In this document: piece by piece, positions 1 through 64,000 of the stretch
How the letters are laid out: every line of letters starts with the position of its first letter
Position numbering within the stretch: the first letter of the stretch is position 1
Source of the DNA: Escherichia phage slur16
Sequence record: NC_028248.1
Direction: 5' to 3' (one strand)
Length of the DNA stretch: 64,000 nucleotides
The notes under the pieces: generated by a model
The model's input: the letters and a program-made list of their open reading frames with translations, nothing else
The model's database searches: none
What the model was told of the DNA's origin: nothing
Position numbers and translations under genes: made by a program

Positions 1-47
1 ATCCAGTGATAGTATCCACACATCGTTTGGAGAATATGGGATACACA

Positions 48-137
48 ATGAAAACATTGTCAGAGGTTTTGGTGGTGATCCTGATGATCATTACGTCCAT
101 AGTGGCTGTTGCCGGAATACTCACGGGTGGAACATGA
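48..137 (+). CDS. small hydrophobic peptide (29 aa, one predicted TM helix)
   Basis: ATG at 48 with GGAGA upstream; stop overlaps ATG of next ORF (ATGA at 134-137); below the 60-aa track cutoff, found by eye. Confidence 0.25.
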   Translation: MKTLSEVLVVILMIITSIVAVAGILTGGT

Positions 138-346
138 TAAACACACATGCATCTGAAGAGACATCCAAAGGAGTGACTATATGTCCCTTGACTGAGCCAG
201 TGCAAGAGGAAAACTTCGATTCTGAAGATTCTTCATCTTCGCTCCAGGTAGATCCTGAGGCTGATGACCTGACGTGGGAAGACATCGTAGATATCTGGTT
301 CTCTATTATGCCTGAGCACGAAGAGTTCAGGGGTGGTAGACTATGA
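134..346 (+). CDS. hypothetical acidic protein (70 aa)
   Basis: Track ORF; start overlaps the upstream small ORF stop; competes with antisense ORF 121..360. Confidence 0.35.
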   Translation: MINTHASEETSKGVTICPLTEPVQEENFDSEDSSSSLQVDPEADDLTWEDIVDIWFSIMPEHEEFRGGRL

Positions 347-468
347 AGCACCGAGCCCACACCGGTTCCTCATGCTAAAGCATGGCCTGAAGAGGCAAAC
401 GTGCATAATTCCAGCGTATTGGAACGCATAAAACCCTGTTCACACTCTCATTTTCCAGAGGAGATTTC

Positions 469-684
469 ATGAAGATAGAGATATTTGGTGGAGCTGACAA
501 CACTCGTGGCCTGATTTACCTTGAATTCGATGAATCATACCTGCCAGAGGTGTTAAATATAGACTCTGTTGCTGAGGCTTTGGGAGTAAACCCTAAAGAA
601 CTCCACTCTTGTGCTGAGATTGATGGTTGGGAGGAGACCATGAACATTGATTTCAGTGAAGTAGGTGATGAACCACTGGACTGA
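469..684 (+). CDS. hypothetical protein (71 aa)
   Basis: Track ORF; GAGGAG 5 nt upstream of ATG. Confidence 0.45.
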   Translation: MKIEIFGGADNTRGLIYLEFDESYLPEVLNIDSVAEALGVNPKELHSCAEIDGWEETMNIDFSEVGDEPLD

Positions 685-813
685 CACACAATTAGCTGCC
701 CGGTTAAAGTGCTGGAAGCGCACCTATAACACATCTTTCAACTAAATTTCCCACCACCACAATCACTTACCTTCCACACATGACTGTTTGCTTGTTTAGT
801 GAGCAGTCATGCC

Positions 814-841
814 TTGACATTCTTGCCTATCCTGATAAAAT
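814..841 (+). promoter_or_regulatory. sigma70-like promoter (TTGACA-N16-TAAAAT) with no ORF downstream
   Basis: TTGACA at 814-819, TAAAAT at 836-841; followed by hairpin CCGAgtaatTCGG plus T-rich run (~860-885) and a GC-rich ORF-free stretch. Confidence 0.3.
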
Positions 842-1036
842 TAAGTTCTTCTCTTTTCTTTTACCGAGTAATTCGGGTTTTCTGTTCTCTTCGGTTTGAA
901 GGGGTATGGAGATACACCTGAGTGAACAGGGTGAACAACCGAACCATTGGCTATGGCATTAGCATGGCGAAGCGGACGGGTGACGAAAGAGGGGCCGGAG
1001 GACACCAGTCACTGCCATATGATATATGGGTGATAA

Positions 1037-1596
1037 CCTGAAGAGTCTGAATAAGTGTTTAAGTACCAGTCAGAGGAAAAGGTGAATGGTAGCCGAAGGG
1101 GGAGGGGGGTTTCTTGTATCTTTAATTTGTATATTATGTATACACTTGTAAACCAATCTCATCTGAATCTGTTTACCACACAAAGCGGATAGAGACAAAT
1201 ATCACCTATTAAACTTGAATTATTTATAGAAAATACCACAACACCACTTAAGTCTTTGATTTTACACACAAATCCTACAGATATTCAACCTCCATATTTA
1301 ACATACTTGTAACATATTCCATACTCTACCTGTCTGATCAATCTACCCAACCACATCCTTCATATTTTCCCTGTCTGTACCACCCCTGCCCCGCCGGGAG
1401 TCCCGTCATATCTGGCTTTCCAGCAAATATCACACCCACAAATATCATTGCCTGAAGAGGGTTTCATCCCATAATACATGCCTTACCTGAAGAGCGCTTC
1501 ATACACCACGTAAATTTTTTAATTGACCTGCAATTTTCCCGTCATGACCCCCTGCCCCGCCGGAGAGGTTGGCTTTTCCCACACAGACCTGAAGAG
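1037..1596. repeat. dispersed short repeats: cctgaagag x4 and cccctgccccgccgg x2
   Basis: cctgaagag at 1037, 1451, 1486, 1588; cccctgccccgccgg(g)ag at 1383 and 1548. Confidence 0.5.
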
Positions 1597-2165
1597 TCAG
1601 CCAGAAATATCTGAACAGGCCCAATTCTACCACGATTTTGACCTGACCTACAGGAGTGCTGCCAGGCGGACGAAATGGGAATACTTCTCATTCTTATAAC
1701 AATTCTCAAATATCAAGGCAGTGAGGCAAATTAATAGGCTAGGCCGTTCACACAGTGGCACAACATTTGCAACCTATCTTGTGGGGGTGAATGAGAATAC
1801 CTATCATTGTGAGAATAGTTATCATTACGGGCAATTTAACATAATACCCATTATGCGCACCACTGGCGATACATACAGGGATTGATAACATGGGTTACTG
1901 TTTACGCACATAACAATTATATTTCTTATTATTTGTGGGGGATATAGTTAGCAGCCGATAGATTAGATATTAACCTGCAGACTTCTGACCGTCCAGACGT
2001 CTAAACGCCCACACACCAAGGATTATACATACACTCCTGAATGTAAACAGGGCCGCAAAAATGCTACCATACAAGCTTGTAAATTTTTCATGCAGCACTT
2101 GACAAAGAGGAGGAAAACTTGTCTGACACTTTAGACACAATAGTGACACAATATGACATAATTGA

Positions 2166-2310
2166 CATGCATGACTGTTTACGCTCTCATTATTCACGCT
2201 ATTACTATTCACTCCCTTTACTATTCACGCTCTTACTGTTTACATGCTTAATAGTACACATGACCAATAGTTTACATAGCTAACTGTTCACGTATAGACT
2301 ATTTACACAA
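2166..2310. repeat. iteron-like tandem array (~8 copies of ~16-bp unit, consensus ACTRTTYACNC)
   Basis: Tandem units such as attattcacgc, actattcactc, actattcacgc, actgtttacatgc, agtttacatagc, actgttcacg, ctatttacac read directly. Confidence 0.5.
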
Positions 2311-2321
2311 AGATGATAAGA

Positions 2322-2577
2322 CATGCCATTCGTTTGCATGACAATAATTATACATGACAATAATCACACTGATTATAATTAGCATGACATAATATAAAAG
2401 CAGGGCAACTATTAGCAGATCTATAGTTGCCTTGCTTGTTATGTCATGATTAACTAAATACAAGGCAACTATGATCTGATTAATAGTTTGCAGACAAACC
2501 ATCACGGGGGTGATGGTTACTGCTTTTATATTATGTCGCGACTCCGTCGCGCCATGCCATTCGTTTGCATAGTTGCC
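2322..2577. repeat. 18-bp direct repeat pair bracketing three palindromes
   Basis: catgccattcgtttgcat at 2322-2339 and 2553-2570; palindromes ggcaactat/atagttgcc (2404-2431), aaccatca-cggggg-tgatggtt (2497-2518), cgcgac-tcc-gtcgcg (2536-2550). Confidence 0.5.
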
Positions 2578-3231
2578 TTATTGTTACGAATAAAACAATT
2601 GCATTGTTAATGATTTCTTATCTTTCTCTTAGTCATCTAATGATTCCAGTCAGTATAGTAATGTACAGTAAACATTAGACGACTAAAGATTTCTCTGTTT
2701 ATTATAACTCACCGTTATAATTTCGAGCTGTTTACGAAAAATGTTGACATCCTAGCCGATTTATGTTATGCAGTTTACACGAATAATTATTTTATGCAGG
2801 TATTGACTATTCCGTTATTCTATGGTTGGAATAAATACTTAGCAGGCTATAGACTGGTGAGCGTACGTAAATTCTGAGATCTGGCGGCTATAGTTATACT
2901 CGATTTTTCACGTAGAACACGCTTTTGTGGTTATGTAAGTGCATGACTTATAAAGATTTTTAGTTGTTGACAAGATATTGGAGATGTGCATCAGGTTAAA
3001 ATTTGTGCAATAGCGGCATTACGTGCAATTTTGGAAGGGAAAACGGGTAAAAATGGCCTTGCTACCACACAATGAAAAATTATGCAATAGTTATTTTCCA
3101 TGTATATTTGTACAGTGTGCGGGATTGATGGCTCGTCAATTATTCCACTTGCCAGGTAGGGCCGTTTATGGTAGGAAAAGAGAAGACAAAAAGAAAGGGG
3201 CTTTAAGCCCCTGACCGTTCATCTTGTTGTA

Positions 3232-3495
3232 TTATTTGTTGCTCATCCAGTTTTCCCAAGCTGCCTGATAATCTGCCTCACTACGGCGGATCTCTTCTTG
3301 TTCTTCAAGTCGGATCTCTTCTTCCAGGTACCCCAAGATGTCAGCCTTTTTGGTCTGGCGTAGCATCCAGTCATCTTTTTTGCGGGTAAAGATCTTATAA
3401 GCTTTCTCGCAAACCTCTTTTTTGCTACCTTTCTGGACTTCCAGAACACGATAAGCCATATATTGAACTAGTTTGAGCTGGTCAAGACGTTTCAT
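3232..3495 (-). CDS. hypothetical protein (87 aa)
   Basis: Track ORF; last gene of the minus-strand early array. Confidence 0.45.
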   Translation of the reverse strand: MKRLDQLKLVQYMAYRVLEVQKGSKKEVCEKAYKIFTRKKDDWMLRQTKKADILGYLEEEIRLEEQEEIRRSEADYQAAWENWMSNK

Positions 3496-3557
3496 GATGT
3501 TTTTCCTCTTTATGTGGTTTTTGTTTAGTGGGCCTTTTGGCCCGTGTCATTATCTTA

Positions 3558-3830
3558 TTACTTACGGCGGCAGAATTCAAGCGTTTTTAATTGATAATCT
3601 TCCTCAGCCTGGAGTACAACCGCCTCGATCATTTCGTTGGCATTGTTGAAGCCATACCCTTTAGCGAACTCATCCGCACCACCTTCGTGATCATGTTCTG
3701 CGTTCATCGCTTCCACGAAATGGAATTCAAGATTATTGAGATAAGGGCTTGATGTTCCGTCCTCTTTTTCGATGAGATCCCAAATAGCATTAAAACGTGA
3801 TTCGACTTCTTGATTAATCCAGCTTGACAT
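3558..3830 (-). CDS. hypothetical acidic protein (90 aa)
   Basis: Track ORF; preceded on minus strand by promoter, hairpin gggcacttttgcccc and AGAGAGGAAAA before ATG. Confidence 0.5.
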   Translation of the reverse strand: MSSWINQEVESRFNAIWDLIEKEDGTSSPYLNNLEFHFVEAMNAEHDHEGGADEFAKGYGFNNANEMIEAVVLQAEEDYQLKTLEFCRRK

Positions 3831-3883
3831 AATGTTTTCCTCTCTTCTGGTTGTTGTGTGGGCACTTTTGCCCCTTCAAGATA

Positions 3884-3912
3884 AATGTTACCCCACCACC
3901 TGGCAGATGTCA
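3884..3912 (-). promoter_or_regulatory. sigma70-like promoter (TTGACA-N17-TAACAT)
   Basis: Minus strand TTGACAtctgccaggtggtggggTAACAT; -35 = plus 3907-3912, -10 = plus 3884-3889. Confidence 0.4.
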
Positions 3913-3938
3913 ACGGTTTTTATAGTTCTTATATGACA

Positions 3939-3969
3939 GGCAGGCCCGGTGATTGTCTCCCCCCCCCCC
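3939..3969 (-). repeat. E-element copy C (inverted) ending in an 11-nt homopolymer tract
   Basis: Plus 3939-3961 is the exact reverse complement of 13530-13552 (23 nt); C run at 3959-3969. Confidence 0.55.
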
Positions 3970-4039
3970 GTCGCCAGGTGCCTGCCGTGTAATAAGTATA
4001 ACAAAAAACAGGACAAAAGCAAGCCCTGTTTTGTAAAGA

Positions 4040-4243
4040 TTAGATGATCTGCATATCCTCCACGATAATTTCTAATTTCCAAACAAGATGATCTAAGCTC
4101 CCTGATAAAAATGATTCCGATACATAACCGCCATCGGACACCGTAGCAAGGATCTCGCCATTTGCTTGCTCTTTGATTTGAACATCCAGGCGGTTAGCCT
4201 TTGCTTTGTTCAGGACGGCGATCAGGCGGTTAGCTGTAGTCAT
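4040..4243 (-). CDS. hypothetical protein (67 aa)
   Basis: Track ORF; followed on minus strand by hairpin acaggGCTTGCTTTTGTcctgt plus T-run. Confidence 0.45.
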   Translation of the reverse strand: MTTANRLIAVLNKAKANRLDVQIKEQANGEILATVSDGGYVSESFLSGSLDHLVWKLEIIVEDMQII

Positions 4244-4327
4244 GGTGTTTTCCTTTCAGTTGTGAGCGGCACCATTGCCGCCCTACGTGATACATCTTAC
4301 ACTATCAGATACATTGTGCAAGCTATT

Positions 4328-4519
4328 TTAGATCTCGTCACCTATATAATCAGATCTGTTCTTCTCTGTCATACGCTTAAGCAATTCCTGCATATAGCTT
4401 ATGGCTTGCAAGGTGTCTTCCTCCAGGCTTGAATCAACATAATCAGGATCATTCTCAACCTTGCTATAGTTATGATAGCGTAACGCTGCCAATACCTTTC
4501 TAACTTGTTCAACATTCAT
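4328..4519 (-). CDS. hypothetical protein (63 aa)
   Basis: Track ORF in co-directional array. Confidence 0.4.
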   Translation of the reverse strand: MNVEQVRKVLAALRYHNYSKVENDPDYVDSSLEEDTLQAISYMQELLKRMTEKNRSDYIGDEI

Positions 4520-4668
4520 TTTTATCGCTCTTTAAAACAAGGTGCCAACCGTTTCTAGTAGATCACTGACCACCAGGACAATACTGATCAGCACATATCT
4601 AACCATAAGGGGAAAGAGCGCCAGCGATCCCGCCACAATCCCCAAGGTAATGATTATCTTTTTCACGG

Positions 4669-4953
4669 TTAACGGTTAACGTAAGCTTTACCGTTCACGG
4701 TTATGGGTAGATCCTCCAGGTCTGGATCTTCCTTAAGGTCGCGAGCAAGCTCACCGCACCGGATACCCTCGAATCCGTAGTACTCTGTTGTACCGTCATT
4801 AAAAGTTTTAGCGGCAAGGCATAAGCGATAAGTAACCCCGATTTGATTGACGGCATGGATATCCGTTAGATCAACCTCTTTTGCCAGCTCTTTAGCCATT
4901 ACAGGCGCATTAAGTCCAACAACCAGGGCAACTACTGCGATCATCTTTTTCAT
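4669..4953 (-). CDS. hypothetical secreted protein (94 aa, N-terminal signal peptide)
   Basis: N-terminus MKKMIAVVALVVGLNAPVMA looks like a signal peptide. Confidence 0.5.
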   Translation of the reverse strand: MKKMIAVVALVVGLNAPVMAKELAKEVDLTDIHAVNQIGVTYRLCLAAKTFNDGTTEYYGFEGIRCGELARDLKEDPDLEDLPITVNGKAYVNR

Positions 4954-5044
4954 TGTGTCTATCCTCTTTCTGCTACGTTTAAGGCGGCGGTAACCGCCTG
5001 TTTATGATTTATTGGTTAATTTTCAGGTATCGCTATAAATTAAA

Positions 5045-5269
5045 CTATGCTGTACGCTCAACTATAACAACGGTTTGAGGGATCTCACCTTCCACCACTA
5101 TCAAGGCCTTTTTCTGCGTGATGGATATCTTTACCCGTTGCAGCGTGGCGGTGAAGTCTTTCATTTCGTCACGTGGTGTTTTAGTGCAATGCCAGATCTC
5201 AGGCTTACCTATTTGCAAGCCGCGTAAAAATTCTGTTTTACCTGTCTTATTCGTGATCATTTGATTCAC
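5045..5269 (-). CDS. hypothetical protein (74 aa)
   Basis: Track ORF. Confidence 0.4.
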   Translation of the reverse strand: MNQMITNKTGKTEFLRGLQIGKPEIWHCTKTPRDEMKDFTATLQRVKISITQKKALIVVEGEIPQTVVIVERTA

Positions 5270-5270
5270 C

Positions 5271-5375
5271 TTAACCGATACCGTGGGAAGATAGGATCAT
5301 GTTAGCCATAGTTGCAACCACTCCAACCGATAATGCCAGGCCAACTACTACAACCGTGAAAATTTTCTCTAACAT
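5271..5375 (-). CDS. small membrane peptide (34 aa; track version starts at 5474)
   Basis: Internal ATG at 5375 preceded by GAGGGT; the longer track start would overlap the upstream small ORF. Confidence 0.3.
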   Translation of the reverse strand: MLEKIFTVVVVGLALSVGVVATMANMILSSHGIG

Positions 5376-5458
5376 GATTCTACCCTCATTAATGGGCGTT
5401 GCCTTATTGCCCCGCCCTACGAAATACAGTCTATCAAGTAATAAACTATTGTCAAGAT

Positions 5459-5596
5459 TTATTTTACTTCCCAAACGGAAAATTCACTACCTGGCGGAAT
5501 CATCTTTTTAATCTTGTTTGCTGCTGCTACCAGATCCACGGCTTGTACTGTAATAATATAACCAATTGTCGAGGCTGTTGCGTTGAAAGTTTTCAT
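5459..5596 (-). CDS. small hypothetical protein (45 aa)
   Basis: Found by eye: promoter, hairpin gcgggaatacttcccgc, GAGGGT, ATG at 5596, TAA at 5459-5461. Confidence 0.3.
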   Translation of the reverse strand: MKTFNATASTIGYIITVQAVDLVAAANKIKKMIPPGSEFSVWEVK

Positions 5597-5644
5597 TAAA
5601 TTACCCTCATTAATGGCGGGAAGTATTCCCGCGCTATGTAGTAC

Positions 5645-5672
5645 ACTTTACCAGATTGTTGACTGTTGTCAA
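5645..5672 (-). promoter_or_regulatory. sigma70-like promoter (TTGACA-N16-TAAAGT)
   Basis: Minus strand TTGACAacagtcaacaatctggTAAAGT. Confidence 0.35.
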
Positions 5673-5678
5673 ACTATT

Positions 5679-5858
5679 TTAACGATAATCATCATATGCT
5701 TTATTGACCTGGCGAATATAACATTCAAAAGCTAGATCAATAGATTTATATTCACGGATATATTCACCATAGGAAACCACATACATTTCTATAGCTTCCT
5801 CATATGCGAGGAGAATAGAATCTAAGCCTACGATCTCAGTCTTTGCAATAATAGCCAT
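5679..5858 (-). CDS. small hypothetical protein (59 aa)
   Basis: Found by eye, just under track cutoff: ATG at 5858 (MAIIAKTEIVGL...), TAA at 5679-5681. Confidence 0.35.
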   Translation of the reverse strand: MAIIAKTEIVGLDSILLAYEEAIEMYVVSYGEYIREYKSIDLAFECYIRQVNKAYDDYR

Positions 5859-5935
5859 GATTTTTATCCTCTTTGTGGTTGGTGGGGCTTGTTGCCCCCC
5901 CTTTGATTTATATATTACAGTCTTATATGGTCATG

Positions 5936-6169
5936 TCAACTATTTTCAAAAAATTTTTCTGCTGTGATATTTTTCCCGGTCGGATTTGCTACTTTCAAAA
6001 TTCTATCATGAACCGGACGCCCGAAAGAATAAGATCCGTATACAGTAAACCAATAATCGCCGTCAGGTTGTACTATTACCGCCGCATATGGTACGCCTTT
6101 TTCGTTTTTGCTGACAAAATAGATCACATTGCCATTAATAGCCTCAGCGCGTTTAATTTGTTCCATCAT
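5936..6169 (-). CDS. hypothetical protein (77 aa)
   Basis: Track ORF; hairpin ggggccttttcggcccc upstream. Confidence 0.45.
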   Translation of the reverse strand: MMEQIKRAEAINGNVIYFVSKNEKGVPYAAVIVQPDGDYWFTVYGSYSFGRPVHDRILKVANPTGKNITAEKFFENS

Positions 6170-6223
6170 GATGATTTACCTCTCTTTATTTTCATAATTG
6201 GGGCCTTTTCGGCCCCGCCAGGT

Positions 6224-6508
6224 TTATTTATTGATAGCGTGCAGCGGGAAAGGTACTCCAGGTTGATAGATAACTTTTACAACCTCATCAGGGCAAAAGA
6301 AATTGCAGAATTCACCCTGATAAGCCTCATCCTCTTTCAATTCTTCATCAACATACTCAAAAAAGTAGTCGATGCTTGGATAATCCTGGCCGGGATTATA
6401 GTCTACCATCGTTAATAACAATTCTTGATCATTCCGTAGGATATGCATACCCGCTTTTAAGTATTTTGCTTCCATTTCCACTACATCGCCAACGGTGATA
6501 ATAGCCAT
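6224..6508 (-). CDS. hypothetical acidic protein (94 aa)
   Basis: Track ORF. Confidence 0.45.
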   Translation of the reverse strand: MAIITVGDVVEMEAKYLKAGMHILRNDQELLLTMVDYNPGQDYPSIDYFFEYVDEELKEDEAYQGEFCNFFCPDEVVKVIYQPGVPFPLHAINK

Positions 6509-6709
6509 GATTTTAACTCCTATCTATCCGGTTAATGATTGGGGGCCGCCCCCCTGACACGTCCTATTATCCATATTGTAGGACTTGATGCAAGTACTTC
6601 TTTAAAAATTTTTTAAGCGCCTTGGGGCCGCTGTAACGCTAAAATAATAAAGGCCATGCAACCGCATAGCCTTTATGTGATTATATCGCTGCAGGCCCTG
6701 CCTGGGGCC

Positions 6710-7060
6710 TTATTTTGCATTCTTGCCTGTATTGCCGCCACGGTACCAGCGTTTGCGGTGAAAATGGTAATAATCACCCTCGGCATTAAACATCAGATGA
6801 TTTTCAATAACCAGCTTACGAAGGTGGGCCGGATCTTGTTCCATTCTTGCCAGATTCCGGCGGCTGTTACGTAAACGTATAAATTCCATATTCAGGCCGT
6901 TGATTGCAGCATGGATGTCAAAGTAACCCCCTTTGAGACGTTCACGCATGGCGTTAAGCTCAACACAATATGCAGATTTCTCACAAATCAAGGTATTAGC
7001 TAGGGCGCGGACCTGGGCAAGGGGGTTAAGCTCATTAAGGTAGTATAGTTTGACTTTCAT
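6710..7060 (-). CDS. hypothetical protein (116 aa)
   Basis: Track ORF. Confidence 0.45.
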   Translation of the reverse strand: MKVKLYYLNELNPLAQVRALANTLICEKSAYCVELNAMRERLKGGYFDIHAAINGLNMEFIRLRNSRRNLARMEQDPAHLRKLVIENHLMFNAEGDYYHFHRKRWYRGGNTGKNAK

Positions 7061-7077
7061 AAAATCACCTGCTGAAA

Positions 7078-7386
7078 TTAGTTTGAGAAAACATCGTTCA
7101 CAATAGCGATCACAATGCCGCCCACCTTGTCACGGTCAACAATGCACAAATCGCCATGGATCATGCGGTAGTCTGGATGATCTTTCACAGAATAGTCAAT
7201 AAGTGTTTTCTTGTCGTCCAGCTTCGTAACTTCCATTCTCATAACGATATGAGAATCATCAAAGGCATTATTCCGAAAAGTCATAGCCTGACCGCCAGGG
7301 CACCCGGTGATCTCCACTTCCACACCGTCTACGATCTGACCATCAAAGAAATAAAGATTATTAGCCTGGATAAACATGTCTATCAC
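7078..7386 (-). CDS. hypothetical protein (102 aa)
   Basis: Track ORF; 45-bp hairpin element lies ~40 nt upstream of its start. Confidence 0.45.
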   Translation of the reverse strand: MIDMFIQANNLYFFDGQIVDGVEVEITGCPGGQAMTFRNNAFDDSHIVMRMEVTKLDDKKTLIDYSVKDHPDYRMIHGDLCIVDRDKVGGIVIAIVNDVFSN

Positions 7387-7425
7387 TCCTTGTTAACTGC
7401 GTGGTATTTTTAACAGGGTTTAAAT

Positions 7426-7470
7426 TTACTTTATTGATGGCCCTGGAGTCAAGGCCATCTAAAAATAAAT
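7426..7470 (-). repeat. 45-bp intergenic hairpin element, copy 1
   Basis: tttactttattGATGGCCctggagtcaaGGCCATCtaaaaataaa; 7-bp stem GATGGCC/GGCCATC; starts 2 nt after the upstream gene stop. Confidence 0.55.
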
Positions 7471-7471
7471 T

Positions 7472-7672
7472 TTACAGGCCTACAATCTCTTTGATTCGTT
7501 TAACCGCTGCCTCAGCGCCTTGGGGGTAAAAATTATGGTAACCAATCACGCGAGTGATACTAATCGCCGTTTGATGATCTTCATAGTCGCCCTTGAAGAT
7601 TTCTTGACCGTCAATCAGCACGGCAATTTTTTCTTCTTTTTTGAAGTTAATAACGCGGATATTGTTGCTCAT
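7472..7672 (-). CDS. hypothetical protein (66 aa)
   Basis: Track ORF. Confidence 0.45.
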   Translation of the reverse strand: MSNNIRVINFKKEEKIAVLIDGQEIFKGDYEDHQTAISITRVIGYHNFYPQGAEAAVKRIKEIVGL

Positions 7673-7812
7673 TTTGTTTCTCCTTTCTGGTTTTTGTGGT
7701 GGTGGGGATTAGCTCCCCGTTGATTGTTATTATCCACATTCCGGACCGGATTGCAACACCCCGGAAGAATTTTTTTTTTAAAAGATAGGCCCCCATGATC
7801 GGGGGGCCGTTC

Positions 7813-7932
7813 TTAGTTACTTACAGCGATAAAGTACATCCCTACCCCTAACAATATTTCAAGGGCGATGATCTCAAGCCATACCATAACACGGCGCGCC
7901 TTATCGGTGCGGGGCTTATCCTTGGGTGTCAT
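7813..7932 (-). CDS. small membrane peptide (39 aa)
   Basis: Found by eye: ATG at 7932 (MTPKDKPRTDKARRVMVWLEIIALEILLGVGMYFIAVSN), TAA at 7813-7815. Confidence 0.25.
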   Translation of the reverse strand: MTPKDKPRTDKARRVMVWLEIIALEILLGVGMYFIAVSN

Positions 7933-7952
7933 CGTCTCCCCCTTTCCCCCTG

Positions 7953-8174
7953 TTAGTAGTGACGTGGTTTACAATGGCCCCCAGGAGTACCATCACTACG
8001 CACACCACAAGAAAAATTATCTCTGTCGTTGTTCGATCCATTGTTATAAAATTCCTCAAGATCAGGCTTGAAAATAAAGCGTTCGTTATTGAATCCATCA
8101 CGCCAGGCGGCTGGCTTCAAATCTTCACTAAAGGGATTAATTAACGTGGCATTATTTAAACGGTTGGCCCACAT
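7953..8174 (-). CDS. hypothetical protein (73 aa; track start 8192)
   Basis: GAGAGGAA 8 nt upstream of the ATG at 8174. Confidence 0.35.
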   Translation of the reverse strand: MWANRLNNATLINPFSEDLKPAAWRDGFNNERFIFKPDLEEFYNNGSNNDRDNFSCGVRSDGTPGGHCKPRHY

Positions 8175-8556
8175 ATTTTCTATTCCTCTCAAATAGGCGA
8201 TCCGCCTCAGTTAAACATATCTCATGGGCTTGATCTCTGGTTTTAGCCTCATCGAAAACTTGTTGTGCCAGGCTGCAGCGTAGGGAGACTGGAAGATCAC
8301 TATAATAGGCGTTGACAAACGTTTGAGCGTCGTACAGGTCTGAAAATACTTTACCCTTTCTATTATTCCCCTTGTCAACAATTGCAAGGATAACAAGCAC
8401 AATAGTTGCAACCACCCCCAGGAAAATAGATATAATAAACCATAAAAAGGCGGATCTACCCATCTTGCCAGCGATCCAGGCGTTGAACAAGGCAACTACT
8501 ACAGCCAAAATAATAAATTCCATTCTATGTACCTCTTTTGCAGTTCTGTTTAACAA
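8152..8556 (-). CDS. hypothetical membrane protein (134 aa)
   Basis: Two hydrophobic segments near the N-terminus. Confidence 0.45.
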   Translation of the reverse strand: MLNRTAKEVHRMEFIILAVVVALFNAWIAGKMGRSAFLWFIISIFLGVVATIVLVILAIVDKGNNRKGKVFSDLYDAQTFVNAYYSDLPVSLRCSLAQQVFDEAKTRDQAHEICLTEADRLFERNRKYVGQPFK

Positions 8557-8587
8557 TAAGGCGGCAAATATGCCGCCTGTTACCTGA

Positions 8588-8968
8588 TTAAAAATTATCG
8601 CCGTAAATCTTTCCGCTTTCTGCCCACACCACCACGCGGGGCATGTTATCCCATACGTCTTGTTTTAGATTGAGCGCGTGCAATTCTTCGGTGGTGCCCA
8701 TACCGGGCACGGGCTGATTGTATACTGCAAAACGACCACCCGCATAGTCATAGGCCAGGGTTAAATCACACTGGATCATCTTTTTGATCATGGCGTTGAG
8801 CATAGCGTTAGCCGCATACTGGTCACGTTTTAGGGGCAACTCTTTGATTAGTTTGCGATAGTTTTCAATGTGATCGCACACTGTTTCACGTGGAAGATCT
8901 TTCATATCTTCACGGAATGTAACCAGGTTAAACATAACGGTGTCAATAGCCTTGGTAGTGTTTTTCAT
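8588..8968 (-). CDS. hypothetical protein (126 aa)
   Basis: Track ORF. Confidence 0.45.
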   Translation of the reverse strand: MKNTTKAIDTVMFNLVTFREDMKDLPRETVCDHIENYRKLIKELPLKRDQYAANAMLNAMIKKMIQCDLTLAYDYAGGRFAVYNQPVPGMGTTEELHALNLKQDVWDNMPRVVVWAESGKIYGDNF

Positions 8969-9057
8969 AATGTTTTCCTCTTTGTTTTGTGTGGGGCAAA
9001 CGTCTTGCCCCCTTGAGTTTTAATATAGCAGGTTTTTAGGTTATTGCAACACTTTAT

Positions 9058-9681
9058 TTATGAAAAAGTCATCTCGCCATATTCATCCACATCAAACCGC
9101 CAATCATTGGCCTCAATAAGGCCGATCAGGTTTTCGGTAGTAAACTGTTCAAGATAGGCCTCCTCCAGGTCTACGTAAACCTTGCGGGATAGCTCCCGTA
9201 CCGTCTCGGTGATCAGCTCTTCCAGGTCTTCCACTTTGTTTTCTTGTTTGGCGGTCAGATCTAGCCAGGTGGTATCAATGTATCCGCTTACAGTGTTTTC
9301 GTGACTATAGCGGCTATATGGATCACGCTCAACACTGGCTGATAACTCGCCATCGTGCATTGTGCCGAACAAGTGACGAATTGATCGGAACTTGGTCAGG
9401 GCCTTTACTTTACGCAAAAATTTTTCTAAATCCACGTTTTCAGCACTGATTGACGCGCCGTCACCCTGGCACCAAAAGCCTGACCAATGTACTTCGGTAT
9501 CTTCAAGGCCATACTCTGGAAAAACATATTCTTTATAGTATTCAATTACACTTTCTGCAAAAAAGTTATCCCCGCTGTGTTCTTCTCTTTCGCGGACCAT
9601 TTCAACGGCTTTTTCTTTTTGTTCGTCGGTCAGCACGTCGAAAGATAAATTGTAACCTGCGGTAATGTTAACGGTGGTCAT
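9058..9681 (-). CDS. hypothetical acidic protein (207 aa)
   Basis: Strongly Asp/Glu-rich; promoter, hairpin ggcgggaaaaattcccgcc and GGAGA upstream. Confidence 0.5.
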   Translation of the reverse strand: MTTVNITAGYNLSFDVLTDEQKEKAVEMVREREEHSGDNFFAESVIEYYKEYVFPEYGLEDTEVHWSGFWCQGDGASISAENVDLEKFLRKVKALTKFRSIRHLFGTMHDGELSASVERDPYSRYSHENTVSGYIDTTWLDLTAKQENKVEDLEELITETVRELSRKVYVDLEEAYLEQFTTENLIGLIEANDWRFDVDEYGEMTFS

Positions 9682-9738
9682 GATATTTTCTCCTATTTTC
9701 TTTGTTAGTGGCGGGAATTTTTCCCGCCTGTGTGTTTA

Positions 9739-9766
9739 AGTATACTTATTGAGGCTTACTTGTCAA
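9739..9766 (-). promoter_or_regulatory. sigma70-like promoter (TTGACA-N16-TATACT)
   Basis: Minus strand TTGACAagtaagcctcaataagTATACT. Confidence 0.4.
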
Positions 9767-10016
9767 CACTATTTTTTAAATTATTGTGGCGTAAAATGTT
9801 TAGAATCTCTTCAACGTCATCAACACGGCGGCAATTTTTAAACGCTACCAATTGCCCCCGGATCTTAATCACTGGGCGGCCTTGCCAGTGCCCCTGGAGA
9901 AAGCGCGCTTTAACTTTATCGGTGGAACTATCACGCCACCAAACGGCCTTATTATTGCAGTAGTAAAAATTATTCAGGACAACATCGACTTTATCAAAAT
10001 TTTTTAATTTACGCAT
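9756..10016 (-). CDS. hypothetical protein (86 aa)
   Basis: Track ORF; GAAAGGAG before ATG. Confidence 0.4.
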   Translation of the reverse strand: MRKLKNFDKVDVVLNNFYYCNNKAVWWRDSSTDKVKARFLQGHWQGRPVIKIRGQLVAFKNCRRVDDVEEILNILRHNNLKNSVDK

Positions 10017-10051
10017 GGCGTTTACTCCTTTCTTCTTGCTTTGATGTGGTT

Positions 10052-10080
10052 AGTATATCCAGGCGATTCCAAGGTGTCAA
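10052..10080 (-). promoter_or_regulatory. sigma70-like promoter (TTGACA-N17-TATACT)
   Basis: Minus strand TTGACAccttggaatcgcctggaTATACT. Confidence 0.4.
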
Positions 10081-10250
10081 GCTTTAAATAAAAGATATTT
10101 TTAACACCATAAAACGGTCCTGGGTGATGTTTTCAGGCTAAGAAAGGGGATTGCATAGGTAGGGGCTTTTGTGGCGTTTGTGGGGCCAACCAGGGGCGCT
10201 ATTCGTAGGATAGAAATAAAAAGCCCCGCACAATGGCGGGGCGTTGGTTG

Positions 10251-10472
10251 TTATTTGCCTTTGTGGCGGTATCGTTCCGCCTGTCGTTCACGTTCCAAAA
10301 GCAGGCCCGGTAATTTGCGATCATAGTGATTCCTCCAGATCTTCCCGAACCTTTTCGGTTTATTCAGTTTATTGTTACGCTGGCGGCGTTCCGGCAGCTC
10401 TTCGGAATCGTGGGGGCGCTTTACAATTTTTTCGAAATTAATTTTCATAAATTTCCCCTTTACTAATTTCAA
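10251..10472 (-). CDS. hypothetical basic protein (73 aa)
   Basis: Track ORF, Lys/Arg-rich; overlaps upstream gene 3-prime end. Confidence 0.3.
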   Translation of the reverse strand: MKLVKGKFMKINFEKIVKRPHDSEELPERRQRNNKLNKPKRFGKIWRNHYDRKLPGLLLERERQAERYRHKGK

Positions 10473-10791
10473 TATTTGCCTGAATCGCCCGGATACGACG
10501 TTTTATGACCTCCTGATCCTTGCAATCATATCCCCAAAAGTCTACGATCTTTGCGCCTCCGGCCTTTAGGCGGTATAGTGTTTCCTGCATCTTGTAAGCT
10601 GGGATCGGTCGCGGTGTTACCTGGTCGCCTCTCTCATCTTTGTACTTGATTATGTAGTCTTCGTTGTCGTTGAATACCCAAAATGGGTATTCTGTGAGCG
10701 CGTTGCTATCTTTTTCGTTTTTAGATTGGATCTTGTTTACAATTAAAGCCGTAGCAATAGCGCCAATAATAAAACTAGCCCCGCTGATCAT
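10438..10791 (-). CDS. hypothetical membrane-anchored protein (117 aa; track start 10854)
   Basis: AAGGAG 6 nt upstream of the ATG at 10791; N-terminal hydrophobic helix. Confidence 0.4.
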   Translation of the reverse strand: MISGASFIIGAIATALIVNKIQSKNEKDSNALTEYPFWVFNDNEDYIIKYKDERGDQVTPRPIPAYKMQETLYRLKAGGAKIVDFWGYDCKDQEVIKRRIRAIQANIEISKGEIYEN

Positions 10792-10819
10792 GTACTTTCT
10801 CCTTTCATGGTGTTGATAA

Positions 10820-10865
10820 ATTATCTTTATAGATGGCCCTGCAGCCAGGACCACCGAAAAAATAA
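10820..10865 (-). repeat. degenerate copy of the 45-bp intergenic element
   Basis: ttatctttatagatggccctgcagccaggaccaccgaaaaaataa shares the ctttatagatggccctg half; palindrome not preserved. Confidence 0.35.
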
Positions 10866-11111
10866 CTATTTCACAATGCCTACAAAACAGATCCCGCCTT
10901 CACCTATATAAGCAATATCGGTCACTTTATAACTTGTCAAGATCTGCTTATTTAGTTCATTAATAAAATCGGTCATTGCGTTGGTGTAGTTGTCTTCCGT
11001 GTCTAAGGCATAATCCCAGGTGTACACCTTTTTACGTCCGAAGCCTTTTACCATGATACGGGCGCTTTTGGTGTTGGTAGGGGCATAATATTTGGTGATT
11101 AGTGCTGCCAT
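10866..11111 (-). CDS. hypothetical protein (81 aa)
   Basis: Track ORF; AGGAG before ATG. Confidence 0.45.
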   Translation of the reverse strand: MAALITKYYAPTNTKSARIMVKGFGRKKVYTWDYALDTEDNYTNAMTDFINELNKQILTSYKVTDIAYIGEGGICFVGIVK

Positions 11112-11154
11112 GGTTTTAACTCCTATGCATTAGTTCAGTGTTAACAGTATAAAG

Positions 11155-11198
11155 TTTACTTTATAGATGGCCCTGGTGTCAAGGCCATCTAAAAATAA
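11155..11198 (-). repeat. 45-bp intergenic hairpin element, copy 2
   Basis: tttactttataGATGGCCctggtgtcaaGGCCATCtaaaaataa. Confidence 0.55.
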
Positions 11199-11200
11199 GC

Positions 11201-11542
11201 TTACTCGTTTTCTTCCAGCTCCGCAAGCTCTTCTTTTGCTTCTTCTAACTCTGTCTGTAATTCCTGGTATTCTTCATCGTCCTCAATATCCAGGCTGTCG
11301 ATGTAGTCGCTAAATCCGCAGCGGTAAGCGATAGGATCTAGCTCCTTGAGGATACGCGACGGAAGAAAAGAAATGTTTCCGATCATAATTTCGCCGTAGA
11401 TCTCGTCTAACCATTCATCATAGTTTTCGTCGTACTTGTCCTCGTCGATTTCAAAGTTATCGATCTTATTCTCAAGGTCTGCGATCTGTTTTTTCAGTTC
11501 AGCGATCTGCATAGCTTTTTCTGAGGCGGTCATAGTAGTCAT
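11201..11542 (-). CDS. hypothetical acidic coiled-coil protein (113 aa)
   Basis: Heptad-like N-terminus, very acidic C-terminus (…EEAKEELAELEENE); near-consensus promoter upstream. Confidence 0.5.
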   Translation of the reverse strand: MTTMTASEKAMQIAELKKQIADLENKIDNFEIDEDKYDENYDEWLDEIYGEIMIGNISFLPSRILKELDPIAYRCGFSDYIDSLDIEDDEEYQELQTELEEAKEELAELEENE

Positions 11543-11593
11543 GGTGTTTTTCTCCTTTTGTGTGTTCTGGGAAGTTTTCCCGTTTATGTGCTT

Positions 11594-11621
11594 ATTATAT
11601 CGATTTAAGTTAGCTTGTCAA
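11594..11621 (-). promoter_or_regulatory. sigma70 promoter, near consensus (TTGACA-N16-TATAAT)
   Basis: Minus strand TTGACAagctaacttaaatcgaTATAAT, then hairpin gggaaaacttccc and GGAGA. Confidence 0.5.
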
Positions 11622-11741
11622 TTAAAAGTTTAAGAAAAATTTTGCGACACCGTTGGCGCTACCCATCAACATTTGCGCCAGGATGTACCCAATGATGCAA
11701 ACGATGATGGTTACCTTTGTGTGCTGGCGTGTAGTGCTCAT
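11622..11741 (-). CDS. small membrane peptide (39 aa)
   Basis: Found by eye: GGAGG then ATG at 11741 (MSTTRQHTKVTIIVCIIGYILAQMLMGSANGVAKFFLNF). Confidence 0.3.
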   Translation of the reverse strand: MSTTRQHTKVTIIVCIIGYILAQMLMGSANGVAKFFLNF

Positions 11742-11775
11742 CTTTAAGCCTCCTTTTCCGCTCAACTGTGGTTAG

Positions 11776-11820
11776 TTTACTTTATTGATGGCCCTGGTGT
11801 CAAGGCCATCTAAAAATAAA
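11776..11820 (-). repeat. 45-bp intergenic hairpin element, copy 3
   Basis: tttactttattGATGGCCctggtgtcaaGGCCATCtaaaaataaa; ends 2 nt before the upstream gene stop. Confidence 0.55.
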
Positions 11821-11821
11821 C

Positions 11822-12217
11822 TCAATAAGTTTTTAGTACTTTCCCGTCCAATCTGTCAAGCTGGATCTCAATAGCTGCAGAAAATCTATTGTAAACCACA
11901 TCGCCCAGGGAGTCCAGCCAATCTATGACGTTATACACCTGCTCTTTATTCTTGCAAGTCCGGATCCGTTTCATTACGTAAGACGGATCAATATTAGCGC
12001 TCTCGTTGTTGTGGTCCTGCGCCTGGCCTGCTGCGCTAGTTATAGATTTTACAACCACCTGAAAGGGCTTTAAGGTGCCTTTTGCGTTCATCTCACGCGC
12101 TTTTGCGGCGCGGTTGTTATATGTTACACAACGGCGGCAAATGTTGACCAAATGCATATCAATAATTTTTTCATCGTTTGCCAGTTCGTTCATGATGCGG
12201 CGTACGTTCTTATTCAT
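11822..12217 (-). CDS. hypothetical protein (131 aa)
   Basis: Track ORF; promoter, hairpin ggcgggaaacatcccgcc and AGAGGAAA upstream. Confidence 0.5.
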   Translation of the reverse strand: MNKNVRRIMNELANDEKIIDMHLVNICRRCVTYNNRAAKAREMNAKGTLKPFQVVVKSITSAAGQAQDHNNESANIDPSYVMKRIRTCKNKEQVYNVIDWLDSLGDVVYNRFSAAIEIQLDRLDGKVLKTY

Positions 12218-12262
12218 AGCTTTTCCTCTGTGTTGGCGGGATGTTTCCCGCCTTTTGTGCCT

Positions 12263-12290
12263 AGTTTACTTGAATTTTGCAGCGTGTCAA
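12263..12290 (-). promoter_or_regulatory. sigma70-like promoter (TTGACA-N16-TAAACT) with A-tract upstream
   Basis: Minus strand aaaaaaaaaaaaattaTTGACAcgctgcaaaattcaagTAAACT. Confidence 0.45.
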
Positions 12291-12304
12291 TAATTTTTTT
12301 TTTT

Positions 12305-12703
12305 TTATTCGTGGGCGCATGTTACAATGTGCTTTTTATAGCCCAAGTGGTTAGCAAGTGCCGCCAAAAACTCTTCTTCATAGATCCAGCCGTCGGCAGT
12401 GATTCCCATGGCACTTAATGCGCTTTCAAGTGCAGCGTTGGCTTTATCATAACCGTGACCGCTCGCCTTGCCGCCAGTATAACCGTACTTATTGTTCTTG
12501 TTGTCGTGAATCCAAAATACACAGTAATGAGTGTTACCGCTGGCGGCGGCATAATACCGGATCTCAGCTACTTCGTGCAAATTATTGTCATCGTCCAGGC
12601 CCACCAGATTATAGGCCTTGTAGAATCCGCGATCACGGCGGCAGCTTTTAACATCAGAAAAAGAGAAGTCAGCATTATTAAAATTAAAGGTTGTGGTTTT
12701 CAT
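12305..12703 (-). CDS. hypothetical protein (132 aa)
   Basis: Track ORF; AAGAGGA before ATG. Confidence 0.5.
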   Translation of the reverse strand: MKTTTFNFNNADFSFSDVKSCRRDRGFYKAYNLVGLDDDNNLHEVAEIRYYAAASGNTHYCVFWIHDNKNNKYGYTGGKASGHGYDKANAALESALSAMGITADGWIYEEEFLAALANHLGYKKHIVTCAHE

Positions 12704-12735
12704 GATTTTATCCTCTTAGTGTCTTTTGTGCTTTC

Positions 12736-12764
12736 AGTATATTTTGTTTCAGACTGTATGTCAA
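12736..12764 (-). promoter_or_regulatory. sigma70-like promoter (TTGACA-N17-TATACT)
   Basis: Minus strand TTGACAtacagtctgaaacaaaaTATACT. Confidence 0.4.
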
Positions 12765-12767
12765 TAC

Positions 12768-12965
12768 TTATTTTTTATTAAACCAGTGGTTGATCTGACC
12801 TTTTGTCAGGGCGCAACGATTAAGCTGTTGCAGGGTATAGCTATGACCGCGACGAAATTTATAAAGGCCTTGCCCGTTGTTGATGGTTACATCCACCCGG
12901 CAAATCACTTGATTGGTGACCACCTGGCGAGTGTTGCGACGTGCTTTGATTCCGTATGCGTTCAT
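12768..12965 (-). CDS. hypothetical basic protein (65 aa)
   Basis: Track ORF; AGAGAGGATAA before ATG. Confidence 0.35.
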   Translation of the reverse strand: MNAYGIKARRNTRQVVTNQVICRVDVTINNGQGLYKFRRGHSYTLQQLNRCALTKGQINHWFNKK

Positions 12966-13259
12966 GATTTCTTATCCTCTCTGTTAATTAGTGTGGTGTT
13001 GTTCACCTTGCGAGAATAAGAATAACAAGAACTGTCCGAGCTGTCAACCACTATGCAAAATTATTTTTGGGCAAAATTCTCCAGCCGCCGCCCCTGCCAG
13101 GTTAACCACCGTTTTCGTACTCTTCTTTATGTTCCGGTGCTTCCGTTTTAGCCTTCTCGACCAGGGCGATAGCTTCCGTATCATCAATTACTATTTTCCA
13201 GGTGAGTAGCATTACCTTTCATTTTTGTACCTCTTCTGTAGCTGTTCACTTTATAGCGC

Positions 13260-13560
13260 GGACCTGCCAGGTTGGCCCCGCCAGGTCCCGACAGTGGGCG
13301 CACCTGGTTATAATTTTTTTTTTGAAAGGTGTTGACAGCGGCCCCGCCAGGTGGCACAATATACCTATCGAAAGGACGGCAGGCACCGGTGACGGGGGAG
13401 ACAACCACCGGAGATGGGCGCTGCGTAAAATGAGAACGGTTATCATTATCATTTAAAAATTTATGCAAAAAATCCTTGCTTTCTTTGTCCTGTGTGATAC
13501 TATAATAACAAGCCGGGGCAACAGGGGCCGGGAGACAATCACCGGGCCTGCCCGTTATTC
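13260..13560 (+). promoter_or_regulatory. promoter-like cluster with ccaggt boxes and two direct E-element copies
   Basis: ggccccgccaggt exact at 13274-13286 and 13340-13352; TTATAAT at 13308-13314; TTGACA at 13333-13338; TATAAT at 13501-13506; E cores at 13394-13411 and 13530-13552. Confidence 0.4.
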
Positions 13561-13699
13561 TGCAAACGAGAATGATTATCATTCAAAATTCTAAATGAGA
13601 ACTCCTCGCATTTAATAAATTTAATTAGCATGCTAATTACCCTCCGTAACAATTTCCTATAAAACAGTATCCCATAAAATATTCCCATATAGAAATTTT

Positions 13700-13890
13700 A
13701 AAAATCCATTTCTGAAAACGAAAAATCGATTTCGTCCCCAAAAATTTCAGGTCGAGATCCGGAACGATTTCCAGAAAATCCGATTTAGAAAACGAAAAAC
13801 AGATCGAGTACTGAGAAATTTATCGAGAAAAATTTTCAGAAAATCCAAGCCATGAAATGAAAAGTAGATCGAGTACTGGAAAAATTGTAC
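13700..13890. repeat. degenerate tandem repeats (~3 copies, period ~65 bp)
   Basis: agaaaatccgatttagaaaacgaaaaacagatcgagtactgagaaa vs agaaaatccaagccatgaaatgaaaagtagatcgagtactggaaaa; aaaatcc box also at ~14045 and ~14132; inverted repeat atcaggag/ctcctgat at 14124-14158. Confidence 0.5.
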
Positions 13891-14185
13891 CGCAACCCAC
13901 TGATAGTGATGGGTTTTCCGTCATAAATCACTAAGAGTGAGTGGAGAAAGGTATGGTGGAGAGGTGTGTATGTGTGGGAAATCTGTAATGGTGGCCTGAA
14001 ATATGGTGCAAACGGCTAGATAGATTGGCACAATTTTCCGCGCCTGTGTTGAAAAAATCCATTTCAGTTTTCGATCCATTTTCTGATTTTCTAAGAATTT
14101 TAAAATATCTATGTGTTCAAAATATCAGGAGAAAATCCATTTTAGAAATTCTCCTGATTTCTGGCAACTTGGCAATTTAAAAATA

Positions 14186-14518
14186 TCAGGTGCCCAGTTT
14201 GTTCTTTCCTTTATATAAACGCAAGGGTATAGTTTTTGTAACAGTCCACCTTCCTACACCTTCCCAGTTCCAGTTGTAGGCATGGTACCCGGTTACGCAT
14301 GCACTGCTAGAGTGGTCATAGGCATAAGAGAACGCTATACGCACCAGGTGGGGCCAGTCCTTCCATGGTTGTGGTCCGTAAGCTTTTCTCCAACACCGAC
14401 ACAAACTAAATGTCTCAAGAATAGGTAGGATAACAAATCCATACACCGCCACCAGAATAGCCAGCGCAATGATTGTCAGGAATACATACCCTGCAGTTGA
14501 AACGATGATCTCTGTCAT
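14186..14518 (-). CDS. hypothetical membrane protein (110 aa)
   Basis: Long N-terminal hydrophobic segment. Confidence 0.45.
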   Translation of the reverse strand: MTEIIVSTAGYVFLTIIALAILVAVYGFVILPILETFSLCRCWRKAYGPQPWKDWPHLVRIAFSYAYDHSSSACVTGYHAYNWNWEGVGRWTVTKTIPLRLYKGKNKLGT

Positions 14519-14712
14519 TTGTCGTCCCCTTTCTTACGAATATAGATGTGAGAGCCTGCCTGTATATAAATTTCTCGACCATCCTCTGCAAAGATATGAA
14601 ATACACGATCACCTTCGTACTCGATACGAGATATCTTCATAATGGTCTTTCCACCTGGGATACGGATCTCGTCCCCCACAGCGATGTTCCATGCAGATTT
14701 AAGCTTAAACAT
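14515..14712 (-). CDS. hypothetical protein (65 aa; track start 14778)
   Basis: AAGGAAGG 5 nt upstream of the ATG at 14712 gives a short overlap with the upstream gene. Confidence 0.4.
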   Translation of the reverse strand: MFKLKSAWNIAVGDEIRIPGGKTIMKISRIEYEGDRVFHIFAEDGREIYIQAGSHIYIRKKGDDK

Positions 14713-14950
14713 CTGCACCTTCCTTTGGGAGCTCGAACTCTGGCATAGCCATATACGCCACAACAGGGTTGTAATCAAAGTAGAAATGACCGTTAATTAT
14801 CCCAGTTTTGTGAGCATAGTCACCAGATCCTGCAAGAACAACCTCGCAAACTCCGAAATCAACCTTGCCATTCTCATCTGCCATGGCTACAATATACTTT
14901 CCTAGAGGTATGTTTTTAACGCCGTCTACAAATGTCCACCCTTTGTTCAT
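14705..14950 (-). CDS. hypothetical protein (81 aa)
   Basis: Track ORF. Confidence 0.45.
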   Translation of the reverse strand: MNKGWTFVDGVKNIPLGKYIVAMADENGKVDFGVCEVVLAGSGDYAHKTGIINGHFYFDYNPVVAYMAMPEFELPKEGADV

Positions 14951-14971
14951 AACTTTATCTCCTGGACTTTC

Positions 14972-15304
14972 TTAAGGTAACCAGTAAACAATTTCGCCTT
15001 TCAGTTCCATGTCGTTACCGACATAGATTTTCCAGCCATCCATTTTAGCCACTGCAGGAGTGAAGTCCGAAGAACCACTAACCTCTTTCCAAGTCCCGTA
15101 GTCAGGTTGCCAGATATAGAATCCACCTTCCTTGTCCCATGCTCCATATACCACATCGAGCAGGTTGCCCATTGCAACAATAGTAGGCCGTGGGAATAAT
15201 ACATCTACAGATGCACCACAATTTCGGGTAGATTTTAAATTACAATTCCAAAAGATGTCTGCCAGTGTGGCGGCAATAGCTTTACGTCTTTCCAATGTTA
15301 CCAT
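14972..15304 (-). CDS. hypothetical protein (110 aa)
   Basis: Track ORF. Confidence 0.45.
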   Translation of the reverse strand: MVTLERRKAIAATLADIFWNCNLKSTRNCGASVDVLFPRPTIVAMGNLLDVVYGAWDKEGGFYIWQPDYGTWKEVSGSSDFTPAVAKMDGWKIYVGNDMELKGEIVYWLP

Positions 15305-15311
15305 ATCATAC

Positions 15312-15503
15312 TCACTTGTTGTTAATAAGTTCTAAAACTTTCTGTCTTACTTTGTCAAGGTCTGTGGATTCAAAAACTGTACGGTATCCCCAACTTTGCC
15401 CATAGGAGTGACTGCAATCCCCGTAGCACCATTGCTCAATTTGATAGTATTCAAGGAACGGGTGCTGTCTAACTATGATACCATCTCGGTTAAAAATTAC
15501 CAT
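15312..15503 (-). CDS. hypothetical protein (63 aa)
   Basis: Track ORF. Confidence 0.4.
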   Translation of the reverse strand: MVIFNRDGIIVRQHPFLEYYQIEQWCYGDCSHSYGQSWGYRTVFESTDLDKVRQKVLELINNK

Positions 15504-15566
15504 AATACATCGCTCTCTGTTAGTTTATGCGTATATTATACACTGCAGTTTTCAGATGTCAACCTC

Positions 15567-15818
15567 TTACAGATTGCTCCAGTACAATCGGCATTTACAT
15601 TTTGGGCAATGAGGTTCTTTTATATAATAACCATCAGTCTTTGGAACACTTTTTGGTGCAGTTTTAAGATTGTACCTGGTAAAACATCGGAAGCAGGTTA
15701 CCTCTCCCACCTGTTGATCGTTGATCCACTCACCAGAGTAAAGTTCTTTCTTGTTTCTCATAATTCTCTCCCAAATCATCTGCAATCTTATACCAAAATC
15801 TCCAGCCAGAAAGCACAC
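15567..15818 (-). CDS. hypothetical zinc-ribbon protein (83 aa)
   Basis: CxxC…CPKCKC cysteine pattern. Confidence 0.4.
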   Translation of the reverse strand: MCFLAGDFGIRLQMIWERIMRNKKELYSGEWINDQQVGEVTCFRCFTRYNLKTAPKSVPKTDGYYIKEPHCPKCKCRLYWSNL

Positions 15819-16012
15819 GGGAACACTTTGAGGATTGAATCTTTACTTGGCTCGGAAGTTCTTTTTCCGTATGGTAGGTAGAAATACTCTCCTGCAGATT
15901 CGAATATAGCTCCTTCGGTTGTATCTACCACAGCAAGAATTAAGATTTTAGTCTCCACAGTGCTCTCCTCTCTTAGTTGTTGTGGAGACTATATCACCTC
16001 AGAAGATGGTCG

Positions 16013-16471
16013 TCAACACTTTTTGTACTCTACTACAACCACATCAATATCTGTGGTTGCAAGATTAATTACATCTTCCACATGTTCCCACTTTAGACCG
16101 CCAATACCGCATCCGATTTTAGGAATGTAGAACGGCAATGACACACCTTTGAATACCTCGTTGACTCGCTCAAAACCTTTCATGATTGAGAAGTATTCAG
16201 CATTGGGCCCTGGGTAGAACTGGGTATACAGGTTGATTCCATATACGACCCTGTTCTTGGCAAAATGCTCCCAACAAGAAAACATACCCAGCTTGTCTAG
16301 ATTCCCATAAGCAGTCTCTTTGTCGGCTGCCAGTGCTTGAGGGAACTCACGGGCAATATCTTTCGCTATGCCTGCACCCATTGTGTGAAAGCAGTTACAA
16401 CCGTGGATCATGTGGCCTGACCCTTTCTTGAAAATGGAGATTAGATCTCCACCTATAGTATCAATAATCAC
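16013..16471 (-). CDS. macro-domain protein (ADP-ribose binding / ADP-ribosyl hydrolase-like)
   Basis: GDLISIFKKGSGHMIHGCNCFHTMGAGIA resembles the macro N-terminal GDIT…NAAN…GGGV block; later IGCGIGGL glycine loop; likely GTG start at 16471 with GAGGAG upstream (track start 16570). Confidence 0.55.
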   Translation of the reverse strand: MIIDTIGGDLISIFKKGSGHMIHGCNCFHTMGAGIAKDIAREFPQALAADKETAYGNLDKLGMFSCWEHFAKNRVVYGINLYTQFYPGPNAEYFSIMKGFERVNEVFKGVSLPFYIPKIGCGIGGLKWEHVEDVINLATTDIDVVVVEYKKC

Positions 16472-16886
16472 GGTATGCCAGCTCCTCTTCTGCAATTTCA
16501 AAAAACTCAGTCCAGCACTGTGGCATATTGGAGTTACCGAAGTGGCTTTCATAGTAAAGGTTCTCACCACTTGGAAGATAGAAATCTGTTACCTCATAGA
16601 ATCCACAATCGTCGCACTCACCTTCTTCAAACTTGGCCTCAACCTTAATACCGAGGAAGGTGAAAAGTTTATGGATATCTTCAGTTTCGAACTCCCAGTG
16701 AATGTTGTTTTCCGCATCGGTGTAGAACTGGATCAGCAGACCATTGTCCAGTTTACCAAAATACTCTGTGAAGTAACTTCCTTCCCAGAAATCTTTATGA
16801 CAAATAATATCCATGCGTTTGCCCATAATAATGGTGTGAGCGTTTTGGGCATCATCACGAATCAGTTTTGGCATTTCATAGATCAT
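16461..16886 (-). CDS. hypothetical acidic protein (141 aa)
   Basis: Track ORF. Confidence 0.45.
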   Translation of the reverse strand: MIYEMPKLIRDDAQNAHTIIMGKRMDIICHKDFWEGSYFTEYFGKLDNGLLIQFYTDAENNIHWEFETEDIHKLFTFLGIKVEAKFEEGECDDCGFYEVTDFYLPSGENLYYESHFGNSNMPQCWTEFFEIAEEELAYRDY

Positions 16887-16954
16887 CTTAGTTCTCCGGG
16901 TTCAACAGGTGGTGGTGCTACAGGAAGATCATAAAACATGGCTATCACAGTCTC

Positions 16955-17152
16955 TTACACAGGAATTGCTTCAAATAGACCGTTATCTATACCGTCCTTC
17001 AGATAGAGATTATATTCTATATCGGTATCTGTATAAAGGGCAGCATCCAGCATTCTATCTGTGAGTCCATCCATCGGGTGGAGAAACCACCACCCACGCC
17101 AGTCAAAGTAACAGCCTGGTGCATCTTCTCTTACACGGATTCTATAAATCAT
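16955..17152 (-). CDS. hypothetical protein (65 aa)
   Basis: Track ORF. Confidence 0.35.
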   Translation of the reverse strand: MIYRIRVREDAPGCYFDWRGWWFLHPMDGLTDRMLDAALYTDTDIEYNLYLKDGIDNGLFEAIPV

Positions 17153-17248
17153 GGGCAGTGGCCTCCTGTTAGTTATACATCCCAGTTTTCTTCGTTCATC
17201 ACGTCCTCCCGTTCTATGAAGTTATAATTACACACCTTTCAACTTGTG

Positions 17249-17665
17249 TCAACAGAAAACTTCAACAAATTCTTCCACAGTTTTAATGTCGTGGGAAAAA
17301 GGTTTACGGCTATAACGGGCAATAGCACTATCAACCACCGCCCGGTACTCCAAATCTTCAGAATATTTCATGAAGCATTGCAGCGTCTCTGGGCAGATAG
17401 CTAAATAGCTCCACCACCCCTCTTCAGATTGGTAGTCGAATCCCATACTCTCCAACCATGAAGCATATACGCCTGCACCCTCAAGCCAGTGAGTATTTTC
17501 ATCCAGAAACTTGTTAATAGACATGTGAGCTTCTAAGCATTTATCCAGCTCTTTTCCGTTAACCAGCCACGCACTGACCGTGGCGCATCCAAAGTCTACA
17601 GATTGAGTTGACAGGTTGTATTGGTCATAGTTCTCAGGTTTAACAATGATATCTTCTAATGTCAT
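17249..17665 (-). CDS. hypothetical protein (138 aa)
   Basis: Track ORF. Confidence 0.45.
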   Translation of the reverse strand: MTLEDIIVKPENYDQYNLSTQSVDFGCATVSAWLVNGKELDKCLEAHMSINKFLDENTHWLEGAGVYASWLESMGFDYQSEEGWWSYLAICPETLQCFMKYSEDLEYRAVVDSAIARYSRKPFSHDIKTVEEFVEVFC

Positions 17666-17690
17666 TTTTCAGATCTTCTTATACAAAAAT

Positions 17691-17712
17691 GCCCCACCCT
17701 TTCGGGCAGGGC
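17691..17712 (-). terminator. intrinsic terminator-like hairpin
   Basis: Minus strand gccctgcccgaaagggtggggc followed by atttttg; identical 22-mer at 28457-28478. Confidence 0.5.
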
Positions 17713-17727
17713 TATGTTAACTAGATG

Positions 17728-18306
17728 TTAGAAGTATTCATAGAGGTATCCATCGGGAGCTGGAATTTTTTCATGAATGTAGTAATCAACACATATCCCT
17801 GTTTCTCTTCGGCAAGAATTGTGGGATACCCATTCTTTAAGAACGTTGCCATTCATGTCCAGCCTCCTTACATTTTTACACCGTCTACCACTGGTGCTTC
17901 TATGTAACAGAATATCCTCTGTCTGCTTGTCTTTATTTTCTCCCCAAGTCGTTAAACGGATATTATCAAAAGAGTATCCTTTGAAATCATCTATCCTGTC
18001 ACAAGAAGGCTTTTTCCTTTTGTCGTATCCGCTGGCTACCCACTGGTCATACAACTCTTTGTAACCGTTCAGGTATAGCCACTCCTTAAACTCTTTTTTG
18101 GTGTAAGTCGGAGGAGGGTGACCTCTTTGCTTGCTGTTGCACTTTTGAGCCTTGTACAGCACGCGTATTACACCTTTTTCTGAAGAGTTGTGGGAAAACT
18201 GGTCAGCCTCCCTACTGGCCTTCTTGCAACACTCTTTGCACGTTGATTTGTTACTGGTGTAGAAGTCGGAGGCCTCCTTGTCCTCTCCACAACGTTTGCA
18301 TTTCAT
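17728..18306 (-). CDS. HNH / endonuclease VII-like (His-Me finger) protein with N-terminal Cys cluster
   Basis: CDRIDDFKGYSFDNIRLTTWGENKDKQ resembles the HNH core; CKRCG…CKECC zinc-finger-like N-terminus; free-standing next to the SSB-like gene. Confidence 0.4.
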   Translation of the reverse strand: MKCKRCGEDKEASDFYTSNKSTCKECCKKASREADQFSHNSSEKGVIRVLYKAQKCNSKQRGHPPPTYTKKEFKEWLYLNGYKELYDQWVASGYDKRKKPSCDRIDDFKGYSFDNIRLTTWGENKDKQTEDILLHRSTSGRRCKNVRRLDMNGNVLKEWVSHNSCRRETGICVDYYIHEKIPAPDGYLYEYF

Positions 18307-18314
18307 AACTGACC

Positions 18315-19541
18315 TCAGAAAGGGATCGAGTCATCGAACTCATACTGTGCTGGATTCTGATCCATCGGGTCATCTTCCTCATCATTTACAGGAGGAGCGT
18401 CTACAGTGTTTTGCTGTGGAGCGGCTTCCTGTTTGGCAGCCTGAGGTTCTTGATGGTCAGTTGACCCAGCACCGTTCTTGATCCAATCGTACAACGGCTC
18501 AGCCAGATTAGTCAAGACATCTTTTGCTTCTGCAGTAATTGCCGCTGCAAAATCATCAACTTTCGTTTTCTTGTCAATACGGCGACAAGCGTTCAACACC
18601 GCATTACCGACACTGGCACCTACTTCATCCTCAGTTCGGTTGGTGGCTTGAGCATACTCTTTCTTAAGCTCAATGGTGACTACGTGCAGTGTTTTAGCCA
18701 CGCTTAGTGGGTCGTCCACCTTAAACCCGCGATCTAGGATGATTTGCAACGCATTGATGCTATGTCCCGTCTCCACACCAATAGGGTCGTAAGAGGATTT
18801 ACGCTTGCCACCAGAGCCTTGGGTGCCGTTCTCTGCCTTAGGTGGATAGGCTTTGAAACCACTGATAATGTTTCCGGTGTCTTTGTCAACAATGGCTGCA
18901 ACACGACCACCTACCACCAGGTCTTTAAGCTGCTCATCAGTGACAACCATGGCACCTTCGCCAATCTTGTGGTCATTAACAGTAACCACGTTGCCAACAA
19001 TCTGAGTCACATCGCCATAGATGCGTAAAACGTCCTGATTGGCATTCTGCTGAGGTTTCTGCTTCTGGCCTTGTGATTGTGCACCTTGTTGCTGTTTTTG
19101 CTGCTGAGTCGCTGCTGGAGCCTCTCCTGCACCCAGCTTGACCATCTTAGCTAGTGAGCCTTTGTAATAGGTCTTACCGTTATGCTCGTTTGCCTTCAAA
19201 GGGATATTTACGATCCATCCCGGCGTTACGGTTTCCCACTTGTCATCAATTTTAACAGAGACAGAGTCTTGATGACCAGGTTTAAGCAGCTTATCACCCA
19301 TACTGATCCAAACTTCTTCACCACCTTGAAGCAGGTTATCAGAGGAATCCAGTTCAGAAATCAGTAAAGAGATGGTGTGGCTGGATTCAATTTTCTTACC
19401 TTGCCACACAGTGGTTTTAATACCTGTTGTAGGATCAGCACCTTTGATAGGTTTGATGCTGACACGTTTAATCATGCCGTGAGCCAGTAAAACAGTTTCA
19501 CGCGGATTCATCGGGTTAGCGAATTGTTGAATAACGCTCAT
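18315..19541 (-). CDS. single-stranded DNA-binding protein-like, with acidic C-terminal tip
   Basis: C-terminus …YEFDDSIPF closely matches the bacterial SSB tip; Gln/Ala-rich linker; position next to replication genes. Confidence 0.5.
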   Translation of the reverse strand: MSVIQQFANPMNPRETVLLAHGMIKRVSIKPIKGADPTTGIKTTVWQGKKIESSHTISLLISELDSSDNLLQGGEEVWISMGDKLLKPGHQDSVSVKIDDKWETVTPGWIVNIPLKANEHNGKTYYKGSLAKMVKLGAGEAPAATQQQKQQQGAQSQGQKQKPQQNANQDVLRIYGDVTQIVGNVVTVNDHKIGEGAMVVTDEQLKDLVVGGRVAAIVDKDTGNIISGFKAYPPKAENGTQGSGGKRKSSYDPIGVETGHSINALQIILDRGFKVDDPLSVAKTLHVVTIELKKEYAQATNRTEDEVGASVGNAVLNACRRIDKKTKVDDFAAAITAEAKDVLTNLAEPLYDWIKNGAGSTDHQEPQAAKQEAAPQQNTVDAPPVNDEEDDPMDQNPAQYEFDDSIPF

Positions 19542-19906
19542 TATTTGTCTCCTTGTTCTTCGTTAGTGTTTGCTGTGTGTGCAAACCCTGCTTGAATTAA
19601 TTTGTCCTGAACTTGAGCCAACAGGCCCATTGCAAAACTTGTAGTCCCAGAGAGGGCCATTAGCATATCTCGTTGTTGAGCTACCCAACCTAAGGCATAG
19701 TCCAAACGACGATATTTTTCTTCTTCACGCAGAGCCTGAAATAATTGTTCAGCCTCCGGTTGTTGTGTGAGCTCCTGAAGTCTTCCCATGAAAGAAGAAA
19801 GCACTAGCAAAAGAGACACTTGATCTTTACTTAACCCTAAGAAAAATTCTTGAGGTTGTTCTTGCTCGTTCATCGCAACCGACGCTTGATCGTTCATTTG
19901 TTCCAT
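19541..19906 (-). CDS. hypothetical protein (121 aa)
   Basis: Track ORF; start overlaps the SSB-like gene stop. Confidence 0.45.
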   Translation of the reverse strand: MEQMNDQASVAMNEQEQPQEFFLGLSKDQVSLLLVLSSFMGRLQELTQQPEAEQLFQALREEEKYRRLDYALGWVAQQRDMLMALSGTTSFAMGLLAQVQDKLIQAGFAHTANTNEEQGDK

Positions 19907-19989
19907 TATGGAATCTCCGATTTTATTTGAACAACATAGAAGGAGACACTATTTTAGCATCCCCTTCTGTAAATTACAATAGATATTTG

Positions 19990-20235
19990 TTAGCCAATCA
20001 CTTCAAAAGTTCCCCAATTCCCGTCCAGCAGGCAGGTGATCGGATCCCCATCGTCGTCAAAGATTTCAAAGTTTTCAGCATCCAGGATGTGGCCCTCGAA
20101 CACAATACTTTCGTCGCCACCACCAGAAATAACAGCGTATTCCTTACCTTGAGTCAAGTTTTGACACCCTTTGCCACCAAAACCTACTTCAACACAACGT
20201 ACTTTCTGTCCTACGCGAGCAACTACTTCAGTCAT
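19990..20235 (-). CDS. hypothetical protein (81 aa)
   Basis: Track ORF. Confidence 0.4.
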   Translation of the reverse strand: MTEVVARVGQKVRCVEVGFGGKGCQNLTQGKEYAVISGGGDESIVFEGHILDAENFEIFDDDGDPITCLLDGNWGTFEVIG

Positions 20236-20252
20236 CTTAAGGTCTCCTGATA

Positions 20253-20573
20253 TTAATCGTCAAGTTCAAAATAGATTTTAACAGCTTCATCAAAGATTGG
20301 AATCCCGATGTTGTTGATAAGCTGCCAAACTACCATATCTTTACCTGGATCTGGGAGAATGTCAACCTTTCTCCATGCGCTGTATACCCAGTTCGGACCG
20401 CCTTCTGCACTAACTGGCAGATTTTCACCAGCTTCCTGTAGATACTTATACAGCAAAAGATATTCTGGATACTCTAGAACACTGTCCTCTGTAGTATATA
20501 GCAGTTCACGGTATACTTTTAAGAACCCTGCTGGGGTAATGTTTTCAGTCTTCATTTGCCGCTTCTCCTGCAT
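20253..20573 (-). CDS. hypothetical protein (106 aa)
   Basis: Track ORF. Confidence 0.45.
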   Translation of the reverse strand: MQEKRQMKTENITPAGFLKVYRELLYTTEDSVLEYPEYLLLYKYLQEAGENLPVSAEGGPNWVYSAWRKVDILPDPGKDMVVWQLINNIGIPIFDEAVKIYFELDD

Positions 20574-20937
20574 TCATCAGGTCTGCCATAGCGTCACCCA
20601 CGAAGAGAACAACCACATCGTTGACAGCGTCAGCATCATCTTTGTTGACGTTGCTGAATTTAGGACACACAGCAATGATCATATAGACACCGTTACCCAC
20701 CTGAACTGTCCGTGTGGTGCACATCATGGCTGTATTTGTGCCTTCTTTGAAGGCGAAGCCTTGAAGACGCTCCTCTAAAGTGTTACCGGTAGATTTCAGA
20801 AGCGCCAGCTCGTCCAAGGCATAGATGATATCTCCTGAAGTTAGTGTTGCCTTGCCATCAGACACCATAATCACTCCATCAGCACCGTCAAGCTTAGAGG
20901 CTTCAAAGATATCAATATCCCAAATATTTTTCATCAC
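20545..20937 (-). CDS. hypothetical protein (130 aa)
   Basis: Track ORF. Confidence 0.45.
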   Translation of the reverse strand: MMKNIWDIDIFEASKLDGADGVIMVSDGKATLTSGDIIYALDELALLKSTGNTLEERLQGFAFKEGTNTAMMCTTRTVQVGNGVYMIIAVCPKFSNVNKDDADAVNDVVVLFVGDAMADLMNAGEAANED

Positions 20938-21266
20938 GCTTCCTCGTCGTCTAAGTAATCATCAAGAGAGGTGAAGATTTCACCGAAGTATTCTAAGATT
21001 TCTAGCTCACGTGTGGTGCAGAAAACACAGTCACCGTTGTCATCCTCGATAACGGCCTTTTTACCCAGCACATCTACTTCAAGTTTATCGTTCAACAGGA
21101 CAGCTCCTGTGTAAACTTTGTCGGCTGTACAGTCCCGAAAAGCAGAATCCTTCTCCAGATAGTCTGGCTTAACCTTGGCTTTAATTCGTTGATATTGTTT
21201 AGTCATTGCTGTGGTCCCCTTTCGTTTTGATAGGGCCATTATATTAGGCCCCATCACTGTTGTCAA
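20934..21266 (-). CDS. hypothetical protein, paralog of 21270..21524
   Basis: Shares KP…D.AF.DCT…DD.GD.V.CT..E pattern with the adjacent ORF. Confidence 0.45.
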   Translation of the reverse strand: MTTVMGPNIMALSKRKGTTAMTKQYQRIKAKVKPDYLEKDSAFRDCTADKVYTGAVLLNDKLEVDVLGKKAVIEDDNGDCVFCTTRELEILEYFGEIFTSLDDYLDDEEA

Positions 21267-21269
21267 GTA

Positions 21270-21524
21270 TTAATGTTCAGGTTTTACAAAAACTACTTCG
21301 TTAACAGTGCACCAGACAGAATCTCCTTCGTCATCTTTAAAGGTAAGGCACTGGGCTGAGTTTTCCAGCTCATCAATCTCTTCTTGTGATAAAGGAGCCC
21401 CTTCTTCCAAAAGGGCTTTTACTAAAGGGTTCTCACAAAACTCTGCTTCATAAATAGCACCAAGCGTGCAATCTTTAAAAGCTCGGTCATTTGCAACGCA
21501 TGCTGGTTTCAACATGATTTTCAT
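21270..21524 (-). CDS. hypothetical protein, paralog of 20934..21266
   Basis: DRAFKDCTLGAIY / DSAFRDCTADKVY and DSVWCTVNE / DCVFCTTRE alignable by eye. Confidence 0.45.
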   Translation of the reverse strand: MKIMLKPACVANDRAFKDCTLGAIYEAEFCENPLVKALLEEGAPLSQEEIDELENSAQCLTFKDDEGDSVWCTVNEVVFVKPEH

Positions 21525-21600
21525 TTTAGCAGTCTCCTCAATTATTTAAAAATCAACTCTCTGTTTGTGTGAAGCATCTTATATCTAATCTTACTTCTTA

Positions 21601-21999
21601 TCAATGACTATTTTCAATCAGCCACACAGGGTCGAGGTAAATTTGTTGGCGTGTTGCCCAATGACAAACTTCATTGTACGTCTGAACCTCTTTGTCTGTC
21701 AATTCACGAATAGGCTCATCTATACCCTCATTTTTGTGGTAATCCCAGTCGGCATCGATTTCCCACAGCCATGACTTGTTGTCACCACGCTTACGCACAC
21801 AGAAGTCACCAGGACGGCCTGCCAGTGCATTTAAGAACTCGTTCTCTGCTCGCTCCTGAAGAATGCTAAGGAGCAAAACGTTGGAGCATGACCGTAAAAT
21901 ATGCTTCAGCTCGCAGTCATCAATCTCAACTTCAATACGTTGTTTGACTGTGTGGGTACCTTTTACTAACATTCTACCTCCTCTATACAAACTCTGCAA
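21601..21999 (-). CDS. hypothetical protein (132 aa)
   Basis: Track ORF. Confidence 0.45.
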   Translation of the reverse strand: MQSLYRGGRMLVKGTHTVKQRIEVEIDDCELKHILRSCSNVLLLSILQERAENEFLNALAGRPGDFCVRKRGDNKSWLWEIDADWDYHKNEGIDEPIRELTDKEVQTYNEVCHWATRQQIYLDPVWLIENSH

Positions 22000-22177
22000 G
22001 TGTTGTGTTGTTCACTGCACCGCAGTAAATGGAGTATCCCAGCCCATTAGGGTGCAGAAACCACGGCGTGCCGAAATTATCTTTCACGTAGACATCGCCG
22101 TTGCTTGTAAAGGGCCAATATTCTTCACCAAGGGTGAAATACCTACTCATACCCTCAGCCAGATACTTTACTTTCAT
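21983..22177 (-). CDS. hypothetical protein (64 aa)
   Basis: Track ORF. Confidence 0.35.
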   Translation of the reverse strand: MKVKYLAEGMSRYFTLGEEYWPFTSNGDVYVKDNFGTPWFLHPNGLGYSIYCGAVNNTTLAEFV

Positions 22178-22401
22178 AGGTCCTCTTCAACAGCTACAAA
22201 CTTGGCAAGCAGGGTGGTTCCGTAGATATGATACTCACCGTTTGCCAGATGGGAGATAAACCAGGCAATCCCTTCCTCGTCTTTAATCATCTTGTTTGCA
22301 CGAGCTTTATCGTAATAAACCTCGTAGGTCTTTCCTTCTTTAAAGAATGACAGGTCTGTCATCTTTTCTTCTACAAAGGTAGCTTTAACCAAAGTCGTCA
22401 T
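22174..22401 (-). CDS. hypothetical protein (75 aa)
   Basis: Track ORF. Confidence 0.4.
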   Translation of the reverse strand: MTTLVKATFVEEKMTDLSFFKEGKTYEVYYDKARANKMIKDEEGIAWFISHLANGEYHIYGTTLLAKFVAVEEDL

Positions 22402-22805
22402 TGATCAGTCTCCTTCTTGTTAAGTCTGAATACTGCAATAATAGCATTCCCAAGGTGCAGTGTCAAATCATTTCCAAGATACCACAGCATTCCACGGTCA
22501 TCTTTGATGAAAGGGTAGCAATTTGGTGCCTTCTCTTTAATGAAAGGGTGACAATCTGGTGCCTTCCAGACATTGTACACTTTCCCAACCTGAAAGAAAT
22601 CAGGCCCTGTTGGGATTTTAGTGCCTGGCCACACTTGAGATACCTGAACACACTCCACCTGCATAATAACAGGGATAGTCATGGATGTAAATGTTTTTGT
22701 TGGTTCTACTACCATAAAAGTCTCCTCTTTGCTCAACAACACTTCCATGTGTTGATAGTTTACATTAGTGACAATCACCCCAATTACGACCACACAGGTA
22801 TTCAC
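22398..22805 (-). CDS. hypothetical protein (135 aa; start uncertain)
   Basis: Track start overlaps the polymerase 3-prime end by 40 nt; internal Met at 22748 is an alternative. Confidence 0.4.
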   Translation of the reverse strand: MNTCVVVIGVIVTNVNYQHMEVLLSKEETFMVVEPTKTFTSMTIPVIMQVECVQVSQVWPGTKIPTGPDFFQVGKVYNVWKAPDCHPFIKEKAPNCYPFIKDDRGMLWYLGNDLTLHLGNAIIAVFRLNKKETDQ

Positions 22806-25542
22806 CTGTGATCTGGAACGGGACGCCCATCATTTTAGAAGCTTGCCAGAAGCAATGCACCACCATTTCACCCACAGGGCTCCAGATAAGTTCAAGCTTT
22901 CCGTCATCGTTCAGGATAGGATCGTACACCGTGTTTCCGTCTCTGTCAACCACTTCGTTTCCGTCCTCATCCTTGCGTGCCTTTTTGTACTTATGACCGT
23001 CGAACACATGAAGTTTGGCCTCCTGCTCTGCCTTAAATGCTTCCAGTTCTTCGATTGTGTCGAAGGTGTACACAGTCTTATACTTCGGTGTGTCAGGGAC
23101 TTGAAGCTGATATTCGTCATGGTAATAGATAATACGACGAACACCTTCATCGTACCACCCACGCTTCACCATTTGATGGTGCATGAGTATCCCAACTAAG
23201 TCACACAACGATGCGCCGCCATTTTGTTGGTATGCATTAAGTAAAGAGTGTTTAGATCGGGTCCAGATAGCATGACCATCAAAAGAGTAGATAAACTTCT
23301 TACCCGTTGCTTCCCAGAATTTCTCCAGATCTTCTTTACGCCCCTTAAGACCAGGGTTGGCATCCCAGAGTGCATCGATTACCCTTTGTCCCAACTCTGG
23401 AGAGATGTCCAGCATATCTGCAACTTTATCTTTTTGTGCCCCATACATAACCCCATACGTGATAGGTTTACCGTCGTTACGAGACACCTCTCTACCTGCT
23501 ACTTTTGTATATGCCTCAGCATTGTTTTGGTGTGCGTCCCCGTTACTTACAACATCGTAATACAGGCCGTTGTCGAACTCAAAGGCACCCCAAGCCCCGA
23601 TAAGCTGCTCTAAGTTGGACCCGTCAATACCGATCTCAAAGTATCCTGGAGGAACACCCCACAGACTACGCATCTCTTTACCCATAACCACTTTAGGAGA
23701 TGGTTTAGGCATGTTTGCACAAATACTGTGTTTCTGTCGGGAAGTGTTTGTTAATCCAGAACTTTTAGCAGGAAGCTTATGGTCAATCTTCAAACGTGGG
23801 TGATTAAGAAGACCAGTATCAACCTTATCCTCCTTGATTGGATCAAGGACCGATCTGCGGTTTCGCAATGATAACCACAAGACGATATCTTTAGCCATCT
23901 CTCCGTTCAATTTTTCAAGATTCGGGCATAGGTGTCCAAACGTATCTTTCAGTTGCGGAGAAGTAATAAGTGCCCTAGCTTTTCTACGTATTTTCCCGAA
24001 TACTTCCTTTTTAATCCTTTCGGAGTTAGGAAAGCTTCGGAACTTGTGCACGGTTGTCTGGAACTTAGCATCAGTTTTGTTCCAGAAGTTGATAATTAGG
24101 TCACAATACTCTGACTCTAAAAGCTCGTCCATATATGCATACACTCGTGCATCAACATCTGCATCAGGTAGAGCTTTCTTCTTGCTGTCTTTAGTTACAT
24201 CCTTAGTTCTCCACATTGTCGGAAGCCAACCAGCACTGATCAGGTATCGCTTAATATCGTCCTGATTGCTGATTTTCATAGGTATCTTGCAGTCAGGCAT
24301 TCGCTTCTGCTGTAGATCACTTATTGCCTGATCCATTAGCTCTTTAGGTAAAGGTTGTGGTGTGGAGGTGCCCTTGATATAGCCCCTCAAGAAATCCGCC
24401 ATCTTATCAGGGTCTTTACAGCCCATCTCTTCACACCATTTTATCCCCATCTTACTGACATCTCCTGTGGAGGTAAATGCTCGCTTAGGAGGAGCTTTGA
24501 ATTCTAAAGCACTCATGTCCACAGGGTAGCCAAGCTTGTCTTTTAACCATTTCCAACCATTATTGGAGATTGTCCCATCCTGGTTAAACGGCTTTTCAGG
24601 GAACTTAGGCCGCTGAGACATTGATAACTCTTTTAAAGGAAGTTGTGGTTCAACACGATCAGCGATCTCTTTCATCCACGCATCGCAGCGGTCACGTAAA
24701 GCAATAGCCCCATCTATGTCGAAATACACACCCTGTCGAGCCTGCAGCTCCATCAGGAAATGCTGCAGCATGCCTCGGCGTAATGCATTCTTCCAGGTAA
24801 TCTTCTTGAATCCTTTAGGCTTCTCTTTGGCAGGGTCATACATAAAGTTCTGCATGTCAGATTTGCCGTAGAATACACCTTTTGATTCCGCTACCAACTC
24901 TTTCCAGAGCAACTCCTGGATGATAACGTCCTCGAACACACGATCCACATATTTCCACAGCGGAAGATCGCGCCAGTCATCAATTTGAACTTTCTGGTTA
25001 CCAAGGGCGTAGCCCCATGCCATAAGGCCGTGAGGACCAACAGGTTGCATTTTCTTAGTAACCGGGTTGAATACAGCGTCCGGACAACCTTTTGGTAAAG
25101 GGCGATCAGGCCACAAGATTCGGCTCATAGCCAACGTATCAAACAGATTAACCTGGTGGTCGTTGATAGTCCCCATGCATTTAGGATCACGGAACATATC
25201 AAAATGAATACCGGATAATCTTTCCATTAGCATAAAGTCATAACTGTAGCAGTTATGGCAGTTCAAAGCTGTTGGTGACCAGTCAGAATTGCCTGTAAGC
25301 CAACCTTCCAACTCCGAAAAATCTGCTATGCGAACTTCAAAATCTTTATAAAGAGTTTTCTTTGCCAGAATGAAGTTCTTAGCCTTTTCTATATCCTCCT
25401 CGGAGTAGTGTGTGCGGTCATTTAGAGGAAGGAACAGCATAAAACGGTTCTTATTCAGCTCTTTAAACAGACCGCAGTGATAATAAAGATCTGGGTCTTC
25501 CAGCAAACCGGATGACTCAAAATCGAAAGACCACATACTCAT
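22765..25542 (-). CDS. DNA polymerase, family A (Pol I-like) with N-terminal 3-prime-5-prime exonuclease
   Basis: Exo motif FDFESSG; motif A IDGSNLEQ; motif B RNDGKPITYGVMYG; motif C YYHDEYQL; 925 aa. Confidence 0.85.
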   Translation of the reverse strand: MSMWSFDFESSGLLEDPDLYYHCGLFKELNKNRFMLFLPLNDRTHYSEEDIEKAKNFILAKKTLYKDFEVRIADFSELEGWLTGNSDWSPTALNCHNCYSYDFMLMERLSGIHFDMFRDPKCMGTINDHQVNLFDTLAMSRILWPDRPLPKGCPDAVFNPVTKKMQPVGPHGLMAWGYALGNQKVQIDDWRDLPLWKYVDRVFEDVIIQELLWKELVAESKGVFYGKSDMQNFMYDPAKEKPKGFKKITWKNALRRGMLQHFLMELQARQGVYFDIDGAIALRDRCDAWMKEIADRVEPQLPLKELSMSQRPKFPEKPFNQDGTISNNGWKWLKDKLGYPVDMSALEFKAPPKRAFTSTGDVSKMGIKWCEEMGCKDPDKMADFLRGYIKGTSTPQPLPKELMDQAISDLQQKRMPDCKIPMKISNQDDIKRYLISAGWLPTMWRTKDVTKDSKKKALPDADVDARVYAYMDELLESEYCDLIINFWNKTDAKFQTTVHKFRSFPNSERIKKEVFGKIRRKARALITSPQLKDTFGHLCPNLEKLNGEMAKDIVLWLSLRNRRSVLDPIKEDKVDTGLLNHPRLKIDHKLPAKSSGLTNTSRQKHSICANMPKPSPKVVMGKEMRSLWGVPPGYFEIGIDGSNLEQLIGAWGAFEFDNGLYYDVVSNGDAHQNNAEAYTKVAGREVSRNDGKPITYGVMYGAQKDKVADMLDISPELGQRVIDALWDANPGLKGRKEDLEKFWEATGKKFIYSFDGHAIWTRSKHSLLNAYQQNGGASLCDLVGILMHHQMVKRGWYDEGVRRIIYYHDEYQLQVPDTPKYKTVYTFDTIEELEAFKAEQEAKLHVFDGHKYKKARKDEDGNEVVDRDGNTVYDPILNDDGKLELIWSPVGEMVVHCFWQASKMMGVPFQITGEYLCGRNWGDCH

Positions 25543-25600
25543 ATACAGTTCTCCTTAAAGGGGAGGCGGTTGTACTACCCCTCCCACTCTTTGTTAAACA

Positions 25601-27679
25601 TTAAAAAGGCGTTTCATCATCCTCAAAACCAGGGACTGGGTCAGAGGATGGATCATCGTACTGGAGGTCTTCCTGCGTGTCAACAGGCTTAACAGTAGGA
25701 GTTACAACCTTATCAGCCACAACCTTGCCCATAGGTGTTTCTACAACTGCATGCTCCTGATCCTCAAACATAGCCTGAGGTCTCCAAACAACCTCCCCAC
25801 CTTCTCCGTCTGTAAACATTTGCATTTCTTTGTCCCAGTACCAATTACTGGCATCATGGAACTTACCTGTGTGCGGGTCCATAACCAAAGTGTCAGCAAT
25901 ACCTAGAGTTTTTGCTGGACGGTTTTTAAGACCTACCAGACGGACACGTCCACGAGAACGATCCACCATTTCTTCGGCCTCGACACCTATGACTACCCAA
26001 CTCAACTGTTCAAGCCCCGCCGATCCTCGCAAATTCTCTTTTCGCACAGGATACCAGAAAGGTAACGGGTTACCATCCTTGTCCTTAGGAGGCACAATCT
26101 CTGTACGTTTGAGGTGAGCGATCACCAAGATAAACACGTTAAACTGCTTACAAAACGCAGCCAGCTGAGTCATAGCCATGTCCAGTTCTTTTCGCTCATC
26201 CTTAACATTAAGCCCTGAAATTACCATGGACAGGTGATCCAGCACAATATAACGGCAATGGTACAGGCAAACCATTTGCTTAAGCTTGGTAATCAACTCG
26301 TCCACCGGAATAGATCCGAAATGTTTGAACACTTTGATTTTTCCAGCTTTTGCCCATGATTGGTGAATCTCTGCGTGTTCTTGATCAGTTAAAAACTGGC
26401 TAGGATCTTCAACAAACTCTTTAACATCAAACCCTAACTGGTTTGCATACAAGGAGTTAATTGCTTCCTCTGGGTCCTCCTCAAGATGGATCATACATAG
26501 ACGATCATCCTCTTCATAGTCATCAGCCTTCGGGCATGTCGGGTCCATTAGGTATCTTGCAATACAATGTTCCAGTTTTTTAGCTACAGTTGTTTTACCG
26601 CCCCCTGATGGCCCTGTAAGCATTACGAGTGTCCCTTTGTGCAAGCCTTTTAGCATTTTTTGCAGTTTTGGGAACTCTGCGCTGATATCTACCCCGTTGG
26701 AAGTCTTTTTCCGCAAAGACTCGATAGAGAAGTCTTCTAAATCCGACACAGCATCAGGCACATATTTAACAGGGTGCCGGAACATGTTGACAATATCTTC
26801 CAGCTTTTTAGCCTTCAGCATGTCACGGATATCTTTTACCCCGTCAGGGTCATTTACTTCACCAGGGTATTCTACGTGGTAAACGTTATCAGCCATCAAA
26901 AATGCTGCGATATTGTGCGTGGCCTCAACACCTTTAATGACGTGTTTTTGCTTCTCTACCTCGTTAGCTGCATCGTTATCCATTGCCAGCACAACTGTTC
27001 CATAGCTACGGATAAACTTCTCATTGTTTGCAAAAGTATCTACTGCGTTTGCACATCCACAGTTAATTCCAACAAAAGGCAGGCAGGGTTTTCCTGCCAG
27101 ATCACCACCGTTGATAACTGCGTCGATCCCGTCCTGGACCTCTTTAGCCCACTGCTTCACCTTTGCCGGGGCTTTAGCGTTGGTGAGAATCCCTTTTACT
27201 TGTATCTGATATGCAGCCTGCCATGCTGCAATAACATCACCTTCTCCCTCACAAACGTTAATCTGCTTACGGTTGTTGGAAGATGCACACAGCTTTTGAC
27301 CAAACATCTGGGAGTTGGCCTTTACGATGCCAACAACGGAGAAGTGGCCCCTTTGTTCTTTAGGAATAGTCCAGTCACGCTTTTTGAAACCGGACAGATT
27401 TCCGTAGCGGTCGTAATATGGGAAATATGTTGCAGTGACTGTCACACCGTCTTCTTGTGACAATGCTGATCGCACACCAAAATATTGTGCAGCCATCAGA
27501 CCGATATTTTGTTGTGGGACAGGGACAATTTTAGTATTTTCTAAAACAGTCTCTACAGTTTCAACTTCTTTTTCATCACGATAGTCTCGTTTCACACTTC
27601 CCCCACTTTTATACTTAGTTGCTTTCGGGTTTGGCTCACCGAAACGGTTGTATGCAGATGCCATAAATTTACTTCCCAT
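25601..27679 (-). CDS. primase-helicase (TOPRIM primase fused to DnaB-like helicase)
   Basis: TOPRIM-like VCEGEGD and LAMDNDAANE; Walker A GPSGGGKTT; acidic C-terminus …GFEDDETPF. Confidence 0.8.
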   Translation of the reverse strand: MGSKFMASAYNRFGEPNPKATKYKSGGSVKRDYRDEKEVETVETVLENTKIVPVPQQNIGLMAAQYFGVRSALSQEDGVTVTATYFPYYDRYGNLSGFKKRDWTIPKEQRGHFSVVGIVKANSQMFGQKLCASSNNRKQINVCEGEGDVIAAWQAAYQIQVKGILTNAKAPAKVKQWAKEVQDGIDAVINGGDLAGKPCLPFVGINCGCANAVDTFANNEKFIRSYGTVVLAMDNDAANEVEKQKHVIKGVEATHNIAAFLMADNVYHVEYPGEVNDPDGVKDIRDMLKAKKLEDIVNMFRHPVKYVPDAVSDLEDFSIESLRKKTSNGVDISAEFPKLQKMLKGLHKGTLVMLTGPSGGGKTTVAKKLEHCIARYLMDPTCPKADDYEEDDRLCMIHLEEDPEEAINSLYANQLGFDVKEFVEDPSQFLTDQEHAEIHQSWAKAGKIKVFKHFGSIPVDELITKLKQMVCLYHCRYIVLDHLSMVISGLNVKDERKELDMAMTQLAAFCKQFNVFILVIAHLKRTEIVPPKDKDGNPLPFWYPVRKENLRGSAGLEQLSWVVIGVEAEEMVDRSRGRVRLVGLKNRPAKTLGIADTLVMDPHTGKFHDASNWYWDKEMQMFTDGEGGEVVWRPQAMFEDQEHAVVETPMGKVVADKVVTPTVKPVDTQEDLQYDDPSSDPVPGFEDDETPF

Positions 27680-28433
27680 TAATTCTGCTCCTTACTACAG
27701 GCTCGTTTGCTAGGAATACGGCTTTTGCCCAGCCACGTGGTGTGAGGCTTCGAATCATCTTCGTTCTTGCACTCTTTCCACCCAGCTTGGCGTGTTGCAT
27801 GGAATACCCGCTAACCGCGTCAACTATTTGCGGGACAGGTTTTGTGGCTGGGATTATAAATCCATTACCTATCCAGCCGCAAGTTATTTTTGGATAGGCA
27901 TCACGTGGAGCTATAAATTCAGGAAACCATGGGTTTACATCATCTTCCGGTAAATACCCGCCATAATCCGAAGGGTGAAAACGGTAATCAGGTTTGCGCC
28001 ACAGTGTGGACATAACACCCACAGGATTCTCTACATGCCACGGGCAATCGTAAATCTCTCCCAGCTCTTCCGCAACCCGAGCATCCTTTACAGCATTAAT
28101 TTGGATCATGGGGTCCTTAGCCAGTTTTTTCTTAAAATGTGCAGCACCTGATACCGCTAAATGCGTGCACGGAGGAAATGCAAGAATAAAATCTGGAGCC
28201 GGATACATGCAAAAAGTTTCCTGAGGGAACCACGGGTCAATCCAATAGTCCACATAGTGAATGTTGGGATGATCGGTGATCACCTCTGCATAACTGCCGT
28301 GATCAGCGCCTTCTGCATTAAAGCACAGGCACAGGTACCCAGCTTTTGCCCAGTCAATGACTGCACCACCAGACCCGTCAAATAGACTCCACACAACACC
28401 TTTGTGGTAGTGTTCTTTGTAGATAAATTTCAA
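27669..28433 (-). CDS. putative DNA (cytosine-5)-methyltransferase-like protein
   Basis: LFDGSGG (motif I-like), FPPCTHL (PC motif-like), HVENPVG (ENV-like); the track GTG start at 28463 sits inside a terminator hairpin, so TTG at 28433 with GGAGA 7 nt upstream is preferred. Confidence 0.45.
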   Translation of the reverse strand: MKFIYKEHYHKGVVWSLFDGSGGAVIDWAKAGYLCLCFNAEGADHGSYAEVITDHPNIHYVDYWIDPWFPQETFCMYPAPDFILAFPPCTHLAVSGAAHFKKKLAKDPMIQINAVKDARVAEELGEIYDCPWHVENPVGVMSTLWRKPDYRFHPSDYGGYLPEDDVNPWFPEFIAPRDAYPKITCGWIGNGFIIPATKPVPQIVDAVSGYSMQHAKLGGKSARTKMIRSLTPRGWAKAVFLANEPVVRSRINGK

Positions 28434-28456
28434 TTTGCTGTCTCCTAATGCAAAAA

Positions 28457-28478
28457 GCCCCACCCTTTCGGGCAGGGC
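28457..28478 (-). terminator. intrinsic terminator-like hairpin (second copy)
   Basis: Identical to the 17691-17712 hairpin; followed on minus strand by cttttt, then GGAGA and start codon. Confidence 0.5.
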
Positions 28479-28484
28479 CTAGTG

Positions 28485-28967
28485 TTAAACCCGGATACCT
28501 ATTGTATACTCGGTGGATACCAATGTCAAATCTAAATTTAAAATTTCTTGCATCTCATAATATGCGTCCAGGGTTAGATACATTTCCCCATCCTTTTCTG
28601 CATACTTGTCCAAGTGCTTAAGGCATTTCGGATAACTATCGAGTGCAGCTTTCAGACACTCAAATTCTGTGCTGTTAATGAATCCTTCCATCTTAGCTAC
28701 CCGTTCTGGAGTAACGATAGCACTGTAGTGAGATTTAGCTTCCTGAATGCAATGGGTCCAAGCATCAACTTTCTCTTCGAAAAGCCCGAAGAACTTCTTT
28801 TTGGTGAGCTTCAGATTCTTTAAGTGCTTAAGCACTCGGTTGCCGATCACAGCCACATCACGAAACTTAAGGATCACTTTGTCGATATCCTCGCGGCCTA
28901 TTTTCACAAAGCAAGCCTCGCACATTTCAGGAGTGGCATAACCTACTTTCCACATAAAATCTGACAT
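28485..28967 (-). CDS. hypothetical protein (160 aa)
   Basis: Track ORF. Confidence 0.5.
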   Translation of the reverse strand: MSDFMWKVGYATPEMCEACFVKIGREDIDKVILKFRDVAVIGNRVLKHLKNLKLTKKKFFGLFEEKVDAWTHCIQEAKSHYSAIVTPERVAKMEGFINSTEFECLKAALDSYPKCLKHLDKYAEKDGEMYLTLDAYYEMQEILNLDLTLVSTEYTIGIRV

Positions 28968-28979
28968 AACACCCTCTCC

Positions 28980-29375
28980 TTATTCCTGAAAAGCAACGAT
29001 ATCATATGAACTTGCAGATGATCCTGGTGAAGAATGACTCCAGTCTAGGTCATCAGAGTAGTCAGCGTACTGTGCACCACTACGTAGTTTGTATTTTACC
29101 CACTTACCTGGTGCAGGGTTTTCACCACCTTCCCATACTTCCCAGCCTTCTGGCAGGCCGTCCTGGGGGTAGTCATCCACCTCACTAATAATCTTAGGGT
29201 TTGGCACCAAGATCCCTGCAGGCTCTTCCTTCCTGATAAGTGTCCACACAGCGTAGGTGTCTGAGCAGGCGCATGATAGCAAAGTATATCCACTATTCAG
29301 AACTTCTGCAAGCTCTTTCTCAGCATCTTCCAACTTGGTTAAGTGGTATTGGACAATCTTCACATCTGTAATCAT
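28980..29375 (-). CDS. hypothetical protein (131 aa)
   Basis: Track ORF. Confidence 0.5.
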   Translation of the reverse strand: MITDVKIVQYHLTKLEDAEKELAEVLNSGYTLLSCACSDTYAVWTLIRKEEPAGILVPNPKIISEVDDYPQDGLPEGWEVWEGGENPAPGKWVKYKLRSGAQYADYSDDLDWSHSSPGSSASSYDIVAFQE

Positions 29376-29719
29376 CAGAAACCTCCCACTTCTTCGGCAA
29401 ATGCAGCTGCTGTCGTCGCTGCATCAAGATAGGACTCTAGTTCACGGGCTGCACGTTTGTAAATTGAGTGGCGCATATCGTTTGGCAGTTTGTGGAAGTC
29501 CACCTCTTCACCGTTGTGGTAAACATGCACATCAGTGATCTGTCTAAATCCATAATAGTCAACATCAGAATCACGACACTCTGGGTCTGGCAACTGGACA
29601 ACTGCCTGAGCTTCCACAGTGAACATATCGTCAAGTTCAAAATCGATTTCAAAAGTGTATGGTTTATAACGTTTCATCATTTGATTGTACTCTTTATTGA
29701 TCAGACTTATCTTTCGCAA
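29375..29719 (-). CDS. hypothetical protein (114 aa)
   Basis: Track ORF; start overlaps upstream stop. Confidence 0.5.
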   Translation of the reverse strand: MRKISLINKEYNQMMKRYKPYTFEIDFELDDMFTVEAQAVVQLPDPECRDSDVDYYGFRQITDVHVYHNGEEVDFHKLPNDMRHSIYKRAARELESYLDAATTAAAFAEEVGGF

Positions 29720-31019
29720 CTAAGGCCGGGGCAAGTTTGTAATAACGGAAGCCACCACCACCTTGCCAGTTTACAGACTTAGAAATACCACCTTGATCTT
29801 CGCCATCGATCACTTTTTCCAAGCGCGGAATAATATGGGTATGACAATGATCACCTAGCTCGATTGAGATCCAGCGTCTTTTCATCTTATGAGCTACAGC
29901 AGCAGTAGTTCCCGAACCACCGAATGAATCCAATACCAAATCGCCTTCTCGCGTGCACATTTCGAAAATCCGCTTCAAAAGCGCTTCTGGTTTTTTCCCA
30001 TTTTTGAAACTAACGCCGCCTTCATTTGCTATTCCATTCCAACTAATGTCTGTCCAAACATCAGTTATTAGTTCCGCAGGTTGCATCTCACCGTCAATTT
30101 CCAAAAGCCTATTGGAGTAAAAGACCATTTGCCTACCATTTGCGATATAAAATCCTTCAACATCCTCATTTGGATGTACATAAACCTTATCCCTATCTTT
30201 CTTTGACTTCTCGATAGTTTCTTTTCTCTTTATTTTAGCACCACCACCAATTGCAACAGATTGAAATACACGTTCTGCATTATCAATTGCGAATTGTGCT
30301 AATTCATCATCGAATGTATCAGGCAGTTTTTTCTTGGCTTCTTTTGCATCTTTATAGCCATTGGCCTTTGCAAACGCATCGGCAATACCGCACCACGTCC
30401 AATTTTTATAATGGTCATCCGGGTTTAATAGGTATTTGTTATATCCTGTATCATACCCTTTAGGTATATAGATTTTGTTAAGCGGTTTCTGGGTGCGATC
30501 TTTTGCATATACAAGCAAAAAGTTTGCTGTGGAGAAAACTGTGGCTCCTGTTGCCTTAAATCCTGAAGGGGAATTTGTGGTCATCGATATAGTATTTAAC
30601 TGATTTGCACGACCAAAAATCTCGTCCATCAAAACTTTTAAATACGCCATTTCGCAATCATCTAAGTGAACGAATATTACCCCATCATCACTTAGAAGAT
30701 TACGAATTATTTCTAACCTATCCCTCATTAAGCCCAGCCAAATGGAATGCTCCAGGCTATCATCGTAATGCTCAAAAGCCCTCCCGGTATTGAATGGTGG
30801 GTCTATGTAAACACACTTCACTTTGCCTGCATACTCTTGCTCTAGCGCCTTCAATGCTAATAAGTTATCTCCAAAAATCAGTTTATTATCAAAAATATCG
30901 TTTTCGGTCACTTTCTGGCTGTGGTAAGATTTGCTAGAATCTTCTAACAAAATGTGTGGCTCTAACTTTTTGCGCTCGTTTTTACCTATCCAGGTAAGTT
31001 CTAATTTGGTTTTGCTCAT
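29694..31019 (-). CDS. DNA methyltransferase, amino-methyltransferase beta class (N6-adenine or N4-cytosine)
   Basis: VYIDPPF (motif IV) precedes LDSFGGSGTT (motif I); 441 aa. Confidence 0.8.
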   Translation of the reverse strand: MSKTKLELTWIGKNERKKLEPHILLEDSSKSYHSQKVTENDIFDNKLIFGDNLLALKALEQEYAGKVKCVYIDPPFNTGRAFEHYDDSLEHSIWLGLMRDRLEIIRNLLSDDGVIFVHLDDCEMAYLKVLMDEIFGRANQLNTISMTTNSPSGFKATGATVFSTANFLLVYAKDRTQKPLNKIYIPKGYDTGYNKYLLNPDDHYKNWTWCGIADAFAKANGYKDAKEAKKKLPDTFDDELAQFAIDNAERVFQSVAIGGGAKIKRKETIEKSKKDRDKVYVHPNEDVEGFYIANGRQMVFYSNRLLEIDGEMQPAELITDVWTDISWNGIANEGGVSFKNGKKPEALLKRIFEMCTREGDLVLDSFGGSGTTAAVAHKMKRRWISIELGDHCHTHIIPRLEKVIDGEDQGGISKSVNWQGGGGFRYYKLAPALVAKDKSDQ

Positions 31020-31080
31020 CGTTTGGTGCTCTCCTTAGTTTTTTGTGGGGAGGAGGCCTCCCCTTTATACTCACATCTTA

Positions 31081-31422
31081 CTACTCAAGGTCTTCAGAGT
31101 CAAGCTCAAAAAGAATCAAACTGTGCATGCCTGCAGATAGATTAACACACCCTGAAACAATAAGGGTCTGATAGTAAGGTTCAGCACCCTCAATGTCTTC
31201 GTTAAAATCCACAACAAGGTAGTCACCTTTGTTAAAGGTGTATTTGTCCGATGTAAACGCAAAACCTGCCCAGTCCCCTACTGCAGGGTCTTTATCAGTC
31301 ACCTTTGTTAACAGTAGATCTTTTTCACGGGATCTTTTAGTAAAATCGTGAATCACAACATCCTTCTCTTCAGGAGTTGGATTGCCACACACGTAGTTAA
31401 CTATATTTCTCCACAAACTCAT
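31081..31422 (-). CDS. hypothetical protein (113 aa)
   Basis: Track ORF. Confidence 0.5.
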   Translation of the reverse strand: MSLWRNIVNYVCGNPTPEEKDVVIHDFTKRSREKDLLLTKVTDKDPAVGDWAGFAFTSDKYTFNKGDYLVVDFNEDIEGAEPYYQTLIVSGCVNLSAGMHSLILFELDSEDLE

Positions 31423-32789
31423 ACGTCCCCCTCTTCGGCTCTGGTTTCAAAATCTTTCCTGACAATTTTGTCTAAGTCAGGGAATGTTGTATTGTAAAAC
31501 TCTACGACTCGCGGGTCAACAATAATGTCAACTTCTCTTAGTGGACGCAACAAGTTTATTCCTTGTATTGTCTTAACCCGACTCAAAGCAACATACGTCA
31601 TCCCAGGAGAGAAAGCTCCGTTCTTTCCAAGGTCCAGGTTGTAACAATCTAGCGTAAGTCCTTGACTTTTATGAGATGTTACAGCATACCCAGATTTCAG
31701 AGGAAGTTGCCTGTATGACCCAATCACTACCCTCTCTATAAACTTCTCCATCTTCCTTTCTGCAATGTTGTATCTCTGAGATGGCTTATACTCGTTATTC
31801 TCCCACAACCTTTGCTCTATGTCAACCTGTGTTCCATCTTCAAGCTCTACCACCACTGCCTTGTTCTTAAATTTAACAATTGTGGCACGTGTTCCGTTAA
31901 CATAATAAGGTACTTTGTGCGTCGGGTCAACATCGTTGGCGGTTATCATAACTTTCATGCCAATTTTCAACTTCATCTCCTGCTCAACTGGCAGGGTGGA
32001 GGGAAACTTACCCTTCATTTCACCAGTGTATACCTTCTCTGGGGCGTTGATGGCATCATAGAACCTTCTGTTCACTTCCTCTGCTTGTTTGTTGGTGGCG
32101 CAAATTGTGAGAGCATCTGTTGGTACACCACCTTTGTAACAGCGAGCATTAAGTTCTGCTACAACCTCTTTTATGCGACGACCCTCACGAACACAGTTGA
32201 GCATTGTGGCAAATCGAATAGACTCCTGTCGGAACTGATCTATTAGGGCTATGTTGTGGAGGTCAAGCTCTTTCCAAGATTCGGTATAGCAACACAGGTC
32301 CGTATGGTAGAAGTTGAAATAGGCCTCCTTCTCCATAAAAGAGACAACAGGAGGAGCCTGGTAAAAATCGCCAAACAATATGACCTGTATGCCTCCGAAA
32401 GGTTTGTCATTTTTTCGAAGGAAGCGGAGTTTCCTATCCATCTCTATAAACTTATCAGCACGGATCATAGAGATTTCATCGATAATTAGGATGGTAAATG
32501 CCTTGCTTTTCAAAGGCTTTGCTGTTTTTGCCCTTATTGCGGTCCAGTCTGACTCCATGCTCACACCTGCTGCAAGATCGAAGGTTCGGTGTGCTGTTGC
32601 TCCATTAACGTTTAAAGCGGCTACCCCTGTCGGGGCAACCGTTATGCAAGAGTCTCCATACATTGACTGGATCATGTTGATGAGGTACGTCTTCCCACAA
32701 CCTGCGGGTCCTGAAACGAAGACATTCTCACCACTCATGATTGCAACGAGGGCAGCATCTGTGCCTACATCATACTGCCCTTTTTCCAT
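31419..32789 (-). CDS. SF1 helicase, Dda/PIF1/RecD-like
   Basis: Walker A VSGPAGCGKTY; Walker B ILIIDEISMI; 456 aa. Confidence 0.75.
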   Translation of the reverse strand: MEKGQYDVGTDAALVAIMSGENVFVSGPAGCGKTYLINMIQSMYGDSCITVAPTGVAALNVNGATAHRTFDLAAGVSMESDWTAIRAKTAKPLKSKAFTILIIDEISMIRADKFIEMDRKLRFLRKNDKPFGGIQVILFGDFYQAPPVVSFMEKEAYFNFYHTDLCCYTESWKELDLHNIALIDQFRQESIRFATMLNCVREGRRIKEVVAELNARCYKGGVPTDALTICATNKQAEEVNRRFYDAINAPEKVYTGEMKGKFPSTLPVEQEMKLKIGMKVMITANDVDPTHKVPYYVNGTRATIVKFKNKAVVVELEDGTQVDIEQRLWENNEYKPSQRYNIAERKMEKFIERVVIGSYRQLPLKSGYAVTSHKSQGLTLDCYNLDLGKNGAFSPGMTYVALSRVKTIQGINLLRPLREVDIIVDPRVVEFYNTTFPDLDKIVRKDFETRAEEGDV

Positions 32790-34030
32790 TACGCCTCCTC
32801 GTAAAGAATGTCGATAGTGTTACCGTCACGATCAACTACATATTCAATAGGGTCTCCATCTTTGCGTGCTTCCGGAGCTACCACAATCTCATAGCGGCAT
32901 GCACGGCACTTAGCGCTATTGTGTTGGTATGGCACACTAACCACATCTGCAGGGTCAACCATAACAGTCATTACAGTGCCGTAGCTCTTTGCATACTCTT
33001 TGCTGGCGCAGTGTAAGCCATAGGAGCACGCAGCTTCAGGATCATCCTCTACAAAGTTACGAGGCATGGATACAAAAGCACCTTGGTATTGTGGGACTTT
33101 ACCACTGTGCCAATCCACCCACTTGCTGCCGTTAAACTGAACCCCTTTGTAGCAAATGATTCGACCATCTTCTGCAATCTGGATATCGTTGGCCTGCATA
33201 AAGTCGTAGAGCATGTTTACAGATTTTGCAGAAGGATTGCGTAGCAGGCGAACGAGGAATTTCACATAGCGGTCATCCAGTGTTCCGTCTGCATAATCTT
33301 TCTCAATTTTCTTTGCAATGGTGGATCGCATCTCTACACCGTAGTAGTAGAGCTTACCATCTTTCATGATCAGGTTGTCTGCAAGTGTGGTGAACTCATT
33401 CTTGCGTTCCAGCCAGACAAGGATTTCACCAATTGCCTCATCATATTCCTGAACAGAGATATGGTCGAAGACTTTCTGGTAAACTTCCTCACTTTCGCTG
33501 CGGCGAATTTCAAAAATGCCTTCGTTGCAGGTGATCTGGAGGAGTTCCCCGCAAATAACTACCAAAGGTTCGATGCTTCGAGTCTGTTGCTGAGACACAC
33601 TACTCACCACTTCCAGCACCGGATCTTTGACTTCTACTAAAGGTTCTTCTGACTTGATTGCTACTCCAGTGAACCCCACACCGTGAACAACACACAGTGG
33701 GTATACCACGCCCCAACGTTTAACGGAACCTTCGCCTAAATCTAAGATCATGGCGTACTTACCGTTATCTTCCAGACCGTATCGAAATAAACGGGCTTCT
33801 TCGCGGGTTTCAAAATCCTCACGGGTGTAGCAGACGCTGTCACGGTCAGGATCGAACAACTCTGGGGCACCCACTGCCAGTGTCCAGGTTGTGTCGCCTT
33901 TCTCAATAGTACATGTGAAACCCTTCTTCTCAAGTTCTGCACGGCGGTCGCGTGCTTCTTTACGAGTTTTGAAGTGTTCGTAGATGAAAATCATAACTGT
34001 CTCCTTATTTGGTGTTATTCTTTGTATCAA
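32789..34030 (-). CDS. hypothetical protein, possible rIIB-like partner of the upstream GHKL ATPase
   Basis: Positional only: immediately downstream of the rIIA-like gene with overlapping start/stop. Confidence 0.3.
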   Translation of the reverse strand: MIQRITPNKETVMIFIYEHFKTRKEARDRRAELEKKGFTCTIEKGDTTWTLAVGAPELFDPDRDSVCYTREDFETREEARLFRYGLEDNGKYAMILDLGEGSVKRWGVVYPLCVVHGVGFTGVAIKSEEPLVEVKDPVLEVVSSVSQQQTRSIEPLVVICGELLQITCNEGIFEIRRSESEEVYQKVFDHISVQEYDEAIGEILVWLERKNEFTTLADNLIMKDGKLYYYGVEMRSTIAKKIEKDYADGTLDDRYVKFLVRLLRNPSAKSVNMLYDFMQANDIQIAEDGRIICYKGVQFNGSKWVDWHSGKVPQYQGAFVSMPRNFVEDDPEAACSYGLHCASKEYAKSYGTVMTVMVDPADVVSVPYQHNSAKCRACRYEIVVAPEARKDGDPIEYVVDRDGNTIDILYEEA

Positions 34031-35987
34031 TCAGCTCACGGTATTCAATCATAGCAGGGGTGTCCCAATATTTCAAGCCTACATGCTTCAAAAGTGGATA
34101 TTTCTTTTCCAATCTTGCAATATAGGCCTTCCCGCATTTGACTCGGTTGGCGATTAAGATTTTGGCACGATGATTTAGCTCACTATGCTTCCACGCGGTG
34201 TTACCTTCCCACTTGTGGAAATGTGGCCGATAATTTCCAAAATCTTGCATGGGGATAATTTTCCCCAATTGTCTATACAGGCTGTCATATGAAGTTTCAT
34301 TTGCTGCGCGAGTCAGTAAGAATTTCCAAGCATCCTCTTTCAACAAATGTTCCACACTCTTCTCTGTAACATACTGGCAATCAGGATCAGTCCAAAGCAG
34401 ACGAGATTCTGATACCAGGTACAGATCTTCCCCTTCAGGAATCTGAAGTGCCGCACGCACACGGTCATAATTTTGCTGGTAGATGTTACTCAGCTGTCCC
34501 AGCCAACAACTTCCACGTTGGATATCACCCTCATAAGGGATGCAGTGTTTAATCTTCCGGAACTCTGCCTTAGTAATACGCTCACGGCGAAAGTAACCAT
34601 CCTTCTCAAGTTTTTTAACCCAATAACCTGGCTCATAACGAGTTTTTGTTTCACCTTTCTTGACAGGTCGGCGAGGGAGCTCTGATAACAATTTGACCGT
34701 ATCTGCAAAGAACGGGTGGTGTGCCGCTTCTTTAAACTCTTCCACCAGATCCGTGTTACGGCAATAGAAAACGTTGCGTCCGGTGATCTCGCTTAAGTAG
34801 TTACACTTATTTCGGTTATATTTGCCGTCTCCGTCGTTAAATACTAAATAGACTCCCCGCAAAAACTCTGACTTTCCATAACGAGCATAGCCTATGCGGC
34901 CTTTATTTAAGCCGCCAGCGAAAATTTCACAATCGCCTAAGTCTCCAAGTCCTGTTTCTTCCCAACGGTTCCACATAAAGTTTTTGCCGAAGATGTGTCC
35001 GAACACCCCACTATTCTTCATCATTTCACGTGCTTCTGCGGAGGTTTTTGCCGTCTCCAGTTCTGCAACAACTTCTGCCCCGCGAAGACGTATACCTTCT
35101 TTGACAAAGGCCTCCAGGCGATCCTGGAATCCACCGTCGTCATGGCCCTCTATGGTCCATTCACGCCCAGGGTTAATATTGCAATCCCCAATAGGAATTT
35201 CCACGCAGATTGCAGGGTAATCGGTCAATGTCTCCAGGAACTTAGAGCGGTAAGGTTGGTGACCCATCACAACACGGCTCTCATCAGAGCTGGTATAACC
35301 TTTCAGGATAGTCATTTTCCAACCATCTTTCTCGTAGCGATACTGCGCCTCAACCTTGTCACCTTCCAGCATCTTACTGGTCATAGGGTCGGTAACGGTA
35401 AACGGAAACTTTGCATAGCGTAGGCATGACGCAATAGCAGTGCGATATTTCAGAACATGCTCTTTCTTAACATGGAACTGAACTTTTACCCCGTTGTGCT
35501 CTTCAGTCTTCCGCTCGCGGATCTTGGTAACGTTTGGGATACCCTGATCCAAGAACAATAGATATGTGCTTTCAACACCGTTGTGCACACTGATCACATC
35601 GAAAGTGTCCACCATGCTGAACGGGGCCTTTGAACCTACACCTTTATTACCTACCAGAGCGTTGCTGTTGCGCTTGGTTGACTCCCCGAGGTTCATGAAA
35701 GTGTTGCGGACCATCTCTTCTGACATACCCAATCCAACGTCCTGCACAAAGAAGTATGGTTCAAGGTCTGTAGGGGAGTGAATGATGATCGGTACATCAC
35801 CCCGTCCAGACTCAACATGGGAGTCCACAGCATTGAAGATTGGTTCACGGCAGCTTGCCAGCACCTTATCTTCGTAAATCCCTTTAATGATTAGCCCAAA
35901 AGTCTCTTTGTTCAGAGAAATTGAGCCCCTGGTGACCTCCATATTTCCGGTTAGTACTGCTTTAGTTTCATTACTGTTTACAATCAT
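34005..35987 (-). CDS. GHKL-family ATPase, rIIA-like
   Basis: N-box EPIFNAVD; G1 box VQDVGLGM; G2 box GNKGVGSKA; 660 aa. Confidence 0.6.
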   Translation of the reverse strand: MIVNSNETKAVLTGNMEVTRGSISLNKETFGLIIKGIYEDKVLASCREPIFNAVDSHVESGRGDVPIIIHSPTDLEPYFFVQDVGLGMSEEMVRNTFMNLGESTKRNSNALVGNKGVGSKAPFSMVDTFDVISVHNGVESTYLLFLDQGIPNVTKIRERKTEEHNGVKVQFHVKKEHVLKYRTAIASCLRYAKFPFTVTDPMTSKMLEGDKVEAQYRYEKDGWKMTILKGYTSSDESRVVMGHQPYRSKFLETLTDYPAICVEIPIGDCNINPGREWTIEGHDDGGFQDRLEAFVKEGIRLRGAEVVAELETAKTSAEAREMMKNSGVFGHIFGKNFMWNRWEETGLGDLGDCEIFAGGLNKGRIGYARYGKSEFLRGVYLVFNDGDGKYNRNKCNYLSEITGRNVFYCRNTDLVEEFKEAAHHPFFADTVKLLSELPRRPVKKGETKTRYEPGYWVKKLEKDGYFRRERITKAEFRKIKHCIPYEGDIQRGSCWLGQLSNIYQQNYDRVRAALQIPEGEDLYLVSESRLLWTDPDCQYVTEKSVEHLLKEDAWKFLLTRAANETSYDSLYRQLGKIIPMQDFGNYRPHFHKWEGNTAWKHSELNHRAKILIANRVKCGKAYIARLEKKYPLLKHVGLKYWDTPAMIEYRELIDTKNNTK

Positions 35988-36484
35988 TTATTGCGCTCCT
36001 TGTAGTAGATATGACTCCCGAATTGAGCTGTCCTCTGCATCTTTTTTGCCCATTTCGGTCGTACTTTGGTTGTATGGTAGTGTGTTGCTCCACCTGTTAT
36101 GTCCATAGCCATGTATGCAACATGGTTGTTATTATAGACCTTTAGAAGCATCTTTGCAAGACTTTTAGCGTGATCCCATGAATCTTTTTCTGTCACCTTA
36201 AAAGTTTTGCCGTGGTTTGTCCACGAAAACTGGTTAGGTTGGTAGACAATCTTTCTTATAGTGTCTGGGTATTTGGGGTGAGATTTCCTGTTTAGTGTGG
36301 CAAATCCTGATGCCAGCATACCCATCGTGCCATCCCCTCTAGCCTCCCTGTAGATATTGCATGCCAGAATGTTTTCCTTAGTATCTGAGGGCTTGCAAGT
36401 ATGATATACTTTTTGTTTTGGTGCTGCAACAACAGGCAGCGATAAAAATGCGCTCAAAATAATAGCAAAGATCTTAATTTTCAC
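35984..36484 (-). CDS. secreted cell wall hydrolase, SleB / Hydrolase_2-like
   Basis: Signal peptide MKIKIFAIILSAFLSLPVVAAP; NIYREARGDG…LNR…QPNQFSW…ATHYH matches the SleB-type pattern; GTG start with GGAG 5 nt upstream. Confidence 0.5.
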   Translation of the reverse strand: MKIKIFAIILSAFLSLPVVAAPKQKVYHTCKPSDTKENILACNIYREARGDGTMGMLASGFATLNRKSHPKYPDTIRKIVYQPNQFSWTNHGKTFKVTEKDSWDHAKSLAKMLLKVYNNNHVAYMAMDITGGATHYHTTKVRPKWAKKMQRTAQFGSHIYYKERNK

Positions 36485-36504
36485 AATAACTCCAAATAGA
36501 AAAT

Positions 36505-36520
36505 CCCCGCCGAAGCGGGG
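36505..36520 (-). terminator. intrinsic terminator hairpin
   Basis: Minus strand ccccgcttcggcgggg followed by attttctattt; same 16-mer at 62751-62766. Confidence 0.55.
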
Positions 36521-36533
36521 GAGGTCTTAGAAA

Positions 36534-36914
36534 TCAATCGTAGTGTGCCAAAATCTCTCCATCGTTGCAAGTTCCCTCTACAAAGTTATGAAGATTCATG
36601 CACTCATCTTGATAGAAGAATTTACCGCTTTTCAGCCGTAAGCCAAACAACTCCGCATCTCCACGATGGCAAGCCTCTACAAGTTCATAGATTTCATACG
36701 GCAACTCTCCGTCGTCATGGAAGAACCCAGCCTTATCGTTGACATAGATGAAGAAATAATCACTGCTATCGCAAGCGTCCAATATTTCAAACCAGATTTC
36801 ATCTACATCTTTTTCTCGGATATCGATCACGCAAGTGGAGCTGCATTCGTACTCCTTCTCCGGCTCTTCGGTCAATACTACCAGGTAGTTTCCCCGCTTA
36901 CCTACTTTAGCCAT
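36534..36914 (-). CDS. hypothetical acidic protein (126 aa)
   Basis: Track ORF. Confidence 0.5.
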   Translation of the reverse strand: MAKVGKRGNYLVVLTEEPEKEYECSSTCVIDIREKDVDEIWFEILDACDSSDYFFIYVNDKAGFFHDDGELPYEIYELVEACHRGDAELFGLRLKSGKFFYQDECMNLHNFVEGTCNDGEILAHYD

Positions 36915-36923
36915 ACAACCTCC

Positions 36924-38108
36924 TCAAGCTTTAGCCAAAATGGCGCTAAACTCTTCACCAAACTCTTTTACAATCTTCATCAGGTTTGGGTATGCTTTAA
37001 TCAGCTGAGCAACAATCTTGTCACGCCCTTTACCGATAAGCAAGGCATTTCCTAAGGCATTAGGTTTCATCATCGCCATAAAGACTGAGAATACAAAATC
37101 TCGGTTCTCGTCCTTGAAATTTTCCCAAAGGAAATCGAGGAAGTTTGCCACACAGCTAACAAGATCTTCGTCGGAGATACTTGCATTTTCCATCATATTA
37201 CGAATAGCGATACAACCTTCAGACCCAAGAATCCACAAGATGTCTGGCTGTTTAGGACCTATGTATTCTTTGCAACCCCCTGCCATAATCCGACCGATTT
37301 CCGGTAAGTTGCGTTTCTTGGTGTGGTAGGTCCAGATCTCTACCGCTGCAGTGTGACCAATAGCACCTTGCAGAAGAACACGGGCCATAGCGTCAGAAAT
37401 AATACCGCTGTCAAAATCGTGCAAGATGTCAGATGCAGCAACCCAAGATCGCGGTGTGGCAAAAGATGGACAATTAATCTCAGCCATAGCCTCATAATTA
37501 TCGATAGCTGATGGAACTCTTTTCAGATACCCAATTACAGAGGAGTGCACCCCATTGAGGAATGCGTAGTCCTCAATAAACACCTCTGCATTGCTTGTAA
37601 CCTCTACAATGATAAAGCGGTTAGCCAGAGGAGCTTCGAGCGCCGAAAGAACAGCACCATCTGTAGAACGGTTACCCGCAGCCACAAAAACAGAGCCTTT
37701 AGGGAATGCATAGGTGCCGCACTTGTGGTCGAGCATAATCTGCATTGCAACCTTTTGCAGATAGTTATCTGCATGAGTAAGCTCATCCAGAAAGATAATT
37801 CCACCCCAGTTCGGATCTGCAGGCCAAAATTCTGGAATTGCAAACACTGTACGTGTAGTTCCATCAGCTTCTACAGGGATAGGTAGCCCAGATAAGTCGG
37901 CAGGATCTTTATCTGACAGCCGCACGTCAACCAGGTTGTCATCTCGCTCACCGAACATATTATCGGCGATCTGCTTCATCACCTGGCTCTTTCCCACGCC
38001 CATTGGTCCTAAAATCAGGACAGATCGGTTATGACGCTGGGCAAACTGAATGATAGCTGGCAACTCACGGACAGTGATTTGACCACTTTCAAATACGTTT
38101 CTTGACAT
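36924..38108 (-). CDS. AAA+ ATPase, MoxR / CobS-like
   Basis: Walker A LILGPMGVGKSQ; Walker B GIIFLDELTHA; 394 aa. Confidence 0.7.
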   Translation of the reverse strand: MSRNVFESGQITVRELPAIIQFAQRHNRSVLILGPMGVGKSQVMKQIADNMFGERDDNLVDVRLSDKDPADLSGLPIPVEADGTTRTVFAIPEFWPADPNWGGIIFLDELTHADNYLQKVAMQIMLDHKCGTYAFPKGSVFVAAGNRSTDGAVLSALEAPLANRFIIVEVTSNAEVFIEDYAFLNGVHSSVIGYLKRVPSAIDNYEAMAEINCPSFATPRSWVAASDILHDFDSGIISDAMARVLLQGAIGHTAAVEIWTYHTKKRNLPEIGRIMAGGCKEYIGPKQPDILWILGSEGCIAIRNMMENASISDEDLVSCVANFLDFLWENFKDENRDFVFSVFMAMMKPNALGNALLIGKGRDKIVAQLIKAYPNLMKIVKEFGEEFSAILAKA

Positions 38109-38416
38109 TAGTAAAAGTCCTCTACTTGTGTGTAAGTGTTTTCAAAGTTTTCCAAAACAGATGCCACATCGGATCTGTCAATATCGTACACAACTTCCCA
38201 GTTGTATGCAACCCTTTCTGCTGTTGCTTCTTCAGGACTTAGCCGTCTACTGGGGTGAAAGAATGTTGGGGTACACCTTCTTAGTTGTCTTCCGGTTTTC
38301 CCATAACAATATCTGTGGATAACTTTGTCAAAATTTAACTCTTTTTCTGCACAAAGTTCGTGTTTCTGGTATAACATGTTTATTACTCTTCTAAGCGGCA
38401 TCCCTGCCACCACCAC
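38108..38416 (-). CDS. hypothetical protein (102 aa)
   Basis: Track ORF; stop overlaps the MoxR start. Confidence 0.45.
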   Translation of the reverse strand: MVVAGMPLRRVINMLYQKHELCAEKELNFDKVIHRYCYGKTGRQLRRCTPTFFHPSRRLSPEEATAERVAYNWEVVYDIDRSDVASVLENFENTYTQVEDFY

Positions 38417-38419
38417 CTG

Positions 38420-38800
38420 CTAGAATGCAGTTCGAATCCAGACAAGGTTCTTATCTGCCCAATCATAGAGGCAAGTCATTGCGCTATTGAATTGCTCACA
38501 CGGAGGATAATCTTCTTCCATCTGGCGCATAGCAGAGCCTTGTGGGTAAAGCTCCCGTGCTGCAAGCCACGCATCGTAGTCATCCACGGTATCGAAGTAG
38601 TATACAACATCCTCCAACTCAGGATCGAACTTTGAATTATCAGGATCCAGTTGTTCAGGGAACTTGGAGCGTAACTTGCCAGCCACAATGCTTGCCAACT
38701 CGCTAACATGCTTATTGTCCCACTCTACTAGTTTCCCGTCTTCAGCGATGCGTCCTAACCACTGATCATGAAGGTCAACTGTTGTCTTCCACCGGGCCAT
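38420..38800 (-). CDS. hypothetical protein (126 aa)
   Basis: Track ORF. Confidence 0.45.
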   Translation of the reverse strand: MARWKTTVDLHDQWLGRIAEDGKLVEWDNKHVSELASIVAGKLRSKFPEQLDPDNSKFDPELEDVVYYFDTVDDYDAWLAARELYPQGSAMRQMEEDYPPCEQFNSAMTCLYDWADKNLVWIRTAF

Positions 38801-38802
38801 TA

Positions 38803-39060
38803 TCAGTCCACCTCTTCTTCTCGTTGCAGTTCAAGATACCCGTAGGTCTGGATATCTTCAAGGGTGTGGAAATCCCCATCTGCCGCTAAGGCACGAACAA
38901 CTTGGCACAAAACTTTATGAGGAACTTCATCCAGACCCAGATTCAGTGCAGGGAACACCTTATCTAAGTCAACAAAATAAACGAACTGTAGCTCACCAGC
39001 TTCAAAAGGTGTATCTTCAATAAACATCTTCTCGGCATTAGTCAAGATCTGCACTTTCAT
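38803..39060 (-). CDS. hypothetical acidic protein (85 aa)
   Basis: Track ORF. Confidence 0.45.
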   Translation of the reverse strand: MKVQILTNAEKMFIEDTPFEAGELQFVYFVDLDKVFPALNLGLDEVPHKVLCQVVRALAADGDFHTLEDIQTYGYLELQREEEVD

Positions 39061-39437
39061 TATTCTGCCTCCTCTTCTTTTTCTTCGGCGTTAGTTTCAG
39101 TGCTACCCCACTCTGGAGTTTCCACCTCGATAGTAAACTCACGCACTACACGGTAATTGCCCATGAAGCGCTCCACCTCGTCAAGGCTTATGGCGAGGCC
39201 ATTGGAAACCAGGTCTGCAGCACCCTCTTCTACCAGATAGTCCAGATTGGCTTCCAAAGCTTCAGGCTCGAACCCTGTCAATGCAATCAGATAACCTTTC
39301 CCTTCATCAGGTAGGACAATACAGCCCAACTGATTTTCTTTAAAAAGGCAGTGACCATCATTATTGATGGGGTGTTCATTGCAGTAAATAGCTGCACGAT
39401 AAGTAGCTTTAGACATCGGTAAGGCCTCCTTAGGCAA
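39060..39437 (-). CDS. hypothetical protein (125 aa)
   Basis: Track ORF. Confidence 0.45.
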   Translation of the reverse strand: MPKEALPMSKATYRAAIYCNEHPINNDGHCLFKENQLGCIVLPDEGKGYLIALTGFEPEALEANLDYLVEEGAADLVSNGLAISLDEVERFMGNYRVVREFTIEVETPEWGSTETNAEEKEEEAE

Positions 39438-39708
39438 TTGTCATTTTACATTCTTGAAATTTTAACACAAGACGGTGATTGTGTCTAGTGTCTAAAAAGA
39501 TTTTTTCAACCATCAGGCACACGGTATAACCGTCCATCTTGTTAACAACAAAATCTCCAGGGTGAGGGAGGATGTCCCCTGGATTGGGGAAACATAACCC
39601 GCTCAAGAAGGCATCATCGGTGGTGGACTTAATGGATTTCCACACATTGTCTGCCTGAACATTTTCACCCACATAGTATACACTACCACATGCCTTCATC
39701 ATAGTCAA
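39430..39708 (-). CDS. hypothetical protein (92 aa)
   Basis: Track ORF. Confidence 0.4.
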   Translation of the reverse strand: MTMMKACGSVYYVGENVQADNVWKSIKSTTDDAFLSGLCFPNPGDILPHPGDFVVNKMDGYTVCLMVEKIFLDTRHNHRLVLKFQECKMTIA

Positions 39709-40604
39709 ATCTCCGCGTAAATTAAACTGGAATCAGTATACTTCTTTAACGGGTAAATATCCTGTCCATAGATGCCGTCATTAAACACCTCATCTACCCA
39801 AAGGCTACACTTATATCCCATCATTTCTAAAACGCCCATCTCTTCTTCGGTGAACTTATCACCGCTCTTGCAAGATGTCAATACCTCATTCTGTACTCTT
39901 GCTACCTCGAAGCGGTTATTGGCAATATCACTATTGGCAATCAAATACTCACCTAAAGGGTGTGCAGCATTAAAGATGCACAGTGGACGGTTGACGTAAT
40001 AGTCTCCCGGTGTATAAAAATTGTTGAGATCCTTCACCAGAACATTCTTATCAGTCACTTCATTTATAACATCATGCATATCACACATCTTTATATGTTT
40101 GAGGATTCCATCCCCCATCACAAAATAAAAACTTGCTGAGACACTCTCGGCATAGATCTTACTAGATCCGTTGTAGTTGTATTTTACGCGAATGCTTACA
40201 GGGGTTTTGCCTGTCGCGTTAGCCATCATCCAAAGGAACGGAAGTTCAAACCTCTCCTCTGAGGAAACAAAAGGTGAAGTTGCCAGAGATCGGAAACCTC
40301 CAGAAAAGTTGAAAGTTACAGAGCCGCTCCGGCGGTATGATACCGCGTATTCTACTTTTATATCGACGTACCCATTGGAATAGGTGTGTCCTTCATTATC
40401 TAAATATGTCCACTTATCAGACCCAGATACCAATCTACGCTCAATAACCTTCATCACTACAGGAATTAGTGGGTTGGTACAAACCGCTTTTGAAGTAGCT
40501 TTATCATCTAAAGCCTCGTAAATTGCAGAAAGGATGTCCCCAGCTGAAAGATTGGTTGTTATGTCCTGTTTCCACCGCGTACTAAAACTGTTAAGATTTG
40601 CCAT
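39705..40604 (-). CDS. hypothetical protein (299 aa), first gene of the leftward unit
   Basis: Track ORF; start faces the divergent intergenic region 40605-40680. Confidence 0.5.
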   Translation of the reverse strand: MANLNSFSTRWKQDITTNLSAGDILSAIYEALDDKATSKAVCTNPLIPVVMKVIERRLVSGSDKWTYLDNEGHTYSNGYVDIKVEYAVSYRRSGSVTFNFSGGFRSLATSPFVSSEERFELPFLWMMANATGKTPVSIRVKYNYNGSSKIYAESVSASFYFVMGDGILKHIKMCDMHDVINEVTDKNVLVKDLNNFYTPGDYYVNRPLCIFNAAHPLGEYLIANSDIANNRFEVARVQNEVLTSCKSGDKFTEEEMGVLEMMGYKCSLWVDEVFNDGIYGQDIYPLKKYTDSSLIYAEI

Positions 40605-40683
40605 AAGTAAGTGCTCCTATGTTAGTTTTCTTTCGAATGGGTGCACTATATTGTGGAGTTAGAGTAAAGTCAACACGTTTTTG

Positions 40684-41724
40684 ATGTTGACATCTGTTGA
40701 GACAATTGATACGATTTCTTCACTTACAGAGCACGAGAGACGACTCATGAATCTTGAAAAATATTATACACCAGAAGAGTTAGAGCGCTTGCTCAAAAAA
40801 TATAGACGCAAACAGAATAACGCACGGAAACGAGATATAGAGTTCGACCTGTCATGGGAAGAATACCTCCTATTTGGTAAAAAACTTTTAGGGGAGGGGG
40901 TATGCGACTACACCCTTATACCTTTCGACATGCACACAGATGAAAACGGACTGGGAAATCCTTTCTACCCATCTCTGGAGCGGATAGATGATGAAGGTCC
41001 TTACGCAATTGATAATTGTTGTGTGGTAGGGTTGAGGTGCAATGCTCTGAAAGACTGTCTGGTAGATAAAAAGACTGCAATCCTGATTAAAGACAAAACT
41101 GATCGAAAAATTGTCCAGCAGATGATGCTCCACCTGAGCGAAGAGCGTATGGAGAAATTGAAAGGTGATTATACTTTTGAAGATTTCATCTTGCAATACG
41201 GGACAGAAGAAGATAAACTAGCACTATTTGACGAAGAGGAGGAAGATATGTCACCAATGCAGGACTTTAAAAATTTCATGGCTGATCGTGCAGCCAACAA
41301 ACACATTTCAGACATCGTAAACGAGACTGTGGCAGAAGAAATTGAAGAACAGAACTCTGAAGAGGAAAAAGATCCTCAGGAGGTCGAAGAGGAGATTGCA
41401 GAAGAAGTTCCTGCACTGCCTGATGATGTTGAGATTGCTAAGGCTTACACTTTCTATTGTCAAACGTTCTACGATGCAGGTATGAAAGTTGATCTGTCGT
41501 TCAGCCAATTTAAGAGTTCGTATATTCGCAAATGCTGTGCTTTAACTGGTGAACGTCTCGGAGCTGGACTTAAACCACTGTTGGTGACCGACTGGAATAA
41601 AGGTTTCACTAAAGGAAACTTTATGGTAGTATCTCCAATTATGGAGAAAGCTATGACAGATCTTATGAAGACCACCCGCATGACAATGACCGAGTTGGCA
41701 GGTATTTTCAAACACGTTAAATAA
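40684..41724 (+). CDS. protein with two degenerate HNH / endonuclease VII-like repeats and an acidic linker
   Basis: Repeat 1 DLSWEEY…CDYT…SLERIDDEGPYAIDNCCVVGLRCNALK; repeat 2 DLSFSQF…CALTGERL…LLVTDWNKGFTKGNFMVVSPIMEKAM; track TTG start 40681, no clear RBS. Confidence 0.4.
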   Translation: MLTSVETIDTISSLTEHERRLMNLEKYYTPEELERLLKKYRRKQNNARKRDIEFDLSWEEYLLFGKKLLGEGVCDYTLIPFDMHTDENGLGNPFYPSLERIDDEGPYAIDNCCVVGLRCNALKDCLVDKKTAILIKDKTDRKIVQQMMLHLSEERMEKLKGDYTFEDFILQYGTEEDKLALFDEEEEDMSPMQDFKNFMADRAANKHISDIVNETVAEEIEEQNSEEEKDPQEVEEEIAEEVPALPDDVEIAKAYTFYCQTFYDAGMKVDLSFSQFKSSYIRKCCALTGERLGAGLKPLLVTDWNKGFTKGNFMVVSPIMEKAMTDLMKTTRMTMTELAGIFKHVK

Positions 41725-41736
41725 TGACAGGGGCCA

Positions 41737-43218
41737 ATGGCCCCTTCTGGAGTTTTAATGGATAGCAGAAGTTCAGAAATCATTGCCTCACAGAAAGATG
41801 ATGCCCTGAGAATGTTGCAGGCTGCACGTATGTATCTCCTTGAAAAGCTGCCGTTTTATGGCACACTGCTGTCAGGGTTGCAGTTCGTAGAAAACCACAC
41901 ATGGTGCTCCACCATGGCAACCGACCATAAACGCATTTATTACAGCCCTGAGTTCATTATGGGATTGGCTGATGAACGCAAGGCTATTCTTAAGGCTTCT
42001 CTAACTGACGAGCAGTTTGAGATGGCTGAAGTTTTCTATTCCCCAAAATCTGTGAAAGAGGTGGCCTTCCTTCTGTCACATGAGGTGGGGCATATTATCT
42101 GTGATCACCTGGTCCGTGGTAAAAGCTTTGAGCCGGAACTGTTCAATATTGCTTGTGATCACGTTATCAACACAGGTCTTGTGGTTGACTTTAGCAAGCC
42201 TCCTTGTGTTTTCTTCCCGAAGGGGAAAAGCACTACGTTCGTGAAAGGCAAGCCTTTTGGCTTCTTAGCTAACTGCTACTGCGACATGAAGTTTCATGGA
42301 TGGATTGCTGAGAACGTCTATGCAGTTCTTGATAAGCAAAGAGATCAGAATAACGGTAAAAGTAAGAGCGGTAAAGGTGAGAACTCTCAAGGAGATAAGC
42401 GACAAACCGATGATCACATGAGTGGGAACGGTGGCACCAGTGATGATCTTGGAAAGGCTATGGGGTATGATCAGCCACAACCTGTAATCAGCCAATCTGA
42501 TAAAGATCAGGCCATGCAGGACTCTGGCGATATGCTGGAGGCAGCAATGCAAGCGTCCGGAGGTCGTTGCCCTGAGGCGGTTCGTGAGTTTGTCAAGAAT
42601 AGAGGTAAGCCTGTAATCAATTATATAGACATCATCAAGCAGCGTATGTTGTCTAAAAGAAAGGCCGAACTGACCTACAGAAAACCTGGTCGCCGATCTG
42701 GGTCTTTGACCAGCACAATGCGAAAAGTCGGAGCTATAAACAAGAACCAGCACGTTATTGTTCCTGGTCGTAATCCGGAAAACACTATAGATATTGTGGT
42801 GGCTTTAGACGTTTCTGGCTCGATCTCTCAAAGAACTTTAAAGAAAATGTTCAATGAAATCACCGGATTGTGCAATCTGTATAAAGAATTTAAGGTTACA
42901 ATGTTCTGTTGGTCAACTGAGGTTGGAGAGGTTAAAGTATACACTCGCGGCAACATAGACGAAATGATCAACTATGAGGTCCACTCAACATGGGGAACAA
43001 CAGCTGCTTGCGTGTTCGAGTATCTGGATGCCAACATACCAAATGCAAAAGATGTCATCGTCCTGACCGACCTATACTTTGAGCATAACTTTGAACAAAA
43101 GGCTGTTGACAACAAGTGGAAAAAGTACGATACTTTATGGGTTCTAACCGAAGGGTATAATAAAAATTATATCCCTAGCTTTGGTAAAACTGTGGAATTA
43201 ATCGAGTACGCTAAGTAA
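41737..43218 (+). CDS. VWA-domain protein with N-terminal HExxH metallopeptidase-like domain
   Basis: HExxH at SHEVGHIICDH; MIDAS-like VVALDVSGSIS; 493 aa. Confidence 0.65.
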   Translation: MAPSGVLMDSRSSEIIASQKDDALRMLQAARMYLLEKLPFYGTLLSGLQFVENHTWCSTMATDHKRIYYSPEFIMGLADERKAILKASLTDEQFEMAEVFYSPKSVKEVAFLLSHEVGHIICDHLVRGKSFEPELFNIACDHVINTGLVVDFSKPPCVFFPKGKSTTFVKGKPFGFLANCYCDMKFHGWIAENVYAVLDKQRDQNNGKSKSGKGENSQGDKRQTDDHMSGNGGTSDDLGKAMGYDQPQPVISQSDKDQAMQDSGDMLEAAMQASGGRCPEAVREFVKNRGKPVINYIDIIKQRMLSKRKAELTYRKPGRRSGSLTSTMRKVGAINKNQHVIVPGRNPENTIDIVVALDVSGSISQRTLKKMFNEITGLCNLYKEFKVTMFCWSTEVGEVKVYTRGNIDEMINYEVHSTWGTTAACVFEYLDANIPNAKDVIVLTDLYFEHNFEQKAVDNKWKKYDTLWVLTEGYNKNYIPSFGKTVELIEYAK

Positions 43219-43224
43219 GAGAGG

Positions 43225-43491
43225 ATGTTATTTATGGCAACAGAGGTAGTAATTAAAGCTGAACGCCCAGTTAAAAAAGCTATCAACACGTTCCCTGTGG
43301 GAACCATTGTGAGCATGATCACAGAGTCAGGTCGTGTATCTACGCTGCTGATTGTGAAATCTGCATGTTCTTCTTGTGTGTGGGCTTACGATCTGGACGA
43401 GAAAGAACTAAAAGATTTTGTTGGGGAGCTGAAAGCAACCGAGCTCGATGCTCGTATCGAAGTATTTGGTGAAACTATGGAGGAAGAGTAA
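43225..43491 (+). CDS. hypothetical protein (88 aa)
   Basis: Track ORF; GAGAGGA before ATG. Confidence 0.45.
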   Translation: MLFMATEVVIKAERPVKKAINTFPVGTIVSMITESGRVSTLLIVKSACSSCVWAYDLDEKELKDFVGELKATELDARIEVFGETMEEE

Positions 43492-43754
43492 TGACCACGA
43501 AAATCACTATTGCAGAACCGAAAGCTAACACTCAACCCATCGAAAAGTTTAAATGCGGTGAGGTGGTAACATTTACGCCAGATAATGAAGATGCTAAGAT
43601 TTTCGCCATGGTCACAGCTGAGTGGATGTGTGACAACACCACACAGGTTCTGCGTTTTGACACCTACCTTACAGATGAAATCAGGAACGATAAGATCGTG
43701 ACTGGTGTAGATACTGAAATTATTTTCTACAAGAGCTTTTTAGAGGGTTTCTAA
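43491..43754 (+). CDS. hypothetical protein (87 aa)
   Basis: Track ORF; ATG overlaps upstream stop. Confidence 0.45.
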   Translation: MTTKITIAEPKANTQPIEKFKCGEVVTFTPDNEDAKIFAMVTAEWMCDNTTQVLRFDTYLTDEIRNDKIVTGVDTEIIFYKSFLEGF

Positions 43755-43755
43755 T

Positions 43756-43992
43756 ATGGCGAAAATTCGTAAATTATCCAACAATCAGGTTGTTAAAGAT
43801 TTTGAACCCGGGGAGATTCTGTATGTTCGTGATGCAGATGACGAAGGAGAAGATCTTGTTATGCTGCTAGGACACGCTGCTGAGGACGGATGCATCCAGG
43901 CTGTTTTTCTTGAAACAGCTATGGTGCACTGGATAGAGCTGGACATGAAAGCACGAAAACCTAAAGCAGAAATCCTGATTTACGAAGATTAA
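43756..43992 (+). CDS. hypothetical protein (78 aa)
   Basis: Track ORF. Confidence 0.45.
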   Translation: MAKIRKLSNNQVVKDFEPGEILYVRDADDEGEDLVMLLGHAAEDGCIQAVFLETAMVHWIELDMKARKPKAEILIYED

Positions 43993-44008
43993 CAAAAAGG
44001 AGAGAGCC

Positions 44009-44458
44009 GTGTTGAGCAAACGTGAATGCGACAGCATTAGCCTGAATTCTTATAAGAAACAATGGTTTGGGGTAGAAGTTTGCCGACTGCGGCTAGGCTC
44101 CTACCTGAACTTCGTTTATTACGAGAGCGACAGTCGTATCGTTTCTTATGAAGTGTTCTACACTAAGAACACATTCGAACTGCGCCGTAAAGTAGAGGGA
44201 GGGAGAACTACCACCCAGAATAATTGGGAAACTATTCTGCCTCCAGATGTTATAGGAAGTCCCCTGAATGTATCTGAAGATGAAAATCTTATGGTTCATG
44301 CTATGATGGGACTTGACAGCTTAGAGCTGGCGATCTATGATATGTCCATCGAAGCAGTTAAGCTGGACTACATCGAAAACACTTTAGAGGAAGGTATCAA
44401 GAAGTTTCTCAGTGAGAAATTAAAAGATCACTTTCATAAGGAGCTATACCTGTTATGA
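44009..44458 (+). CDS. hypothetical protein (149 aa)
   Basis: Track ORF; AAAGGAGAGAG upstream. Confidence 0.45.
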   Translation: MLSKRECDSISLNSYKKQWFGVEVCRLRLGSYLNFVYYESDSRIVSYEVFYTKNTFELRRKVEGGRTTTQNNWETILPPDVIGSPLNVSEDENLMVHAMMGLDSLELAIYDMSIEAVKLDYIENTLEEGIKKFLSEKLKDHFHKELYLL

Positions 44459-44700
44459 AGACCCGTAAAGAACGTAACAAAATTTTACCTGGGGCTCTCG
44501 AACACCTGATGAAGTGCAGATCTATTTGGCACTCTGCCAAGGAAGGGCAGAAGGTGGTTGTGGTTAGTGACAATACCAACCCGTTTGGAGATTATACCAC
44601 CATGATGGCCCCATATGTCCGTGATGGCGTTGTGGAAGTGGTCCCTTACAACGGTCTGCATGAACGTCACTTTGAAAGCACTTTGCTAGTGGAGCTATAG
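44455..44700 (+). CDS. hypothetical protein (81 aa)
   Basis: Track ORF; overlapping start/stop. Confidence 0.45.
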   Translation: MKTRKERNKILPGALEHLMKCRSIWHSAKEGQKVVVVSDNTNPFGDYTTMMAPYVRDGVVEVVPYNGLHERHFESTLLVEL

Positions 44701-44702
44701 TC

Positions 44703-45269
44703 ATGGCGGTCAATGTGGCTTACAACACAGGAAAGCTTGACAGAGACATTGGGTGTCTTGTCCTTTCAGATACAGAAGAGTATTGGGGTCATGGGTTGCT
44801 GTCAGACCCACACCCGAGCAACCTTGTATCAACAGTGCTATACCGCTACGACCCTGTGCCAACGGTACACGACAAAGACATTCACGACCTTCGGATCAAG
44901 TGTCTGGAAGATCTGCTGAACAATGGTTGCAACGATCTGCGGGTAGCCAAAGAGAAGCTTACAAACATTCACAAAGAGGAAGTGATGAGCACCATCAGTA
45001 AGAGATCAGTGCACAAAAAGATGATGCTGAACTTTGCAATGGGTATCTACATGGACGGGTATAAGGGGGGTGATCCGATTCTCAAGCTTCGCTGCCCAAC
45101 ACTGTGGGAAAGAGTGGTTGACAGTAAGGACGGCACTGCCCTGCTCGAACTCCACACCGCAGGTTGGATTTGGCGGTATGTAGACGGATACCCTCTGTGG
45201 GCATGTGGACCTGGGGAATTTGTTGACAGACCTAGCGCGGTAGTGGACTTGCTATTACAGTTTGAATAA
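44703..45269 (+). CDS. hypothetical protein (188 aa)
   Basis: Track ORF. Confidence 0.45.
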   Translation: MAVNVAYNTGKLDRDIGCLVLSDTEEYWGHGLLSDPHPSNLVSTVLYRYDPVPTVHDKDIHDLRIKCLEDLLNNGCNDLRVAKEKLTNIHKEEVMSTISKRSVHKKMMLNFAMGIYMDGYKGGDPILKLRCPTLWERVVDSKDGTALLELHTAGWIWRYVDGYPLWACGPGEFVDRPSAVVDLLLQFE

Positions 45270-45328
45270 AAGGTGAGTTATAAGGTATTCATGCACCTAC
45301 CAACAACAATACAACAGGAGAGACTGAG

Positions 45329-45604
45329 ATGACGAAAGAAGAGGCCGACGTATTAGATTTTGCACTAGAGGCTACGCAGGAGGCTTTGGTGTTAGCTTGG
45401 AAAATGAACCAGCGTGCTGCAGAATGCAACCGCCGCATCAATGAGATTCTGGGCATGTCTATGTATGATTTTACCATGCATGCCGGAGAGATTCCTGAAT
45501 TAACTGCAGAGATGAATGATCTTGACAATAAAATTAATATCATTCTGAAGACAGCAGAAACAACTCACCAAACCGCCCGTAAATTTATCAACGAGAAGGT
45601 GTGA
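45329..45604 (+). CDS. hypothetical protein (91 aa)
   Basis: Track ORF; AGGAGAGA upstream. Confidence 0.45.
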   Translation: MTKEEADVLDFALEATQEALVLAWKMNQRAAECNRRINEILGMSMYDFTMHAGEIPELTAEMNDLDNKINIILKTAETTHQTARKFINEKV

Positions 45605-46071
45605 ATATGGACTACAGCTACTGCGGGGAAGAAGTTCCTTTTAACTACAGCAATCTTACCACGAGCAATCCATATGAGACTCGCCACGGCACGCACATCA
45701 TCGCCATTGACTTTGATGGAACGTTTAATGCGAGCCCTTTCATCTTCTCCCGCCTGATCAGGGATCTGAAGAAAGAGGGGTGGACAGTCTACCTTGTGAC
45801 TTTCCGATTCATTACTCAAGACAATGTAGACATCGAGTATTGGCGCAAGGAGCTCAATGTTGGTGTGTTTTATACTGGTGGTGTTCAGAAGGCAGCCTAT
45901 CTGGCGCAGTTTGATATCTACCCAGATATCTGGATTGATGATTCTCCGGCATGTATTCCGGCTAAGAATCAGTTAGAGTTTGCAATGAAGGAGATCGAGT
46001 ATAAGTCTGAGGCTAAGCGGAACGGATGGCCCTTTATTATTGAAGATTACCCAGATCCTGAACCGGAGTAA
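45601..46071 (+). CDS. HAD-superfamily phosphatase-like protein
   Basis: IIAIDFDGTF (DxDxT motif I), LVTFR, WIDDS. Confidence 0.5.
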   Translation: MNMDYSYCGEEVPFNYSNLTTSNPYETRHGTHIIAIDFDGTFNASPFIFSRLIRDLKKEGWTVYLVTFRFITQDNVDIEYWRKELNVGVFYTGGVQKAAYLAQFDIYPDIWIDDSPACIPAKNQLEFAMKEIEYKSEAKRNGWPFIIEDYPDPEPE

Positions 46072-46076
46072 GAGCC

Positions 46077-46247
46077 ATGAGGCGAAGATATCATTACCTG
46101 ATGTGGAAGTTATATCAAAATGCTGCCAAAGCCTATCATACCATGTTTGGCAATGACGATCACTACATCATGCTACATCTCACCGCTATTGAGCATCACA
46201 ATGAGTGGATTCATGCAATCGTGGCAGGTGATAAAGACTTTAAGTAA
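46077..46247 (+). CDS. small hypothetical protein (56 aa)
   Basis: Found by eye: ATG at 46077 (MRRRYHYLMWKLYQNAAKAY…), TAA at 46245-46247. Confidence 0.3.
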   Translation: MRRRYHYLMWKLYQNAAKAYHTMFGNDDHYIMLHLTAIEHHNEWIHAIVAGDKDFK

Positions 46248-46374
46248 GATATGACTTAAAACGCAACAGGAGCCCCTGCAGCGCACTTAACTCACCGCAG
46301 GTATAAGATTGCATTGCTAGGTAGTTTTGTGCGTCATTTTTAGTTACATAGCTTTCTAGACGGAGACTGATTAA

Positions 46375-46755
46375 ATGTGCAAGTGTAAATCCTATAATTG
46401 GAAAGTGAAAGGTGCCAAGCATCCAAATGTTATCGTTGATGTGCCTAAAAAGCTCCGTGACGGCAAAAAACGTGTGTGCCTTGATAAGTGCATGGTTAAG
46501 CCTATTATGAGTCTATGGGCAGCAGGATTGAAAACTCTAAACTGCTGCTGTGGTCACAACAAAGATGTTCCAAGCATCATTATCCCAGAAGATGCAGACC
46601 CTAAAGCTTATGCCAAAATACTGACCCGCTACCCAAGCACCTTTCTGATCGGAAAATGGTGTCACGATGAACTTCAATGGTGGATAGCGTACGGTAGTGT
46701 AGGTGCTGCTTTTGGCTTCCCAGCTTTGTCAGAGCGCTACGTCAAAGCGTCATAA
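46375..46755 (+). CDS. hypothetical Cys-rich protein (126 aa)
   Basis: MCKCKSY…CLDKC…CCCGHN cysteine clusters. Confidence 0.45.
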   Translation: MCKCKSYNWKVKGAKHPNVIVDVPKKLRDGKKRVCLDKCMVKPIMSLWAAGLKTLNCCCGHNKDVPSIIIPEDADPKAYAKILTRYPSTFLIGKWCHDELQWWIAYGSVGAAFGFPALSERYVKAS

Positions 46756-46880
46756 TCTGTTTTAAGGCCTCAAACGAGGCCTGTGCCTTCATAAATTGCC
46801 CTACCTTATGTGATTACCCTCCTGAACAAAATACCTCCCCAAAATCGTTTAAAATTAAGCTTGACCCCAACATCAGATCT

Positions 46881-47327
46881 ATGTATGATTATCTCACCAA
46901 CCAAACAGGGGAGATCGTCATGGATAATCTTGCAAATGTGAACGTCGAAATTGTTAAACTAAAGTTTTTGGGATTTCGAGACCCTAATTCTTTAACAGCC
47001 ATACTAATGGATACCCACTTCACGCCAGGGAAAGAGTACACTGCCTTCCGTTATATTTGCGGAGATCACGAATCAGCTTACAGTGTGAATACAAACCTCG
47101 GCGAGGGATATTTCATCAGAGATATCACAGATCACTTGTGGGGTATGTGGGAGTTGGTGGAGGAAGAGAATAAATCCCTTCCTAAAGAGATTTGGGTGCA
47201 CACCTTCCACACAGGTAAGTTTGGAGGTACGGAACATAAGTCTATCCACTATGATGAAGAAAGTGCCATCAAACAACAAGCTGTGCTTGGTGGATCTATA
47301 GAAAAATTTGTTAAATGCGAGGACTGA
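46881..47327 (+). CDS. hypothetical protein (148 aa)
   Basis: Track ORF. Confidence 0.45.
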   Translation: MYDYLTNQTGEIVMDNLANVNVEIVKLKFLGFRDPNSLTAILMDTHFTPGKEYTAFRYICGDHESAYSVNTNLGEGYFIRDITDHLWGMWELVEEENKSLPKEIWVHTFHTGKFGGTEHKSIHYDEESAIKQQAVLGGSIEKFVKCED

Positions 47328-47330
47328 GAA

Positions 47331-47531
47331 ATGGCTGATTTTTGTAAAGATTGCTCTGAAGAGTTGTTTGGCTTTGACTGCAAAGATTTGGAAGGTCTGA
47401 TCACTGAGGATCAGTGGAAGGAAGGCTATGCAGCACCTGTTATTTGTGAAGGTTGTGGCTATACCTATGTTGACCATAAAGGTAAGCGCGTCAAGCCGTC
47501 TGAAGATGGGGCATGTTGGGAGTATTACTAA
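47331..47531 (+). CDS. hypothetical zinc-ribbon protein (66 aa)
   Basis: CKDCS…CEGCG cysteine pairs. Confidence 0.45.
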   Translation: MADFCKDCSEELFGFDCKDLEGLITEDQWKEGYAAPVICEGCGYTYVDHKGKRVKPSEDGACWEYY

Positions 47532-47540
47532 CTATAAAAA

Positions 47541-47566
47541 GAAAGGGGCCGTTTGGCCCCTTTTTA
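47541..47566. terminator. bidirectional intrinsic terminator between convergent units
   Basis: aaaGGGGCCgtttGGCCCCttttt, A-run and T-run on either side. Confidence 0.6.
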
Positions 47567-47578
47567 TTTACCCCCTTG

Positions 47579-50500
47579 TTAACGAGAAAAGGTTGCGTAG
47601 GCTTCTAGACGATACTGCTGGTCACCAGGGAACATAACACCTATAGAGGCTGTCCCTAGAATCCTGCCTTCCTTTCCAGACTCCATTCTGAACCCTACCC
47701 ATCCTGAACTCCTTGCAGCCTCGATGTTGTCGCTATACCCGAAAGTGGCAAGATCGTCAACACCAGCCCCAAACAGCAACTGAAGCTGACTTCTCGGAAG
47801 CCCTATAATTTCAGGAATATACGCACCAAAGTACACCATCTGCCCTACCTTAGGACCGCTGCCGTACTCCATCGGTTTGCTTGTAGAGAAAGTCTTCATA
47901 CCAGAAGTACCTGCCGGATTAGGGTATGCCCCGTTTGTTGCTGTACCTATCCACATTCTCCACTGTGGTGCCATCTGTTTGACAGTAAAAGATGTTGAAG
48001 ACGTTTTGCGCCCTGCATCATCTGTAACTACAAACTTTATGGTGACATTCCCAGTAGCTTTAAATGTTACCAGTCCTGTGGTGGCATCCACTGTTGCAAT
48101 GTTGGTATTACTACTTTCCCAAGTCTTTCTAATCCCGGATACGTTGGAAGGGGTAATAGAAGGTTCCTGCATCTGCAGTTTACCACCCACAATCCCTATG
48201 CCGTTGCCCGGATTATACAGCACACCAACCTCGTCTATAATGTTCCCTGCTTTGAGACTATACTTCCTTGAGAAGTTGTAGGTTCCGTTATAAGTGTGTG
48301 TCCCTGAGAAGGTGACATCTGCCTTCCCGTAAGAGATGCAAACCAAAGCATACTTCCTGTCAGGCAACGTTTCTCCAGTCTCTGGGTGAGTTTTACCTAC
48401 CTGGAACACACTCGGGTCAGTAGAGTCGTGACTATCACTAACGGAGCTTGGACCGCCCATCAACTGTGACAAACAATTCCTTACCCATGTCCAGTTATTA
48501 TCGCTGGAGAAGTCCACAGTCAAATCAAACACAACCCACTCATTTGGCTTCCACACAGGTGTTGTAATGGACTTGCCTACACCACCTCCTTGGAGTGTTG
48601 CCGACTGTTCAGTGATCAGGGCCGCATAGGCCAGAGTTCCTAAACTCAAAGTCTGGCTTGCTGTCCTCACTACCTTAGAATCAGCATCTGTGAAGTTGTT
48701 GATGATCTGGAATGTGCCATAAGTGTTTTTACAGGTAATTCTGGCGTTCAGCGTGTCAATCTTCCTCACATCTGCCATAGCAGTGTTAGACACAGAGAAG
48801 TCAGAAGCTTTAGCTGAGTTTGCCGCAACAGCAGGATCAACGTTAAGAGTTGCGTTGAACTGACAGGCAGGGGTAACCAGCAGCTTGTTATCACCTATTT
48901 GCTTCCATGAAATACTTTGGACAGGTAGATTCCATTTAATGCCTGAGAAAACTTTAGCAACCCGTGGCCCCAAAGCTCCAGTCCTGTTGTCTTTACAGCA
49001 CATAGACATGGTGATCGTTGACGGAGTTGCCTGACCAAATAATTGCTGTGCTTTTGCAGAGGACATAGTGTAGAAATTGTCCTTAACAAACTCATCAGCA
49101 GCTAAAGATCCATCAGCTCTCCACCACTGAACCTGGTACCCTGTTTTGTCCCAACCACCGACCTGCTTCAAGTCCTCCCAGGAGATTTCTAGATCCCCAG
49201 TGGTAGGGTTGATTGCAGCAGTTCCCGGTGTTCCGGGTGACCACAATGGAATATCGAACCACGCTGGTTTAACCGACTGCACTGCGCTGGGACCTATTGC
49301 GGCAGCAAGTTGCTGGCCCATCAATACGCGAGCATCTTTCACCAGACCCCACTCGATCATAGACCCAGAGTAACCTTCTTTCTTGTAGGCTGAGGATCCG
49401 TTCAAATGGATGAGTCGGCTTGTGCCAAAGTTATGTGCTCCACCACCGTTGTCGTCTGCAAAATTGGTTATGATTCTATCCCTGATATTTTTCCATGCCC
49501 TGCCCCCAATCTCATAGTCATGGTCATAACATCTTTGCAGTGTTGTCCAGCAAATGATCGCCATCCTTCTACCATCGCTGAATCCAAAGGCCTGATCGTT
49601 AAGCTCTCTCCACAAGTAGCAGTTAGTGGTCCACATGGCCCTATGAATGTTAAACCAGTTTATAGATTTGGCTGAGTTGTCCCACTGAGTCCCAGGTAAT
49701 TCAGGCCATACTGCATTAACCAGCATGTCTTCTGTTCCTGCATCAACCAAGAACCCTCTTACCTTCTTACCCATGCCTACCCTATCTTTTGCAATCCAAC
49801 TGCCAAACAATCTCAGTTTTGGACCATAGACAACATCTTCCGGATGCTCAAAAGAAATATATTTTAGGTATATTGTAGGGTCACCATAGGTGCCATCACA
49901 AACAGCTTTGTGCATGTTCTCGCCAAGGTCTAGACGAAGTCCTGTTACAACTTTAGATGTGTCGGTGAATTTGTCTGTTAAATCAAACTCATACCACCAC
50001 CAACCTGCACCCAACAATACTTTCTTACAACGCTGTGCATCTGTATCAGATATTCTCTTATCACCTGCAAAAGGCGAGTCAGCAAACTGATAGTGCAGAG
50101 CAATCTCAAAAGGATGTGTGGATGTCCCGTTTTCTGCAAGAACTTGTTTACCTATTAAGTCGCACTTAATGATCATCACAACACGTTTGTACCCGTTTGT
50201 TACCGGAATTTGCATAGACATGGATGTCCCGTCCATGTTTGATCTCAGTGCAGTCATGATGATATAAGGGTCAACGGCATTGCCCAGAGTCTCAGGACCG
50301 GGGATTATCTTATACTTCTTGACCTGCCCCATGATGTAGTCACTGGCGTAAGTTGCCTCATTCAAGCAAGATCCTCCACCAGGTAACTCACCAGGTCCCC
50401 AGAAAAATGCGCCGTAACAGTTGTAGAACCACTTGTTAGGATCGTATTTATTCTTGAAGGTCTGAACCTCGTTGGCCTGTTTTGTCAAGAAAACCTGCGT

Positions 50501-53215
50501 ATCTGTGAAGATTGCAGGGTTTACTCTCGCCTGACGTGGAGGGTATCCTGTTGATTGGTTAAACCACTGATTACAAGAGTAATCCCTCATATAGTCATAA
50601 TCAGAGTATTTGTTTGCATCCTCGTTCCAACACATGTTCAGGTTGGTACCACCCATGCATACAATATATTCTGCGACATACTTATCACTTCTGGTAGGAA
50701 TACCTATGAACCATCTGTTAACAGGTTCATCCCAAGCTGTGCGCTCATCTTTAACGCAGATAGCAATCCAGTCATGTGTTCCTGTTTTCTTGCACACATC
50801 TCGCTTCATACCATAGTAGAACTCTTTAGTATTCGGCTCAGGTGCATTTATCAGGTAACTCCATGCCTGATTTGCATAAGTTCCATTGGTGCGTGGATCA
50901 TGATCAAAGGCATACATGATGATCCTTTCCCCACCAAGATGTTCGCCAAGAGTAACTTTGACATTCACATCGCCGTAACCATTGCGAACAACATCCATAT
51001 TATCAATAGAGATACCTCTGGGCGTGTAGGCAATTTTCAGCGAGTTATCTTCACTAGTGCCGCCAAGTGTAATCCCTATGTTGTTTGTTGTCCCGTCGAC
51101 ATATCTTACTGTAGCTTCCCAACGTATTCCGAAATATCCTGCATCATGGCTGACAATTTTCAGTGTACGAGCCCCAGAGTTAGGTTTTCCAGGATCAGGC
51201 CAAGGATCTGGATGTTCATGGACAGTCAACGATGTTCCGTTTTGCTCGTTGACCTGCAACATTTTACCGCCTCTGCCGTTAGGGTTGAACTCCCACAAGG
51301 CTTGTGTTTTCACAACATTGTCATACGTGGTACGTCTCTGATCGTAGATCTCTTGAGTCACATCGTAGGTTACAGACCCGGCATCCATTCTATGGAGTCG
51401 TACCATATACGATGTATCGCCTTCTACAACAGGTTGAGCTGCGTTAAGCCCGAAGTATACAGTATCGTTGACATGGAACTGTTTGTTTCTACCGACAGTA
51501 TGCCACTTGCCGTTGGACGGATACGCAGGAACTATGGTGTTCCAGTTCAAAGTTCTTGTCGTATGGGTTCTGCCTGTGCCATGCTTGTCATGATAGGTTA
51601 TTTTTACAGAGTACAGGCCACGTCTGTTAACATTTCTGTTATACTGGGTAACAACAACTTCGTTGGCCCCACCGTGGTTCCAGTTGGTGGAGAATTGGTA
51701 ATTTGCATCTGTAACAACCGTACCTGCAGCATTTACCAACTCAATCTTGTCAATAATGAACGTAGCCCCCTCTGGCTGAGGCTTCAATTTCATCTTGACC
51801 GTGTCACCAATGTAGATATTGCTAACACTACTAACACCATTAACGTCGAAAATATCATCAACGCCCCAACTGTCTACTGGGACATTTTTATACCAATTCT
51901 CAGGAACCTCTGTGAACCCCTGACTATTAAGTCTGCCGCCAAACAGGTTATTAGAGCCTGCAAAACTTCCCCTTGGGATGCCTGACCACCAAAGTTTGCC
52001 ATTAACAACAGTAAAGGTCCCTAAGAAACCTTCTCTGTGGATACCCTGGAAATAAACACTTTCTGTCCAGCTTACTGGCATCCGTTGCTCGACGTATTTA
52101 GCCGTAGCCAGAGCCTGATAGTGAATAAAATTAGCCCTAGGACTGTTGTTTGCAGATTGTGCACCAATATCATTGCACAGATTGCGAGAGAAGCCACGAT
52201 ACTGTTTGGTGCCATTATTGAAGAAAATGCCACTTGTGCCGTATCCACGAGCCATTATCACCTCATGGGTGTAGGTGATATTTAAGGAACGCCATGTGTC
52301 ATCTCCCCAGACGTCTTGCCCGTAGAATACGTTAACAAGCTGTTGGTCATCAGGTTTGTGCATCCTTTCTGTGGCTATAATTGCACCATTAGGTCCACAC
52401 ATAAACCCTTTCCACTCCTCATCTGCAGGAATGCCCCTCAAATCGTTACGAGTAATCTGCACAGGAGGCCAAACAAGGTCGTTTCTACTGTTATTTCTCA
52501 GAAAGTCGTATCCAGCAATCCAGAAACCTCTAGGACCACCGAAAATAACAGAGTTGTCATGCACCTCGCAGTTGATGCTTGGGTTTTTCCAAGGACCTGT
52601 TTCAGGATTTTCCGATGTCTCACCAATCTTTACAGGGGTTGCATGCTGATTTTTGTCAACATGAAGAGAGCCGTAAGTATTATTGCCAGAGCCGTACAGG
52701 TGAAGCATACCATCAGCCTCTGGTGCAGCAATTACCCACACTGTATTGTTTACGCCACCCATTACTTCAACAAGTCTCTCAGGATGGGTGTCCAAATGCA
52801 ACCCTGTTACGATCTGTTCCGGCAAAGGTGTCCACTCTCTGACACAAACATCGTTTCCACCTGCTGCCTCCGATCCGATAAGACCAGCTGTGCAACCAAT
52901 ATAGAAAAATTTATTATCGAATGTGCGGATTACAAATGCACGGTCAGCTCTCCAAACATGGTCTACGTTCCAAGCTGCCTCATTAGGATAGTTTATTGTA
53001 TCAAGATCTCCAGTCCGACACTCTCCGAACCTATTATAGCCAGTAATATTAAGCTGACCATCATCAAAAAGTATAGCTAAGCTATTTACATAGGATACTG
53101 TGTTGCTTGTACCATCACTGTTGTCTATTGGGTATGACAGAACAGCAAGTTCCTTAATTCCACCCCTCTTATCGAGGAAATGACGACCAAGTTTTAGCAA
53201 AGGGATTGGAAGCAT
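47579..53215 (-). CDS. large tail fibre protein (1878 aa) with Ig-like segment
   Basis: Size and position at the end of the structural unit; segment TWESSNTNIATVDATTGLVTFKATGNVTIKFVVTDDAG resembles a bacterial Ig-like (BIG2) domain. Confidence 0.65.
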   Translation of the reverse strand: MLPIPLLKLGRHFLDKRGGIKELAVLSYPIDNSDGTSNTVSYVNSLAILFDDGQLNITGYNRFGECRTGDLDTINYPNEAAWNVDHVWRADRAFVIRTFDNKFFYIGCTAGLIGSEAAGGNDVCVREWTPLPEQIVTGLHLDTHPERLVEVMGGVNNTVWVIAAPEADGMLHLYGSGNNTYGSLHVDKNQHATPVKIGETSENPETGPWKNPSINCEVHDNSVIFGGPRGFWIAGYDFLRNNSRNDLVWPPVQITRNDLRGIPADEEWKGFMCGPNGAIIATERMHKPDDQQLVNVFYGQDVWGDDTWRSLNITYTHEVIMARGYGTSGIFFNNGTKQYRGFSRNLCNDIGAQSANNSPRANFIHYQALATAKYVEQRMPVSWTESVYFQGIHREGFLGTFTVVNGKLWWSGIPRGSFAGSNNLFGGRLNSQGFTEVPENWYKNVPVDSWGVDDIFDVNGVSSVSNIYIGDTVKMKLKPQPEGATFIIDKIELVNAAGTVVTDANYQFSTNWNHGGANEVVVTQYNRNVNRRGLYSVKITYHDKHGTGRTHTTRTLNWNTIVPAYPSNGKWHTVGRNKQFHVNDTVYFGLNAAQPVVEGDTSYMVRLHRMDAGSVTYDVTQEIYDQRRTTYDNVVKTQALWEFNPNGRGGKMLQVNEQNGTSLTVHEHPDPWPDPGKPNSGARTLKIVSHDAGYFGIRWEATVRYVDGTTNNIGITLGGTSEDNSLKIAYTPRGISIDNMDVVRNGYGDVNVKVTLGEHLGGERIIMYAFDHDPRTNGTYANQAWSYLINAPEPNTKEFYYGMKRDVCKKTGTHDWIAICVKDERTAWDEPVNRWFIGIPTRSDKYVAEYIVCMGGTNLNMCWNEDANKYSDYDYMRDYSCNQWFNQSTGYPPRQARVNPAIFTDTQVFLTKQANEVQTFKNKYDPNKWFYNCYGAFFWGPGELPGGGSCLNEATYASDYIMGQVKKYKIIPGPETLGNAVDPYIIMTALRSNMDGTSMSMQIPVTNGYKRVVMIIKCDLIGKQVLAENGTSTHPFEIALHYQFADSPFAGDKRISDTDAQRCKKVLLGAGWWWYEFDLTDKFTDTSKVVTGLRLDLGENMHKAVCDGTYGDPTIYLKYISFEHPEDVVYGPKLRLFGSWIAKDRVGMGKKVRGFLVDAGTEDMLVNAVWPELPGTQWDNSAKSINWFNIHRAMWTTNCYLWRELNDQAFGFSDGRRMAIICWTTLQRCYDHDYEIGGRAWKNIRDRIITNFADDNGGGAHNFGTSRLIHLNGSSAYKKEGYSGSMIEWGLVKDARVLMGQQLAAAIGPSAVQSVKPAWFDIPLWSPGTPGTAAINPTTGDLEISWEDLKQVGGWDKTGYQVQWWRADGSLAADEFVKDNFYTMSSAKAQQLFGQATPSTITMSMCCKDNRTGALGPRVAKVFSGIKWNLPVQSISWKQIGDNKLLVTPACQFNATLNVDPAVAANSAKASDFSVSNTAMADVRKIDTLNARITCKNTYGTFQIINNFTDADSKVVRTASQTLSLGTLAYAALITEQSATLQGGGVGKSITTPVWKPNEWVVFDLTVDFSSDNNWTWVRNCLSQLMGGPSSVSDSHDSTDPSVFQVGKTHPETGETLPDRKYALVCISYGKADVTFSGTHTYNGTYNFSRKYSLKAGNIIDEVGVLYNPGNGIGIVGGKLQMQEPSITPSNVSGIRKTWESSNTNIATVDATTGLVTFKATGNVTIKFVVTDDAGRKTSSTSFTVKQMAPQWRMWIGTATNGAYPNPAGTSGMKTFSTSKPMEYGSGPKVGQMVYFGAYIPEIIGLPRSQLQLLFGAGVDDLATFGYSDNIEAARSSGWVGFRMESGKEGRILGTASIGVMFPGDQQYRLEAYATFSR

Positions 53216-53265
53216 TGTGTTCTCCAGATAAGAAAACCGCCCCGTCAGGAGCGGTTAGATATATA

Positions 53266-55011
53266 TTAACGTTGTGCAATTACTACGTCTACGATATCAC
53301 CAACACCACAATATGTTAATTGCAGCAAGGTAACACTATTAGCCTTGTTATTAATAACAGGCGTTGCCGACAGGATAGCATACTTATCGTGCAAAGTCAC
53401 GTTGTGACCTACAGCATCCTGAATGACATAGATAACCGCAGTGAATGGATAAGGTTTATCTTCCGCTGATGTACCAGGCCATTGTCCTATTGTAAAATCC
53501 CCTTTCGCGTGGACAACATACATACTGGCCTGCCCGTTAGGTGTCCATGTCCCACTGGACGCGTCAACCTCCTCTAAATCAAAATCTACCTTTCCTGCGT
53601 GGAAAGTAGGGGCAGTAATGGTTTTACCCGCCTCAATTTCTTGAGAGGTGGTTATCTTGCCACTGGAGTTAATGCCATTACAAACAAAGTTGACATTAGA
53701 GAAGTCTGGCAGCCACCCAGTCACTGTGCCGGATATTTCAAGGTTGTGAAGGTAGGTGGTGCCCGTCCCTGCTGCGTTTAAACTAACATCTCCATTTACC
53801 TGCAAGTTTCTGGTAACGTTGCAGTTTTCAGAGTTTGCAGTTGTTGCAGTTAAAGTAGTGGTTGTCAGCTCGGTAATTACACCTTTGTTGGCTGTAAGCC
53901 CTTCCCCTTCAAAAGTTGCACGCTCATTGACTCTTAGGGTATTCAGAGCTATGTTTTGGATAGAGGCTGTACCTCGAACAACTACAGATCCGCCAACTTC
54001 TAAATCACCATTTATTAATGCGTCCCCCGTGCTTTCAATATAGCTAGGGTAAATCATGGTGCCATCGACAGAGTAGGTTATCCCTGTAACAGTGCCTGTC
54101 ACCTCAAGGTTCTTAACCCTGGTGGTTCCATCTACCTGCAATGTCGGTTCGGTTGCTGCCTTCATGGCATTACCACGAATGTACACGTAGTCAAAAAAGT
54201 TATTACCTAGACCATCAAAATGCACATCGTTATTATTAGCCACTGGTTTCCCAGAAGTTATAGTGTCAGCTATAACCCTGTGGGTGGACACTTCATGAGG
54301 TTGCAGCTCTGTGCTTCTCCAGTCTGCATGCTTAGGATCACTCCACGCAAAAGTAAGTGTAGAAGTATTTGCCGTGAGGATTAGGTTCCTGAAGCGTGCA
54401 GTAGAATCTGCTCCATTAACAGGCCCATGTAAGGTGAGTGTGCCACCAACTATAGTGTTAGCAAGTTCTGTAAGACCTTTTACCACCAAAGACCCTACAG
54501 TAACTTTCATTCCCTCCATGGCTTCAAATATGCTATCCACATAGTCAACAACAAACTCTGTGTTTGCTATAGACTCGGATTTGTCGTCCATTGGAGGCGT
54601 AGGTACTCGCGGGTCACCTTCGAACCTCGGACTGTTAAGTTTTGCGTAGTATTTTGCCATTACTGCAGAGTCGGTATATAATCTCCAGTTTGGAGATTGT
54701 GAAGGATCTGCTGGCATTCTAACCGGGTTAGATTTTGATGCTGCGGGAGCGTACCACCACTGAGGGCCTGTGTCCCCTTTAAACTCGTACAGCTGGTTAA
54801 AAACTGTTGTGGATGCACCATACGCCCAAGGGATCGGTGGCGTTTTAAAATAAAGGTTGTCAAGCATGGCTTTTCGTACCGTAGGGATGGTGGTCCCATC
54901 CTCTACGACAACTTCATCCACAGCGTTACCGTTGACAACCAAGTGCAAACGTTCAGAATCAACAATTACTTGATCTACCGCCTGCTCAAAGCTTGTCATG
55001 TCTTGCGCCAT
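53266..55011 (-). CDS. tail fibre / tailspike-like protein (581 aa)
   Basis: Gly/Thr/Asn-rich beta-type repeats; located between fibre genes. Confidence 0.5.
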   Translation of the reverse strand: MAQDMTSFEQAVDQVIVDSERLHLVVNGNAVDEVVVEDGTTIPTVRKAMLDNLYFKTPPIPWAYGASTTVFNQLYEFKGDTGPQWWYAPAASKSNPVRMPADPSQSPNWRLYTDSAVMAKYYAKLNSPRFEGDPRVPTPPMDDKSESIANTEFVVDYVDSIFEAMEGMKVTVGSLVVKGLTELANTIVGGTLTLHGPVNGADSTARFRNLILTANTSTLTFAWSDPKHADWRSTELQPHEVSTHRVIADTITSGKPVANNNDVHFDGLGNNFFDYVYIRGNAMKAATEPTLQVDGTTRVKNLEVTGTVTGITYSVDGTMIYPSYIESTGDALINGDLEVGGSVVVRGTASIQNIALNTLRVNERATFEGEGLTANKGVITELTTTTLTATTANSENCNVTRNLQVNGDVSLNAAGTGTTYLHNLEISGTVTGWLPDFSNVNFVCNGINSSGKITTSQEIEAGKTITAPTFHAGKVDFDLEEVDASSGTWTPNGQASMYVVHAKGDFTIGQWPGTSAEDKPYPFTAVIYVIQDAVGHNVTLHDKYAILSATPVINNKANSVTLLQLTYCGVGDIVDVVIAQR

Positions 55012-55020
55012 GATTTCTCC

Positions 55021-55287
55021 TTAAGCTTTTTGCTCTTCGTTTTTAACGTGGTCAGGGTGCTGGCAACCCCACCGGAGCGAGATGAATTTGCTAATAAGCT
55101 GGGGGCAAGCTACTGAAGGCGCGTATATCCACGCATACCATTCAGGAAGCGTATCATTATACCCCATATGAATAAACACCCCAGTCATCACCGCCATGCC
55201 TATGTTTGACCATAGCTTAGATTGGGACACTTTCGTAGGGTCATCAGATGCCGCAACCAGTCCCCATAAAAACTGAGTTAGTTTCAT
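55021..55287 (-). CDS. small membrane protein (88 aa), holin-like candidate
   Basis: Two or three hydrophobic segments and a charged C-terminus; embedded in the fibre cluster. Confidence 0.35.
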   Translation of the reverse strand: MKLTQFLWGLVAASDDPTKVSQSKLWSNIGMAVMTGVFIHMGYNDTLPEWYAWIYAPSVACPQLISKFISLRWGCQHPDHVKNEEQKA

Positions 55288-55298
55288 TTACCCTCTTT

Positions 55299-56345
55299 TT
55301 AAGCATAAGATATAGTGATCCATTGACCATTTACAAGTTTTTGGATAGCACCTGTCCAGTAATCACCTTGATAAGGGTGTTTATAAGCGTAGTTACCAGA
55401 GCACATCACATGTCCAGGGTAGACTCTTGACTCTCTGTAGGTGGTTTTAAAACGGTTTGCTATCCTTACATCATCAACCCCTCTGCTAGGCATAGGGATA
55501 GTAAGGTTACCGCTACTGTCTGCGCCGTTACCATTTACCCTGCGGACCACGTTTCTTCCACCAACTGTTGCATATTGGCCCCTGACGGTTTCATCGTTAC
55601 AATCAACTCTTCCACCTATTTGAGCGCTTCCGCAGGATTGTTGTCCATTAACAGTGGCTCTTGGTATCGTGACCGCATTGGCATTTGCAGAGGAACTTTT
55701 TGCATCGTTGCATTCAAGATTTCCTTGGATAGCCAGTCTTGCACGGTTGGCAGTTATAGCATTGAGCTTCATAGCTGAAAACACAGGCTGCCCACCAGAA
55801 GGTTGAAATCTCCAACGGAACCCATCTATTTGGTGAGAAGGATCATCAAGGTCTGTGCCGTCAGCACCACCGATGTTGTCCATAATCCAGAAATCCATCG
55901 TCGTCTTGTCTGGAGTTATGGTGGTATATATTGCCGCACTGTCTGTTGACGCAGATGCAAACTCGATTCTTTGAAGACCTAAAGTTTGAGTCTGAGTCAT
56001 TATGTCTCCAGACTTGTCAACATATAGATCGTCCATTTCTTCAGGTGAGTATACATTGAGAACTTGACGTGCAGCAGCTTTGTCTGGAACGTCTGCTAGA
56101 TTATTAGTGACCCTTAAGAATCTATTATCCCATCCTGGGACAACATCTTCTGTTAAATGCTTCAACCACGCAGAAAGCATGTGAAGTTCAAAGTTAACAA
56201 CTTCACATGCCATTCTTTGTGTCATATCCCAACCTTTCAATCTCTCTTCTTTTTTTGGTTGAGATTTATTCAACTCTCCCGTATTTTCAAGCACAACATC
56301 CTGATTGGCCCAAATATCAAGAGGGATAACTGGTTTAGTCATCAC
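55299..56345 (-). CDS. tail fibre protein, paralog B
   Basis: Alignable along its length with 57357..58397; shared termini PLDIWANQD and QKLVNGQWITISYA. Confidence 0.6.
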   Translation of the reverse strand: MMTKPVIPLDIWANQDVVLENTGELNKSQPKKEERLKGWDMTQRMACEVVNFELHMLSAWLKHLTEDVVPGWDNRFLRVTNNLADVPDKAAARQVLNVYSPEEMDDLYVDKSGDIMTQTQTLGLQRIEFASASTDSAAIYTTITPDKTTMDFWIMDNIGGADGTDLDDPSHQIDGFRWRFQPSGGQPVFSAMKLNAITANRARLAIQGNLECNDAKSSSANANAVTIPRATVNGQQSCGSAQIGGRVDCNDETVRGQYATVGGRNVVRRVNGNGADSSGNLTIPMPSRGVDDVRIANRFKTTYRESRVYPGHVMCSGNYAYKHPYQGDYWTGAIQKLVNGQWITISYA

Positions 56346-56431
56346 GTTCTCCTGAGAAAATTCCTTAGGACTATTTTAACACTTTAGAGAACAAAATGCA
56401 AGAACGGAGTCCTTTCCGTTCTGACCTTTGT

Positions 56432-56746
56432 TTACCTTTTACTATGCTCTACGAGCATGTGCAAAATCTTTTGTACATCAGCTCGGATGCCGGAGACATC
56501 TGTCCTGACATCCTGCTTAAGGTCGTTAATATCGGCCTCTAGCTTGCTTAACCGAGTCTCGATAACGGAATCAAGTCTATCTTTTGTAACCATACTGTTT
56601 TTCACTAAGATGAGGTCTTTCTCCAGCTCATCCAACCTCTTGGAAATGCCTTTCCATTTGGTGTGCCACTGGTTGAAAGCCCATACACAGATCGGGACAA
56701 CGGTACCCATGCAGATACCGTACAATGCCGCCAAATCCAACTCCAC
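56432..56746 (-). CDS. membrane-anchored coiled-coil protein (104 aa)
   Basis: N-terminal hydrophobic helix then heptad-like sequence. Confidence 0.4.
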   Translation of the reverse strand: MELDLAALYGICMGTVVPICVWAFNQWHTKWKGISKRLDELEKDLILVKNSMVTKDRLDSVIETRLSKLEADINDLKQDVRTDVSGIRADVQKILHMLVEHSKR

Positions 56747-56757
56747 AACACCTCCTC

Positions 56758-57342
56758 TTAGAGGGTAGGTCGCTCCGGGAAGAAAATGTCAGGGGCTTTA
56801 GATGTATCTATTTCAAGAAGTTTTACCCTGTACATTTTCAAATCTCTGATGTTACGTTTCTGGTCATCAGTAAGATCATATTCAAGGTCAATCATGTCTT
56901 GATAGGCACCAATTCTAGCAGTAGCCCAAGCAAGTTCTGTCTCTATGACACCCTCTGCCTGTTGAACAAAGAATTCATTGTCTGTGACAAATCCATCACC
57001 AACTAAACGCAAAGCGTCGTGGTGAAGCATAATGTTTTCTGGTACCTCTTCTTTTTTGGCGATAACCACACGAAGACCTGGAGCAGGCCATAAGGCATCA
57101 GGTTCTTCTGTAGATGTCTTAAGAATTCCCTTCTCGTCAACAAGCAGGAAGATACAACCTGGATTTTCTTGTCGTAATGTTCGTGACTGCACATACCAAT
57201 CGCCATCATCATTACGTAAAAAATACCCGGTGTATGCGGTGTAATCCTCAACCTCTTGAGGGGTCAGCTCTTTGGTTTCCTTGTTGGCGTGGTATTCGCC
57301 AGATCCCGGTTGGTAAAGTTTAAACTCTTGAAGTATTTTCAT
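56758..57342 (-). CDS. tail fibre assembly (chaperone) protein-like
   Basis: Directly downstream of fibre paralog A; C-terminus …KLLEIDTSKAPDIFFPERP resembles the tail fibre assembly protein C-terminal signature. Confidence 0.5.
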   Translation of the reverse strand: MKILQEFKLYQPGSGEYHANKETKELTPQEVEDYTAYTGYFLRNDDGDWYVQSRTLRQENPGCIFLLVDEKGILKTSTEEPDALWPAPGLRVVIAKKEEVPENIMLHHDALRLVGDGFVTDNEFFVQQAEGVIETELAWATARIGAYQDMIDLEYDLTDDQKRNIRDLKMYRVKLLEIDTSKAPDIFFPERPTL

Positions 57343-57356
57343 GCTAGTCCTCCGAT

Positions 57357-58397
57357 CTATGCATAATTAACAGTGATCCATTGACCATTTACAAGTTTTT
57401 GTAAAGGTCCTGCCCAGTAGGTTGAACCACGCATCTCTTTTTTGTCACCGAAATGCCAGCCTGTGACAACGTAGCCGTTGCGGATTGGAGATTCAGAAAC
57501 GCCGTCCACAAGTCTTGCACCGATTCTGATGTCTTGCACACCTGTCTGCGGGATAGTGATCGTTACATCACCGTTACCGTTAGCCGTCACTCCGTTCACA
57601 GAGCGAACCACATTTCTGTTACCTACAACACAGTGCTGGCTTCTTACAACCATACTGTCACAACTTGCACCACCATTAACATATACTGACCCAGCCGTCA
57701 ACTGACTGGCCACATTACAGTTGGTGAATGTTGCGGTATTGCTGATAGTAAGGTTATTGCACCTCATGTTATCGACAACTTCAACATTGCCTACCACTTT
57801 CAACAGCGCACGGTTAGCCGTGATCGCGTTAAGGTACATCAAAGTGAACTCCGGATTAATATCCGGCTGAGTTGGCTGGAATCTCCAACGAAACGCATCT
57901 ATTGTAGATGTGCCACCATCATCAAACGCCCCAGTATTATCACTTAACCCAAAGTCGAGAGTTGTCTTATCTGGGCCAATAGTTGTCTCTATCCAAGCCT
58001 TATCTGTCTCGGCAGCTTTAAAGTTGATACGTTGCAAACCCAATGGGCCTGTCATTGTATCACCTGTAACTTTTACATACCTGGCGTCTGCCTCTTCCTT
58101 AGTAATAATCCCAAGGTTTCTACGGGCAACAGGAATGTTCAAAAGATCACTCAAGTTATTATCACGTACCAGATAACGGCCTTCTTGAGCGGGGATCTGC
58201 TCGTCAGCAATGTATTTTGCCCAAGTTCCGAGCATATTGAAAATATAGTTAAGTTCTTCACATGAGGGCTTTTGACCAAGATCCCAACCTTTTCTCCACA
58301 AATCATCAATCGGGCGTAGCCTGTTCTGTCTGTGGGTGTTAGGCAGAACCTGATCCTCCTCTGCCCAAATCTCTAATGGAAAACTAGGTTTTGACAT
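57357..58397 (-). CDS. tail fibre protein, paralog A
   Basis: Paralog of 55299..56345; termini PLEIWAEEDQ and QKLVNGQWITVNYA. Confidence 0.6.
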   Translation of the reverse strand: MSKPSFPLEIWAEEDQVLPNTHRQNRLRPIDDLWRKGWDLGQKPSCEELNYIFNMLGTWAKYIADEQIPAQEGRYLVRDNNLSDLLNIPVARRNLGIITKEEADARYVKVTGDTMTGPLGLQRINFKAAETDKAWIETTIGPDKTTLDFGLSDNTGAFDDGGTSTIDAFRWRFQPTQPDINPEFTLMYLNAITANRALLKVVGNVEVVDNMRCNNLTISNTATFTNCNVASQLTAGSVYVNGGASCDSMVVRSQHCVVGNRNVVRSVNGVTANGNGDVTITIPQTGVQDIRIGARLVDGVSESPIRNGYVVTGWHFGDKKEMRGSTYWAGPLQKLVNGQWITVNYA

Positions 58398-58409
58398 TTT
58401 ATCTCCTGA

Positions 58410-60482
58410 TTATGAGAAGTCTGGCGGGACAACATCTTCTACATACCCTTTCAGAGCAACCTGCCCCATATGAAGCACGGTAGAATCTCTAGCGGTAACA
58501 GTGATGCTGTCAGACATTACTTGCGGATATGCCCATACATACTGTTTTACCTCAGGGTATCTATACTCTATAGTTGCCATGTTTCCGCAAATACATCTCC
58601 ATAAAAATTCTTGGTAATTCCTAGTTGGGTCGTAGCCATATACCGGAGCAAGCTCTTTACTAGGAACGAACCCTGCAAGGTATTGTATTTCAGACGGTTG
58701 CCAACCTAACTTAACGATAGGTATGTTTACAGACTCTTTTGCCTTTTCAATACCTCCCTGCATCACCCAATCGTAGCACTCAGTACAGAAGAAATCAAGA
58801 GCACCTGCTTCCTTTTTATATTGGTCAGCAAGGTTCAGCTTTTGCGTAAGCTCGGTTTCCATAATGGTTGGGAAAAACAGCAAAGCTGTCATCTGAGCTG
58901 ATGCAGCGTGTGCCTTTACTGCCTTTGAAATAGCCGCAATACGAGCGCCAAGCTTACCACGACAAAATGCTACATACTTGTCGTAAACACCGCCAGTTTT
59001 AGGATCGTCAATAGTCCCAATATCTAATGCATACTCACCTGTCTCATCATAAAACGCCTGCTTTGTAGGGTAATCATAAATACAAGGTCTACGAGTATCG
59101 GTATTGTACCACCACCACGGTTCACCAACCTGCATAATCACTGGCAGGTTGTTTCTCATAGCGGCTGATGCAAAATTCTTAAATACTGCAGTAAGGAAAT
59201 TCATACCCTCTTCAATGGTTGGAGACAGGAGGTAGCTACAAGGTGTATACCCTGTTTTAGCGTAGTTATCGTTCCAGTCTCTTTGGGTCCATTCCAACGG
59301 GCAGGCATCGCTGAAAAGCTCAAAACTTACAGATTGCATAACGTCGAAGTTATGTCGTTTGGCATTGTACATAAAATCATCATGCCATTTATAAGCTGCA
59401 GCGTTTAGCGCTCCTGTTCTGTTTATAGACCATTGAGTTCCTGACCATGTGTAGTCATAATAATGACTCATACCAACATAATGGTTTATGGTTCCGGTAT
59501 AGCCCAGACGCTTGATATTGTTCAACACCCTTAAAGGAGACACGTTCCACATATCGTCATATGCTGTGCAGATCCCAACGTCGTGTTCTTTCACCTGAAT
59601 ATTGTTAAGTTGCATCATTTTCCAGCCTGTGTCTGGCTGAAGCAGATCTAGGCGCAACTCACACTCTACATTTTCCGTTCTTGGGTTTGTGCTATTGCTT
59701 ACCCAATCTTTAGGCATAAGCGGTATTAAAATCCTTCTCACCTGTCGAGGATCAACACCCATCATATTGTTGTTCTGGTCCATCCCGACGCAGTCCTCGA
59801 AATCAATATGAATTTCTGCAACATTCTTATCCTCTGAGATGCTGACAGCATATTGAGCTAAAGGAACATAGATGATTGTGCCATCAACAAGGTCTACAGT
59901 CATAATCATCTTTTCAGGAGTGGAGAAGTTGCTGGCGTTGGTTATTGACATTCTGAACCAAAGCTTGGTATTTCTCATCTCATAATGATCATCAAACCCA
60001 ATACCGAAATGGTCATACTTGTCAACTGTTTCCCAAATGCACCCAGCCATACCTCCATATGTTCTTGACACTAAACGGTTAATACAACAGTTATTATCTG
60101 CAACAATACAGGTGCTTTCAGTCTGCTGGGTAGTTGTAACCCAATATCTTGGGTGAAACATTCTCTCCTCGACAGTATCCCAAGATATCCTGTCAAGATT
60201 CTCATCTGAAACTATTGTACATTTCGCCCTTTGTGTTCCAATCATCACCCCTTGAGATTTTGATGAAAACTCCATAAAGAAGCTTCTTGGCAACCTGTTG
60301 GGTAATTTGTCAACAATTTCCACTGGGATCTCAATACTGGTTGCCCCAATTGGGATAGTTACATCACCCTCAACATGATTATAATCCCTACCAGGAACGG
60401 CAGTATCCTGAACTGTGCGGTAATGAAACCGTGCAGCCATTGTAGAGTAATCACGGTAAGGTTTAAAAATAGCTGTTGCCAT
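58410..60482 (-). CDS. tail / baseplate structural protein (690 aa)
   Basis: Size, aromatic-rich composition, position between baseplate-like and fibre genes. Confidence 0.45.
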   Translation of the reverse strand: MATAIFKPYRDYSTMAARFHYRTVQDTAVPGRDYNHVEGDVTIPIGATSIEIPVEIVDKLPNRLPRSFFMEFSSKSQGVMIGTQRAKCTIVSDENLDRISWDTVEERMFHPRYWVTTTQQTESTCIVADNNCCINRLVSRTYGGMAGCIWETVDKYDHFGIGFDDHYEMRNTKLWFRMSITNASNFSTPEKMIMTVDLVDGTIIYVPLAQYAVSISEDKNVAEIHIDFEDCVGMDQNNNMMGVDPRQVRRILIPLMPKDWVSNSTNPRTENVECELRLDLLQPDTGWKMMQLNNIQVKEHDVGICTAYDDMWNVSPLRVLNNIKRLGYTGTINHYVGMSHYYDYTWSGTQWSINRTGALNAAAYKWHDDFMYNAKRHNFDVMQSVSFELFSDACPLEWTQRDWNDNYAKTGYTPCSYLLSPTIEEGMNFLTAVFKNFASAAMRNNLPVIMQVGEPWWWYNTDTRRPCIYDYPTKQAFYDETGEYALDIGTIDDPKTGGVYDKYVAFCRGKLGARIAAISKAVKAHAASAQMTALLFFPTIMETELTQKLNLADQYKKEAGALDFFCTECYDWVMQGGIEKAKESVNIPIVKLGWQPSEIQYLAGFVPSKELAPVYGYDPTRNYQEFLWRCICGNMATIEYRYPEVKQYVWAYPQVMSDSITVTARDSTVLHMGQVALKGYVEDVVPPDFS

Positions 60483-61168
60483 TAACCCTCCTGTCTAGTT
60501 GCGTTTACTGTAATACTTTCACAATAAATGGTTGTGGTGTCCCAATCAGGTCTTACGTCAGGAACATACAGCAAAGTAGCCAGCCCACCAACTCCGAATT
60601 GGTTTTCTTCCCACACTGATCCGAAGCCAAGAGCTGTATGGTCCCCTTCAAAACCAAAAGCTTGCCCTTGCGATTCTGTAAGACGCAAATGACAAGGCAA
60701 TGGTAGCATATCTAAGATCTGATCGATAGACTGCAATATGTCAAAGCAAGTTTTTCTAATATTTATGTCAAACCTGAAGTTGTCTCCTTTCCACGTATCG
60801 AAATTGTTTCTTCCGAACAATTGTCGCAAGGTGGAGATGACATCTTCGCGAGTCCCGCCCCTTGATGCTGCGGCCTGCTGAATAATTAGTGTGGCACGAA
60901 AATCAGCATCTGAAAGTCCATTCCTAAGAATACCAAGTTGATTACCAACTTCGTCAAGGTATCTTCCGCTGGCATTGTTAAGCAATCTTCCTTCAGCCAA
61001 ACCTACCAGCATCTTATCAACATCCTCCAACCTTTTAAGGTACACGGTTAAGAATGTGACCAAATTAACCTTCTCAGCCAGAAAATCTCCAGGCAGGTAG
61101 TCAAGACCTCCCTGAACAAAATCTGGCAGAGTGTGGATGTGGTTAACATCCGACTTAATCTCTGCCAT
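60482..61168 (-). CDS. putative baseplate protein (228 aa)
   Basis: Positional; start overlaps upstream stop. Confidence 0.3.
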   Translation of the reverse strand: MAEIKSDVNHIHTLPDFVQGGLDYLPGDFLAEKVNLVTFLTVYLKRLEDVDKMLVGLAEGRLLNNASGRYLDEVGNQLGILRNGLSDADFRATLIIQQAAASRGGTREDVISTLRQLFGRNNFDTWKGDNFRFDINIRKTCFDILQSIDQILDMLPLPCHLRLTESQGQAFGFEGDHTALGFGSVWEENQFGVGGLATLLYVPDVRPDWDTTTIYCESITVNATRQEG

Positions 61169-61179
61169 ATCTCGCCGCC

Positions 61180-62670
61180 TTAAATAGTTTGTTGGAAAGT
61201 TATATTACTTTCGTCGAGGTCAAACACCTCGGTCATGTTCGCAACAATATCGTTTGTAGTGTAAGCTTCATCAGAAGCTCCTACTGGTTTAACTTGAATT
61301 ACCAGTCTATTAAATCTGCCTATTGATACAGCAGCAGATGCAGCGCCGACCAATTGGATATTATACAACGTATCTGCAACATCCAGTCCGTTAACAACCT
61401 GCAAAAGAGCCTCTACAATGGCATCTTTTTCGGTTGTGGAAAGTGCGGCACCGGAGTAGGTAATTCTTACATCTAGGCGGTAGGTATTTGCCTTGGAGTA
61501 ATAAATTCTTTCAGTTTGACCATCAGATGTAGTGACATCGTAGAAAATATTACCATAAGTCCTGTTAGTACAGGCTATAGTTTGGTAAAGTGCTTGGCAA
61601 ATGTCCTCCGTTGCACCACCAAACACAACCACTTGGAACTTGTAAGGAGGTATACCTTTAGCATCAGTTTTATCGGTGTTGTTGGAGAACACCCTCACTT
61701 TCTCAACACCTTTCACCTCGCTTACAGCGCTAAGGATTGCAGGACGGGTAGCCTTAGATGTTAACTGTTTTGTGCTGGAAGCTCTTAAGCGATACTCTGA
61801 GTCTTTCTCAACATCCCTGCCCTCATTGAATCTTTCTCGGTTGGTAAGCTTGATAAATCCACTGGGAGTAGGTGACATTGTTGTCACGGTTTCTGCCTCT
61901 CTTGACAGCTCACCAGCCTCGTTAGCGATAACATCCAGGGTGATAGTTCTTTCCCCTACAATCGGGGATACTCTGAAATCTACTCTACTATTAAGTCCAA
62001 CTTGATCAAGATTCGAATTGTACCCTATCCACAACGTTCCTGTCAACATATCGACCTGAATCAAATCGTCGTTCAACAGGGTTGTATTATCGACAATGAA
62101 TTGCTTAATCTCTCCGTAAAAGCTTGGCAAATCAGAAGAGTCCAGAGACTTATCTGTTAAAACCAGACTTTTTGTTTTGATACTTCCATCTGTCTGGTTG
62201 GTAATTTGAAAGTTGTATTTACCAATCCTTAGGTCTGGAGCATTTATTCTGTGAGCAATAAGATTCCCTGCTACTTGCACATCGTTGCTAAGAACAAAGT
62301 TGCCACTGTCCAGCGTATAAGTTTTGGAATCATAAATCATATTGTACGGCACAGTTGTGTTGATTGTCAACTGGCAGGTACCTGATGATTTAGAACGGCC
62401 TCTTCGGTAAATACCCTGTCTTCCAAGAAGCTCATCCAGGTAAATACCTTCTGCCCCATACAGCGTCTGTGATGCGTATACAGATGCTGCCATAAGAATA
62501 AGTTGATACTCTCGCTCGTTGAAGATAGTGGTCAGCTTATCTGCAACGGAGTTACTCTGTACGTTGAAGTTTTCGCCAAAAGCACGGATCAGGCTTTGCT
62601 TAGTTTCAACGATTAGGTCATTTAGGGTTGGTATAACGAAACCAGCCTCTGTCAATCCATACTTAGCCAC
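61180..62670 (-). CDS. putative baseplate wedge protein (gpJ-like)
   Basis: Positional and size only; not verified by motif. Confidence 0.35.
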   Translation of the reverse strand: MAKYGLTEAGFVIPTLNDLIVETKQSLIRAFGENFNVQSNSVADKLTTIFNEREYQLILMAASVYASQTLYGAEGIYLDELLGRQGIYRRGRSKSSGTCQLTINTTVPYNMIYDSKTYTLDSGNFVLSNDVQVAGNLIAHRINAPDLRIGKYNFQITNQTDGSIKTKSLVLTDKSLDSSDLPSFYGEIKQFIVDNTTLLNDDLIQVDMLTGTLWIGYNSNLDQVGLNSRVDFRVSPIVGERTITLDVIANEAGELSREAETVTTMSPTPSGFIKLTNRERFNEGRDVEKDSEYRLRASSTKQLTSKATRPAILSAVSEVKGVEKVRVFSNNTDKTDAKGIPPYKFQVVVFGGATEDICQALYQTIACTNRTYGNIFYDVTTSDGQTERIYYSKANTYRLDVRITYSGAALSTTEKDAIVEALLQVVNGLDVADTLYNIQLVGAASAAVSIGRFNRLVIQVKPVGASDEAYTTNDIVANMTEVFDLDESNITFQQTI

Positions 62671-62750
62671 GTCACTCCTCCGGTATGAAAATCTCTACAA
62701 GGTATTTTACCAAATTTTGTAACAATAGTCAATCTGAGCATAAAAATAAA

Positions 62751-62766
62751 CCCCGCCGAAGCGGGG
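62751..62766 (-). terminator. intrinsic terminator hairpin
   Basis: Minus strand ccccgcttcggcgggg followed by tttattttt. Confidence 0.6.
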
Positions 62767-62775
62767 CTTTAAAGG

Positions 62776-64000
62776 TTAGTCGTGAGACTCGTTCCAAGGT
62801 CCTTGGAAACTAGAGTTAGAACGGCTTACCACAACAGTAGGACAGGATATTGCGACCCCTGTTACAGAAGACGTTGACCATGGTGTGTAGATTTCAACAA
62901 CAATATCTATGGTTTGTTCACCAAGACCCGTTATCCCTACCGCACACATGCCGTTGTTGTCGTTTCCGTACTTCTTACCTGCAAGGATTTGATGTCCGGC
63001 TATCCAAACGTTAAGCTGGGAGCTGGCAAGAGTACCATTCAGTTTAAAGAAGAATGTTACGTTCTTACCCTGACCTGAAACGTTATCTACGTATCTCCAC
63101 CTCCAACGGCAAACCCTTTGCTGGGAGTTATATACTGGAGCACAATCTCCGTAAGTCCTGTGTGCAACAATTGCACCTTCGAACTGGTTAGCGCGGATAA
63201 CAGAAGCTTCTACACGACCACGGAAGGTACCTCCGGTTGCATCTATGGTGCCTCTAAAGCTACCATTATTGGCATAAACATCCCCACGGAAGGTACCACT
63301 AGTGGCGTTAACTGCCCCTGTGAAGTTACCAGAACTGGCGTTGATGTTGCCTTTCACCCACACATCCATAAATTGGGCGTGCCCGTTCTTGTTAATATAC
63401 CAACCGTATTTATGGTACCCGTTGCCATCGTAGTTGTTTGACGAAATTTCTTGTGCAATCTTGGCAGAGGAGATCGTGCCATTCTCTATAAAAGCGTCTT
63501 TCAAGAACGCTTGGTTGTTCTTGATTGCGAAAGCAAGGGTTGCTGTTCCATTGCCAGGGTTGTATACCGCAAAATTGTTTGCGCTAACCATGAAGTAGGA
63601 TTGAACTTGGCCTCCAGACCCTTCCATCCCCAACTGAATACCTGCAACATATTTATTCCCTGCGGAGTCTACCTGTATTTTTGTGCCCCATTGAGCATTT
63701 ACTTTACCCTCTAAGTCGGTTACAGCCTTAGATGTTGTAGCTACTGCAGCCCTGATCTCAGACACATCCCCAACATCATCAATGATCTCCTGCTTAGCAA
63801 CAGCAAGTTCTTGACGAATAGCTGACGCTGTGCCGTTGATAAGGTCCACAGTGGCTTTATTGGTATCGGAAATTGTAGCATCCAGCGCTGTTTTTGTGGA
63901 GGTCAGTTTTCCATCCAAAGCATCAATCGCTTGCTTGTTGGTAGAAATCTCCCCACGTGCAGAAGTTATCTGCTCTGACAGTGCAGATGTTTTCTGATTC
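62776..64000 (-). CDS. tail fibre-like protein, 5-prime partial (runs off the window edge)
   Basis: Reading frame stays open from 63918 to position 64000; track start is a TTG; coiled-coil N-terminal region then beta-rich C-terminus. Confidence 0.5.
   Translation of the reverse strand, partial: NQKTSALSEQITSARGEISTNKQAIDALDGKLTSTKTALDATISDTNKATVDLINGTASAIRQELAVAKQEIIDDVGDVSEIRAAVATTSKAVTDLEGKVNAQWGTKIQVDSAGNKYVAGIQLGMEGSGGQVQSYFMVSANNFAVYNPGNGTATLAFAIKNNQAFLKDAFIENGTISSAKIAQEISSNNYDGNGYHKYGWYINKNGHAQFMDVWVKGNINASSGNFTGAVNATSGTFRGDVYANNGSFRGTIDATGGTFRGRVEASVIRANQFEGAIVAHRTYGDCAPVYNSQQRVCRWRWRYVDNVSGQGKNVTFFFKLNGTLASSQLNVWIAGHQILAGKKYGNDNNGMCAVGITGLGEQTIDIVVEIYTPWSTSSVTGVAISCPTVVVSRSNSSFQGPWNESHD

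Follow-up and report, generated by a model that had tools for sequence, protein, structure and literature searches.

The rV5-like phages of Escherichia coli carry a short-tail-fibre module that has been described in rV5 itself and in the Vequintavirus members of BASEL. In rV5, the module runs from gp33 to gp29 and includes two fibre proteins, gp30 and gp33, which are 42.3% identical and for which "two chemotypes of LPS" were proposed (Kropinski et al. 2013, PMC3606486). The BASEL Vequintavirus annotation likewise lists a paralogous pair of short tail fibres together with a Mu U-like chaperone (Maffei et al. 2021, PMC8594841). According to the latter study, all tested Vequintavirinae require one and the same LPS core glucose (PMC8594841).

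Related fibres are also known from other myoviruses. The gp147 protein of phi92 was identified by cryo-EM as fibre III, which hangs beneath the wedge, and the N-terminus of the phiTE short fibre binds wedge 1. Both phages have one such fibre per wedge, whereas rV5-like phages encode two. In phage Mu, an invertible segment encodes a separate chaperone for each of the alternative fibre tips. Tail-fibre genes are also known as neighbours of lysis genes: the holin gene t of T4 lies right after gene 38, and the holin gene 17.5 of T7 right after gene 17. For rV5-like phages, a holin has been reported as not identified, and rV5 gp129 was earlier proposed to fill this role (PMC3606486).

Organisation of the short-tail-fibre module

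We analysed a 64,000-nucleotide stretch of DNA (hereafter the window), which agrees with Escherichia phage slur12 (Vequintavirus) at 100% identity. The open reading frames on which the original prediction was based are present, all on the minus strand, and the five-gene set comprises the counterparts of rV5 gp33 to gp29, with a DNA identity of 98-100% across the locus. The locus is the already published short-tail-fibre module of an rV5-like E. coli myovirus. Like the rV5 and BASEL Vequintavirus loci (PMC3606486, PMC8594841), it encodes fibres of ~43% identity, one chaperone and ORFs of 104 and 88 amino acids, and we found no sequence-level difference from them. The duplicated-fibre observation is real and largely published already.

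In the direction of transcription (all features on the minus strand), the region begins with a baseplate J-like wedge protein (61180..62670; rV5 gp36 equivalent; Pfam PF04865), whose gene is the first behind a late-promoter motif (62703-62712) that matches rV5 P036. It is followed by a small baseplate wedge protein (60482..61168; rV5 gp35 equivalent; phrog_4056 'baseplate protein' at 9.4e-103), which, judging from synteny, is a probable docking partner for the short fibre. Next comes a 690-aa fibre (58410..60482; rV5 gp34 equivalent) with Calx-beta and N4 gp65-like TIM-barrel domains (Pfam PF23845 at 2.5e-80, also PF23844 and PF03160); fibres of this rV5 gp34 type have been reported to bind the N4-glycan-receptor. 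Its gene lies upstream of, and in one operon with, that of the first short tail fibre, STF1 (57357..58397; 346 aa; rV5 gp33 equivalent; phrog_4465 at 2.4e-171). Then follow the tail fibre assembly protein, or chaperone (56758..57342; 194 aa; rV5 gp32 equivalent; phrog_136 at 1.2e-35), and p104 (56432..56746; rV5 gp31 equivalent; phrog_5345 at 1.5e-48, function unknown). Beyond a spacer (56346..56431) lie the second short tail fibre, STF2 (55299..56342; 347 aa; rV5 gp30 equivalent; phrog_4465 at 2.1e-166), the small membrane protein p88 (55021..55287; rV5 gp29 equivalent; phrog_1322 at 2.7e-32) and a 581-aa fibre (53266..55011; rV5 gp28 equivalent; phrog_4549 at 1.1e-251). The latter corresponds to the long fibre gp241 of phiTE and has a dN/dS of 0.035; its orthologues in L014, a diverged contig, and in L016 match Pfam Phage_phiTE_241_N and _C. 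The STF2-p88 unit closes with this gene and an intrinsic-terminator-like hairpin (53235..53256; a 9-pair stem, then a T-run) that matches rV5 t028 in sequence. Every gene of the module has a dN/dS of 0.02-0.06. The mass-spectrometry table of rV5 has no entry of 346, 347 or 194 aa.

The spacer between p104 and STF2 holds, in this order, a hairpin with a U-rich tail (56401-56422), the late-promoter-like motif TGTTAAAATA (56372-56381) and a Shine-Dalgarno sequence, AGGAG. The hairpin is a terminator-like match (fold -24.4 kcal/mol, z=-2.7) and shows one compensatory change, from A-U to C-G, in SYGMH1. The elements TTGCATTTTG, TAAAATA and AGGAG are conserved in L014. The motif has the same sequence as the putative late promoter 'P030' of rV5, which the rV5 literature lists as a motif and nothing more (PMC3606486, PMC8594841). 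There are 2 copies in the window, the other being upstream of the baseplate J gene; the motif is short, and at least 2 matches were also obtained in 7/100 shuffles. The STF2 open reading frame extends from a GTG (55299..56345, 348 aa), and public records start at the ATG at 56342, which has the AGGAG ~7 nt upstream. STF2 may thus be driven from a late promoter of its own, behind the hairpin.

Duplication and divergence of the short tail fibres

STF1 and STF2 are paralogs, as had been predicted: they share 43% identity across their full length in BLASTP (E=7e-95), and the phrog_4465 'tail fiber' profile covers each of them from end to end. This paralogy bears out the existence of two fibre types, which has been in the literature since 2013 (rV5 gp30 and gp33). 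The proposed pattern of conserved termini and diverged centres applies in part. The last ~20 aa are conserved, but the centre (aa ~110-215) is also among the best conserved stretches (44-64% in 25-aa windows), and divergence is highest at aa 49-109, 205-253 and 301-337 (24-36% in 25-aa windows).

The N-terminal ~100 aa are homologous to the phiTE short tail fibre (PDB 9CUY) and to phi92 gp147 'fiber III': STF1 aa 1-108 match phiTE chain 9cuy_c at E=1.3e-19, STF2 aa 1-83 at E=1.1e-9, and gp29 of LL12 aligns with phi92 gp147. At the other end, the last ~60 aa of STF1 resemble fibre S of Mu (PDB 5YVQ, a complex with its chaperone) in both sequence and fold searches (aa 286-343 vs 5yvq_A, phmmer E=1.9e-6; Foldseek best match 5yvq_A at E=2.7e-6, from an STF1 model of low confidence, pLDDT 62), whereas STF2 gave no match to Mu S at E<=1. 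The fibre models are monomers of low confidence (pLDDT 58-62). STF1 and STF2 would be fibres of the Mu S and phi92 gp147 type, pointing downward from the baseplate, with an N-terminal wedge-docking domain followed by a shaft and a C-terminal tip.

Two short-fibre copies occur only in rV5-like records and in the diverged sister contig L014. The STF1 and STF2 clades are sisters (bootstrap 84), and the duplication is confined to the rV5 lineage. STF1 is 47-51% identical to the single-copy orthologues and 45% to STF2; by sequence as well as by position, it is the orthologue of the single short fibre of the sister genera. Single-fibre relatives have the gene order STF-TAP-p104-p157-p88-LTF, in which the slot of STF2, between the two membrane-protein genes, is filled by a 157-aa polytopic membrane protein (p157). 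This protein is absent from rV5-like phages, and the L016 lineage lacks STF2 as well as p157. The ancestor of the rV5 lineage would have acquired STF2 through duplication. Within the genus, dN/dS is 0.024 for STF1 and 0.061 for STF2, with a dN 3x that of STF1: STF2 is a lineage-specific paralog that evolves faster than STF1.

The divergence of STF2 affects both ends of the fibre. The near-invariant N-terminal docking motif PIDDLW is kept in STF1 and reads KKEERL in STF2. The tip motif TGWxFGxKKE(L/M)RG, common to the single-copy orthologues and phi92-like phages, is likewise kept in STF1 and replaced in STF2. In this lineage, the paralogs therefore do differ in the predicted receptor-binding region, as STF1 keeps the tip motif and the Mu S match and STF2 has neither. 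STF2 may be a second kind of short fibre that makes a different contact with the cell surface and possibly attaches differently to the baseplate.

Alternatively, the two fibres could be redundant or structurally complementary, with both binding the same LPS core glucose and the duplication serving dosage, the occupation of a further docking position or another reach. Mutants in waaC and waaG resist all BASEL Vequintavirinae, those with one fibre as well as those with two, and allelic variation of the paralogs is slight (PMC8594841); together with the common requirement for one core glucose, this argues against two distinct specificities on K-12. The altered N-terminal motif of STF2 could also mean a different docking site instead of a different receptor. 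Furthermore, both paralogs of L014 carry nearly the same tip, and tip divergence therefore cannot have been the original benefit of the duplication. On the other hand, STF2 of the cultured genus has lost a motif that is conserved from phi92-like phages to STF1, has no Mu S match and is still under purifying selection: a dN/dS of 0.061 despite the loss of the tip motif suggests a maintained, distinct function. Redundancy is thus a serious but rather doubtful option, and we favour a distinct function for STF2.

The assembly chaperone

As stated in the original prediction, the locus has a single chaperone: one tail fibre assembly protein was found in the window, and tblastn located one place in the whole slur12 genome. 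The protein matches Pfam PF02413 (Caudo_TAP) with 45.7 bits (cut-off 22.1; 9.1e-12) and has a dN/dS of 0.040. Its gene follows that of STF1, and the gene after STF2 is p88. The arrangement resembles the S and U genes of Mu in that the chaperone gene immediately follows a fibre gene and its product falls into the Pfam family of U. It is unlike Mu in that there are two permanent fibre genes for one chaperone, no invertible element, and a second fibre that lacks a Mu S match.

The extreme C-termini of the fibres suggest how one chaperone could serve both. The last ~20 aa form a lineage-specific peptide that is common to both paralogs within each genome, and this co-variation is as expected if one chaperone served both. 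In the last 20 codons of the present paralogs, the codon is identical at 9/10 conserved degenerate residues, vs 54/144 overall. In L014, the C-terminal peptides are identical at 21/21 aa, yet 14/63 nucleotides differ. Most likely, one chaperone of the Mu-U/lambda-Tfa type folds both fibres.

Small membrane proteins encoded among the fibre genes

With dN/dS values of 0.036 (p104) and 0.023 (p88) within the genus, the two small ORFs are genuine genes, and their homologues reach as far as an Aeromonas phage. The description of p104 as a transmembrane coiled-coil protein agrees with our analysis: it has one clear hydrophobic segment (aa 3-25) and then a helical, coiled-coil-like tail of ~78 aa. 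Its N-terminus is acidic and the junction behind the transmembrane segment is basic, from which an N-out/C-in topology is predicted. Homologues of p104 are encoded after the chaperone gene in Av-05, Seunavirus, phiTE and the Aeromonas phage, and weakly similar ones in phi92-like phages. We also considered p104 as an i-spanin (Rz) and rejected it, since the charge distribution predicts C-in, there is no adjacent lipoprotein gene, and the spanins of LL12 and rV5 have already been assigned to genes adjoining the terminase.

In contrast to the multi-spanning protein that had been proposed, p88 shows weak hydrophobicity in two segments, ~23-43 (Kyte-Doolittle peak 1.27) and ~49-72 (peak 0.95), so that its multi-TM character is not clear. 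The rV5 table gives no TMD for gp29 and marks gp31 as '1 TMD' (PMC3606486). The C-terminal tail of p88 is non-basic (3 basic and 3 acidic residues). An exhaustive search of the phrog_1322 family yielded 29 representatives with the conserved motif SHTKxWSNIG...EW...SK..SLR.G. Against Pfam, including DUF2644 (PF10841), p88 itself gave no match even at E<=10, and it is not a DUF2644 member by the Pfam threshold; 1/26 family members does match DUF2644 (3e-4), and precomputed matches exist for P0054, P0066 and P0077. Sequence comparison thus suggests that the family is distantly related to DUF2644. The virion proteome of W70 lacks the products of the ORFs located between its two fibre genes. We propose that p104 and p88 would be produced late in infection and would reside in the inner membrane, not in the virion.

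One role suggested for such proteins was superinfection exclusion. Exclusion genes lie beside receptor-binding genes in some phages, e.g. llp in T5. Here, two receptor specificities would be combined with embedded membrane proteins that hide or change the fibre receptor and so keep out superinfecting phage; the STF2 tip is indeed unlike that of STF1, and phrog_1322 is labelled 'moron' in PHROG. The synteny speaks against this role. The order p104/p157/p88 and the gene sizes are kept despite unrelated C-terminal domains and chaperones of the short fibres, and the cassette also occurs in the flagellotropic, LPS-independent phiTE. That it is conserved out to Aeromonas phages, irrespective of the receptor used, argues against receptor-specific exclusion. 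In addition, a late structural operon would be poor timing, the small ORFs have no similarity to known exclusion proteins, and distant homologues of p88 occur in lysis cassettes. We consider exclusion very improbable.

The same synteny could mean that the membrane proteins are assembly factors with no part in lysis, which would act as tethers or scaffolds at the inner membrane and help the flanking fibres to fold or to be attached. The gene order from the chaperone to the next fibre is strictly preserved even between phages as distant as those of Escherichia and Aeromonas, p104 directly follows the chaperone even in phi92-like phages, and in relatives it overlaps the next gene by 4 nt. However, we know of no precedent for a membrane-anchored fibre chaperone, and p88 homologues are found in cassettes without any fibre gene (L018, L019, L022-L024). 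A position after tail-fibre genes is also one known for holin genes, as in T4 and T7. A function in fibre assembly therefore appears unlikely to us, and we prefer a function in lysis.

A candidate role for p88 in lysis

The lysis function raised in the original prediction gains support for p88, whose distant homologues are found in lysis cassettes. In all 7 contexts with identifiable neighbours, the distant homologues lie beside endolysins and/or Rz-like spanins. Such adjacency is seen for distant homologues in L017-L024 and L028. The endolysin candidates are Peptidase_M15_4, M15_3, Amidase_3, M15-like and PG-binding-like proteins, and members of the family in other phages are encoded between an endolysin and a spanin gene. 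In the present genome, there is no endolysin beside p88: the spanins are encoded by the terminase, an arrangement that rV5-like phages have in common with T7-like phages, and the endolysin elsewhere. The p88 gene is part of a late structural operon behind the late-promoter-like motif. Like T4 t and T7 17.5, it is a small late membrane-protein gene after fibre and chaperone genes; it differs from both in having no sequence similarity to them and only weak hydrophobic segments. One of the distant cassettes, L019, contains a separate holin-like gene besides the p88 homologue, which means that p88 could be an accessory protein and not the holin.

Its genomic context makes p88 a lysis-protein candidate in the holin/antiholin class. 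It would most likely act in lysis control as holin or antiholin, with p104 as an accompanying membrane-tethered helical protein. More specifically, p88, probably with p104, may form the lysis-timing device of the Vequintavirinae (holin/antiholin or releasin-like) inside the tail-fibre operon, a proposal that we put forward tentatively and at somewhat less than even confidence.

A variant of this idea centres on p104, which could resemble the 'releasin' gp25 of Mu (DUF2730) and, as a membrane-tethered cytoplasmic protein, free a secreted or membrane-held endolysin. The two proteins have the same size and architecture (~100 aa; a single TMD between a short, acidic N-terminus and a basic junction that leads to a helical cytoplasmic domain). 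At window positions 35984-36484, the phage also encodes a SleB-like hydrolase that begins with a signal sequence and has a relative implicated in lysis. Homology to Mu gp25 is not detectable, though: the DUF2730 Pfam model matches 0/9 p104-family members, and an hhalign comparison with Mu gp25 reaches a probability of 4%. The topology of p104 is a prediction from charge distribution, and coiled-coil proteins are trivially alike. A releasin-like p104 is thus quite improbable.

Implications

The identity, paralogy, phylogeny, synteny, selection, sequence motifs and genomic context observed here agree with a module in which STF1 is the conserved short fibre and STF2 its diverged duplicate, one chaperone would be shared, p88 and p104 would be late membrane proteins, and p88 would act in lysis. 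We regard this reading as a whole as reasonably probable; chaperone sharing, the receptor difference, promoter activity, membrane topology and the lysis role are the parts of it that we infer. What is new is the duplication history of the rV5 lineage, the motifs of STF2 itself, its loss of the docking and tip motifs, the C-terminal co-variation and the link of p88 to lysis. The replaced p157 slot, the co-varying C-termini and the lysis-cassette relatives of gp29 are absent from the earlier discussions of the locus (PMC3606486, PMC8594841).

Since rV5-like phages are common candidates in therapy and biocontrol of pathogenic E. coli, it matters for host-range engineering which short fibre commits the phage to infection and whether the chaperone is shared. 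The side result carries more weight than the fibres: gp29, with gp31, is a concrete candidate for a lysis function in rV5-like phages. If this is true, phrog_1322/DUF2644 would represent an unrecognised family of lysis proteins across many uncultured phages.

Identity of the locus and published knowledge

Every gene of the cluster lies on the minus strand. By nucleotide comparison, positions 53000-60500 match phage slur12 (LN881735) at 100% identity and some 100 further rV5-like phages of the genus Vequintavirus at 98-99%. The cluster genes pair one to one with rV5 genes: the fibre STF1 (57357..58397, 346 aa) with gp33, the tail fibre assembly protein (56758..57342, 194 aa) with gp32, p104 (56432..56746, 104 aa) with gp31, labelled 'membrane protein, 1 TMD' in rV5, the fibre STF2 (55299..56342, 347 aa) with gp30, p88 (55021..55287, 88 aa) with gp29, which has no annotation in rV5, and the next fibre (581 aa) with gp28. 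For this phage group the locus is nothing unusual, and it has already been described. Some 16-22 'Campylobacter phage' records (MG0656xx, stated host C. jejuni) are 98-99% identical to E. coli rV5-like phages, which looks like host mis-assignment or contamination. Salmonella phage R7 (PQ002170) has Demerecviridae in its taxonomy line, yet its fibre module is Seunavirus-like, with a gene order identical to that of GAP31 and PVP-SE1.

As an observation, the original prediction of two paralogous fibres with one chaperone and embedded membrane proteins is largely correct. The two fibres are 43% identical over their full length (E=7e-95), and each matches phrog_4465 end to end. For rV5, gp30 and gp33 were reported to share 42.3% identity and a likeness to T4 gp12 (Kropinski et al. 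2013, PMC3606486). The central finding is already published, as is its main interpretation: that the fibres may provide two receptor specificities repeats an earlier suggestion, itself putative. Maffei et al. (PMC8594841) found no considerable allelic variation in the fibres, and all tested relatives needed the same LPS core region. We did not take rV5 proteomics as proof that the virion contains both fibres: the main text of PMC3606486 states that gp30, gp32 and gp33 were detected, yet its MS table (Additional file 5) holds 19 proteins, none with 346, 347 or 194 aa. An O177 phage 'proteomics' paper was discarded as a lead, being in silico only.

Differences between the two fibres

The paralogs had been described as having conserved ends and a diverged centre. 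This holds for the last ~20 residues; the central block (aa ~110-215) is among the best conserved, and divergence is greatest at aa 49-109, 205-253 and 301-337. Among seven genomes compared, the sole length variant of either fibre is the STF2 of phage pangalan (L010 3001-4035), in which a 3-aa deletion leaves 344 aa.

The N-terminal ~100 aa of both fibres match the phiTE short tail fibre (E=1e-19 for STF1, E=1e-9 for STF2), and cryo-EM of phiTE shows this domain docked on wedge protein 1. In phi92 the orthologue is gp147, the 'fiber III' that points downward; section 8 of the phi92 paper (PMC13450770) disagrees between legend and text on whether gp145 or gp146 is the two-conformer protein of each wedge. 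Several near-invariant residues of other family members are replaced in STF2 (e.g. PIDDLW by KKEERL). Alignment of the paralogs, a check proposed with the original prediction, bears out a difference at the tips in slur12: STF1 keeps the motif TGWxFGxKKE(L/M)RG, common even to phi92-like phages, and still matches Mu S (PDB 5YVQ) by sequence and fold search, whereas STF2 has a different tip sequence without the motif and gave no match to Mu S. Structure prediction, proposed alongside it, gave monomer models of low confidence for both fibres (pLDDT 62 and 58), which we set aside for domain boundaries; the fold search recovered the Mu S-chaperone complex as sole match. A switch by inversion or recombination between STF1 and STF2 was also rejected, as we found only a 62-nt direct repeat at their 3' ends and chance-level inverted repeats.

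Origin of the second fibre copy

Two fibre copies occur only in rV5-like records, with one each in Avunavirus, Seunavirus, Mydovirus, Certrevirus and phi92-like phages. Neighbour joining places the STF1 clade as sister to the STF2 clade (84% bootstrap), and STF2 has the longer branch; STF1 is 47-51% identical to the single-copy orthologues versus 45% to STF2. The gene order in single-fibre relatives is fibre, chaperone, p104, p157, p88, next fibre, where p157, a 157-aa polytopic membrane protein, overlaps p104 by 4 nt. The position of p157 is that of STF2 in rV5-like phages; none of the rV5-like records has a p157 gene, and in the window we found neither a counterpart nor a remnant of it. An uncultured lineage (L016) has neither p157 nor STF2.

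A metagenomic relative from a diverged lineage (L014) also carries both copies; its STF1 shares 73% identity with the window STF1, versus 47% identity for STF2 between the L014 and slur12 lineages. Within the genus, dN of STF2 is three times that of STF1. The L014 paralogs (116-3254, ENA contig) are 52% identical overall; their shafts differ and their tips are almost the same, the C-terminal ~60 aa being nearly identical. This likeness points to possible gene conversion, or to selection that may homogenise the tips in that lineage. Since the tips are alike in L014, tip divergence belongs to the cultured genus and did not originally drive the duplication.

The 86-nt spacer 5' of STF2 holds, in order, a hairpin with a U-rich tract, the motif TGTTAAAATA (56372-56381) and a Shine-Dalgarno sequence. 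The motif is identical to 'P030', a putative late promoter listed for rV5, and has only one further copy in the window, upstream of the baseplate J gene (rV5 P036). Phage SYGMH1 shows one compensatory change within the hairpin, and the elements downstream of it are kept in L014. We infer a separate promoter for STF2, putatively of the late type.

A chaperone probably shared by both fibres

The single chaperone gene matches Caudo_TAP (Pfam) above threshold, and neither the window nor the complete slur12 genome yielded a second copy. Similarity between STF1 and STF2 is highest over the last ~20 residues, where the codon is identical at 9 of 10 conserved degenerate residues, versus 54/144 overall. 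The C-terminal ending differs between lineages and is common to both paralogs of one genome (...NYA and ...SYA in slur12, ...VQTL in both copies of L014). The two L014 copies agree in all of their last 21 aa, though 14 of 63 nucleotides differ. The chaperones of the slur12 and L014 lineages are 46% identical. C-termini that are shared within a genome and lineage-specific form the pattern expected from selection by a common partner, for which the single chaperone would be the obvious candidate.

The p104 and p88 membrane-protein cassette

A single clear hydrophobic segment lies at the N-terminus of p104, ahead of a helical tail. The other small protein, p88, originally labelled 'multi-TM', has two weakly hydrophobic segments and no obvious multi-pass topology. 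Across seven genomes of the genus, dN/dS is 0.036 for p104 and 0.023 for p88, and this strong purifying selection indicates that both are real genes. In phage ECP26 (L008 4045-4328, MK883717) the p88 gene is unannotated and contains an N and a one-base frameshift, and so probably reflects a sequencing error rather than gene loss. The p88 homologues of L014 (3265-3618) and L016 (8026-8400) carry a C-terminal extension of ~30-40 aa (e.g. RYSDSGYPGYSDSRYSEYSGNRYSD), rich in Tyr, Ser, Asp and Arg, that slur12 p88 lacks. In phage W70, the ORFs that lie between the two fibre genes are absent from the virion proteome.

The membrane proteins had been proposed to act in lysis or superinfection exclusion. 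Both the flagellotropic phage phiTE and Aeromonas phage PhAER-3 have the p104/p157/p88 cassette with gene order and sizes preserved. In PhAER-3, the C-terminal part of the short fibre differs and the gene downstream of it showed no similarity to the slur12 chaperone. Retention of the cassette across different fibres and receptors speaks against a receptor-specific role, and superinfection exclusion is unlikely.

Pfam searches with p104 and p88 gave nothing beyond generic coiled-coil noise (XhlA, DUF1664, E~0.01), and word-indexed homologue searches found close relatives only. We ruled out p104 as an i-spanin by its predicted topology, the missing partner gene and the spanins known elsewhere. 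It resembles the Mu releasin gp25 in size and architecture; homology was not detected, and we take the likeness as an analogy only. A SleB-like cell-wall hydrolase (35984-36484, minus strand, 166 aa), the rV5 gp2 counterpart, lies beside rIIA and begins with a typical signal sequence (MKIKIFAIILSAFLSLPVVAAP...). Such a secreted lysin would be compatible with lysis of the pinholin or releasin type.

Genomic context of the p88 family

An exhaustive search with p88 yielded a small family of 29 representatives that share a conserved SHTKxWSN motif. Every aligned member has a match to phrog_1322, and a few also have one to Pfam DUF2644; Mu gp24 was ruled out as a relative (hhalign probability 0.04%). 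We inspected the gene neighbourhoods of nine distant members, where some neighbour roles are backed by Pfam or PHROG and others come from sequence features only. A coiled-coil/TM protein and an endolysin precede the p88-like gene in L018 (Peptidase_M15_4) and L023/L024 (Peptidase_M15_3), followed by a spanin-like pair and an Rz-like spanin, respectively. L019/L020 encode a two-TM holin-like protein, an M15-like protein, the p88-like protein and an i-spanin-like protein; L022 has the p88-like gene, an Rz-like i-spanin and a lipoprotein o-spanin; in L017 the p88-like gene lies between a coiled-coil/TM protein and an i-spanin-like gene; and in L021 it follows a gene with a peptidoglycan-binding-like C-terminus. 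In L028, an uncultured 104-kb myophage contig, an Amidase_3 endolysin, the p88-like gene, an i-spanin-like gene and a 52-aa ORF form a lysis cassette (4428-5734) within the baseplate gene cluster, flanked by sheath initiator and wedge genes. The remaining two (L026 and L027) have the p88 homologue in baseplate/fibre modules, adjoined by a p104-like gene in L026.

In T4 and T7, holin genes sit after the tail-fibre genes. A paper on the ASEC2201 holin was dropped as a lead, as it concerns Drexlerviridae. The neighbourhoods of its distant homologues make p88, by genomic context alone, a reasonable candidate lysis protein, either holin or accessory, and this candidate role is a new, testable lead.
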